Shown here: in pieces, positions 1 to 35,776 of the stretch
Numbering within the stretch: position 1 is the first letter of the stretch
Layout of the letters: every line of letters starts with the position of its first letter
NCBI GenBank assembly: GCA_003501665.1
Contig: DNOQ01000096.1
Coordinates: 812-36,587 of the forward strand
Length of the DNA stretch: 35,776 nucleotides
DNA from: Bacteroidales bacterium
GTDB taxonomy: Bacteria > Bacteroidota > Bacteroidia > Bacteroidales > VadinHA17
Direction: 5' to 3'
The notes under the pieces: model-generated
Told to the model about the DNA's origin: nothing
Database searches by the model: none
The model's input: only the letters and a program-made list of their open reading frames with translations
Program-made: the position numbers and the translations under genes

Positions 1-293
1 GAAAGTATGACAGCTGTTGCCTGACTGTTTTTCTGAATGGCTGCAAAGTTTAGGGGCTTACCGTCTGAGTTCGTAGACCTGCGGTAGGAAAACGAGGGAG
101 GTTTTTCGACGACCCCTTGTTCCACTTCGTATTTAGAACACAAAGTCTGTACATCATCAAAAAGACAGGCGAATTTTGAGCAGTCGCTTTCCCCGGATGT
201 CTTGATTATCCCATGGGTAATGAGGTCTCCTCCCGATTCGATAACGGCAAATCCTGTGGTTTTGTATGATGGGTCAAAAGCTATAACACGCAT
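1..293 (-). CDS. RuvC-like Holliday junction resolvase (RNase H fold), 3' end cut by the window edge
   Basis: My own minus-strand translation from the ATG at 293-291 gives MRVIAFDPSYKTTGFAVIESGGDLITHGIIKTSGESDCSKF...VVEKPPSF...AAIQKNSQATAVIL. The N-terminal h-h-h-D-P-S..TG-h-A-V-I motif and the later h-h-E-K motif match the first two catalytic acidic motifs of RuvC-type resolvases. The start lies 2 nt after the stop of the upstream gene, so the two are coupled in an operon. This ORF is not in the supplied ORF track because it is truncated. Confidence 0.6.
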   Translation of the reverse strand, partial: MRVIAFDPSYKTTGFAVIESGGDLITHGIIKTSGESDCSKFACLFDDVQTLCSKYEVEQGVVEKPPSFSYRRSTNSDGKPLNFAAIQKNSQATAVIL

Positions 294-294
294 A

Positions 295-1296
295 TCAGGC
301 AGCTTTCAGTCTCATAAAGAGATCGACAAGTTCCTCATCTTTCATATTGACCAGGTTATCTGCAGCTGCACTGTCGGTGATCAGCTTCCGCAGGATGTTT
401 TCTTTTACGTTTCTCGGATAGTCGTCGAAATCCTCTGCTGCTGTTCGGAAGGATATGATATTTGAAGCTGCGGATTCACCGGAGATTGGAATAGTTTCAT
501 CAACCTGATCACTTTCAGGGCCTATGTCAGATACACCAATTGTCTCAGTAACACAAGGATGGTAGGATGGCATGCCCATGGCATGAGGATAAAGTGTTTC
601 CCTGATACCGAGCATATGAGCTGTAACCATCTTCTTTATGTCCGGGTCTTTCATGTCAACAACCGGCGTTACAGCAACAACCACAAAAGGCTTCTTAAGC
701 TCTTCAAGGGTATATGCGGGTTTGAGGCCCAGGAGCTTCTGGACAACTCTTGCCTGGGCACCGGTAATTGCCGACTCAGCCGCAAATTTGTGTTTCTCGA
801 TCATGATCTTCTTCACGCACTTTGTCACCCAGTCCATCTTTTGCTTCTCGGACCACTTGGGATGCTCTTTCTCGACCTTTTCTTCGTACTTCATCATCAT
901 CTCCTCTTCTCTTATGATGAGGTCGTAAGGTTTTGCATCCTCCAGCCTTTTTGGTGATCCGTCGAGTTCGTATCTTTCCCCGATTACTTTTGCCGTATAC
1001 CGTGCAACTCCTTTTCCCTTCTCCACACGTATTGCGTCGGGAGGGAGCTTGAGTTCAATACGTCCTGCGTCCACAAACTTCTGTATAGCCGGTCTTCCGA
1101 AACCGTATTTGCCCCCGTTAATCGGATATATCTCGTTCTGCTTCAGATTTGTGTCAATCGTTACCACCCGGATACTGGGCTGCATGAAGTCCACAATTTT
1201 CGTAAAGATAATGGAGCCCGGGACGTTAAAACCTTTTTGCAAATATTCCTTTAAAGATTCGTTGATCTCAGTAAGCGCCTTACCGTTTTCAGTCAT
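295..1296 (-). CDS. Hypothetical protein, phage/plasmid type; a recombination or ssDNA-binding role is possible but unproven
   Basis: 333-aa ORF with a GGAGG RBS upstream of the ATG (ggaggtttcATG). It has an acidic C-terminal region and sits immediately upstream of the RuvC-like gene. I recognise no diagnostic motif. Confidence 0.75.
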   Translation of the reverse strand: MTENGKALTEINESLKEYLQKGFNVPGSIIFTKIVDFMQPSIRVVTIDTNLKQNEIYPINGGKYGFGRPAIQKFVDAGRIELKLPPDAIRVEKGKGVARYTAKVIGERYELDGSPKRLEDAKPYDLIIREEEMMMKYEEKVEKEHPKWSEKQKMDWVTKCVKKIMIEKHKFAAESAITGAQARVVQKLLGLKPAYTLEELKKPFVVVAVTPVVDMKDPDIKKMVTAHMLGIRETLYPHAMGMPSYHPCVTETIGVSDIGPESDQVDETIPISGESAASNIISFRTAAEDFDDYPRNVKENILRKLITDSAAADNLVNMKDEELVDLFMRLKAA

Positions 1297-1540
1297 GAAA
1301 CCTCCTTCTTATAAATAGTTTTGTTGTGAGGGGATGATAAAACTGATCTCAAGCGCCCTTATTTCTTATATAAGGTGATGAGATTGTTTGTTGCTACGTA
1401 GTGCTGAAGTTCTTGAAAACTACTTCTTTTGCTGCAGAATTATCGCAGGTTTAAAGCTGGTGGAGTGTTTGAAAATAATTATTTCACGAGTATTTTGTGT
1501 TTTACGAGTATGCGTCAGGATATAGTTCTATTTAAGCGTT

Positions 1541-1846
1541 TTATTCGGTCAGAAAGTTTTCTTTTAAAAGGCGGCTTCCGTGCACAACCGTAACAACTTT
1601 TACCATATCTTGTTCAGCGTCATGACGATAAATTATCCGGTAATTCCCAAGTATCAGCTCCCTGTGAGGAAGATTCGGGAACTCCGGTAAATGACGTCCC
1701 GAGTCAGGAAACATCTGCAATCTTTCAGGGGCTTTCAAGATATTTTGAACCGTATACTGAGCATACCGACGTGAGTCTAATGCTATATAGTCGAAAATGT
1801 TTTCTAAATCTGAGAATGCTTGATCGGACCATATCAGTTCTGCCAT
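1541..1846 (-). CDS. parE: ParE/RelE-family type II toxin
   Basis: 101 aa. The pattern W..QA..DL..I.DYI......YA......I......L..FP..G........R......NYRIIY......V.VV.V.HG.R is typical of ParE plasmid-stabilisation toxins. It overlaps the upstream small antitoxin ORF by 13 nt. Confidence 0.8.
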   Translation of the reverse strand: MAELIWSDQAFSDLENIFDYIALDSRRYAQYTVQNILKAPERLQMFPDSGRHLPEFPNLPHRELILGNYRIIYRHDAEQDMVKVVTVVHGSRLLKENFLTE

Positions 1847-2022
1847 TTTTTGGAGAGCCTTTCAGCCGCTTCTTTATGCGAAAGAGTTCTGCCTTCAGCA
1901 ATATCCTTTTCCCCAGCTTCAATCTTCTGAAGAAGATATATCCGGTACATAACATCCTCAACATCTACCTTTTCGGGAAGCTCTTTTATAAGACCTTCCA
2001 GTTTCGATTTAAGTATTTCCAT
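1834..2022 (-). CDS. Type II antitoxin partner of ParE (small helical addiction-module component)
   Basis: 62-aa ORF with a GGAGGT RBS that overlaps the toxin start. The C-terminal segment ...IEAGEKDIAEGRTLSHKEAAERLSKKW resembles ParD-like/addiction-module antitoxins. The assignment rests mainly on position and size. Confidence 0.65.
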   Translation of the reverse strand: MEILKSKLEGLIKELPEKVDVEDVMYRIYLLQKIEAGEKDIAEGRTLSHKEAAERLSKKWQN

Positions 2023-2132
2023 GTCTTACCTCCATTGGTACCATTCTGATGTTATTGTAATGAATAAGAGGTTGAAAATCAAAGGAGAATCTTGGGGTAT
2101 TTATGGAACCCAAGGTCTCTATAAACTGACTG

Positions 2133-4334
2133 TTATCCGCAGCGGTTATACAGACAGGCTGGATTTATGCATTTCATGCATCCTTCCTGGTATATCAGGG
2201 ATTGCTGTCCACACTTCCTGCAATATCCCAGATGCGGGTTCACTTTCGTATCGTTTCCGTTCGCCTCTGCATATGCTTCTATTGGTACTTCCTGCTCCAT
2301 GAGGCCGATGTGTGAAAAATAATCGGCAAGCACATGACCGAATTCAGCAACGAGCGATGGGACGAACTTTCTCCGTCTGGACGAGAAGAACCCTGACTGG
2401 GCATATACCTCTTTAAATTCATCTGCAAGGAATGTGGGGTCATCGAGGTTTCTGAACACGGCAGATACAAGTCTGCCGAGAGCTCTTGTCCATTCGTCCA
2501 CCATCGGATCTTTTGTGTTTATAAAGAGCTCAAAGGGTTTAACATCACCCTCCCCGTTTCTTACGTGACTGAAATTAAGGTAGTAAGCATGTTTGGATTC
2601 AGGGATTTTCACCTGGTAGCGTTTTCCGTCAAGGTCGTAATAGCCCTCGGGGTTGAATGTCTGTTTCCTTGGCTCTTTCTTTCTGAGGATCTCTTCATCC
2701 AGCGAGCCCTCTCTGTATACGGTACATCCCTTGCATCCCAGTTCGTACGCATGAAGATACACATCTTCCATCTCTTTGACGGTAATGGATTCAGGCAGAT
2801 TGATTGTCTTGCTGATGGACGCATCAATGTATTTCTGGCAGGCGGCCATTACATTTAAATGTTCTTCAGGTGTAAGATCATGGGCCCCCACGAAATAGCC
2901 CGGCGCGTTTTTCGCAGATACCTGCCCGAAGATATCGCAATAGAGCTGAAATGTAGGATCCTTTACAGGAGTGACTTCGCCGTAGTTGGTCCTCTCGTAT
3001 TCGATGCAGAAGATAGGCTCCACTCCACTTGACACGTTACTTGCAAGTTGTGAGATCGAACCGGTGGGCGCAATAGTGAGGAGATTTGAATTCCTTATGC
3101 CCTTTGTTCTGATAGACTCCCTGATATTTTCCGGTAATGCCTTGATGAATGCCCCATCGAGATACTTTTCCGGGTCAAAGAGAGGGAATGTGCCTTTTTC
3201 TTCTCCAAGCTCAACGGAATAGGAATAAGCAGTATCTCTCATAAAGCTCATGATCTTATCGACCCACTCTATGCTTTCGTCAGAGCCGTATCTCACCCTG
3301 AGCATAGCGAGTGCGCTTCCGAGTCCCATGATACCCAGGCCTATTTTCCTCTTTTTCATTGCATCTTCTCTCTGTTCCTTTAACGGGTAATAGTTGATGT
3401 CGAGCACATTGTCGAGGAACCTGACCGATGTCCTTATGCAGTCATGGAAGTCGGGAAATGCGAAATCGGCTTTATCCGTAAAAGGATCTGTAATAAAGCG
3501 TGATAGGTTGATTGCTCCAAGGTTGCATGAGCCAAAGGGGGCCAAAGGCTGTTCGCCGCAGGGGTTAGTTGCATCGATACGTTCACAATATTTCAGGTTC
3601 GAGAGTTCGTTTATCCTGCTGAGGAAGAGTATGCCGGGTTCTGCCTTCCTGTGGGCATTTTCCATTATGGTATCCCATATCTCTCTGGCTCTTATCGTTT
3701 TGTAGATTCTGCCGTTGAACTTGAGATCCCATGTGCCATCGGATTTTACGGTATGAAGGAACTCATCTGTAATACCAACCGATAAATTAAATTTTTCGAG
3801 CACCTTGTGTCCTTTCGAGTTGTTTGCCTTTGCGCTAATGAATCTCATGATATCTGGGTGATCGCAGTTGAGCACGGCGATCATTGCGCCTTTTCTGTCC
3901 CCGACGCCCGAGATAGTCATAGACATCGCATTCCACATATGCATAAAGGAAACTGGTCCTGATGCGATAGAACCTGTGCCTTCTACAGGATCACCGTAAG
4001 GCCGGAGTTTGGAAAAATTAACGCCGATGCCGCCGCCTGCCTGCATGGTAAGAGCGCCATCGTTCAAAGCGCTCAGAATCCCGGACATCGAGTCATCAGG
4101 CGGTGACATAACAAAACAGTTACTGAGCGTTGCCTTCGGCTTGTTTGTGCCTGCCGCAGCAAGTATCCTTCCACCGGGAATGAACCTCAGGCTGCTCATC
4201 TCTGCAAAGAACTTGTCTTCCCAGCCCGGATCGTTGCCTGCAACAGCTCTTGCTACCCTCCTGAATGTGTCCTCGGGACACTTGTCCATCTCGTTTTTGT
4301 ACTTCTTCTCCCATATATGCTTATTAAGTGTCAT
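2133..4334 (-). CDS. nrdJ: Class II (adenosylcobalamin-dependent) ribonucleotide reductase
   Basis: 733 aa with conserved RNR segments: SNCFV, GGGIGVNFS, NPCGEQPL, SCNLGAINL, TIAPTGS and SKTINLP. It ends in a C-terminal Cys-rich tail, CRKCG...CMKC...C..RCG. The length and single-chain architecture fit NrdJ. Confidence 0.9.
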   Translation of the reverse strand: MTLNKHIWEKKYKNEMDKCPEDTFRRVARAVAGNDPGWEDKFFAEMSSLRFIPGGRILAAAGTNKPKATLSNCFVMSPPDDSMSGILSALNDGALTMQAGGGIGVNFSKLRPYGDPVEGTGSIASGPVSFMHMWNAMSMTISGVGDRKGAMIAVLNCDHPDIMRFISAKANNSKGHKVLEKFNLSVGITDEFLHTVKSDGTWDLKFNGRIYKTIRAREIWDTIMENAHRKAEPGILFLSRINELSNLKYCERIDATNPCGEQPLAPFGSCNLGAINLSRFITDPFTDKADFAFPDFHDCIRTSVRFLDNVLDINYYPLKEQREDAMKKRKIGLGIMGLGSALAMLRVRYGSDESIEWVDKIMSFMRDTAYSYSVELGEEKGTFPLFDPEKYLDGAFIKALPENIRESIRTKGIRNSNLLTIAPTGSISQLASNVSSGVEPIFCIEYERTNYGEVTPVKDPTFQLYCDIFGQVSAKNAPGYFVGAHDLTPEEHLNVMAACQKYIDASISKTINLPESITVKEMEDVYLHAYELGCKGCTVYREGSLDEEILRKKEPRKQTFNPEGYYDLDGKRYQVKIPESKHAYYLNFSHVRNGEGDVKPFELFINTKDPMVDEWTRALGRLVSAVFRNLDDPTFLADEFKEVYAQSGFFSSRRRKFVPSLVAEFGHVLADYFSHIGLMEQEVPIEAYAEANGNDTKVNPHLGYCRKCGQQSLIYQEGCMKCINPACLYNRCG

Positions 4335-4865
4335 TTAAAAGATCCATTTCTTTTTAGAATGTTTATTTGTTTCCTCTTGTAATCTCGTATCCTTCATAAA
4401 TATCCCTGTGGAGCCTATGCCGCCTGTCCTTTTAACCGTATGGTTCTCCAGGCTATCACCATCTGCAAGCAGGAAATTGACAAACACACCCTGGGCGATT
4501 TTCTCTCCCTGACTAAAAATGATGTCTTCGCCTCCTATCTCATTTGTATTACGGAGCATGAGGATGATATTCCCCTCGTTGTCAGGGTTGTTGTAGTAAT
4601 CGCTGTCGATGAGCCCGGTTGTATTTTTCAGCTGAAGTCCTTTTTTGCCTCCACTCGACCTCGTAAAGAGAAGCAAAAGCTCGTTTGGCTGCATATATGC
4701 TTTTACGTTGGTATGGATTGTCACCGTTTGCCTCGGGGGAATCCTCACAGGGAGTGGGGAATAAAAGTCGTATGCGCCGCTGTGCTTTGTACTTCTTATT
4801 GGAAGCTGAACTGTGTCTTCATAGCCGGTAACTGCCTCAAACCCTCTGAATTTACACACAGACAT
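4335..4865 (-). CDS. dut: dUTP diphosphatase (trimeric dUTPase family) with a short basic C-terminal tail
   Basis: dUTPase motifs are present: GAYDF (motif 1), GLIDSDY (motif 3), KIAQG (motif 4) and RTGGIGSTG (motif 5). The stop codon abuts the nrdJ start codon, and there is an RBS GGAGG upstream. Confidence 0.85.
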   Translation of the reverse strand: MSVCKFRGFEAVTGYEDTVQLPIRSTKHSGAYDFYSPLPVRIPPRQTVTIHTNVKAYMQPNELLLLFTRSSGGKKGLQLKNTTGLIDSDYYNNPDNEGNIILMLRNTNEIGGEDIIFSQGEKIAQGVFVNFLLADGDSLENHTVKRTGGIGSTGIFMKDTRLQEETNKHSKKKWIF

Positions 4866-5196
4866 GTACCTCCTTCGCTTCTGCTGTTATTTGGTTTCCC
4901 TCGGCAATGATATCCCCGATGAGAGTTCGTATTTTTGCACGATACCTGAAACCGGCTGTCTCGAGCATTTCTTCATCGACAACTTTAAGTGCGCTGAGGT
5001 TCCAGATAAACTCCGGCAATGCCCTGTCGTCCTGGACACCCCGGATTTTGCCTGTTTTAAGATATGAATGGCAGGCCCGACATGCTGAGGTGATCACCTC
5101 CTGCAATAGATTTTGTTCCGGAGTAATCTGGTCTTCCCTGGTAAATGGTGCATCGACAAAAACGCCTTTTTTTCTCAAAAAATACTCATCAATCAT
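4852..5196 (-). CDS. Hypothetical protein
   Basis: The supplied ORF is 4852..5226. I prefer the internal ATG at 5196 (MIDEYF...) because it is preceded by GGAGGT at the correct spacing. It overlaps the dut start by 14 nt. No motif recognised. Confidence 0.55.
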   Translation of the reverse strand: MIDEYFLRKKGVFVDAPFTREDQITPEQNLLQEVITSACRACHSYLKTGKIRGVQDDRALPEFIWNLSALKVVDEEMLETAGFRYRAKIRTLIGDIIAEGNQITAEAKEVHVCV

Positions 5197-5403
5197 GAAT
5201 ACCTCCAAAGGTTTTAATATTCTCAAAATTAAGCTCCGGCAAAAATCTGCCTGTTCTGGCTATTACCTCTAAAAGGAATATTACTGCCTGCTTTTGGATT
5301 AATTCAGATAGATGGCGAGAGTTATGGCTGGTAACTTCTCTAAAAATAATCTTTCATTATATAGGCAGGGGATGAAGAGGCGCTTACTGCAATGTGCTTT
5401 ACT

Positions 5404-5853
5404 TCACTTACTACGTTTTGCTTCGTTTCGGGTTCTCTTGCCGGGGTTGGTTCCCTCTGTTCTTGAATACCATGCTCCGGAGGGAGTAATAATCAGATGG
5501 TCCAATACATTTATCCCTAAAATATTCCCTGCTTCATCCAACCTCTCCCAGATCGCTTTGTCTTCTTTAGATGGCTGTGCCTGATTCGCAGGATGATTGT
5601 GGATGGTGATAATACTTGTCGCGCCATTCAGGATCGCTTTCTTAAAGACCTCACGGGGATGGACCAAGGAACTGTTAACAGTCCCCATCGATACCAGTTC
5701 CTTTTCAATAATCCTGTTGCCGGCGTTAAGATGAAGCACCCAGAAATATTCTCTGTCAGCTCTGGCTGCATCCTCCATAAGTTCAACTACAGCATTAGGA
5801 GAATGAACAGCGTCCTCTGAGGGTTCCTTTACCTGTAATAAATTGAGCTCCAT
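5404..5853 (-). CDS. radC: RadC-like JAB/MPN domain protein
   Basis: 149 aa with the JAMM motif HNHPANQAQPSKED (canonical HNHPSGxxxPSxxD) and a downstream LDHLII segment. GGAGG RBS. It is the short RadC form common on mobile elements. Confidence 0.85.
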   Translation of the reverse strand: MELNLLQVKEPSEDAVHSPNAVVELMEDAARADREYFWVLHLNAGNRIIEKELVSMGTVNSSLVHPREVFKKAILNGATSIITIHNHPANQAQPSKEDKAIWERLDEAGNILGINVLDHLIITPSGAWYSRTEGTNPGKRTRNEAKRSK

Positions 5854-6113
5854 TAAACCTCCTTTCTTGTTTTATTTAGTTTTTAAAGATTCTGTTTCCA
5901 TTTAGTTTTGGGAGAAAACCTGAGAAGGAAGGGTACTTTGCCCTGGAAGAGGATTTAAACTTTTTTTGCGGTTATCGCAGAGATTCAATATTTAGCGATA
6001 TGGCTTAATCAAACAATGATATGAAACTGATCCCTTTCTTTTCAGTGGTGATCGTTCATTTTCTGTGAAGCCCAATAAGGTAATGCAGAAAACAATATCC
6101 TGTAGGTCACAGA

Positions 6114-7088
6114 TTAATAATTCATCCTATGAGGAATCACACCTCTGACGCCACCTCTTGGATTGAGGGTATCCCCCTTCCTTCGCGGGATAAGGTGAAT
6201 ATGGCAATGCCATATGGTCTGACCTGCAACCTCGCCTGAGTTGGCCCCGGTATTAAATCCTTCAATGCTTGAATCTGATCGGAGAAGTTCTTTGCGCCTG
6301 ATTCTTATAATGTCATGAACCGCTATATGTTCCTTCTGGGTGATATCGAAATAGTCGGAGAAATGACGTTTAGGGATGATCAGGGTATGTCCCTCTGAAA
6401 CAGGATAACCGTCCAGCGTGGCAAAGGCATAATCATTTTCGTGAAGTATTTTGCCTCCCCGAGATTTCTTGCAGAAAATACAATCCTCCTTATAGTCTTC
6501 TGCTATTATCTTTCTGAAATCAGTGTCATCAGTATCGCGCTTTGTTCTGTTACAGGTCGAGCATAATACCTGAAGGTTCTCATAGACTGTCTTTCCGCCC
6601 TTAGCCTTTGGAATGATATGGTCGATATCCAATGGCTTGTCATCTATTGTTATCCCGCATAAAGCACATCGCCCTTTTGCCTCCTTTAACACTTGGTATC
6701 GAAGGACATCGGAAACGGCGGTGTCATCAAGGAGCCTATAATCCCAGGTACTGAGTCCACGTGAGACAATGAATTCCTGTATTTTTTGTTCACACAGCTT
6801 CTTGATCTCGGCCTTCTGTTCTAATGTCATTTTCCTTACTTTCAGGCTGACAAGTTCCCCGTCGCGTGCAATGATCCCATGCTTGGACAATACCTTTATA
6901 GGCATCTCCTTAAGTCTCTTCTCGTAGTAGAGGATTTGACTTTCATCGCTGGCAAGAAAATTTGCTGCCAACTGCCTGATCGTTGAGATTCCGCCGGACT
7001 CGATAAGGGATTTGATCAGGAGGGGCTGATAAATATGACTCATCCTCATGGTAGAGGCAAGAAAATCACGCAATTCAGCAAATGTCAT
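6114..7088 (-). CDS. Three-domain fusion: N-terminal winged-helix-like domain + HNH endonuclease + HIT (histidine triad) nucleotide hydrolase/transferase
   Basis: The HNH core is CALCG...DIDHIIPKAKGG...NLQVLCSTCNRTK. The HIT domain is GYPVSEGHTLIIPKRH...WHCHIHLIPR (HxHxHxx triad). The N-terminal ~130 aa (MSHIYQPLLIKSLIESGG...) is helical and wHTH-like. Confidence 0.8.
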   Translation of the reverse strand: MTFAELRDFLASTMRMSHIYQPLLIKSLIESGGISTIRQLAANFLASDESQILYYEKRLKEMPIKVLSKHGIIARDGELVSLKVRKMTLEQKAEIKKLCEQKIQEFIVSRGLSTWDYRLLDDTAVSDVLRYQVLKEAKGRCALCGITIDDKPLDIDHIIPKAKGGKTVYENLQVLCSTCNRTKRDTDDTDFRKIIAEDYKEDCIFCKKSRGGKILHENDYAFATLDGYPVSEGHTLIIPKRHFSDYFDITQKEHIAVHDIIRIRRKELLRSDSSIEGFNTGANSGEVAGQTIWHCHIHLIPRRKGDTLNPRGGVRGVIPHRMNY

Positions 7089-7452
7089 GAAATAAGAATA
7101 TGGGAATTACATCAGAAATACAATATATTTTCCGTCGGGCTTGGCCTTAATCTTACTGAAGATTTTCTTTCTTCTGAGACAAAGAAACCTTAGCATATTA
7201 GAGAAGCTTCAAGTTACTAATGATATCCTAAAACTCATAAATCTCACCTTACTGATAACTCTGATTTTTGGTGAGATGATTATTTTGCGCTGTACACCTG
7301 CAAACACGCAACGGAGAACTATCATCCAGAACGGTGTTTTCCGATAGTAATAAACCGCTACCAAGAATCTTTTAAGATGTTGCTTTCGATTATTCATCAC
7401 ACTCACTCTGCTCTTGTCTTGAGAAAAAAGCAGAGATAAGATGTAATAGGGT

Positions 7453-8244
7453 ATGGAGATATTATCCCAAAGGTGGTATGGAGCGCTTCTCAAAAGGAGG
7501 TCGCGGCGGCTATATGCAGCACGATTGATCCCTGCTGAGGTTTTCGAAAAGCTTACCGTTGCCTGCAACGAATTTCGCCCATTCGATACAGTGAGGGCTG
7601 TGTTCACCGAATGTTCAGAAAATGTGTTTAAAGGCATCATAGGTGCCTACGGCAAGATCAGGGGTGCCCCATTCCTTATTGCCTTCATCGGAGACACACG
7701 TGACCCCTATGTAAAAGAAAAGATCGGGTATACCGGTGAAGGTATCATACTTGAAGCCACAGCCCTTAAGCTTGGTACATGTTGGGTCGGTAAGTCATTC
7801 GACCATGTAATTGCCTCCTCTTTCGCAACGACCGGGGAACACGAGAAGGTCTTTGCAGTCACCCCCATAGGTTATGCCTCAGCAGAAGCATCCTTTGAAG
7901 AAAAGCTCCTCACAGGTTTCGGGCAGACCCACAAGAGGGAACCCCTTGCTAGGTTGGTGAGCGGATTGCAGGAGACCGAATGGCCTGAGTGGATCAAGGT
8001 CTCTCTTTTGGCAGCGAGAGTTGCTCCCTCCGCAGTAAATAGACAGCCGTGGCGCTTTTTGGTGGAATCAAACAGCATAACAGTGTCTGTGGATAATTTG
8101 AATGATAGTTACGGCATCTCAAAGAGACTTGATTGCGGCATCGCAATGCTCCACATCGAAACCGCGGCACACGTCTGCGAAGTGGTAGGAAAATGGGAGT
8201 TCCTCGATCCTCCTGAGGTGGCTAGATTCATAAGCCGCAGCTGA
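7453..8244 (+). CDS. Nitroreductase-family protein
   Basis: 263 aa. It has the N-terminal RRSRRLY segment typical of the family and the internal repeat ...AARVAPSAVNRQPWRF..., matching the nitroreductase fold signature. Confidence 0.7.
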   Translation: MEILSQRWYGALLKRRSRRLYAARLIPAEVFEKLTVACNEFRPFDTVRAVFTECSENVFKGIIGAYGKIRGAPFLIAFIGDTRDPYVKEKIGYTGEGIILEATALKLGTCWVGKSFDHVIASSFATTGEHEKVFAVTPIGYASAEASFEEKLLTGFGQTHKREPLARLVSGLQETEWPEWIKVSLLAARVAPSAVNRQPWRFLVESNSITVSVDNLNDSYGISKRLDCGIAMLHIETAAHVCEVVGKWEFLDPPEVARFISRS

Positions 8245-8567
8245 GATCATAGTTCAATCACAGAAAAGCAGCCTTTGATTGCCTCAAAAGGATAGAACTT
8301 AAAATGAAAGTTCGGCTAATAGGCGTCCGTATAACTCAATTCGCGAAGTAGCTCAGTACTAATCCTGAGTCTTCTCTTCACCTGCCACTAAACGCCTCAG
8401 CTTACTTGAATTTATTGAGGATTACTGGTACAAATATGTATGGCTTTAGGAATATTTTGCTTCTTCAATAACATCGAACAACAGCTCCTGACAACTTCAA
8501 ATAAATCTTTCAAAATAGCTTACAATATTGATTTCCAGAAAGAAATTTATTTAGAAGGTTTTTAATA

Positions 8568-11198
8568 ATGAGCCATCTCTACCAAAAAATATCTTTATTA
8601 AGAAAGCAGTGGGGTAATGATTCGTATCCCTGCGAAGAATACCCCGCCATATCAGAAATACTTGAATACCAGATTGAACCTGAGACCAAAACTCCACTAT
8701 TTCTCAGGATTCCACAGGTTACTGCTCTTGAAACATACTGGTATTTGCGGTTGATGGAGAAGGCGCCGCATATTTTTGATCTTTATAAGAAGAATTTTTC
8801 AAAAAAAACAGACCTCATTAAATCACTTGGCATCTCAAAAGAAGCTTTTGAGACTGTAGATTATGAGTTCGACGACCTAATTGATAGAATCAAAAATGAT
8901 GAAAATTTTGTAAAAGATTTCAAACTTGAATCTATTCGGGAAACGCTGACGCTTGAATATCCAAGTTATATCCTTGCCCTTGCCATGGGTGCCGGGAAAA
9001 CAATTCTTATAGGCTCAATTATCGCCACTGAATTTGTCATGGCTTTAGAATATCCTGAAGGACCTTTTGTTCAGAATGCCCTTGTGTTTGCACCAGGTAA
9101 AACAATTATAGAATCTTTGCGGGAACTCTCAGAGATTCCTTATGAAAAAATATTACCTCCCCGTTTTTATAATCAATTTGCAGCAAGTTTGAAATTAACG
9201 TTTACCCGAGATGGAGAAAAAAACATACCTGTCATCCGTGGGTCTTCTTTTAATGTTGTAGTTACCAACACCGAAAAGATCCGCATTCAGAAAGAGTCTA
9301 TAAGAAAAGGCGAGATAGGAAACCTGTTTGTTCCGGAACGGGAAGACGAGGCAAAGGCAGAGATTGCTAACCTTCGCCTTCAGGATATCGCAAGTCTTCC
9401 ACATCTTGCGGTATTTTCTGATGAAGCACATCATACTTACGGTCAATCAATGGGAAAAGAACTGAAAAAAGTCCGCAAGACCGTTGACTATCTTTACCAG
9501 AACAGTCCGAATCTGATTTGCGTTATAAATACAACGGGCACACCTTATTTTGAACGACAACCATTGAAAGACGTTATTGTGTGGTATGGATTGTCGGAAG
9601 GTATTGCCGGAGGCATATTGAAGGATGTTGCCGACAACATCCGAGCTTATAGTTTCAGCAACGAAAACGCTCCTCAATTTTTGGGTGAGGTTGTAAAAGA
9701 TTTTTTCAAAGATTATGCGGGTGTCTGTCTCCCAAATGGCGCTCCCGCAAAAATTGCAGTATATTTTCCACAAAATGAAGATCTGTCACAACTCCGTCCT
9801 ATTGTAGAATCTGCACTTATTGAAATCGGACAATCACCCTCAATTGTTCTCCGAAATACATCAGAATCAACTAAAGATGAGATAGATGCCTTTAACCGTT
9901 TAAATGTTCCTGAATCTCTACACCGCGTTATTTTGCTTGTCAACAAAGGGACTGAAGGCTGGAACTGTCCGAGTCTTTTTGCCTGTGCCCTGGCACGTAA
10001 ACTCAAATCTTCAAATAATTTTGTTCTGCAGGCTGCTACGAGATGCCTCAGACAGGTTCCCGGCAACAGTGTTAGTGCTCGGATTTATCTTTCGATGGAT
10101 AATCGGAGCATCCTTGACCGCCAATTGCAGGAGACGTATGGAGAAACTATATCTGACTTGATCAATGCAGGTCGTGAGAGAGGCACAGCTCTTCTAAAAC
10201 TCAGAAAATTCAATATGCCTCCATTGGTTTTTACTCAAACCATAAGGACAGTCACACGAAGAGATAATACTTTAGAAACAACGCTCTCACTTGAAAGACC
10301 ATCATTGAAAAAAAGCGGCCTAACCGAAGTATTTTTTACTCTTTCGAAACAACAGGCAACAAAGAGCGTATTACAACAGGTTGGCGACAGCGTTCATATG
10401 GATTCAGTTGAAACATTCACTGATACATATACTGCCGCTGTTGAGTTATCACAGAATTACAGGCTTGATCTCTGGATTATATATGATGAATTGATGAAAT
10501 TGTATGGCAAGAAAGCTGAAATTCCATATGCTCATCTGCCTGTCCTATGCAGACAGATCGAGGAGCAGACACGCTTTTATGAGATAAAGGAAGAGAAAAT
10601 AGATTTTGCTCTTGCTCTTGTAAAACCCGAAGGGTTCTCAAAGGAAAAAGAACAGGATGGCACAGAGGTTTTTACAGCAGAAATCACCTATTTCAAAGAT
10701 AGAGAGAAGCTTCTTCTAAACGTAGAAGATATTCGAGATAATCAAAACAACTTAGGGTTTCACTATGCTCCATATAATTTCGATTCAACTCCTGAAAAAT
10801 CGTTTTTTGAACAGATGCTCAAGCGACTGAATCTTCATCCATCAGAAATCGAGGATATATATTTCACAGGCGCTCTCACGGACAGAAACAAGACAGATTT
10901 TTTCGTCGAATATAAGGACGATAAAGGTAAGTGGCGGAAATACACGCCTGATTTCATCATTCGCAAGAAAGCTAAAGGAAAGAAGCAGGGGAAATGCTAT
11001 ATTGTGGAAATCAAGGCTGACAGATTCCGCGATGACAATCTCGATGGGGAAAATGGTAGGAAAGCTATGGCGTTGAGGAAGTTGGAAAAGATTAACCCAG
11101 AACTTTTGAAATATGAGATAATTTATACCGGTACTGATACAATTTCCTATGACCAAAATAAAGGTGTGCGAGAGTTTGTTGAGAAGGTTCAGGAATGA
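8568..11198 (+). CDS. res: Type III restriction enzyme Res subunit (SF2 DEAH helicase + C-terminal PD-(D/E)xK nuclease)
   Basis: Walker A is LAMGAGKT. The DEAH box is FSDEAHHTYG. Motif III is NTTGTP and motif VI is QAATRCLR. The C-terminal nuclease motif is YTPDFII...CYIVEIKADR. The stop overlaps the start of the methyltransferase gene (ATGA). Confidence 0.85.
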   Translation: MSHLYQKISLLRKQWGNDSYPCEEYPAISEILEYQIEPETKTPLFLRIPQVTALETYWYLRLMEKAPHIFDLYKKNFSKKTDLIKSLGISKEAFETVDYEFDDLIDRIKNDENFVKDFKLESIRETLTLEYPSYILALAMGAGKTILIGSIIATEFVMALEYPEGPFVQNALVFAPGKTIIESLRELSEIPYEKILPPRFYNQFAASLKLTFTRDGEKNIPVIRGSSFNVVVTNTEKIRIQKESIRKGEIGNLFVPEREDEAKAEIANLRLQDIASLPHLAVFSDEAHHTYGQSMGKELKKVRKTVDYLYQNSPNLICVINTTGTPYFERQPLKDVIVWYGLSEGIAGGILKDVADNIRAYSFSNENAPQFLGEVVKDFFKDYAGVCLPNGAPAKIAVYFPQNEDLSQLRPIVESALIEIGQSPSIVLRNTSESTKDEIDAFNRLNVPESLHRVILLVNKGTEGWNCPSLFACALARKLKSSNNFVLQAATRCLRQVPGNSVSARIYLSMDNRSILDRQLQETYGETISDLINAGRERGTALLKLRKFNMPPLVFTQTIRTVTRRDNTLETTLSLERPSLKKSGLTEVFFTLSKQQATKSVLQQVGDSVHMDSVETFTDTYTAAVELSQNYRLDLWIIYDELMKLYGKKAEIPYAHLPVLCRQIEEQTRFYEIKEEKIDFALALVKPEGFSKEKEQDGTEVFTAEITYFKDREKLLLNVEDIRDNQNNLGFHYAPYNFDSTPEKSFFEQMLKRLNLHPSEIEDIYFTGALTDRNKTDFFVEYKDDKGKWRKYTPDFIIRKKAKGKKQGKCYIVEIKADRFRDDNLDGENGRKAMALRKLEKINPELLKYEIIYTGTDTISYDQNKGVREFVEKVQE

Positions 11199-13072
11199 CC
11201 GAGAAAAAGGAAATTAAGATAAAACCCGCGAAGGGAAGGCCGATGCTCACATGGGTCGGCAAGCGACCCTTAAAAAGCGTTGCTGCTTTCCCTGCTCAGC
11301 ATATTGAAACATATGATCCAAACAATGAACTCAGCAATGAGAAAGCTGAAGATCTCTGGAAAGTCTGGCCTGAAAAATATCCAAAAGGTGGCCTACTGTT
11401 CCATGGTGACAACAAGGAAGTCCTTGCCCATCTCCTCGCAAACGGATTCCGTGGAAAGATAAATCTGATATATATTGATCCTCCATTCGATTCGGGTGCT
11501 GATTATGTCCGAAAGGTTCAACTGAGAGGTGTCGAGGGCATAACAAAAATTGACGGCGAAACCTATACACTTGGAGAGCAGATACAGTATACCGACATTT
11601 GGGCAAATGATAACTATTTGCAGTTTATGTATGAGAGATTATTACTCATGAAGGAGCTATTAGCCGAAAATGGATGCATTTGGGTACATTGTGATTGGCA
11701 TAAAAGTCATCATTTACGTTTCTTAATGGATGAGGTGTTTGGTAGTGATCATTTTATGAACGAAATTGTATGGCGTTATGTAAAGTTTCAAATGGGAGAG
11801 ATGGGAAGATTCGCTAATAATTCAGATCGCCTTTTACTTTATAAAAAGTCACTTGAAAAATGGGTTTTCAATCCAATTAAGTTCAAATTGGAGATTCCCA
11901 AAAAACTACTCAAAAAAGGCTGGGACAAAGAAAGTGGAACAATTCAAAATATCAAAGATGAGAATGGGAAAACCCAAAAAATTGAAATTACGGAAGAAAA
12001 GGTAGATGATGTTTGGAATCTACAATTTATGGGAGCAACATCTGGAGAGAGAACTGATTATCCAACTCAGAAGCCTGAAAGAGTATTGGAAAGGGTTATT
12101 CAATCAACTTCAAATCCCGGCGATATAGTGCTCGATTGCTTCCTCGGCTCAGGTACAACAACAGCAGTTGCTCAGAGATTAGGTCGAAAATGGATCGGAT
12201 GTGATATTAATAAAGGAGCAATTCAAATAACAGCAAAACGTCTACAAACAATCATACAAGAGCAGATAGAAGCCTTTGAGAAGAGTAAAATTAAGAATTC
12301 TCAGGTTAAACTCATTGAAATTGAAGAAAAAAAAGAAATAGAGCAGGGACAGCTCGCTTTTACCGTTTGGCGGGTAAACGACTATGACCTGCAGATTCAG
12401 CATAATGAGGCCGTGAATCTTGCCTGTGAGCATATAGGAATAGAACGAACACGGTCTGATGTTTTCTTTGACGGAATCATTGGAAAGAAGCTTGCAAAGA
12501 TTATCCCCTTTAATCACCCTCTTTCACCAATTGATCTTGAGGAGATCAAGAGAGAACTCGATGTACGTCCTGATGAGGATAGGAATATTCTTGTCGTCTG
12601 CCTAGGCAAAGAGCTTGCAGCAGACGTGTGGGTTGATGAATGGAACAGGCTTCGCAGGGGGAAGAATGCTGTCAATAAAATAGAAATTGTAGAACTCCGT
12701 ACTGATCCGAAATATGGGAAATTCATAGAACATAAATCGGCTTCGGCAAAGTTATCTATAACGCGAAGCAAGGACAAGATTAAAGTAAAGATCGAGGATT
12801 TTATTAGTCCCAGCATCGTCGAGCGGCTTGATATAGATATGAAAATATTTAGGGCAAAAATAACGGACTGGCGGAGTATGGTAGATTGCATCATGATTGA
12901 CACTGCATATAACAGCGAAGCCTTTAATATTATCCTTTCAGATATCCCCGAGAAAAAAACTGATATAGTAATAGGTGAATATGAATTGCCAGTGCCCCAG
13001 CAAACAACTACTGTTGCGGTTAAGATCATCGACATGCTGGGTGAAGAACTGATTCTTACAAAGGTGGTATAA
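11195..13072 (+). CDS. mod: Type III-like DNA methyltransferase Mod subunit (beta-class N6A/N4C MTase)
   Basis: Motif IV is LIYIDPPFDSG. It is followed, after a variable (TRD-like) region, by TQKPERVLERVI and the AdoMet motif I VLDCFLGSGTTTAVAQRLGRKWIGCDIN. This is the beta-class motif order expected of Type III Mod proteins. Confidence 0.85.
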   Translation: MTEKKEIKIKPAKGRPMLTWVGKRPLKSVAAFPAQHIETYDPNNELSNEKAEDLWKVWPEKYPKGGLLFHGDNKEVLAHLLANGFRGKINLIYIDPPFDSGADYVRKVQLRGVEGITKIDGETYTLGEQIQYTDIWANDNYLQFMYERLLLMKELLAENGCIWVHCDWHKSHHLRFLMDEVFGSDHFMNEIVWRYVKFQMGEMGRFANNSDRLLLYKKSLEKWVFNPIKFKLEIPKKLLKKGWDKESGTIQNIKDENGKTQKIEITEEKVDDVWNLQFMGATSGERTDYPTQKPERVLERVIQSTSNPGDIVLDCFLGSGTTTAVAQRLGRKWIGCDINKGAIQITAKRLQTIIQEQIEAFEKSKIKNSQVKLIEIEEKKEIEQGQLAFTVWRVNDYDLQIQHNEAVNLACEHIGIERTRSDVFFDGIIGKKLAKIIPFNHPLSPIDLEEIKRELDVRPDEDRNILVVCLGKELAADVWVDEWNRLRRGKNAVNKIEIVELRTDPKYGKFIEHKSASAKLSITRSKDKIKVKIEDFISPSIVERLDIDMKIFRAKITDWRSMVDCIMIDTAYNSEAFNIILSDIPEKKTDIVIGEYELPVPQQTTTVAVKIIDMLGEELILTKVV

Positions 13073-13078
13073 TTAATT

Positions 13079-13639
13079 ATGCTTATTGAGCATGATAGAG
13101 AAAAACTGCTCAATTCAATAATTTATTTCCTGAGCAATACAAAATTCTGCGGTAAAACAAAGCTGTTCAAGCTTTTGTACTACCTTGATTTTATGCATTT
13201 CAGGGAGACGGGGCGCTCTGTAACTAATCTGGATTATTTTGCATGGAATTTTGGGCCTGTCCCCAAAAAACTTTTTGAAGAGATGGAAAATCCGCCTTCT
13301 GATTTAAAAGAGAGTATAATTATTCCTCCAAAGATTAGTGAAAAAATATTTGTCGAAATGAAACCAAAGAAAAGGTTTTATGACAAATATTTTACGAAGA
13401 GGGAACTGCGCATATTAGAAAAAGTGGCATTTATCTTCAGAGACGCTGAGGCCGAGCATATGGTTGAAGCATCTCATTTACCGAATCATCCATGGGATAA
13501 GACAATCAAAATGAATGGCGAGTATGAAAAAATAGATTACACACTTGCTTTAGATGATAGTGAAGATTCTCTGCCATTAGAAGAAGTGATAGAAAGGATA
13601 AAAGAGAAAAAGGAGCTTAAAAAAGTCTTTAATGAATAA
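13079..13639 (+). CDS. Panacea-domain (DUF4065, SocA/GepA-like) antitoxin candidate
   Basis: The N-terminal segment KLLNSIIYFLS...GKTKLFKLLYYLDFMHFRETGRSVTNLDYFAWNFGPV matches my memory of the DUF4065/Panacea signature (KL.KLLYy.D......g.pit...y.a...GPv). It starts 6 nt after the mod stop and overlaps the next ORF by 8 nt. Confidence 0.7.
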   Translation: MLIEHDREKLLNSIIYFLSNTKFCGKTKLFKLLYYLDFMHFRETGRSVTNLDYFAWNFGPVPKKLFEEMENPPSDLKESIIIPPKISEKIFVEMKPKKRFYDKYFTKRELRILEKVAFIFRDAEAEHMVEASHLPNHPWDKTIKMNGEYEKIDYTLALDDSEDSLPLEEVIERIKEKKELKKVFNE

Positions 13640-14027
13640 AGGGGCAATCCTTTTCCACAGGGATTTCCAGTTCCACAACGGTCAATCAGGTGAGAAATTA
13701 ATAATAGTTCTCAACACACCAAAAGACAAAGAGCCATATCTTTGCTGCAAAACAACCTCAAAACAGAAATTCAATATCGACAAAGAAGGATGCCATAGCC
13801 CAAAGAACGTCTATGTCATAAATTCAACGATCGACTGGTTTAAAGTAAAAACATGGGTGCAGTTCCATGAGCTATACGAATTTGAACCGCAGAAATTCTT
13901 ACAGGCACATTTTAAGGGTGTTTTGGAAATAAAAGGAGAATTAAAAGAAAGTACTGTAAATGCAATAAGGAACTGCATAAGGCGCTCTGAAGATGTCTCC
14001 ATATATCATCTCTCTCTATTGTCTTAA
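13632..14027 (+). CDS. Putative toxin partner of the Panacea antitoxin (PanT candidate); possibly a MazF/PemK-like fold
   Basis: 131-aa ORF translationally coupled to the DUF4065 gene. The N-terminus KGAILFHRDFQFHNGQSGEKLIIVLN...CCKTTS loosely follows the G-x-I-h..dF....G.E...RP.hVh...T pattern of MazF/PemK toxins. The fold assignment is unverified. Confidence 0.45.
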   Translation: MNKGAILFHRDFQFHNGQSGEKLIIVLNTPKDKEPYLCCKTTSKQKFNIDKEGCHSPKNVYVINSTIDWFKVKTWVQFHELYEFEPQKFLQAHFKGVLEIKGELKESTVNAIRNCIRRSEDVSIYHLSLLS

Positions 14028-14351
14028 ACACGCATGCGTCGGTGATTGAGATAATAAGAAAAAAATGTTTCACTCTTATTATCTGTACGGTGTAGGCGTG
14101 CATCGAGAGGAACTGAAGCGATAAATCTTAATTATTTTCAGAAGAAACAAACGGTATTATTAGCCTAGGCAGAAATACATAGTACTGTGAGCAGGCCACC
14201 GAGCAATGGATACCTCCCGACTGGCAATCCAGCATCTCACCGATCGACTTGGTTGCCAAAAAAGAGGATTAACTGTCGCTTCCCTGTAAAATATCGCCAC
14301 GGACGGTAGGACCAAGAGCCCTTCACACATATTCATAATTGATTGAGCAAG

Positions 14352-14786
14352 TTACCGCAGATATTCTTTTTTCCCAAAAATAATAAAGCGTCTCTTCTTA
14401 AGCTTTTCTACTCTCAGTAAAATTATTTCGATACCTTTCCCCCGCGCCTCATTCTTGAATGACTCACTGATCTCTGTATTTCGGGGATATACTATATATT
14501 TTTCTGTCGGGAAAAATGGGTAGTTATACTTATTCACCTGTTTGAGATGATCTTTTCGAGCTTGTATTGTATATTTACCCTCAACAATGATTCTTCTTTT
14601 TGAGTTGTTGTTGTCAATAGCGTAAACGTCAGGCCGCCTTTGTGTGGTCTTAGATTTTTTTTGCCGATAAATTGTACATCCTCTCAGTACACTGAGTTTT
14701 GGTAATCGCTCTTCAAATTTACGCCACTCAACTTGACTCGGTTCGGTATTGAAATTGTTCATCAATTTTGTAAACTTTTCTATCAT
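14352..14786 (-). CDS. Small PD-(D/E)xK (Mrr-cat/restriction-endonuclease-like) protein
   Basis: 144 aa with RRPDVYAID...RRIIVEGKY, a D...(D/E)xK arrangement. It is monocistronic and convergent with the R-M/TA operon. Confidence 0.5.
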   Translation of the reverse strand: MIEKFTKLMNNFNTEPSQVEWRKFEERLPKLSVLRGCTIYRQKKSKTTQRRPDVYAIDNNNSKRRIIVEGKYTIQARKDHLKQVNKYNYPFFPTEKYIVYPRNTEISESFKNEARGKGIEIILLRVEKLKKRRFIIFGKKEYLR

Positions 14787-15244
14787 GATTTCAGCTTCCC
14801 TCCTTCATCTTTCTTAGTTAATCCTCTATTGTAAGTCTAAAGTTATTATCTACTTACCCGACCTCCAGGGCAACCTTCAATAGAGCTGAATATGAGCGAA
14901 TTCTACCGATTTTTCGATAAGTGCGGGGTTTATTCCGGGAACTCTTTTTTTCGCAATATATTCGCTTTTTTCTTCGAATATCATTCACTGAGGAATACAG
15001 TAGCGTGGTCGGGCTTTATTAGCGCGGTGAAAGCTGGGCGGCGGGTCTGCACTTGTAGCAATTTCTGATAGTAACACGATGGATCTTGACGATGCTCTGC
15101 GGTCTGTTATTCTGTGAGAAGGTCATCCTGTGCTATCCACCTGATACTTGATATTAAGGTCATCTCAGCGACACTGTCGCTTTCCAAAAGCAACTGTCAC
15201 AGAAAAGGACCCCTTTACACCTCGATGCCTTCCTGATGCATGCG

Positions 15245-15272
15245 TTGACTTAGACATACCAAAGGGTATAAA
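15245..15272 (+). promoter_or_regulatory. Candidate sigma70-type promoter for the CHAT gene
   Basis: TTGACT (15245-15250), a 16-nt spacer, then TATAAA (15267-15272). It lies about 150 nt upstream of the CHAT ATG, inside a 640-bp non-coding gap. Confidence 0.35.
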
Positions 15273-15424
15273 TTTAACATAATTTTCGATTTGAACACTT
15301 CAAGAGTAAAAAATTAGTGATGCCCGATCTATTGGAGATACATTAATAAAATAATCTTGTTTCAAAAAGATTACATTTATGAAATACGTGATCCACATAG
15401 TGCTTTCAAACAATCATAGGAAAA

Positions 15425-18400
15425 ATGCCTTATAGTTCGAATGATTTTGAGATTCTGCTGGAACGAATTGTCAAGCGAAAAAGTTCTGCGGATGCTCATC
15501 AGGCTTGGGATGAATTGCATCAACTCGCGGGGAAAGAACGTCAACGATTATTTATCAAATGCATACAGCAACACGATATTGTTAACTCTAATGCTACCCT
15601 ATATTTATACCAATTTGGATATTGGTATCCTGATGAAACATTAAATATTCTTAAGACTGTGGCCCAAGATGGTAGCCTATTAGCTTGGCAAATATTATGT
15701 GCTCAGTTATCACGACAAGATATTTATAGTGATGGAGAGCGATGTCATCCCTTTAAGCCTATTGAAAATGCAGCGGAACTTGAAATAAAAACTGCTGCAG
15801 TAGATGTCATTCAGCAGTTCATTATTCAAAATCTTTTAAACTCAGATTTACGTCTTGTTTCGCAGATAGCAGAGGCTCTTTCAAGAGCACCTTCCCTAAG
15901 CGCATTAGAATTTCTTACTGACATAGTGTCTAATAGGAAATATGATACAGACCGGCGATTAATTCTATGCGTCGGCGTTAAATGCGTGGCCGAAGCACTC
16001 TATACAAAGCTCAAGCAAAGGGATTGGATTTCAATGGCACAAAAACTTGCAGTTATAGTGACAAATAATGAAGAAGATTTTAATATCCGCGGTGAATTAG
16101 CATATGTTTTCCTTTTTTTTCCGCTGCCCGAAGGAATTTCCGCTGTTCGCAGTCTCATTGAAAATACAAAAAAAACTGGCTTCGGATCTGTCTATTTGGC
16201 TGATCTTGATAATCTTCTTAAGGATTTAGAGAAATGTGACGTCACTTCTGATAACGACATTTTACCCCATTTAACTGCAGATGAAATCATCCAAGCTATC
16301 ATGGGTTTTTCAAAGAAATCGATATATAGTTACGGTCGCTGGGGCGAAGCCCTTTCCCAGGGTTCAACCCTGTGTCTAGAGACAGGAGATACCAAGACAT
16401 TCCATTACTCAAAAGAAGTTATTGATAAATGCATTGGAATCATTCATCCGTTTGATAAGGACGATCCGGAATGGTGTGATCGTTATGTAAAGCTTTTAGT
16501 CGAGGCTGTTTGTTTCAATGGACCGCCAGAAGCTATGTTTCAGTGCATAGTGGCTGGTGCAAGTCGATCATTAAATAAAGTGAAGTTATTCAATGTATTA
16601 AACTTTCTTCAATTAGCATTTAACAATATTAATAGACTTTACATCCCGTCAATTATAGAACGCTTTGGCTTGTTAGGTGAACTGGGCATCTTGTCAGGGC
16701 AGAAAGCTCAGAATGAGGGGCAAACAGATCTTGCAATTTCCTTTTACGAATTAACGGCTAAGTTAATGGAGGGTCGAATAGATGAGCATTTTGCGGGAGC
16801 GCTTATGTCTCTTGGAATATTGTATTCCACTCTGGAGGATTGGCCTAACGCTTTGACTTACTTAGAGCGGGCTCGTCCTATTCTTGTACAGATCGAAGAC
16901 CAAGAGAATTTGGCAACTTGTTTAATGGAGATTGGAGTTGCTGAACAGGTACAAGGCAACTATGAAGCATCTAGGCATCATTTAGAATCTGCTTTATCTA
17001 TTTGTGAACCACTTGAGTCTGCCACACATTTTACTGCCCTGCCTCATTGTTTATCACACCTGGCAGATTTGGGTATCGAAGACGGCTCATTATCAAAATC
17101 TGAGGCTATAGAATTGATTGATCGAGCTATTAATCTCGCAAGAGAACGTAAAGATTTTGGGTTAGAAAATTTATTGCTTCATAAAAAGGAAGATATCTTG
17201 GGCCTGTTTAAGATTAAAAATGATTTCGATCATAATGTTCGCAGGATGTACTCTCAAATTGAAGCCAGCCAAGGAGACGATTTTTGGGCTGCGGTTAATT
17301 CTGAATTACGTGAGGCATCAGAATTGGACGGTAGGGCCAATTTCCAGTTCGAAGAAATAGCGAGCGACTTAAGATATAGTGCTCTCTGTCTTTATATACG
17401 AGCCTATATTCGCTTAACCTTTGCCGAAGAGTTTGAGGTTCTACGGCATACTATTGATAATGACATAGACGTCAAAGCACCTAAGTCAGCAAATCATATT
17501 ATTAGTCGAATTATCGACATTCTTATCACCAGAGGAGATATAAATTGGGCAATGGAATTCGCTGATCGTTCCAAATCGAGGTCTTTAATTCGCTTGTGTC
17601 AGCTTTCTCGTTTTGACGTTTTATTAAACAACAAGTCATCGGTACCATCCTACCTAATAACTGAGATTAACGAAACAACGAAGCGTCTCAGCAGCCTCAT
17701 CCATTCTAAGGGCTTAAGTGACTCGGAAGAAGCAAGAAATATTCATTTACGGTTAAAGGACTTAATTTCCTATCTTCCTGCTCCAATACGTAATTCGTTC
17801 GGAATAGATCAAGCGATTAATGATTATATGACATTGCGTAGAGAACTCAAAAATATAGACGATTTCACCAAGATGACCAAAGAGTATTCAGAATCTAAGG
17901 AGTCACCTTTACTAGATTTGTATAAAGGATGGTTGCCATCAGAGACGCTTCCCGAAATAGCCTCATTTCTTAATCCCGATGAGCGCTTAATCGAATACTA
18001 CTTAGATAATGAAAATGATGGTCACATATTTATCCTTGATCCAGATGGAGTAGCACATCATGCATACCTCAATGTTTCCGAGGAAAAGCTCATCTCTCTA
18101 ATATCACAACTTATACCAAATTCCTTCGTTCTTGATAATTCGAAGGAACCCTCAGGCTGTACGGCTATGTTGAGCGAGCTTTATGATATTTTAATTCGTC
18201 CCATTAATAATTGGATTTGTTCTGACACACGCAAAGTCAAGAGATTAGTCATTGTTCCTCACGGACCTTTATTTAATCTGCCATTCGCGCCACTCTGGAA
18301 TAAAGAGCGTCGTCGTTACTTAATTGAAGACTTTGAACTGACAGTAATTCCTAACGGCGGATTTCTTCACTTATTGCAATCTTCAAAAAGACAACTGCCA

Positions 18401-19015
18401 AAAAAGTTTAAATTTGCAGGTTTCTATAATGCGTCTAACATGATGGAAGACTTACCAGAAACTGAGCGAGAGTTAAAAGAAATAATATCTATATTGTCCT
18501 CTGATTCCGAAGTCATAGGCATAGCGACAGGAAAAGAAATGACTCGCCAGCGGTTCATTCATCTTTGCAATCAAGCAGATATCATACATTATGCGGGGCA
18601 CGCAGTATTCATTCCAGATTCACCGATGGACTCCTACTTACCTCTGGCTGCTGCAGAAAGCGGTACATATGGTCATGAAGATCGGTTATCATGTAGCGAA
18701 ATGATTGAGCAATTGCATCTGAAGTCTACCATCTTTTTTCTGAGTGGATGTGAATCTGGGCGCTCAGAAATGCGTGGCCAAATGGAAATAGCTGGTTTCC
18801 TAAGAACCGCATTTTTGTGCGGAGCATCAACCGTCATATTTTCACTTTGGCCATTACCGGATACTCGTGAAACTGTATCAATTGTGAGCCATTTTTATAG
18901 AAATCTGATTTTTTCAGGTGAAAGTTGCTCCAATGCACTTCGAAATGCTATGTTATCAATGCGCAATATGCATCCCTGGTTTTGGGCTGGTTTTCAAATG
19001 TCTGGGATTCTATAG
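15425..19015 (+). CDS. Large TPR/HEAT-repeat protein with a C-terminal CHAT (caspase-like) peptidase domain
   Basis: 1196 aa. The middle region has TPR-like repeats (e.g. ISFYELTAKLMEG...ALMSLGILYSTLEDWPNALTYLERA...). The C-terminal ~300 aa carries CHAT hallmarks: LVIVPHGPLFNLPFAPLW, the catalytic His context IIHYAGHAVF and the catalytic Cys context IFFLSGCESG. Confidence 0.85.
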   Translation: MPYSSNDFEILLERIVKRKSSADAHQAWDELHQLAGKERQRLFIKCIQQHDIVNSNATLYLYQFGYWYPDETLNILKTVAQDGSLLAWQILCAQLSRQDIYSDGERCHPFKPIENAAELEIKTAAVDVIQQFIIQNLLNSDLRLVSQIAEALSRAPSLSALEFLTDIVSNRKYDTDRRLILCVGVKCVAEALYTKLKQRDWISMAQKLAVIVTNNEEDFNIRGELAYVFLFFPLPEGISAVRSLIENTKKTGFGSVYLADLDNLLKDLEKCDVTSDNDILPHLTADEIIQAIMGFSKKSIYSYGRWGEALSQGSTLCLETGDTKTFHYSKEVIDKCIGIIHPFDKDDPEWCDRYVKLLVEAVCFNGPPEAMFQCIVAGASRSLNKVKLFNVLNFLQLAFNNINRLYIPSIIERFGLLGELGILSGQKAQNEGQTDLAISFYELTAKLMEGRIDEHFAGALMSLGILYSTLEDWPNALTYLERARPILVQIEDQENLATCLMEIGVAEQVQGNYEASRHHLESALSICEPLESATHFTALPHCLSHLADLGIEDGSLSKSEAIELIDRAINLARERKDFGLENLLLHKKEDILGLFKIKNDFDHNVRRMYSQIEASQGDDFWAAVNSELREASELDGRANFQFEEIASDLRYSALCLYIRAYIRLTFAEEFEVLRHTIDNDIDVKAPKSANHIISRIIDILITRGDINWAMEFADRSKSRSLIRLCQLSRFDVLLNNKSSVPSYLITEINETTKRLSSLIHSKGLSDSEEARNIHLRLKDLISYLPAPIRNSFGIDQAINDYMTLRRELKNIDDFTKMTKEYSESKESPLLDLYKGWLPSETLPEIASFLNPDERLIEYYLDNENDGHIFILDPDGVAHHAYLNVSEEKLISLISQLIPNSFVLDNSKEPSGCTAMLSELYDILIRPINNWICSDTRKVKRLVIVPHGPLFNLPFAPLWNKERRRYLIEDFELTVIPNGGFLHLLQSSKRQLPKKFKFAGFYNASNMMEDLPETERELKEIISILSSDSEVIGIATGKEMTRQRFIHLCNQADIIHYAGHAVFIPDSPMDSYLPLAAAESGTYGHEDRLSCSEMIEQLHLKSTIFFLSGCESGRSEMRGQMEIAGFLRTAFLCGASTVIFSLWPLPDTRETVSIVSHFYRNLIFSGESCSNALRNAMLSMRNMHPWFWAGFQMSGIL

Positions 19016-19035
19016 ATGGAAAAAAACGAGTTCAT

Positions 19036-19416
19036 ATGAAAAATTCATCTGACGTGACTTTTCAAATAGCTATCGATGCTAATATTATGTCTTGTCTAGA
19101 TCTAAGAAAACGTCTGGAAGCTCTGATTTCTAAAAGTCATACCGACATTTTACTTGAAATAAGAAAACCCGAAATTAGAACCCGAGGTATAGATCCCACT
19201 ATCCTTGTCGCAACTGTAGGAGCTATTGGTGCTGGTCTTGGTGCTTTAATAACTGGGCTTTTGAAAATAGCTCAAGGGAGTTCTGCAAAAAGGATTATAA
19301 TTCAATCTCGGAAAGGAGCACGTATAGAATTCCCCGCTGATATGAAATCTGATCAAATTGATGTCTTAATAGATAAGTTAATAAAATTGGATGCTGATAA
19401 AATCATCATATCATAA
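19036..19416 (+). CDS. Small single-pass membrane protein, EACC1-like (effector-associated constant component) candidate
   Basis: I chose the ATG at 19036 (MKNSSDV...), 20 nt after the CHAT stop. The supplied ORF's upstream start at 18925 would overlap the CHAT C-terminus. 126 aa. The layout is an N-terminal soluble part (LRKRLEALI...LEIRKPE), one Gly/Ala-rich TM helix (ILVATVGAIGAGLGALITGLL), then RIIIQSRKGARIEFPADM...IDVLIDKL. From memory, this layout matches the EACC1 family that Aravind and co-workers predicted next to CHAT/trypsin effectors. Confidence 0.6.
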   Translation: MKNSSDVTFQIAIDANIMSCLDLRKRLEALISKSHTDILLEIRKPEIRTRGIDPTILVATVGAIGAGLGALITGLLKIAQGSSAKRIIIQSRKGARIEFPADMKSDQIDVLIDKLIKLDADKIIIS

Positions 19417-19887
19417 CTTCAACACATTAGCCCTAATGAAACTGGGGATGCTGTTGAAAAGTTAATTGTCATATAGAATTACGTCATTAACCTGCATGCC
19501 GTCGACTTGGCACTATTGCCAGACACGGGATACAAGATATCGAAGAAGACATTTTAAAAAAATAGACCCAATTCCGGTGGCACTACTAATCTATTTCCGC
19601 TTATAACCTGCATAATTCAAGAAATACTCGCTCGTGAGAAGTACTGTGAGGATGTTATTCTGCGCTGTTCACCTTCTATATAGGTGTAAGTAAACACTTG
19701 ACATATCTTGTAATTTTTAGGAAATTACTGGTAGTAATATATATGCTTTCTTTATTTTTCGGGCAAAAGAAGATGATAAATTCCTGCACGTGGGATATAT
19801 TTATAGCTCCTATTGCACAACGCAAATATTCCACGATAAATCTGCGATCGAGGGGCAAAGAGATGGAAGCAATTGAAGTGGCAGAAA

Positions 19888-21306
19888 ATGGATAAGATCA
19901 GGGCTGAAAGAATCGCAAAAGAGGTTATCGGGTCAGAGATCGGTGGCTGGAAAGTTCTTGAGCTTATAAATTATGGGAAATCTGCTGTCGTTCTTAAAGC
20001 GGAGAAGTCGGCTGCTCTGAAAATCTTTGATCGCGAACTAGTTGAAAGATTTGGCGAGGCTGCGCAGGAAGAGCGAATCAATCGCGAGTTGTCTTTGCGT
20101 GGTAAGCAACATGAGAACCTTGTCGAAATTTTCGATGGAGGTAAATGCCCTCGCACGGGGTATTACTTTATTGTAATGACATATATCGATGCGCCAAATT
20201 TGGCAAGCGTTTTAAATGATATTCCACGTGAACAAATTTGGTCGATCATTTCGCAAGTCGCTCGAGCTGCTCATTTTCTTGAAAGTCTTGAAATTGCCCA
20301 TAGAGATATAAAACCAGAGAATATAGCTATCAGCATAGATTATCGAAAGGCAGTATTGCTGGACTTGGGTGTCATTCGTCCATTCAAGGTTGAGAGTTTA
20401 ACAGATGCCGAGCAACGAGTCTTTCTTGGGACACTACGCTATAGCTCACCCGAGTTTCTGTTTCGCAAAGAAGAAAATAGTTTAGAGGGATGGCGGGCTT
20501 TAACATTTTATCAATTAGGGGCTGTTCTCCATGATATGATTATGCAAAGGTGTTTGTTTGATGAGTTTTCTGATCCATTTGCCATGTTAGTAGAAGCAGT
20601 TAAACACGAGACTCCAGTTATCAACGCTACTGATGTTTCACCTGATTTGGTATTGCTCGCAAGAAATTGCCTGAGCAAACCAGTTGACTTGCGACTCCGC
20701 CTATTAAAATGGGAAGATTTTGAACCAAGGGCTACCAGTTCTACTTCTGCCAGCGAGGCTAGGGAAAGAGTTAGGAAAAGAAAAACATATTATAAAGAGC
20801 AAGCAAAACAAAGCTATGATGAAGACATAGAAAGGGAGATAAGGGCAACCAAACAAATAATTGACGAAATGAGCACGAAGATCCAGGCTGTTATAAGTCG
20901 AGAATGCATTAGCAGTGGCTTTTTCCCTCCCATCGAAATCCACGATTTCCTGCAAGGATCTTCGCCCAAAGTAGCGAGTTTTTTACTTTGCATCTCCAGT
21001 TCCGAGGAATATGGTTTAAAAAATGTGATTTCCATTCTTTTTTTGATAGAGCTTTTAGAGCAGAAAGATAGAATTGTCAGCCTTAATTATGTTTCAGGCT
21101 TGTATAATAAAAACATAGACGTGGAAGGATTCAAAGAGCAAAGGTCAACAACTTTTTTTGAAGGTGCCTTTGAGGAAGCTGTCATAAAGAATAAGCTTCG
21201 CGATATACTATACCTTCTATTTGATAAGGCGCAACAAAGCGAGGGAATGAAGTCAAATGCGGAAATACTCAGAGAACCTGAATGGATAACTATTGATGAG
21301 CCATAA
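19888..21306 (+). CDS. Hanks-type Ser/Thr protein kinase with a ~190-aa uncharacterised C-terminal domain
   Basis: Subdomain II Lys lies in AALKIF and the alphaC Glu in INRELSL. The catalytic loop is HRDIKPENI. The DFG equivalent is DLG and the activation/P+1 segment is GTLRYSSPE. The supplied ORF starts at a TTG at 19873; I prefer the first ATG at 19888 (MDKIR...). I recognise no motif after about residue 290. Confidence 0.8.
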   Translation: MDKIRAERIAKEVIGSEIGGWKVLELINYGKSAVVLKAEKSAALKIFDRELVERFGEAAQEERINRELSLRGKQHENLVEIFDGGKCPRTGYYFIVMTYIDAPNLASVLNDIPREQIWSIISQVARAAHFLESLEIAHRDIKPENIAISIDYRKAVLLDLGVIRPFKVESLTDAEQRVFLGTLRYSSPEFLFRKEENSLEGWRALTFYQLGAVLHDMIMQRCLFDEFSDPFAMLVEAVKHETPVINATDVSPDLVLLARNCLSKPVDLRLRLLKWEDFEPRATSSTSASEARERVRKRKTYYKEQAKQSYDEDIEREIRATKQIIDEMSTKIQAVISRECISSGFFPPIEIHDFLQGSSPKVASFLLCISSSEEYGLKNVISILFLIELLEQKDRIVSLNYVSGLYNKNIDVEGFKEQRSTTFFEGAFEEAVIKNKLRDILYLLFDKAQQSEGMKSNAEILREPEWITIDEP

Positions 21307-21320
21307 CATACTTTAAGCAA

Positions 21321-22481
21321 ATGAACGAAACGTGGTGGGTTGGACCTGAACAATTAGATGTTGATCAAAAGACTATTATTTCTTTGCCTTTAGATGGAAG
21401 CCATCTCATTATTGGGCCGCCGGGGTCAGGTAAAACTAATCTATTACTTCTTCGTGCAAATTACACATTTCTTTCGGGCAGTAGAAATATATCGGTCGTC
21501 GTATTTACGAAGACTCTGCGGGATTTCATTGCCTCCGGTGCGAGGCATTATGCCTTTCCCATGGAAAAAGTGACCACTTGTCGCAAATGGCAATTGGATC
21601 TCTTATATGAATATGGCGAGAGAGTTGTTTTGTCAGAAGGTAAATTCAACGAACAAAGAGCATTCATTGTTGCCAAAGTGAATGAATTAATAACAACAAA
21701 AAAACTTGAAAATATATACGATGCTTTGTTTTTGGATGAATCTCAGGATTATACTCCCGAGGAAATTATGATCTTCAAAAGATTGGGGAAAGTAGTATTC
21801 GCTGTTGCTGATTCGAGGCAGAAAATCTATCAAGGCAAAGATTCCATTGAGACGGTTAAGAGCGCCGTGGATTATACCCACCCTCTAAGGTTTCATTATC
21901 GGAACGGCCTCGCCATCTGCAAGTTTGCGGATGCCATCGCAAAAGACTCCCCCGATTATGAGAAGCTCGCGGAAACATCAAATTACGATGAAGTTGCAAG
22001 ACCTTCCTCTGTTGAAGCCTTTAGCTGTGCTGATCTGAATGAGCAAGCCGCAAGAATTATCGAGAAATTGAAAATCCAATTGAAAGCTTATCCCGATGAA
22101 ATGCTATGCGTCATTTGTCCAAAGAAGGAAGACCTTTTAGTCATATGGGAAGTGGTCCAGGAATCAGAAATTGCAGCACAGTGCATTTTACACGGCATCG
22201 ATGGTTATATTTCACTGAGCACAACAACTTGTATATTCTTTTGTTCCTTACATTCTGTCAAAGGCTTAGAATCTCGCGCTGTTCATATAGCAGGATGTGA
22301 GTTTCTAAAACGTTTTCCGCATAATAGGAATATGGCATTCACAGCAGTGACACGAGCTAAGACGTCGTTATCTCTTTATTACTCCAGTGTTTTGCCCGGA
22401 TATCTTGAACAAGCTATACAGTTACTTCAACCTTTGCCCGATCTACCTGAAATGAAAGATGTTTTTGGAGGCAGAAAATAA
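21321..22481 (+). CDS. Minimal UvrD/PcrA-like SF1 helicase (core motifs only, 386 aa)
   Basis: Walker A is IIGPPGSGKTNLLLLRA. Motif Ia is VVVFTKTLRDF and motif II is LFLDESQDY. Motif III-like is AVADSRQKIY. Motif V is SLHSVKGLESRAVHI and motif VI is FTAVTRAKTSLSLYY. It starts 14 nt after the kinase stop. Confidence 0.75.
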   Translation: MNETWWVGPEQLDVDQKTIISLPLDGSHLIIGPPGSGKTNLLLLRANYTFLSGSRNISVVVFTKTLRDFIASGARHYAFPMEKVTTCRKWQLDLLYEYGERVVLSEGKFNEQRAFIVAKVNELITTKKLENIYDALFLDESQDYTPEEIMIFKRLGKVVFAVADSRQKIYQGKDSIETVKSAVDYTHPLRFHYRNGLAICKFADAIAKDSPDYEKLAETSNYDEVARPSSVEAFSCADLNEQAARIIEKLKIQLKAYPDEMLCVICPKKEDLLVIWEVVQESEIAAQCILHGIDGYISLSTTTCIFFCSLHSVKGLESRAVHIAGCEFLKRFPHNRNMAFTAVTRAKTSLSLYYSSVLPGYLEQAIQLLQPLPDLPEMKDVFGGRK

Positions 22482-23858
22482 ATGTGGACAAAAAATACTA
22501 GTCGCGGCGAATTACTTGATCTATTGCAGGCTGAGCGACCCCTCTCAATGAGAAATTCATCTCAGTATGATTTGCTGAATTCAGATTCGCATAGTGACCT
22601 ACAAATTGCTTGGAAAGAAAAACCTTCACAGGAGTCTGCACTACCAAGGGCGATTATAGTACCTCATAACAAGAAAAGAGATTTTTTAGCATGGGCCCTA
22701 ACATATCTAACAAATTTCAGACCATTTACAGCTTACTTTAGAATATTTACGAAAGAAGACGTTGAGAAGTATACGATAGAACAGGAGCCATCATTAGGTA
22801 AACTAGAAAGCGTATGCCTTGGCATTATTTTGGGAGAAGCTGCAACCTATTTGGATACGCATGATATTCGCCAGTTATCTCCAAGCGGTTGTTCAAGGAC
22901 TTTCTCCTTTGCTATGTCACGAGCCTTAGCTTTAGGTTTGTTAAAAAATGAGGGGAATGCTGATATGGCAAATGCATGGCAGATGGCGCGGCACCTAACA
23001 AATCAGCCCAAGTTAAATCTGAATGTTGAGTATCTTCTGATCCCGTGGTCCGTAATTCTACTGCTCGCTGATATCGTTGGTATTGAGAAGGATCATCCAC
23101 CACAAAACATATTAGACGCGTGTCGCGATCTATTCAACAAAGGAGATATTGAAGATTCTAACTGGATGACTTTTGTCAGTACTTTCCCAGAGCATAAAGA
23201 TGTTCTAACACTAATGCGAGGTACACGTGAAGAAAGAGTAGTAACTTTTGAGAAGATGTTCAATATGTTGCTGCCTATGAAAAACAAAGATGAGACAACA
23301 TGTGCTTTTTTGTGTGGCTACTTGGCCAGCTTAATAGCGCCAGGCGCTATTGATCACCTGAACTTGTTAAGACCATATGTTCGAGAGTTACCGTCCATTT
23401 TATTATGGTATGGTCTTTGTACAGGTTTGCGCAATCATTCAAGCATGAAGAACTACTCGCTAGGACTGGGTCGTCGTATCCTTCGGGATTTGCTCCAATA
23501 CGAGTTCTTTATCGATCGACCTAGATGTGATATTTCGCTTGCTGAATTAGAATTGTTAGTCGTCGATAATAAGATGACTTTAGATTTTCGTACAGGGCGC
23601 TCGGGACAAATGGAAATTGAAATTGCCCCTTGTGTTACAACCACGGTGAAATGGCCGCCACCGAGCGACCATCAGCAAGAATTGCACATGAGGAGTGAAA
23701 TTGAGTATGAAATTGCAGATCTCGAGGCTGATGTCACTTTGGCTCTCGCTAAAATGGAAAATGTTAGACGTAGATTATCACACCTAACCCAAATACGCGC
23801 ATCAAAAAGTACTGATATAGAACAGAAATATAGAAAAGGCAAGAAAAAAGGTCGGTAG
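22482..23858 (+). CDS. Hypothetical 458-aa protein, third gene of the kinase-helicase operon
   Basis: The ATG follows the helicase stop directly (taaATG). It looks predominantly helical, with a C-terminal coiled-coil-like, Lys-rich tail (EIADLEADVTLALAKMENVRRRL...KYRKGKKKGR). I recognise no catalytic or family motif. Confidence 0.7.
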   Translation: MWTKNTSRGELLDLLQAERPLSMRNSSQYDLLNSDSHSDLQIAWKEKPSQESALPRAIIVPHNKKRDFLAWALTYLTNFRPFTAYFRIFTKEDVEKYTIEQEPSLGKLESVCLGIILGEAATYLDTHDIRQLSPSGCSRTFSFAMSRALALGLLKNEGNADMANAWQMARHLTNQPKLNLNVEYLLIPWSVILLLADIVGIEKDHPPQNILDACRDLFNKGDIEDSNWMTFVSTFPEHKDVLTLMRGTREERVVTFEKMFNMLLPMKNKDETTCAFLCGYLASLIAPGAIDHLNLLRPYVRELPSILLWYGLCTGLRNHSSMKNYSLGLGRRILRDLLQYEFFIDRPRCDISLAELELLVVDNKMTLDFRTGRSGQMEIEIAPCVTTTVKWPPPSDHQQELHMRSEIEYEIADLEADVTLALAKMENVRRRLSHLTQIRASKSTDIEQKYRKGKKKGR

Positions 23859-23992
23859 GAAATAGGAAAAGTGCGGCAAAAAATGCCAGAACTAAAAAGA
23901 GACTTGCCTTGAGTCTTGCAGTCAACTCTTGGTTTCTGTCTTGTAATAATTTTCGAATGTAATCCGCAGAATAATCTGGAACCCTGTGGGTG

Positions 23993-24067
23993 GTCTGGTA
24001 GCCAGGGTTCATTGCTGAACCCCAGCCCCATAAGAACCGTGCTTGTCAGTTTCCCGACACACGGCTC
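23993..24067 (-). mobile_element. Group II intron 3' remnant: ribozyme domain V plus domain VI with a bulged branch-point A
   Basis: On the minus strand, 24067->24034 reads GAGCCGUGUGUCGGGAAACUGACAAGCACGGUUC. This is 34 nt with an AGC triad, a GAAA tetraloop and a 2-nt bulge, versus the canonical domain V GAGCCGUAUGCGAUGAAAGUCGCACGUACGGUUC. A 4-nt linker follows, then a hairpin (GGGCUGGGGUUCA-GCAA-UGAACCCUGGCU) with an unpaired A at 23999, 7 nt before a terminal AC at 23994-23993. No RT ORF or recognisable domain I is present upstream. Confidence 0.65.
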
Positions 24068-24412
24068 AAGCCTTTCATAAGCTGCTTTCAGCAGCCGGTT
24101 CCACAACCTCCATTTGTGCATGTGTGGTAATTATAGAGAATCATGGTGTCAGACTTGTTTATTGCAATTTGCTGAATTTGGGGACTTAATCTGTACTTCG
24201 CTTATGCAATGTCAAGCATGGAGACGCTTTTAGCCTCGGCTAATCCGTTATGATGGAAAGACATGAGTTTTAATTATTTCCGAATTAACATCCTACATAA
24301 AAACGCGCACTCATGTTTGTACTTTTCCCCTCTAAAAAAAACGATTATGCCAACTCTCAGGGGATATTACGGCGGGACTCCTGAATTGCTCATAGAGTCC
24401 CGCCGTTTGTTG

Positions 24413-26386
24413 TTATATAAGAGACGGCTGAAGAGGCTTTTTCCTGGTGGTAGATTTCACTACATTGATCTTCAAAGTAAAAACAACATTCTGTAACCAC
24501 TTCTTGCCGGGAGCCTCAGGATGTATCTTGTAATATTCCATATCATTGAGCATCCCGATAAACCTTTCAGCATCCTTTAATTGATAAGGGAAGTAAGGAG
24601 GGATGGCGGATGCTTTTTGAAAGAAGTACTTCAAGAGAGCGGATCTTTGGGCAATTTTGGTTATGGCAATATCTGTTTCGCCTTTATTGGGCTGCTGAAC
24701 TTCCTCTGCCTCTCCATTGACTTCCAGTTGGTTCGCCTGACTACCAATTGCTGCTGCCTCATTAGTGATTCCTTCGGCTATCTGGGCGTCCTTGTATCGC
24801 ACTTCTTTCGCCATTTTAATGGACTCCCATTTCATTATGAAGTCTTTTATGATTCTTTCCGGGAATTCAGGCATGACTCCAAACGGAATGATCAGGGAAA
24901 GCAGAATGCACCCTTTGTCGACTTCCGGAAAGTCAATGACCATGAGTTTTCTCGCTACCTTCATATAACCGATATAGTCACTGGGGGAGAAAAAGTAGCG
25001 GGCAATCAGGATACCCTCTTTGGTAAGGGAATACAAACCGCTCTCTTTCCTGTTCAGAATGTGACAGGCCCTGAGGAAATGCAGGTTCTTTTCTACGGAT
25101 CCGGCCACTTTCTGTCCTGTTGTAAGAGAAGCAGCGTAGGTCGTGCTCAACGCCTGGATGAGATCCTGCTTTGATGCCGGATTCAGGGAAAGAATGGTAA
25201 GCACCATTGATTGAACCGGGAGAGGGAGAGACTTTGCAAGAGATAGTTTCTTTGCATTAAACAGCTCGATTTTGTCTCCCAGGATATATACCATCGCTTC
25301 AGGTTTACCCCGCCCTGCCCTGCCGAACATTTGATCGACATCGGTTTTTTCCAGAAAATATCCCCCTCTTCGCGTGCCGCACACAACTACTATATCCGCC
25401 GGAGTGTTTATCCCCTGGGAAAGCGTGTTCGTGGCAAGCAGAGTCTTTAATGTACCAGCATTGAATTCCACGACAAGCCTGTCCCTCTCCTTATCTTCAA
25501 GGTCTGCACAATGCATTGGCGTTACAAGGGACTCGCTGAGACAATAGCCAGCAGCTTTTGTAGGAACAAAGATAAGGACGTTGTCTTCCTGATGCTTCAA
25601 AAGTATATCTTTTAAAACTTTCAGCCTCAGGGAGTCCCGGTTATAGATGTGTCCCGAAATAGTGGGTGCAACACCTGCCGGAAGTCTTCTGGGAGCTGGC
25701 TGGGCATTGATATCATCAGGGACATGCACTTCGCTTACATGGATGAGCGTTTTTCTGTATTTCGAAACAAACATGTCGGCGTTCAGTAAAGCAGCCAGTT
25801 CTTTCTTATTGGGAAATGTACCGGACATGAGCAGGACTTTCCCTCCGCTTCTTATATGGACAGTCAAGGCCACATCCAGATTGCCTCCTCTGGACGGCTC
25901 AAGAAGGTTATGCGCCTCGTCTATGATCAGGAGCCCTGCTCTTGTCCACTCCTTGCCTGATCTCACTGCACTTAGAAATCCTTCGGGTGTTGTGACCACA
26001 AAGAACTTGTCGGCAACGGTCTTGTCGGAATTGGTGCTCAAACCGACGATCTTCGCGCCCCATATCCCGACAGACTCCTGATATAAGCTTTTGACAAGTT
26101 CACGGGTAGGAGCGGTGAGTATTATTTTCTGGCCCTCGTCGAGAAAACATCTCGATGCGATATACGCAAGGGCAGTTTTTCCTGTTCCTGTGCCGCTTTC
26201 GATGACACAGTGCCTGTCTGGTCTATAATTGTCCTTGAAGCAGCTCTGTAACGGATTCAGCGTTTCAAAGGGAATATCAGGGTCGAAGCCACATGGATAT
26301 TCACCCGTTACTTCGAAAAAGAGCGGAGCATCCTTTGTTGGCTGTCCAAACTTTTTCGTGAACCACTTCCTGAAGAAACTGATCAC
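24413..26386 (-). CDS. SF2 DEAD/DEAH-box helicase, Ski2/Hel308-like, with a winged-helix/ratchet-like C-terminal region
   Basis: Motif I is ESGTGTGKTALAY and motif II is LLIIDEAHNL. Motif III is MSGT and motif VI is QMFGRAGRG. There is a ~270-aa C-terminal extension. It uses a GTG start with a GGAGGT RBS 10 nt upstream. Confidence 0.8.
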   Translation of the reverse strand: MISFFRKWFTKKFGQPTKDAPLFFEVTGEYPCGFDPDIPFETLNPLQSCFKDNYRPDRHCVIESGTGTGKTALAYIASRCFLDEGQKIILTAPTRELVKSLYQESVGIWGAKIVGLSTNSDKTVADKFFVVTTPEGFLSAVRSGKEWTRAGLLIIDEAHNLLEPSRGGNLDVALTVHIRSGGKVLLMSGTFPNKKELAALLNADMFVSKYRKTLIHVSEVHVPDDINAQPAPRRLPAGVAPTISGHIYNRDSLRLKVLKDILLKHQEDNVLIFVPTKAAGYCLSESLVTPMHCADLEDKERDRLVVEFNAGTLKTLLATNTLSQGINTPADIVVVCGTRRGGYFLEKTDVDQMFGRAGRGKPEAMVYILGDKIELFNAKKLSLAKSLPLPVQSMVLTILSLNPASKQDLIQALSTTYAASLTTGQKVAGSVEKNLHFLRACHILNRKESGLYSLTKEGILIARYFFSPSDYIGYMKVARKLMVIDFPEVDKGCILLSLIIPFGVMPEFPERIIKDFIMKWESIKMAKEVRYKDAQIAEGITNEAAAIGSQANQLEVNGEAEEVQQPNKGETDIAITKIAQRSALLKYFFQKASAIPPYFPYQLKDAERFIGMLNDMEYYKIHPEAPGKKWLQNVVFTLKINVVKSTTRKKPLQPSLI

Positions 26387-26643
26387 TGACTAATAAACCT
26401 CCATTTCATAAGCTTCCTCCTGTTTGTAATTAAGTAAATGGCAGCATTATGCATGATATTTATCTGCCTCTCTGTCACTTTTTGAATCTCTGAGAGTATT
26501 TCATGGAATAACCTCTTTGCTGAGATACCGTGGTTGGTTTAATAAAGAGGGGGAAGAGGAAGATGGGGTTGTCTTCCTCTTCCGAGGGGGGAGTGTGAGC
26601 CCTGTGAAGCCAGTCTTCTGCCAACTCCACAGAGCAAACGGCC

Positions 26644-27492
26644 TTAAGGGTATATCTGACTCTGGATATTCTTCGGCAATTCCGGGGTCATGGGTGAATC
26701 TGTCGTCATGGCTTGCGAATCACTTGTTCGCGCTGTGTGTATCGGCTCTACCTGGGCTTTCAACCCGTTTCCCGAATTGACGATGTCTACGGTTGCCCTG
26801 ACCACGACATCTCTGACAACTTCCTCCAGAGCAGTGCCCTTTAATTGGCTGAAAATCCCGCCAAAGCCCACTCCATGCCATCCGGCGCCAGCTCCTATAC
26901 CAAGACCTGACTTCTGATTGTTTGCCTCATATGACTTTGTGAAGGTGACTTTCCCGGAGTTAACATCTATTATCCTGATATCCATGCCAACGATAGCCCT
27001 GGTCTTCTTGATATCCACAGCGCTCAATACCGGGATAATGCCGATACCAAGGTTGGTATTTGTGGTCTCCATTGTCAGAGAGGTAACAGCCCCTCCCAAA
27101 AGGAAGTCAGCAGTTTCAAGTTCGATCTTCTTCCCCGCGAGAGCCATTTCCTGCTTCAGTTCCTCTAGAGACTCTCTCTCAAGAATTTCAAAGCACCCTG
27201 TCTGCTTCAAAGCGGATATGAGCATATCTCCTATTCCCTGTCCAATCCCTTCGTAGGCAGGTTGACCTGTTAAAGATGCAATCTGCTGAAGGAATGAAGC
27301 TGTAGGCGTTTTGGGATTAATGCAGGAAGCCGCCTTACAGGTCACTTTTCCGAGTGCAATCTTGCCGATGGGCTTCTCGCACTTTGGAACCTGCGCTGTC
27401 TTTTCGGTTGTCTCTGTCTCTGCGGCTGATACTGACACAGAAAATACGCCCAGCATCGCAGCAGCAATCAAAATAGTGATGATTTGTTTCAT
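26644..27492 (-). CDS. CsgG/HfaB-family outer-membrane secretion channel protein with a signal peptide
   Basis: The N-terminal signal peptide is MKQIITILIAAAMLGVFSVSVSAAE. Family-like segments are GIGQGIGDMLISALKQTGCFEILERESLEELKQE, ADFLLGGAVTS and AIVGMDIRIIDVNSGKV. GGAGG RBS. Confidence 0.7.
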   Translation of the reverse strand: MKQIITILIAAAMLGVFSVSVSAAETETTEKTAQVPKCEKPIGKIALGKVTCKAASCINPKTPTASFLQQIASLTGQPAYEGIGQGIGDMLISALKQTGCFEILERESLEELKQEMALAGKKIELETADFLLGGAVTSLTMETTNTNLGIGIIPVLSAVDIKKTRAIVGMDIRIIDVNSGKVTFTKSYEANNQKSGLGIGAGAGWHGVGFGGIFSQLKGTALEEVVRDVVVRATVDIVNSGNGLKAQVEPIHTARTSDSQAMTTDSPMTPELPKNIQSQIYP

Positions 27493-27609
27493 GATATGTC
27501 CTCCTTTTGATGTTTGTTTTTAAATAGGTATTACCCTTCACTCCTGATTCATTCTCCTGATGTTGATTTTTTGAGCCAATTTTGGAATGAGCAGTATGAA
27601 GAGAGGGAA

Positions 27610-27834
27610 TTAAAGCCAGGTGAAGGTCGGATATCCCGTGGGAAGGCCTTTGTGGGTACCGCAGTGTTTGCGTACTATTTTTCCACGGCATACTTTACAG
27701 CTGTGACCTGCGGTGCAGTCGTTCTTTTCCATGCACTTCATAGTCTCGCAGCCGCACGGAAAAGTAAAAAGCTTTACGCTTGCCTGTTCAAACGGTACTA
27801 CCGGTTTTTGTGTTAATGTGACAACAGTTTCCAT
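27610..27834 (-). CDS. Small Cys-rich protein (7 Cys in 74 aa)
   Basis: There is a strong RBS (AGGAGGatttaaaactATG). The sequence is ...FTFPCGCETMKCMEKNDCTAGHSCKVCRGKIVRKHC.... It lies directly upstream of the CsgG-like gene on the same strand. Confidence 0.5.
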   Translation of the reverse strand: METVVTLTQKPVVPFEQASVKLFTFPCGCETMKCMEKNDCTAGHSCKVCRGKIVRKHCGTHKGLPTGYPTFTWL

Positions 27835-27930
27835 AGTTTTAAATCCTCCTGTTTTTTAGTCGTGTTTTTTAAATTGTGTTTTTTGTCAATTAGCAGAAAG
27901 AGGGTAAAGTGTTGCGGATGTATGGACTCT

Positions 27931-28056
27931 TTACAGACGATAAAAGTTGATAGTTTCTATATCGACAACGATCTCCGCAATTGCTTTCGCTGTGGCGGCT
28001 GAGACATGAGGCATATTCTCCTTGATGGTTAATTCGATAGCTTCCACTTTCGACAT
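27931..28056 (-). CDS. Small ORF (41 aa), hypothetical
   Basis: Hand translation gives MSKVEAIELTIKENMPHVSAATAKAIAEIVVDIETINFYRL. An AAGGAG RBS precedes the ATG at 28056. It is below the size cut-off of the ORF track. I prefer it to the overlapping 92-aa ORF 27890..28168, which has no RBS. Confidence 0.4.
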   Translation of the reverse strand: MSKVEAIELTIKENMPHVSAATAKAIAEIVVDIETINFYRL

Positions 28057-28168
28057 AAACAGATCTCCTTGTAGTTATATCTCTGTAACTTTCACCAAAG
28101 GCTACTTGTTTGAAACTGACGCATGCCGAAGATAAACAGCATGTGAATGATCTTCCTCTGGAAAACAT

Positions 28169-28342
28169 CTATTTATTCACCGATTCCTTGAGCAGTTCGT
28201 CGGGAATTTCAATCACATTCAAGGAGGGTTCGTTGCGTTTGCGGTTAAACAGCATCTTTACGATATCGTCGACACTGCTTAAGCTGTAAACTCTCTCCCC
28301 CTTCTGAACCTTGATTGAACCGGTCAAATTCTTGACTGACAT
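28169..28342 (-). CDS. Small ORF (57 aa), hypothetical
   Basis: I chose the internal ATG at 28342 (MSVKNLTGSIKVQKGERVYSL...) because GGAGGTG precedes it. The supplied ORF extends to 28384. Confidence 0.45.
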   Translation of the reverse strand: MSVKNLTGSIKVQKGERVYSLSSVDDIVKMLFNRKRNEPSLNVIEIPDELLKESVNK

Positions 28343-28536
28343 AGCACACCTCCAAAAAAGAAAAAGGGCATCACGATTTTTCACCGAATGGCTACTTTCG
28401 TAATGCCCCTAAAAAAGAGACTCGGGCTTGCAACAGACGTAAATGTGATTATCCTGAAAAAAAATGAAAGGTAGAGGAAGTAAATGTTTGGTTGGAGATC
28501 GGGCAGGAAGGAACAGTATGCTGCTCTTTACGGCTT

Positions 28537-28743
28537 TTAAGCGGAAAGGGCTTTCCTGACAGTAGTAAGGACGTTGTTGCCCTCTTTTCTGAAAGAAAAG
28601 TGCAGGCCCCCCATGACGGTATAAACCGGGATTCCGTGTGGAAAGAATTGAACAAGATTCGCCGAATTCACGTTTACGCTCACCGGCCTGTTGATGTTGA
28701 TACCTCCAAAGAATTTCGTGAGTACGGATGTTGCTGTTTTCAT
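28537..28743 (-). CDS. Small ORF (68 aa), hypothetical
   Basis: I chose the internal ATG at 28743 (MKTATSVLTKFFGGININRPVSVNV...) because GAGGTG lies 6 nt upstream. The supplied ORF extends to 28809. Confidence 0.4.
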   Translation of the reverse strand: MKTATSVLTKFFGGININRPVSVNVNSANLVQFFPHGIPVYTVMGGLHFSFRKEGNNVLTTVRKALSA

Positions 28744-29632
28744 AACGTTCACCTCAATCTTTGAATTTGTTCCGCCCGGAACAAGCGGAAGGATTTCATG
28801 GCTGCTCATCGCTTTTTGTTTAGTGTCAGAGCTTAGAACTGACTGTGGAGAAAACGCGAAACGGTTAGTCCATGTGCAGACCGTTTCGGGTTCCTGAATG
28901 ATTAAAGGAAGGATTAATGGGGATCCGGACAGGCAGGTTTGTCAGCACTTGAAGGTCGGAGAAAATGTGAAACACCAGTTGATTCTTGACATTGAATTTG
29001 TAGAGCAAAAAAATACGACCAAACAGCGATCGAGAGCTGAGACAAACTGCCTTGTCTCTTCCCGACAGGAAAACCGATGTTAGTTACGTTTGCAACAATA
29101 GGACTCTGAAATATTGTGCTTTAAGGCAATGATACTCTGCGAAGCGGCAAATCGGGGGGATCCTTTTCCCTTTGAAGGAAGAGAAAAAACGGGATGTCAG
29201 AAATTGGGGACTTGTTGTTTTAAGCCATTTTAGGCGGGATTCGAAAAACTTGTCTCAAGCTGTCGGCTTCTGAGGCCTCTCTGGATACTTCTATGCAGGA
29301 TAAGATGTGAAAATTACCTCAATTATAATGAGAATAGCCCATACGGTCAAGGCAATTAAAGCCTAACCAACTGAAATACAAGCATAATTTAGTGTTTCTG
29401 TCTCAGCCCTATCGCATCTGGAAAAAACAAAAAACTTTAAGAACGTCACAACTTTGCGAAATACAGCAAAATCAAGATGTTATAGACATAAAAGACCGTC
29501 TTGTCTGAAGTCTCAGGACTCTCAAAAATTCAAATGTAAACACGCTACCTGAGATCAGGTATATATTCGACATTCATTTTTTTCTCTAACCTGCTGATAT
29601 CCATAGATTAATCGGGATTAACAGAACAGGAC

Positions 29633-29692
29633 GGCTTACGTGGTTTCTTACGACGTTCCTTACGAGGTTTCTTATAGGGGTTCTTACGGCAA
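29633..29692. repeat. Five tandem 12-bp iterons, consensus TTCTTACGnnGt
   Basis: The head-to-tail units are GGCTTACGTGGT / TTCTTACGACGT / TCCTTACGAGGT / TTCTTATAGGGG / TTCTTACGGCAA. The CTTACG cores fall at 29635, 29647, 29659, (29671 variant CTTATA) and 29683. The array lies about 125 nt upstream of the ParB-like gene. Confidence 0.8.
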
Positions 29693-29817
29693 GGTCAATA
29701 CGGTTGCAGGACAGAAAACCGGACGCGAAATGATTTCGCCCGGTCCAGTGGGAATTCTGCCAATAAAAATACGCGTAATACTCTTATATCAATAAAGCGG
29801 AAAAGGAGGAGTTCGAA

Positions 29818-30780
29818 ATGACAGAAAACGCAGATAAGGAAATAAAATCAACCGAGAGATACGACAGCAAGAAATGTCTGGACGCAGCTGCAGACAAGTT
29901 GTTGGGAGACATTAACAGAGAGGAGATTGTGCAGATACCGGTGGACAAAATAATGGCCAACCGTTTCCAGCCAAGAAAGTACTTTAAAGAAGAATCCCTG
30001 GCGAGTCTTGCCGAAACGATAAAAGAAGACGGCGTGCAGCAGCCGATAACAGTAAGGAAGATTGAAGAAGAAAACTCACCCTTTCTCTTTGAACTGATAG
30101 CAGGAGAACGGAGATTGAGGGCTTCAAAAATTGCAGGGCTCGAAAAGATTCCGGCAGTCATAAAGGAAAAAAGTGACAGAGAGGTAAAAAAACTTGCCCT
30201 CCTTGAGAACCTGCAAAGGGAAGACCTTACGTACTTTGAAACCATGATGTCTATTGTCGGATTGAAAGAAGAATACGGAAGCAACGAGGAAGTCGCTCAT
30301 GCCATAGGTCTTACAAGAAGAAGCGTAGAACAATATCTGAAGATGCATACGGAAATCTCCACTCTACCGGAGGTATTTGCACTAGTGGAAAAGAAGCAGT
30401 CGGCTCTGAGCAGGAAGAATCTGCAAGATACAGCTGCCCTCATTCCCGAACTGAGAAGATACCAGAAATCGGACAAGAGAGAGTTCGAACGCTTTATCAG
30501 GAGAGTCAGGGAGAAAGGGCTCGTTGTTGCCGTGGAGAAATTAGTGAGAAAGATTGAGGGCCGGAATGCCGAAAAGAATAAAAGTGCAGCTCCCGATACA
30601 CATTCGCTTGATGACATATTCAGGGAAACAGAAGACAGACTCGTGATAAGAATTAACTTACTGAAAGACGCCCTCCCCTCTGATGAAGATCTGGGGAAAA
30701 TTCACTCAGCCATAGATCATTTTTTTAAGAGGATTGACGAGGTTGTGAAAGATTCGATTCCTGAAAGTGCGTCTGAATAG
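29818..30780 (+). CDS. parB: ParB/Spo0J-family (ParB N-terminal nuclease-like/CTPase domain) protein
   Basis: VQIPVDKIMANRFQPRKYF...SLASLAETIKEDGVQQPITVRK...LIAGERRLRASKIAGLEKIPAVI carries the ParB box motifs, including GERR. Strong RBS AAGGAGGAG. Confidence 0.85.
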   Translation: MTENADKEIKSTERYDSKKCLDAAADKLLGDINREEIVQIPVDKIMANRFQPRKYFKEESLASLAETIKEDGVQQPITVRKIEEENSPFLFELIAGERRLRASKIAGLEKIPAVIKEKSDREVKKLALLENLQREDLTYFETMMSIVGLKEEYGSNEEVAHAIGLTRRSVEQYLKMHTEISTLPEVFALVEKKQSALSRKNLQDTAALIPELRRYQKSDKREFERFIRRVREKGLVVAVEKLVRKIEGRNAEKNKSAAPDTHSLDDIFRETEDRLVIRINLLKDALPSDEDLGKIHSAIDHFFKRIDEVVKDSIPESASE

Positions 30781-30792
30781 CGCTGATCTGAA

Positions 30793-31737
30793 ATGGTAAT
30801 TATCACCGAGAGAGACGTCAATATTTTCAAAATCTTGTCGAGTGGGGCATCAGATCTTGCGGACATAAGAAAAATGCTTAGGGATGTCTATAAAACAGAT
30901 GTTAGTCCAAATGCTCTGCAGAAAAGACTGTCTCTATTAAAGAAGGATGATTATATCCGGTCGAGGGTCTATGCGAAAAAGAATGAGGGCTTAAGGGTCA
31001 AAAAGGAAGGGTATGAGCAAGAGGAGAGCGAAAAGGCAATGAGGAGCAATGTCCCTTTTGCACTGTATGCGCTTACCTTCCTTTCAATAGCCGTGCTCGT
31101 AGAGAGGGGATATGATCACAACTGGATAAGAGCATGCCTGCCAGGTCCCCCTTTTATAAAACACGATGAAATGGTCCGTGAAGTCGTCCGGGCGATAAAG
31201 AAAGAGGCAGCAAGAGTCGGTTACAGTTTCGGGTTAGTCGATGAGCTGAACCTGAAAAGAATGGCATCAAAGTACAAATCCAGGGAGAATCTTCCCGACC
31301 TATTGGTGAGACTCACTCTGGATATCGGATCGGAACAGATAGTAAAGAGATACAACCTGGAAATCGACAATAACACGATTTCGCCTTTATATATGGTTGA
31401 TAAGGTCCTGAAATCCAAAAGAAGGACGATTATTATATGCAACGACAGCAAAAGCCGCATGGAATCATTCCTGAGAGCGTTCAAATCTGCTGTTAAGGAT
31501 GAGGCAAAAAGGAATCTGATAAAAAGAAAACAGAGAAAGGGTAATGTTCAGCCGCTTCAGCAGCACGAGGACATACCTCTGGCGCATAAGGTTGTCTTTA
31601 CCTACATAAAGGAATTCTGCTCCAGAGGGTTCCTGCAGACCAACTTTATCTCAATTGATGGGGAACCTGTGTATATCGTTCCTCCGGAGATCAACAAGAA
31701 GATAATTATCAGGGGAAGAGGGGTTTATGACACATAA
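30793..31737 (+). CDS. Hypothetical protein; replication-relaxation (Replic_Relax)-like architecture of an N-terminal wHTH plus a PD-(D/E)xK-like core
   Basis: The N-terminal ITERDVNIFKILS...LADIRKML...LQKRLSLLKKDDYI resembles the wHTH of the replication-relaxation family. Later segments KHDEMV, LPDLLVRL and YNLEIDNNT fit the H / PD / E-x-D pattern of that family. This comes from memory only and is not aligned. Confidence 0.35.
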   Translation: MVIITERDVNIFKILSSGASDLADIRKMLRDVYKTDVSPNALQKRLSLLKKDDYIRSRVYAKKNEGLRVKKEGYEQEESEKAMRSNVPFALYALTFLSIAVLVERGYDHNWIRACLPGPPFIKHDEMVREVVRAIKKEAARVGYSFGLVDELNLKRMASKYKSRENLPDLLVRLTLDIGSEQIVKRYNLEIDNNTISPLYMVDKVLKSKRRTIIICNDSKSRMESFLRAFKSAVKDEAKRNLIKRKQRKGNVQPLQQHEDIPLAHKVVFTYIKEFCSRGFLQTNFISIDGEPVYIVPPEINKKIIIRGRGVYDT

Positions 31738-31752
31738 TCCGCTGATATTATC

Positions 31753-34700
31753 ATGAATATAGAAGACATAGGCGCGATAAGAATAAAACTTCTCGATCCT
31801 GATCAAATAATTTGGAGGGCAAAGGGAGAAGTAAAGTATTCGAAGACTCTGGAGTCAAATGGAAAGCCGGTCCTCGGAGGTCTGTTCTGTCCAAGAATTT
31901 TTGGAACTATGGAGCCGGGCACATGCATCTGTGGAAAATTTCACAAAAAATATAGAGAAAAACAGATTAAGTGCGAGAAATGTGATTATGAAGTAATAAG
32001 CGAGAGGGCTAAAAAAAACCGCTTCGGTTATATCAAACTGAAATATCCGGTAGTTCATATATGGTACAGAAGCAGCATAGCTACGCTTCTGGCAATCCCG
32101 CCGAAGAAATTGAGATATATCATCAACTGCCTGGCATTTATAGTGCTGAAACCCGGGGAAACCAGTTACAAAGATGGCGAAATAATTTCACTGAAGGAGT
32201 ACCTTGAAGCCAGAGAAAAAAAGAATTTCATGGCAGAAACCGGCGGGACCGTCATATACGGACTCTTGAAAGAGCTCGATATAGAGGATCTCGTAAACAA
32301 TCTGAGACAGAAACCGCCTTCAAGGAGAATAAATAAGCGACTTCAGATTGCCAGGGACTTCATGAAATCGAGAATGAAACCCGAATGGATGGTATTAAGT
32401 GCTCTTCCGGTTCTGCCGGCAAAATTGAGACCCGTAATCATAATGGACGATGGAACAATAGCCAGCTCGGACCTTAACGAGCTCTATGCACGTGTAATAA
32501 ACAGAAACAACAGATTAAAGGAACTTGAACATATAGGATCCCCGGAAATACTGAGGCTCATAGAAAGAAGGCTTTTACAGGGCTCGGTCGACTCTCTCCT
32601 TCAAAACAACAAAGGCCATACCGCGATGAACAGGACGAGAAAAAGAGCATTGAAATCGCTCTCCGATTTCATAGAGAAGAAAGAAGGCAGGCTGAGAAGA
32701 AATTTGCTGGGAAAACGAGTCGACTATTCAGGGAGATCAGTTATTGTTGTGGGCCCTACCCTGAAATTGAACCAGTGCGGTTTGCCGATTGTTATGGCAC
32801 TGGATATGTTAAGGCCCTTCATATACGGCAATCTTATGCGCAAAGGACTTGCAATTTCTCTGAGGAACGCCTCTCTTCTGGTTGATTTGAGGAGACCGGA
32901 AGCAATTGATGCCCTGGAGGAAGAACTCAGGGAAAGGGTTGTAATTCTGAACAGGGCTCCGTCACTCCACAGAATGAGCCTGCAGGCTTTTGAACCGGTA
33001 TTGGTTGATGGCAAGGCGATAAGGCTTCATCCTATGGTTTGCACAGCATTTAATGCAGATTTCGACGGTGATCAGATGGGGGTACACATGCCAATAACGC
33101 TGGAAGCACAAATAGAGACAAGGGTACTGATGCTCTCGGTAAATAATCTTCTCTCTCCGGCAAACGGAAAACTGATAATGACTCCTGCCCAGGACATAGT
33201 TCTGGGCATTTACTATCTGACGAAAGAGAAAGGCAAGAGAAATGACGAAGGGATGATTTTCGCGGACAAAGAAGACGCTTTATGCGCTCATTATGCAGGA
33301 GCTGTGGATCTGCATGCGAACATAGTTGTGAGAATGCACGGACAACGAATTGCCACGACTCCGGGCAGGCTCATATTCAGCGAGCTTTTTCCCTCACAAA
33401 TTGTATTCGAGGAGTTGAATAAGACCATCAGGAAAAAGGAGCTGACCAGGCTTGTAGAAATGTATTACGACAGAGCAGGACAGAGAGATGCCGTAATACT
33501 GCTCGACAGGATAAAGGAGACGGGATTCAAATATGCAACACAGAGCGGCGTCTCATTCTGCAGCAGCGATATCACTGTTCCTATGGAAAAGAGAGAGATC
33601 ATAGAAAGAACAGAACGGGAAGTTCAAGACATCAAAGAAAAATATGGTATAGGCGAAATCACAGACACAGAAAGGCATAACAAGACAATAGACCTCTGGG
33701 GAAAGGCCTCAGAGGAAATATCAATAAAAATGATGGCGCACTTCGGAGTGGAAGACGATGCCGATATGACAGAAGAACAGAAAAGGTATGCCAAAGAATT
33801 CAACTCGATGTATATGATGGCTGACTCCGGGGCAAGAGGAACCGTTGGTCAGATGTCACAATTGGGAGGGATGAGGGGATTGATGGCCAAGCCCACCGGA
33901 GAGATAGTCGAGATACCGATCAAATCAAACCTTAAGGAGGGGCTAACATATCACGAGTACCTGCTTGCTGCACATGGGGCGAGAAAAGGGAGATCTGACG
34001 GCGCGTTAAAAACCGCCAATGCAGGATATTTCACAAGAAAGCTTGTGGATGTCGCCCATGATCTGATAATAGACAAATTAGATTGCGGGACTTTGAAGAG
34101 TATTACGATGACAGATTTGACTGACAACGACGAAATTCTTATACCTCTGGAAGACAGGATACTTGGAAGGTATGCTGGAGAGGATGTCATAGACTTTTCA
34201 ACAGAAAAGGTAATCGTTAGAAGAAATGAGATAATCGACAAAAGAATTGCCGCAGAGGTCACAAATGCAAATATGAGGCAGATAAAGGTTCGATCGCCAT
34301 TTTCATGTCAATGCTCCAAAGGCCTCTGTGTCAAATGTTACGGTCATGACCTTTCAACGAGGATGCCGGTTTCTATTGGAGAAGCTGTCGGAATAATCGC
34401 TGCCCAATCAATAGGAGAGCCAGGGACACAGCTCACCCTTAGGACATTTCACAGTGGGGGAAGCGCTTCGGGATTATCAACAAAGAACTCTATTGAGGCG
34501 AAGACCTCGGGACGTATCAAGTTCGCTGAAATGAAGACAGTGAACAATGTAAACGGACAACTTATAGCCATCAACAGGAGCGGAAGACTGACAGTGATGA
34601 CAGCCGAAGATAAAGAATCGGACTGCGGATCCGTTCCTTACGGAGCTGTAATAATGGTAAAAGAGAACGAGCATGTCGAGGCAGGAGCTGTAATAGCGCA

Positions 34701-35715
34701 ATGGGATCCCTATAACCTTCCTATTATTTCAACGACAGCCGGCAATGCCGAATTCATAGATATTATAGAAGGATCAACGATGAAACAAGCACTTGACCGG
34801 GACACAGGCGTAGTAAAGAAAGTCGTAACGGCAATAAAAGACGAAATGATACCCAGAATAAAAGTGGGAGAAAAAGAATATATGCTGCCGATAGGTGCGA
34901 TTATCGGAATTGAGGAAGGCGGCGAGGTGAATATTGGAGATTCGATAGCAAGAATCCCGAAACAGGCAAAAAAGACTTCTGATATCACAGGGGGATTGCC
35001 TAAGGTGCTTCAAATACTGGAAGCAAGATCGTTAGACAACCCTGCAATAATATCAGAAATAAGCGGCGAATTAATAATAAACCCGCCCAAAGGGAAATTC
35101 CTGCTGCTAGACATAGTTGCAGAAAATGGCGATGTGGCAAGCTATAGAATATCCATCGAAAGGCAGCTAAATTTTTTCAACGGGGATTTCGTAAAAGCAG
35201 GAGATATCCTTGCTGACGGAGATATAAGAATCAATGACATACTGAACATTTTTGGACCCGAGAAAGCTGCAGTACAGATAGTAAATGAAGTGCAGAAGGT
35301 ATATTTGAGCCAGGGGGTTTCCATAAATGACAAGCACTTCGAAATCATCGCCAGAAAAATGCTGGGGTTTGTCAGAGTTGTAAATGCAGGAGACACGGAC
35401 CTCGTGGCAGATGATATTGTACCGAGGAATACTTTCTTTGAAAAAAACCACGGAACAAATGGAAGAAAAGCTACAGCCATCCCCATACTGCTTGGCCTTG
35501 CAAAAGCAGCAATAAACTCAGAAAGCTGGCTTAGTGCAGCATCGTTTGAGAGAACAGCGTATGTCCTGGCAAACGCTTCTATAAAGGGAAAAGTTGACAT
35601 CCTGTCAGGGGTCAAAGAAAATGTGATAATTGGGAAAAGGATCCCAGTTGGCACGGGCCATCCATATTTCCAGGAGACACGAATAGTGAGAGAGGAAGAG
35701 GCAATTTCTAAATAA
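31753..35715 (+). CDS. rpoC: DNA-directed RNA polymerase beta' subunit, full length (1320 aa) and divergent
   Basis: The N-terminal zinc ribbon is CICGKF...CEKCDYEV. The catalytic motif is [14 protein letters not shown]. The bridge helix is [27 protein letters not shown] and the trigger loop is [17 protein letters not shown]. The C-terminal segment is [45 protein letters not shown]. Confidence 0.9.
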   Translation: [1320 protein letters not shown]

Positions 35716-35776
35716 AAAATGAAAGTCTCTCTTTAAACTACTTAATCAAAGTCGCACGGGCAGATTCTATCACAAC

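Follow-up and report, generated by a model that had tools for sequence, protein, structure and literature searches.

A TPR-CHAT protease gene and an adjoining gene for a small EACC1-like protein form a candidate protease-effector cassette in a Bacteroidales genome

Analysis of a 35,776-nucleotide stretch of a Bacteroidales genome (hereafter, the window) revealed a self-contained two-gene cassette, mobile as a unit, in which the gene for a 1196-aa protease is followed by one for a 126-aa EACC1-like protein. The pair is probably an autonomous EACC1-type protease-effector defence cassette, in which the CHAT protease would cleave the small protein and thus free a membrane-damaging fragment. Its most likely role, by analogy with characterised EACC1 proteins, would be that of a phage-defence "suicide switch". 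The coordinates of its features are given in Table 1.

Table 1. Features of the two-gene cassette, in positions of the window.
Feature	Position	Strand	Evidence
Protease gene, 1196 aa	15425..19015	+	ORF; Pfam CHAT and TPR matches; order: all-helical N-terminal region, TPR, CHAT
N-terminal region of ~420 aa, without known domain, presumed sensor/regulatory	15425..16684	+	Role inferred
TPR repeats, about aa 430-600	16712..17224	+	Pfam, PDB sequence search, AF2
CHAT (caspase-superfamily) protease domain, aa 914-1194	18164..19006	+	Pfam PF12770
Codon of predicted catalytic His1059 (motif HYAGH)	18599..18601	+	Invariant in alignment
Codon of predicted catalytic Cys1109 (motif LSGCESG)	18749..18751	+	Invariant in alignment
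Spacer of 20 nt separating the two genes; probable co-transcription	19016..19035	+	Sequence
Gene for 126-aa EACC1-like protein, predicted protease-activated membrane effector	19036..19416	+	ORF, family, AF2, CHAT adjacency
Codons R50-G-I-D53-P54, conserved loop before hydrophobic segment, predicted cleavage region	19183..19197	+	
Codons of Gly/Ala-rich hydrophobic segment, aa 55-79, predicted membrane-inserting element	19198..19272	+	

The first-pass annotation had given the larger product a C-terminal CHAT domain preceded by TPR-type repeats, and both elements were recovered with Pfam. The CHAT match (PF12770, a caspase-like family of clan CD; E=2.4e-49; 168.8 bits against a curated cut-off of 24) spans profile positions 2-288 of 289, and TPR_12 (residues 458-528, E=1.6e-11) and TPR_10 (residues 496-528) were detected ahead of it. 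In addition, residues 432-542 matched the TPRs of LGN and SPINDLY in a PDB sequence search, and the TPR region was modelled by AF2 with pLDDT values of 80-91. The conserved-motif His and Cys are both present, in HYAGHA (starting at residue 1055) and SGCESG (starting at 1107). Across an alignment of 13 TPR-CHAT proteins, that of the window included, H1055, H1059, and C1109 were invariant; thus, the context of the His/Cys dyad is intact, as the annotation had it. The assignment of His1059 and Cys1109 as the catalytic pair follows the general His-Cys dyad of CHAT proteases and caspases, and proteolysis is likewise predicted.

The AF2 model of the whole protein, with a mean pLDDT of just 60.5, consists entirely of helices as far as about residue 846, after which come a segment of beta structure and the CHAT fold. 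The N-terminal ~420 aa were also helical, with pLDDT values under 50 that make the model unreliable there, and gave zero matches in Pfam, NCBIfam, and PADLOC; a sensor role for this region is conjectural. Neither Pfam and NCBIfam searches nor a Walker A motif search detected STAND, NACHT, or other NTPase domains in the 1196-aa protein, and no P-loop NTPase domain (NACHT, NB-ARC, nSTAND) was found in it or in an adjacent gene, in agreement with the earlier remark that the pair lacks an NTPase partner.

The stop codon of the protease gene (19013-19015) is followed by the next in-frame ATG at 19036, with no terminator-like site between the two genes, and co-transcription is probable. The central Gly-rich hydrophobic segment reported for the small protein was confirmed: its strongest Kyte-Doolittle window covers residues 56-74, ILVATVGAIGAGLGALITG, within the longer segment of residues 55-79, TILVATVGAIGAGLGALITGLLKIA. 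The 126-aa protein itself gave no match in Pfam, NCBIfam, or PADLOC. A profile search recruited a large, unannotated family: 508 representatives (counted at 50% identity) had E<=1e-3, of which 297 reached E<=1e-10, nearly all of them standalone proteins of 110-130 aa, and the small ORF is a real gene and no chance ORF. Conservation within the family peaks in the hydrophobic segment. In the loop ahead of it, R50 was found in 133 of 142 members, D or E at position 53 in 139, and P54 in 104.

AF2 predicted the monomer as a compact alpha/beta fold (pLDDT 88, pTM 0.78) with the elements b-a-b, loop, b-a-b-b-a-b, in which a loop of lower pLDDT (44-55) holds the RGIDP motif, and the "TM" segment is modelled as a strand (56-61) plus a helix (66-81). 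No significant PDB fold match was found for this model (best E=0.05). The predicted fold would fit the soluble, autoinhibited pro-form described for EACC1.

EACC1 was defined by Kaur, Burroughs, Iyer, and Aravind in 2020 (PMC7159879, "System 4") as the small component of a two-gene membrane-associated system, characterised by one conserved hydrophobic helix at its centre that carries a patch of small or Gly residues, and by short alpha+beta flanks. The partner caspase of that system occurs in fusions with some 50 different domains, repeats included and many of them non-NTPase. This corrects the first-pass placement of EACC1 within NTPase-regulated systems and makes the missing NTPase ordinary. 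The pairing had also been taken as experimentally uncharacterised, and here the annotation was out of date: Evans et al. (bioRxiv 10.1101/2025.11.14.688446) describe the cleavage of an EACC1 proprotein by the caspase-like domain of KrAvs12, at Asp49 in KrEACC1, with only the C-terminal fragment being toxic and the cleaved protein forming pores that permeabilise liposomes.

The small protein of the window has the same general shape (~115-125 aa in both groups, a hydrophobic helix at the centre with many small residues/Gly, short alpha+beta flanks), and its gene likewise lies beside one, 20 nt away in the window, for a cysteine protease of the caspase superfamily that has sensor domains of variable kind fused to it. 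The profile searches proposed for the pair gave a divided result, as CHAT and TPR were found and EACC1 was matched only by other members of the small protein's family. The 126-aa protein does not match EACC1 (PF19953, gathering score 23.6 bits) even at E<=1, and no EACC1-named model of NCBIfam release 20.0 matched any of the 95 family members scanned. However, PF19953 was by far the commonest Pfam match in the family (26 of 95 members at E<=1, best 9.3e-6), and at E<=1e-4 it was the only Pfam family matched, in four of 142 members. These matches, weak but specific, fall mostly below the threshold: two members reach 19.9 bits over profile region 44-106, a region that KrEACC1 itself matches at just 28.2 bits. 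When the family was set against four canonical EACC1s in hhalign, the alignment extended over 94 colinear columns (P=3.8e-4) at a probability of only 36%, and direct family-HMM scores were weak, just one of the four (10.6 bits) scoring above all 500 of its own shuffles.

In the profile-profile comparison, D53 aligned on Asp49 of KrEACC1, and both groups carry a conserved acidic residue 2-3 residues before the hydrophobic segment. The hydrophobic maximum (56-74, against 53-71 in KrEACC1) and the predicted fragments (6.07 and 7.63 kDa, against 5.73 and 7.17 kDa) are also similar. In contrast, the clade motif R-x-x-[DE]-P differs from the [TS]-Q-D-[AW]-G found in three of the four canonical EACC1s, the fourth being devoid of the Asp. 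The earlier description of the small protein as EACC1-like is supported as a remote link, and the cassette is best read as belonging to the EACC1 protease-effector modules, as a divergent branch that lacks annotation. Among three canonical EACC1 genes fetched, PGAP calls two "hypothetical protein", and the third, from a GenBank record, is labelled likewise.

The association with CHAT-family proteases, also proposed at first pass, recurred beyond the window. Of 22 related loci, 13 showed a CHAT gene no more than two genes from the small gene, five others broke off within a partner gene of matching type (TPR or TPR-PASTA), and one presented a NACHT-like STAND gene whose N-terminus is lost at the contig end. 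The commonest related arrangement has partners with extracytoplasmic sensor domains (CHASE2, PASTA). In loci L013 and L019, the small gene is preceded by a partial CHAT C-terminus, 35-39% identical to that of the window protein. A metagenome contig, L028, contained a full-length orthologous pair with a 16-nt spacer and 48% identity in the small protein; its protease is 37% identical over 1219 columns, the N-terminal region included. Both L028 and L029 have the TPR-CHAT gene followed by the small gene among otherwise unrelated neighbours that include IS elements. Therefore, the pair travels as one unit, to which the kinase/helicase operon downstream of it in the window does not belong.

The orientation of the small gene to the protease gene varied among loci (co-directional upstream, co-directional downstream, or convergent), which a substrate relationship would allow without predicting it. 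Unlike the canonical EACC1 layout, with EACC1 at the 5' side and an N-terminal peptidase followed by variable domains, the window has the small gene at the 3' side, a C-terminal CHAT domain, and the sensor repeats N-terminal to it. The canonical layout was found in L020, where the small gene precedes an N-terminal CHAT domain with an FGE-sulfatase.

The favoured mechanism, modelled on KrEACC1 and KrAvs12, is an abortive-infection one with pore activation, which the first-pass annotation had suggested and which still seems the best reading. The 1196-aa protein would be a latent CHAT cysteine protease, sensing or being regulated through its helical and TPR N-terminal part without an NTPase. Upon an infection-derived signal, the CHAT domain (His1059/Cys1109) would cut its partner in the exposed R50-G-I-D53-P54 loop, splitting it into an inhibitory N-terminal part of ~6.1 kDa, with beta-alpha-beta structure, and a C-terminal part of ~7.6 kDa. 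The latter, carrying the Gly-rich hydrophobic segment, would oligomerise in the membrane and permeabilise it, killing or arresting the infected cell. The only indications of cleavage in the window protein are the acidic residue that aligns with Asp49 and the similar sizes of the predicted fragments. Asp-Pro is an unusual P1-P1' pair, which speaks against a cut after D53. Separase cuts after Arg. Furthermore, the Runella CHAT protease cuts its gasdermin (bGSDM) after Leu247, so that known CHAT-type proteases are not all Asp-specific; since the cleavage residue varies among them, the scissile bond could be after R50 instead.

A different role for the small protein, that of a membrane-resident sensor or anchor which perceives perturbation and activates a CHAT protease directed at other targets or at itself, was the one first proposed for the EACC1 TM segment (PMC7159879), and would suit both the strong conservation of the hydrophobic segment and the CHASE2 and PASTA partners, which suggest a membrane-associated complex. 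We consider it unlikely, as canonical EACC1 works in the reverse order, being cut by the protease, with a C-terminal fragment that is toxic and permeabilises liposomes by itself (bioRxiv 10.1101/2025.11.14.688446). In addition, the AF2 monomer buries the hydrophobic segment in its compact soluble fold and leaves no free TM helix, and the window CHAT protein has neither a TM segment nor any other fused effector domain that could be released. The developmental protease HetF counts among the CHAT proteases. A non-defence module for regulated proteolysis, in development or stress-induced death as for HetF, metacaspases, or DdvA, with the small protein as inhibitor, chaperone, or tether, appears improbable. 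It would agree with the correlation of EACC1 systems with a multicellular habit (PMC7159879), with the best fold match being a regulator, the CHAT-containing anti-sigma factor DdvA, and with the fusion of EACC1 modules to DnaK-like chaperones, suggestive of stress roles (bioRxiv 10.1101/2025.11.14.688446). Nevertheless, no sigma factor or other regulatory partner adjoins the cassette, which moves into unrelated neighbourhoods with IS elements and is flanked in the window by a type III-like R-M system, a SocA/Panacea toxin-antitoxin pair, and a kinase/UvrD candidate defence system.

This last system, an operon for a kinase, a UvrD-like helicase, and a 458-aa protein (19873-23858), had been put forward as a possible regulator, and could be imagined to control the pair, or to include it, and so to supply the missing NTPase-type regulation. 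It starts 456 nt downstream on the same strand, its kinase and helicase match the candidate defence models PD-T4-6, C3a189, and C3a187, and the neighbouring kinase was also present on two other metagenome contigs with an identical small protein. These contigs represent the same genome segment and are thus not independent evidence; homologues of the three genes were found in none of the related loci, L028 included, which leaves regulation by the operon unsupported, and the length of the intergenic gap points to separate transcription. We regard this dependence as very unlikely. As for a chance adjacency of an unrelated small ORF, the want of database annotation for the window protein and the mere three close homologues returned by a word-indexed search could be cited in its favour, but it is effectively refuted by the recurrence of the CHAT association across many divergent loci, the conserved pairing of the two genes in L028, and spacers of just 16-20 nt.

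The EACC1-type reading was also compared with other protease systems. Bacterial gasdermin operons, in which a CHAT/caspase-like protease is often fused to TPR, LRR, WD40, or NACHT (Johnson et al., bioRxiv 10.1101/2021.06.07.447441), share with the cassette as proposed here a two-gene abortive-infection logic and a CHAT protease gene beside a latent pore-former freed by cutting off an inhibitory piece. However, that piece is a short C-terminal peptide in bGSDM and the N-terminal half in EACC1 and, as predicted, in the window protein; moreover, gasdermin-fold effectors are about 240-300 aa long, and the 126-aa protein has another predicted fold, with no gasdermin match in Pfam and no significant match in the PDB fold search, so the cassette was not assigned to them. 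Assignment to STAND/Avs-type NTPase-regulated systems was likewise rejected, with no NACHT, NB-ARC, or nSTAND domain found in the protease protein or an adjacent gene and the kinase and UvrD-like helicase neighbours not conserved with the pair. The top PDB fold matches of the 1196-aa model were DdvA (8rw5, 8rot) and Csx29 of the type III-E CRISPR Craspase (7zoq, 8eey), at E about 1e-12 to 1e-11, together with separase; in DdvA and Csx29, too, a CHAT protease comes after a helical/TPR region. Unlike DdvA and Csx29, the window protein is much longer, with the extra ~420-aa N-terminal region, and its partner is a small, predicted membrane-active protein. Craspase itself was ruled out, as the window contains no array-like tandem repeat, rpoC is its only ORF as large as Cas7-11, and no Csx30/sigma-factor substrate or ECF sigma was found nearby. 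Separase (Peptidase C50; E=7.9e-6 in Pfam, below the cut-off), a eukaryotic cohesin protease regulated by securin, is alike in architecture only, with a long helical-repeat N-terminus and a C-terminal caspase-like domain. Finally, the protease region of KrAvs12, unlike that of the window protein, has no Pfam CHAT match, and KrAvs12 homologues in the plasmid collection are annotated as "caspase family protein".

ORF, Pfam and motif checks confirmed everything that the first-pass annotation had read directly from the sequence: a CHAT domain with HYAGHA and SGCESG motifs, TPR repeats upstream of it and, after a gap of 20 nt, a 126-aa protein. Its interpretation of these observations proved right in part only. 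We read the cassette as a divergent branch, associated with CHAT and for the most part without annotation, of a protease-effector module that is already known and whose mechanism comes from a 2025 preprint (Evans et al., bioRxiv 10.1101/2025.11.14.688446).

Genes of the cassette and of its surroundings in the window
Feature	Position	Strand	Remarks
876-aa ResIII helicase protein	within 8568-14027	+	upstream of cassette; weak TnsA-like endonuclease match
625-aa N6/N4 methyltransferase	within 8568-14027	+	4-nt overlap with 876-aa gene; best PADLOC match type III MTase
SocA/Panacea-domain protein (186 aa) and overlapping 131-aa protein	within 8568-14027	+	after methyltransferase; 131-aa protein without assignment
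TPR-CHAT protease gene	15425-19015	+	ORF, 1196 aa; stop codon 19013-19015
EACC1-like small gene	ATG 19036, end 19416	+	126-aa ORF; spacer counted from big-gene stop
Ser/Thr kinase, 477 aa	19873-21306	+	PADLOC PD-T4-6-like and C3a189
UvrD-like helicase, 386 aa	21321-22481	+	PADLOC C3a187 'NERD+UvrD', GajB-like
458-aa protein	22482-23858	+	no Pfam or PADLOC match

The Pfam scan of the 1196-aa protein placed CHAT at residues 914–1194 (E = 2.4e-49) and TPR_12 at residues 458–528 (E = 1.6e-11), together with a sub-threshold match to separase (Peptidase_C50). HYAGHA starts at residue 1055 and SGCESG at residue 1107; H1055, H1059 and C1109 did not vary when 12 further TPR-CHAT sequences were aligned with the protein. 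The protein carries neither an NTPase domain (Pfam, NCBIfam) nor a P-loop motif. Its full-length AlphaFold2 (AF2) model was poor (pLDDT 60.5, with residues 1–412 mostly below 50), and because of this low pLDDT the model was used for coarse architecture and fold-class matches only. The chain is helical up to around residue 846 and then passes through a beta segment into the CHAT fold. The top PDB fold matches were the CHAT anti-sigma factor DdvA, Csx29 (the TPR-CHAT protein of Craspase) and separases; the architecture is thus a familiar one, in which a helical solenoid leads into a CHAT domain. No CRISPR array was found in the window.

The 126-aa protein had no match in Pfam, NCBIfam or PADLOC, nothing significant was found in the PDB with the protein by sequence or with its model by fold, and the plasmid collection contained no relative of it or of the window DNA. 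Word-indexed homology searches were nearly blind to its family (2–3 matches in one, 7 in the other), so an exhaustive search of representatives was needed. A cut-off of E ≤ 1e-3 in the profile search of 1.84 billion representatives gave 508 proteins, 297 of which also passed E ≤ 1e-10; almost without exception they are standalone and 110–130 aa long. The 126-aa ORF is a real, conserved gene. Within the family core (142 aligned members), R50 is present in 133, D or E at position 53 in 139, and P54 in 104; directly after P54 comes a highly conserved T-V-L-V-A-I-V-G-A-x-G-x-x-L-G-A-L-I-x-G-L-L stretch, and then G94, E98 and P100. The top hydrophobic window of the protein, ILVATVGAIGAGLGALITG (residues 56–74), lies in this region. 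With the family alignment, AF2 gave a confident and compact model (pLDDT 88, pTM 0.78), consisting of strand 7–13, helix 20–31 and strand 38–43, a less confident loop (44–55) that holds RGIDP, and then strand 56–61, helix 66–81, strands 86–91 and 96–100, helix 105–118 and strand 120–125. What had been described as a TM helix is thus modelled within a soluble fold. In two related loci, L015 (268–1011) and L016 (127–804), an EACC1-like core (residues 22–83 only) was seen inside a 225–247 aa ORF, beside a DUF4112 gene; this long ORF may be a fusion, an extended variant or an ORF-calling artefact.

EACC1 was defined as a two-gene, membrane-associated system with EACC1 at the 5' side and a 3' gene with an N-terminal caspase, which carries around 50 alternative C-terminal domains, repeats and STAND NTPases among them (Kaur et al. 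2020, PMC7159879); a cassette that lacks an NTPase is thus nothing unusual in this class. The pairing of CHAT and EACC1 had been taken as experimentally uncharacterised, a view superseded by Evans et al. 2025 (bioRxiv 10.1101/2025.11.14.688446), in which KrAvs12 cleaves KrEACC1 (putative site Asp49), the C-terminal fragment alone is toxic, and cleaved EACC1 permeabilises liposomes.

The EACC1-like label given to the small protein draws on comparisons of its family, as the window protein itself has no match to Pfam EACC1 (PF19953) and does not qualify for that family in the strict sense. Profile searches matched CHAT and TPR but gave no NCBIfam EACC1 match for the small protein; when 95 family members were compared with NCBIfam, only noise was obtained, with no sign of an EACC1 model. 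Against Pfam, EACC1 was by far the commonest match, found in 26 of these 95 members at E ≤ 1 (best, 9.3e-6), and it was the sole family matched at E ≤ 1e-4 among the 142 aligned members, a level reached by four of them. Two individually scanned members scored 19.9 bits against a cut-off of 23.6, over profile positions 44–106. KrEACC1, whose sequence was taken from the supplement of Evans et al., reached only 28.2 bits over the same region, so the Pfam model is weak even for a bona fide member.

Three further canonical EACC1 genes were taken from Streptomyces and Ralstonia plasmids, where they lie upstream of genes for 'caspase family protein' or homologues, i.e., of caspase-type proteases (L022, 5956–7638; L024, 1069–3018; L027, 833–3531). 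All three are annotated merely as 'hypothetical protein'; the canonical family is thus also unnamed in these genome annotations. The family HMM scored 10.6, 2.5, 2.0 and −0.1 bits against the four canonical EACC1s, and only the first value exceeded all 500 of its own shuffles. An hhalign comparison of the cleaned family alignment with these four sequences gave P = 3.8e-4 and a probability of 36% over 94 colinear columns, with D53 of the small protein aligned on KrEACC1 Asp49; that of a first family alignment, inflated by longer sequences, with the single KrEACC1 sequence was unsuccessful. In addition, the hydrophobic maxima coincide (56–74 in the small protein, 53–71 in KrEACC1), and a cut after D53 is predicted to yield fragments of 6.07 and 7.63 kDa, compared with 5.73 and 7.17 kDa computed for KrEACC1 cut at Asp49 and 5.7 and 7.1 kDa reported for it (Evans et al., bioRxiv 10.1101/2025.11.14.688446). 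In our judgement, the family is a divergent sister clade of EACC1, and the label is justified.

The co-occurrence of the two genes was borne out in a survey of 22 distinct related loci, in which CHAT or TPR-CHAT genes recur beside the small gene.

Arrangement of protease genes around the small gene in the related loci
Type	Arrangement	Loci
a	CHAT-CHASE2 (~845 aa) then TPR with five PASTA domains (~1110 aa), operon convergent with small gene	L001 (4499-10802), L007 (7995-14331), L008-L011
a, partial	contig cut inside PASTA protein	L002/L003, L005, L012
b	small gene, then TPR-CHAT	L014 (1248 aa), L030/L031 (588 aa); L006 probable (contig cut)
c	TPR-CHAT, then small gene, layout as in window	L028/L029, L013, L019
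d	small gene convergent with CHAT gene	L017
e	small gene, then N-terminal CHAT with He_PIG and FGE-sulfatase (canonical EACC1 layout)	L020
f	convergent NACHT-like STAND gene, N-terminus cut by contig end	L032
g	TPR gene cut by contig end	L033
h	protease not visible	L015/L016 (contig end just upstream of small gene); L018, L021 (contigs <2 kb)

The full pair was found at L028, the decisive locus, where a 1208-aa protein is 37% identical to the 1196-aa protein over 1219 columns, unannotated N-terminus included, and is followed 16 nt downstream by a 120-aa protein 48% identical to the small protein. Its neighbours (patatin, an IS element, a cyclase and FecR/OmpA/CHASE2/HD genes) are unrelated to those in the window, and therefore the two genes constitute a conserved, mobile unit. 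When genome contigs were searched with the big protein, a single distant CHAT match, in Scytonema, was obtained; this orthologue was missed and came to light through the small protein.

The three-gene set of type a recurs in metagenome contigs, and no description of this arrangement was found in the literature searched. With two extracytoplasmic sensor domains, CHAT and a putative pore-former, it may be a membrane- or cell-wall-sensing variant. The DUF4071/TPR-S and metallophosphatase genes upstream in two of these loci (L001, L002) were considered as partners and rejected, as the convergent operon is the recurrent neighbour.

From these comparisons we infer a mechanism in which the helical/TPR part would restrain the CHAT domain as long as no trigger is bound, and the active protease would then cut the small protein in the exposed R50–P54 loop. 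The N-terminal beta-alpha-beta piece would depart, and the C-terminal piece would expose a glycine-zipper-like segment and beta strands, oligomerise and permeabilise the membrane. The exact scissile bond is uncertain: D53 aligns with the KrEACC1 site, but conservation is highest at R50, and cleavage after Leu or Arg is within the range of CHAT or separase-type enzymes. The closest functional analogue sharing the CHAT protease family with the cassette is the bacterial gasdermin operon, in which the gasdermin frequently has as its partner a CHAT protease with fused TPR or other repeats (Johnson et al., bioRxiv 10.1101/2021.06.07.447441).

A bolder reading, which we put forward tentatively and consider rather unlikely, places the 126-aa protein in a large clade of membrane toxins that are related to EACC1, activated by a protease and missed by domain libraries, with at least 500 clusters at the 50% identity level. 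Such a clade would be CHAT-specialised and NTPase-free, cut at a clade-specific R-x-x-[DE]-P, and triggered directly by repeat-domain sensors (TPR and the uncharacterised N-terminal region) or, in the CHAT-CHASE2 and TPR-PASTA variant, by extracytoplasmic signals. If true, prokaryotic 'mini-pyroptosis' would have a second branch, one that senses membranes and differs in mechanism.

Pore formers under protease control (gasdermins, Pepco, EACC1) are coming to be seen as one of the main ways in which effectors act in bacterial immunity. The cassette overturns nothing; it would carry the mechanism of the 2025 preprint over to a protease family and an architecture that are new for it. Judging from this locus, the EACC1 principle seems to stretch far past the Pfam model, to a clade of several hundred divergent small proteins with CHAT partners in several layouts, the NTPase-free TPR-CHAT and the three-gene CHASE2/PASTA membrane-sensor types among them. 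Its value lies chiefly in the gain in annotation, with a profile and a conserved motif for many 'hypothetical' genes of ~120 aa beside CHAT proteins, and in a compact, testable and directly clonable two-gene cassette, kept as a unit in two unrelated contexts.

The kinase/helicase/458-aa operon, which the first-pass annotation had proposed as a possible regulator of the protease, starts 456 nt downstream of the small gene. Homologues of its three proteins were absent from all the related loci examined, and the linkage was rejected; the operon is probably a separate candidate defence system. Just 3' of the 458-aa gene, a group II intron match was detected at 23993–24069 on the minus strand (Rfam RF00029, 59.3 bits, E = 2.3e-9, full model). 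No reverse-transcriptase ORF is evident beside it, so that it may represent either an intron without an ORF or the remains of one. On the other side, the upstream genes listed in the first table and the CHAT cassette form a defence island. The contig is chromosomal, of metagenomic origin, and includes class II RNR and rpoC as well; the SocA/Panacea gene and the 131-aa gene are likely a toxin-antitoxin pair. The surroundings of rpoC (29818–35715, plus strand) are unusual, as the unsplit gene (1320 aa) follows those of a ParB-N-domain protein (320 aa) and an unassigned 314-aa protein, and not rpoB. That rpoC is in one piece speaks against a cyanobacterial source, although Scytonema gave the nearest genome match to the CHAT domain. 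Finally, a 324-aa protein encoded at 6114–7088 on the minus strand combines an HNH endonuclease domain with a fused HIT (histidine triad) domain.

Follow-up and report, generated by a model that had tools for sequence, protein, structure and literature searches.

A mobile helicase-P3 cassette with an exchangeable first gene as a candidate for an unnamed defence system

Background

Gabija consists of GajA, an OLD-family ATPase-Toprim nuclease, and the UvrD-family SF1 helicase GajB, whereas Hachiman combines the effector HamA with the SF2 helicase HamB. The kinases PD-T4-6 and Stk2 are single-gene systems and phosphorylate many cellular or phage proteins once infection has been sensed. HelD (helicase IV) is an SF1 helicase of RNA-polymerase recycling.

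Here, a three-gene locus was compared with these systems. It lies in a window (the whole stretch of DNA that was analysed) of 35,776 nucleotides from a Bacteroidales bacterium and encodes a Ser/Thr kinase, a minimal UvrD-like helicase and a third protein, P3. PADLOC (2023) returned only generic kinase (PD-T4-6, mad6) and helicase-core (C3a187, GajB) matches and none for P3, NCBIfam (June 2026) gave only far-sub-threshold matches for the trio, and literature searches found no description of a kinase-helicase-P3 system. These searches, together with Pfam, agree with the original remark that no named system is known to have this composition. The trio is a self-contained, horizontally mobile cassette, and with moderate confidence we regard it as an unnamed anti-phage or anti-mobile-element defence system.

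Structure of the locus

The three genes were listed as ORFs on the + strand at 19873-21306 (477 aa), 21321-22481 (386 aa) and 22482-23858 (458 aa). The gap between the kinase stop and the helicase ATG is 14 nt and that between the helicase stop and the P3 ATG is 0 nt, which confirms that the genes are co-directional and nearly abutting, as claimed before. The features are as follows; kinase residues are numbered from TTG 19873.

19417-19887, + strand: upstream non-coding region, presumed promoter and 5' UTR of the operon (ORF list)
19888-21306, + strand: gene 1, Ser/Thr protein kinase with C-terminal adaptor-like domain, 472 aa from ATG 19888 (ORF, Pfam Pkinase)
19963-20697, + strand: kinase catalytic domain, residues 31-275 (Pfam Pkinase, E 6e-22)
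20020-20022, 20305-20307 and 20362-20364, + strand: catalytic codons for K50, Asp145 of HRD and Asp164 of DLG
20722-21303, + strand: kinase C-terminal domain (CTD), residues 284-477, about 190 aa (AlphaFold2 pLDDT 90.4)
21321-22481, + strand: gene 2, minimal SF1 UvrD/HelD-like helicase, 386 aa (Pfam UvrD_C_2, UvrD-helicase, AAA_19)
21414-21437, + strand: helicase Walker A (Lys38 codon 21432-21434)
21735-21749, + strand: helicase DESQD
22482-23858, + strand: gene 3 (P3), 458 aa, unknown fold, the helicase's invariant partner (ORF)

Although the ORF lister starts the kinase at the TTG, the true start is probably ATG 19888, because the homologues begin at MDxxRAxR. A candidate weak Shine-Dalgarno sequence, GAAGTGG, is located 6 nt 5' of this ATG. 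The DNA ahead of the operon, described earlier as about 460 bp of non-coding sequence, indeed comprises about 456-471 nt without a credible gene: the region 19417-19887 contains no ORF longer than 65 aa and none with homologues. The promoter itself was not located, since promoter-like hexamers (e.g. 19773-19801) are no commoner than in shuffled sequence (8 found, 12.2 expected). The window copy is situated inside an island of lower GC content (0.36-0.42 vs 0.44-0.49 in the flanks), and the chromosome which bears it has a bona fide rpoC.

Invariant core and variable first gene

For comparison, 73 related loci from at least seven phyla were used, of which 63 were informative for helicase-P3 adjacency. 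The helicase is directly upstream of P3 in all 63. The first gene encodes the kinase with its CTD in 32 loci and ALT, a PDC-S32-like protein of about 290 aa, in 12, while seven have another first gene or none; the further options are a P-loop ATPase, a retron-type Toprim domain on the same CTD, or nothing. The part that does not vary is the helicase-P3 core, whereas the position ahead of it can be filled by the kinase or by other genes. The earlier view of the trio as a unit holds for the co-occurrence of the genes but not for the kinase as an obligate member, as it is swapped or missing elsewhere. Within the 11 kinase-type loci annotated by Pfam or RefSeq, the same trio was present in each case.

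Spacing is tight in other loci as well: P3 starts 0 or -1 nt from the helicase stop in 32 of 50 loci and the helicase -4 nt from the kinase stop in 14 of 22. The gene arrangement is far beyond chance, and the order is seen again in dozens of unrelated genomes. No homologue of any of seven nearby window genes (Panacea antitoxin to CsgG, 13079-27492) was found in 69 other loci, and the boundaries of the cassette are exactly the three genes. The alternative first genes match defence-type modules, namely the retron I-C Toprim effector domain (4.8e-28), PDC-S32 (3.5e-9) and PDC-M28C (1.7e-16). Identities range over 25-44% for P3 and 22-31% for the CTD, as against 38-59% for the helicase and 45-57% for the kinase domain; the faster evolution of P3 and CTD fits recognition or interaction surfaces.

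Kinase and C-terminal domain

More than 1,115 kinase homologues were obtained at E ≤ 1e-20, more than 120 of these full-length at E < 1e-113. The full set of catalytic residues, noted from the outset, can be read in the translation as AALK (K50), HRDIKPEN (D145), DLG (D164) and SPE. K50, E72, H143-R144-D145, K147, N150, D164, G166, T187, Y190, S191, P193 and E194 are invariant in 29 kinase sequences.

The C-terminal domain of about 190 aa, which could not be placed at first reading, still resists placement: the Pkinase match ends at residue 275 and a search of the PDB gave no fold match (best E 0.09). AlphaFold2 predicts a long helix, a five-stranded sheet and a helix. With an HMM of the CTD, the same domain was found in L041/L042 (E 2.7e-17; hhalign probability 97.4%), where its fusion partner is Toprim and not a kinase, the fusion being one sequence type on two near-identical contigs. 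By these profile matches, the CTD appears as a portable module common to the kinase and a Toprim-type protein. It would act as an adaptor to the helicase-P3 core; this idea cannot be general, because the ALT and ATPase first-gene proteins have no CTD.

Helicase and the housekeeping alternative

The helicase carries a Q-motif, Walker A (GPPGSGKTN), DESQD, motif III, YR, KGLE and TRAKT. The set of catalytic motifs is complete, and a comparison of 30 distinct homologues showed conservation of at least 95% for each of those named. Its description as a minimal UvrD is apt at 386 aa, and its sole PDB relative by sequence is HelD/helicase IV (6wvk, E 2e-5).

HelD/helicase IV being the closest characterised relatives of the helicase by sequence (NCBIfam HelD_BACSU, 1.3e-9 over the C-terminal RecA-like domain), a housekeeping operon was considered, with the helicase in DNA repair or RNA-polymerase recycling, a dedicated kinase as regulator and P3 as accessory. 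Four loci have only metabolic or housekeeping neighbours (L017, L020, L071, L073), and a uvrD-like gene adjoins L023. We consider this reading very improbable, as the match to HelD scores 36.5 bits where the family cut-off is 419, the first gene is exchanged for nuclease-type and other defence-type modules, and the cassette is rare: a pattern scan found it in at least 12 of 185,579 representative genomes, a lower bound. Moreover, its distribution is patchy over distant phyla (Planctomycetota, Acidobacteriota, Bacillota, Thermodesulfobacteriota, Myxococcota, an Ignavibacteria MAG and Pseudomonadota), synteny is not conserved with flanks differing at every locus, and known defence systems are repeatedly adjacent. 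The check for housekeeping contexts revealed no conserved housekeeping operon but variable flanks, often with defence systems or mobile elements.

Defence neighbours and mobility

In at least 11 loci, known defence systems are found at distances of up to about 9 kb. In the window, these are Type III R-M, Panacea TA and TPR-CHAT. The sets at other loci are Type ISP R-M; SPARTA-type pAgo with TIR; ABC-3C with MqsA; Hachiman; Type II R-M with PemK; SNF2 with an MmeI-like MTase and a helicase; and DruE, IetS, IetA and PtuA. Overall, the types of neighbouring systems comprise SPARTA, Hachiman, Druantia, Septu, ietAS, R-M, DISARM-like and ABC-3C.

Copies are present on Cupriavidus pMTS3, a conjugative R. 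leguminosarum plasmid and a Ralstonia megaplasmid; one is cargo of a Tn7-like element, others adjoin IS elements, and TA genes are frequent neighbours. The cassette could thus serve its carrier elements as an addiction or toxin-antitoxin-like module or as an inter-element weapon, with the kinase as a HipA-like toxin restrained by its partners. However, most copies are chromosomal and not visibly within an element, searches of 2.9 million viral contigs and 50,697 phage records yielded no copy, and known addiction modules do not resemble a unit of three genes and about 4 kb that includes an ATP-dependent helicase. As defence systems associate with mobile elements likewise, the association does not discriminate, and we judge service to the carriers to be quite improbable.

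P3 and the proposed direction of signalling

The absence of a recognisable motif from the third protein, as first remarked, was borne out, with no family match in Pfam, PADLOC or NCBIfam and no fold match in the PDB or BFVD. P3 is predicted to be soluble and mostly α-helical, with a long C-terminal helix and a basic tail (AlphaFold2 pLDDT 86.3, pTM 0.83), and is not a membrane protein. Its relatives comprise 85 homologues as well as 1,351 cluster representatives (50% identity), among which 818 have E ≤ 1e-30. The residues E119, E250, D350, E355, R87 and R332 are invariant and spread over the confidently folded helical domain. Since no domain or fold can be recognised, labelling P3 as sensor or scaffold is a guess.

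The scattered invariant acidic and basic residues would also be compatible with an active site. P3 could then act as the effector, either a new enzyme or a toxic protein that the helicase drives or licenses, and the first-gene product as a regulator or a second, accessory effector; for instance, phosphorylation of the helicase or P3 by the kinase might keep them off or switch them on. P3 is retained throughout, but the first gene is sometimes lost: L007, L036 and L063 have helicase and P3 with intact ORFs and no first gene. If functional, such loci place the effector within the core and fit these reversed roles better. All three, however, share one arrangement next to a SPARTA-type system and may belong to a single lineage whose first gene was displaced by that system. 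Furthermore, P3 matches no nuclease, protease, NADase or pore-former in sequence or fold, kinase (PD-T4-6-, Stk2-type) and Toprim (retron I-C) domains are effectors in known defence settings, and the swapped part of known modular systems is the effector. Reversed roles are hence unlikely, though less so than either alternative above.

Under the favoured reading as a defence cassette, the minimal helicase and P3 would be co-translated into the invariant core, which would spend ATP inspecting nucleic acid, e.g. DNA ends or intermediates of phage replication or recombination. The first-position protein would be the output module, in the window an active Hanks-type Ser/Thr kinase held on the core through its C-terminal α+β domain. 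Sensing of an invader would release or activate the kinase, and phosphorylation of host and/or phage proteins would halt infection, probably via growth arrest or abortive infection. Elsewhere, the output of the same core would come from a PDC-S32-like protein, a P-loop ATPase or a Toprim nuclease domain joined to the same adaptor. We infer the defence phenotype, the physical complex, what is sensed, the adaptor role of the CTD and the kinase targets.

Comparison with known systems

HelD is related as described, but the cassette helicase has half its length, lacks its N-terminal and clamp-arm domains, and differs entirely in genomic behaviour.

With Gabija, the cassette shares a UvrD-family SF1 helicase as core defence part, a partner protein, a tight operon, matches of the helicase to GajB models (best 1.3e-11) and, in one variant, a Toprim domain in the first gene. 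In contrast, GajA is absent, and P3, which contains neither an ATPase nor a Toprim motif, is not related to it. GajB has about 500-650 aa compared with about 386 aa, only the central residues 121-271 being aligned. In the Toprim variant the OLD ATPase is missing and the similarity is to the retron I-C effector, and a kinase is the dominant first gene.

The best PADLOC match of the helicase was the helicase core of C3a187 ('NERD+UvrD'; 2.4e-22, residues 9-352 on profile positions 194-541 of 559), and the kinase matched C3a189 ('kinase', 5.4e-12). Because these accession numbers are adjacent, that candidate set may also place a kinase next to a UvrD-like helicase. Nevertheless, the NERD nuclease domain is absent from the cassette, C3a189 is a protein of 840 aa of which the kinase domain alone aligns, and P3 has no counterpart. 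The UG/Abi paper mentions neither model in its main text; as their accessions fall among those of the Cas models, the two may represent accessory clusters of CRISPR type III.

Hachiman resembles the cassette in its invariant NTP-dependent sensor/motor core with a lineage-variable module and in its tight operon within defence islands. As a concept, the conserved core with swappable effectors is shared with Lamassu, retrons, CBASS and Avs. PADLOC detected no sequence relationship to any of these five. The cassette helicase is SF1 UvrD-like, not SF2 Ski2-like, a DUF1837 protein is lacking, as are SMC and STAND ATPases, and P3 appears to be a new fold.

PD-T4-6, the top PADLOC match of gene 1 (1.7e-28), and Stk2 are Hanks-type kinases with full catalytic residues like the cassette kinase. 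The latter, however, is encoded in an operon with helicase and P3 in 11 of 11 annotated kinase-type contexts, the match is limited to the kinase domain, and the CTD is specific to this family. Automated PADLOC runs might label this kinase PD-T4-6 and overlook the system.

Operon structure

The three genes of the cassette are co-directional, and their coordinates and spacings in the ORF list agree with those of the original prediction.

Open reading frames of the trio (from the ORF list)
19873-21306, + strand, Ser/Thr kinase
21321-22481, + strand, 386-aa SF1 UvrD/HelD-like helicase
22482-23858, + strand, P3 (458 aa)

The gap between kinase and helicase is 14 nt and that between helicase and P3 is 0 nt; about 460 nt without a credible gene lie upstream of the trio. 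Since the aligned kinase homologues begin at 'MDxxRAxR', translation of the kinase most likely starts five codons into the listed ORF, with the ATG at 19888 (kinase residue numbers below count from the TTG at 19873). Promoter and terminator calls around the trio were not above shuffled expectation and were discarded. Flanking repeats, considered as marks of a mobile cassette in the window, were just short two-copy matches of chance quality.

Convergent with P3 and 135 nt beyond its stop codon, a group II intron domain V/VI element was detected at 23993-24069 (-) (Rfam RF00029, 59.3 bits; gathering score 40); in blastn it also aligns, at 77% identity, with the 3' termini of group II introns from E. 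coli plasmids. Because D1-D4 domains and a reverse-transcriptase ORF are absent nearby, it appears to be a fragment from the 3' end of an intron; the 149-aa ORF that spans it (23672-24121, -) is probably spurious.

Proteins encoded by the trio

The kinase gene matched Pfam Pkinase over residues 31-275 (E 6e-22, 78.7 bits; cut-off 31.7), and more than 120 full-length relatives were found at E < 1e-113. In 29 homologues, K50, E72, H143-R144-D145, N150, D164-L-G166 and S191-P193-E194 are invariant, and the motifs HRDxKxxN, DLG and SPE show no variation. With the VAIK Lys, the alphaC Glu, HRD, the DFG-type Asp and an APE-type motif, the protein has the defining features of eukaryotic-like (Hanks-type) Ser/Thr kinases; the catalytic residues which had been read from the single sequence are conserved in these 29 homologues. 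The kinase continues into a C-terminal domain (CTD) of ~190 aa. Modelled alone, it is confidently predicted (pLDDT 90.4) to consist of a five-stranded sheet flanked in sequence by two helices, the first of which is long. A Foldseek search of solved structures returned nothing similar to the CTD (best E 0.09). Across relatives, CTD identity is 22-31% and kinase domain identity 45-57%, i.e., the CTD diverges faster.

The helicase gave weak, consistent Pfam matches to UvrD-helicase, AAA_19 and UvrD_C_2. Its motifs (Q-motif, Walker A GPPGSGKTN, DExxD, motif III, YR, KGLE and TRAKT) are at least 95% conserved among 30 distinct sequences. In the PDB, HelD/helicase IV is the only protein related to it by sequence (E 2e-5), and the scores against all NCBIfam helicase families were far under the respective cut-offs (HelD_BACSU 36.5 of 419 bits, uvrD 15.3 of 1144, PRK11773 16.9 of 965). 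Its 386 aa correspond essentially to two RecA-like domains, with room for nothing more, as expected for the minimal UvrD-like enzyme with SF1 motifs that was originally proposed.

For P3, the original prediction had reported no recognisable motif, and all searches for relatives of known function were likewise empty: P3 had no match in Pfam, PADLOC or NCBIfam and no relative among PDB sequences, and its predicted fold (pLDDT 86.3, pTM 0.83) matched neither the PDB (best E 0.21, TM about 0.1) nor viral predicted structures. In the predicted layout, a small beta element at the N-terminus is followed by a large helical domain and a beta hairpin, and the chain closes with a C-terminal helix of ~60 residues that runs into a basic tail. 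A word-indexed search yielded 85 homologues; a profile search yielded 1,351 cluster representatives (50% identity), of which 818 reached E <= 1e-30; nearly all of the 1,351 are 450-480 aa long. In 26 diverse homologues 17 columns are invariant, including E119, E250, D350, E355, R87 and R332. P3 identity across relatives is 25-44% compared with 38-59% for the helicase; P3 therefore diverges faster.

Two other assignments of P3 were rejected. The top chance matches in Foldseek were transporters and GPCRs; the reading as a membrane protein was dropped because hydropathy shows no conserved hydrophobic segment in the 26 homologues, and P3 is predicted to be soluble. The UniRef name MmgE/PrpD of a Gemmata homologue (P0065) was treated as a naming artefact, since neither a Pfam match in the 85 homologues nor a PrpD fold match supports it. 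In two plasmid loci, Cupriavidus pMTS3 (L021, 7001-8248) and a Ralstonia megaplasmid (L023, 7001-8230), the annotated 'hypothetical protein' behind the helicase begins about 430-520 nt past the start of the P3 tblastn match. As the annotated start falls inside this match, P3 in these records is either truncated by mis-annotation or disrupted.

Conserved core and variable first gene

Loci carrying P3 relatives were collected from exact-protein look-ups (16), species-representative genomes (12), metagenomes (46) and annotated plasmids (3), giving a set of 73, and the first 69 were searched with the window proteins using tblastn. The helicase was found directly upstream of P3 in all 63 loci having upstream DNA, and in the remaining 6 of the 69, P3 lies at a contig edge. 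The co-occurrence by which the proposed operon was to be checked thus holds for helicase and P3 in every informative locus, and for the kinase in part: where enough upstream DNA was present, the first gene was a kinase in 32 loci, ALT in 12, and another gene or none in 7. Helicase stop and P3 start are 0 or -1 nt apart in 32 of 50 junctions, and kinase stop and helicase start are -4 nt apart in 14 of 22; such junctions are those expected of a translationally coupled operon.

ALT is a conserved protein of ~290 aa, found mostly in Bryobacterales and Acidobacteriaceae, which matches the PADLOC candidate PDC-S32 (3.5e-9). In one locus (L024) the first gene encodes a 498-aa P-loop ATPase matching PDC-M28C (1.7e-16), of which a frameshifted copy was found in L001. 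In two others (L041 and L042) it encodes a 423-aa protein; the Toprim effector domain known from type I-C retrons matches residues 11-225 (4.8e-28), and the HMM of the kinase CTD matches residues 261-387 (E 2.7e-17; hhalign probability 97.4%). The CTD, which the original prediction could not place, still matches no solved structure; its occurrence on the Toprim protein as well makes it a portable domain common to two different enzymatic heads. A homologue search started from an alignment of the CTD by itself yielded no sequences. The idea that ALT and the ATPase conceal a CTD was rejected, with hhalign probabilities <1% compared with 97.4% for the positive control.

L001, initially considered a decayed kinase locus, proved to belong to the ATPase type, its genes carrying frameshifts and its helicase being shortened. 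At 5825-8000 its P-loop ATPase is split by frameshift into ORFs of 129 aa and 330 aa, and its helicase is without the N-terminal ~64 residues, Walker A among them; P3 is intact. This copy of the ATPase-type cassette appears to be in decay.

Because the first gene varies among loci while the helicase-P3 pair stays, helicase and P3 are the invariant core and the first position is a slot for defence-type modules. In three loci (L007, L036 and L063) the first gene is missing altogether, and the genes that diverge from the cassette encode a SPARTA-type system made up of a short pAgo (1.5e-164) and a TIR-APAZ protein (8.9e-61). Loci with helicase and P3 alone favour the main rival explanation, according to which the trio is still a defence system, with P3 as the effector and the kinase as a regulator; the nature of the swapped first-gene modules speaks against it.

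Genomic context and distribution

The window is chromosomal, as judged from rpoC (1284 bits; TIGR02386 cut-off 963.5). The trio lies in a stretch of lower GC content (0.36-0.42 compared with 0.44-0.49 in the flanks), which also carries a Type III R-M system, a SocA/Panacea antitoxin pair, a TPR-CHAT protein and a Hel308/HamB-like helicase. Searches of the 69 other loci revealed no homologue of these neighbours, which limits the conserved unit to exactly the trio. A larger system including the TPR-CHAT gene, the small ORF behind it or the downstream DEAD helicase was rejected on the same search.

The flanks are not conserved and differ in every locus. At least 11 loci have a known defence system no further than about 9 kb away (raw count); the PADLOC scan of the neighbours was performed in bulk (118 neighbours) and its result taken as family counts. 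Single loci lie beside a Type ISP R-M system, beside an ABC-3C-type system with DUF4276 and MqsA, or beside a cluster of SNF2, an MmeI-like methyltransferase and a helicase; another is flanked by a Type II R-M pair and PemK. One copy is part of the cargo of a Tn7-like transposon, and a copy on a conjugative Rhizobium plasmid neighbours an IS-disrupted Hachiman system. Further flank matches were DruE (1.9e-263), IetS, IetA and PtuA, and four annotated loci have housekeeping-only flanks. Carriers belong to at least seven phyla, including Planctomycetota, Acidobacteriota, Bacillota, Thermodesulfobacteriota, Myxococcota, an Ignavibacteria MAG, and Alpha- and Betaproteobacteria. A phage origin of the cassette was rejected, as no P3 relative was present in 50,697 phage records or in IMG/VR (2.9 million viral contigs).

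In the defence-island approach, candidate systems are recognised by a conserved operon, a patchy distribution over phyla, flanks that vary and known defence genes that often lie close by, and the trio has all of these marks. The distribution is that expected for a horizontally transferred defence cassette and not for a housekeeping operon; a housekeeping role is much less likely than defence, and so is an addiction module.

Individual loci showed further arrangements. In a Geobacteraceae locus (L018, 6181-12224) the trio is located between a 576-aa DUF2326 gene, which belongs to an ABC-3C-type system (SMEK_N/CTD10, MC6, DUF2326), and an 88-aa DUF2326 fragment, possibly as the result of an insertion into this system or of recombination beside it. 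Two independent ALT-type cassettes (L043, 2331-5000, and L049, 319-2319) have ietAS parts directly upstream (IetS 5.9e-59, IetA 1.2e-55), which may be a recurrent association.

Other features of the window

The Type III-like R-M pair and the antitoxin-domain gene pair following it occupy 8568-14027 (+). An 876-aa ResIII helicase with a C-terminal match to a TnsA-like endonuclease is partnered by a 625-aa methyltransferase (MTase_III 7.6e-63), and directly after them the SocA/Panacea antitoxin-domain protein (186 aa) and an overlapping 131-aa protein are likely a toxin-antitoxin pair. The TPR-CHAT gene at 15425-19416 (+) encodes a caspase-like protease of 1,196 aa (CHAT E 2.4e-49), which is overlapped or followed by an ORF of ~126 aa (19036-19416) with a glycine-rich hydrophobic stretch. 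No PADLOC or NCBIfam model covers this pair and neither gene recurs beside the trio elsewhere; they may form a separate protease-based conflict module.

Convergent with the trio, a 657-aa DEAD/Hel308-like SF2 helicase is encoded at 24413-26386 (-), with partial HamB matches (2.9e-15) and no HamA/DUF1837 partner in the window; a CsgG-family lipoprotein gene follows. Next to radC, dut and nrd genes, 6114-7088 (-) encodes an unusual 324-aa fusion of an HNH endonuclease domain (PtuB-like, around 1e-9) and a HIT-family nucleotide hydrolase (ThsC-like, 2.5e-8). The rpoC gene at 29818-35715 (+) is bona fide (beta' subunit, 1,320 aa) and lies downstream of a stretch of about 2.3 kb (27493-29783) in which no large ORF occurs. 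Its upstream genes are not rpoB; a ParB/Noc-like gene and a 314-aa protein without family match were found, an unusual order for a bacterial chromosome.

Proposed function

We infer that helicase and P3 would work together as a complex that surveys nucleic acid, driven by ATP, and that the CTD would dock the kinase or the Toprim nuclease onto this complex. Sensing of an invader would activate the effector, and in the version of the window, host or phage proteins would be phosphorylated and the infection arrested. As a further-reaching reading, we tentatively propose an immune platform hitherto unrecognised, with a core of helicase and new-fold P3 into which a new alpha+beta CTD plugs swappable effectors, the version of the window acting by helicase-triggered, phosphorylation-based abortive infection, and with P3 and CTD as new families; taken as a whole, we consider this a serious possibility rather than the probable outcome. 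The original reading of kinase, helicase and unknown protein as a defence system is supported, as a prediction, with the change that the kinase becomes a replaceable module on the helicase-P3 core.

If the cassette protects against phages, the known immune systems of bacteria would gain a new family with about 1,350 P3 clusters at 50% identity. Its carriers are mainly soil and sediment phyla that have received little study and in which known systems are under-sampled. If the proposed mechanism is true, a helicase sensor would be coupled directly to protein phosphorylation, a combination so far undescribed, and functions would be assigned to P3 and the kinase CTD. The natural swaps of kinase and Toprim on one adaptor are a ready-made experiment on effector exchange between immune systems.

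Comparison with known systems

In PADLOC-DB 2.0.0, matches of the kinase were at domain level only (PD-T4-6, mad6 and C3a189), and the helicase core matched C3a187 'NERD+UvrD' (2.4e-22) and GajB (1e-11). The main text of the UG/Abi paper did not reveal where the models C3a187 and C3a189 come from. In NCBIfam release 20 (June 2026, antiphage families included), nothing scored above cut-off for the trio. RefSeq names the plasmid copies protein kinase, ATP-binding domain-containing protein and hypothetical protein. A description of the trio was not found in the accessible portions of papers on new defence systems or of the openly searchable full-text literature, outside of which subscription-only papers lie.

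The definitions of known systems were compared individually. Gabija requires GajA (OLD-family ABC ATPase with Toprim nuclease), which has no PADLOC match in the trio or adjacent genes; the match to GajB (1.3e-11, residues 121-271 of 386 to profile positions 201-358 of 612) reflects general SF1 homology only. PD-T4-6 is a single-gene kinase whose match (1.7e-28) is confined to the kinase domain (residues 24-274 of 477), whereas the kinase described here precedes helicase and P3 in 11 of 11 annotated kinase-type contexts. For BREX type 2/Pgl, in which a large PglW-type kinase works with the methyltransferase PglX and with PglZ, BREX_PglW reached 25.5 bits (NCBIfam cut-off 990), and PglX- and PglZ-like genes are absent from the window. 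For MADS, the methylation-associated defence system of eight genes (mad1-8) that includes the kinase MAD6, antiphage_MADS6 reached 49.3 bits (NCBIfam cut-off 460), the PADLOC mad6 match (1.9e-23) covers the kinase domain only, the helicase matched mad8 weakly (2.8e-4) and the other mad genes are absent. The TerY-P triad consists of a TerY vWA protein, a PP2C phosphatase and a kinase; vWA and PP2C are absent from operon and neighbours. Hachiman combines HamA (DUF1837) with the SF2 helicase HamB, whereas the helicase of the trio is SF1 and the window is without a DUF1837 protein. Compared with HelD, UvrD, PcrA and Rep, the helicase is under the family cut-offs and without the full domain set (1A, 1B, 2A, 2B or the HelD arms).

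Since no PADLOC-DB or NCBIfam family, literature description or known-system definition fits, we regard the trio as an unnamed system, judged without the newest DefenseFinder models; the original view that no named system has this composition is borne out by PADLOC-DB 2.0.0, NCBIfam and the literature. Current annotation tools would at most tag the kinase 'PD-T4-6' and overlook the whole system. Helicase-containing, modular defence operons are a known general kind, of which the trio is a well-founded candidate for a new, predicted family; for two of its domains, P3 and the kinase CTD, no fold relatives are known.
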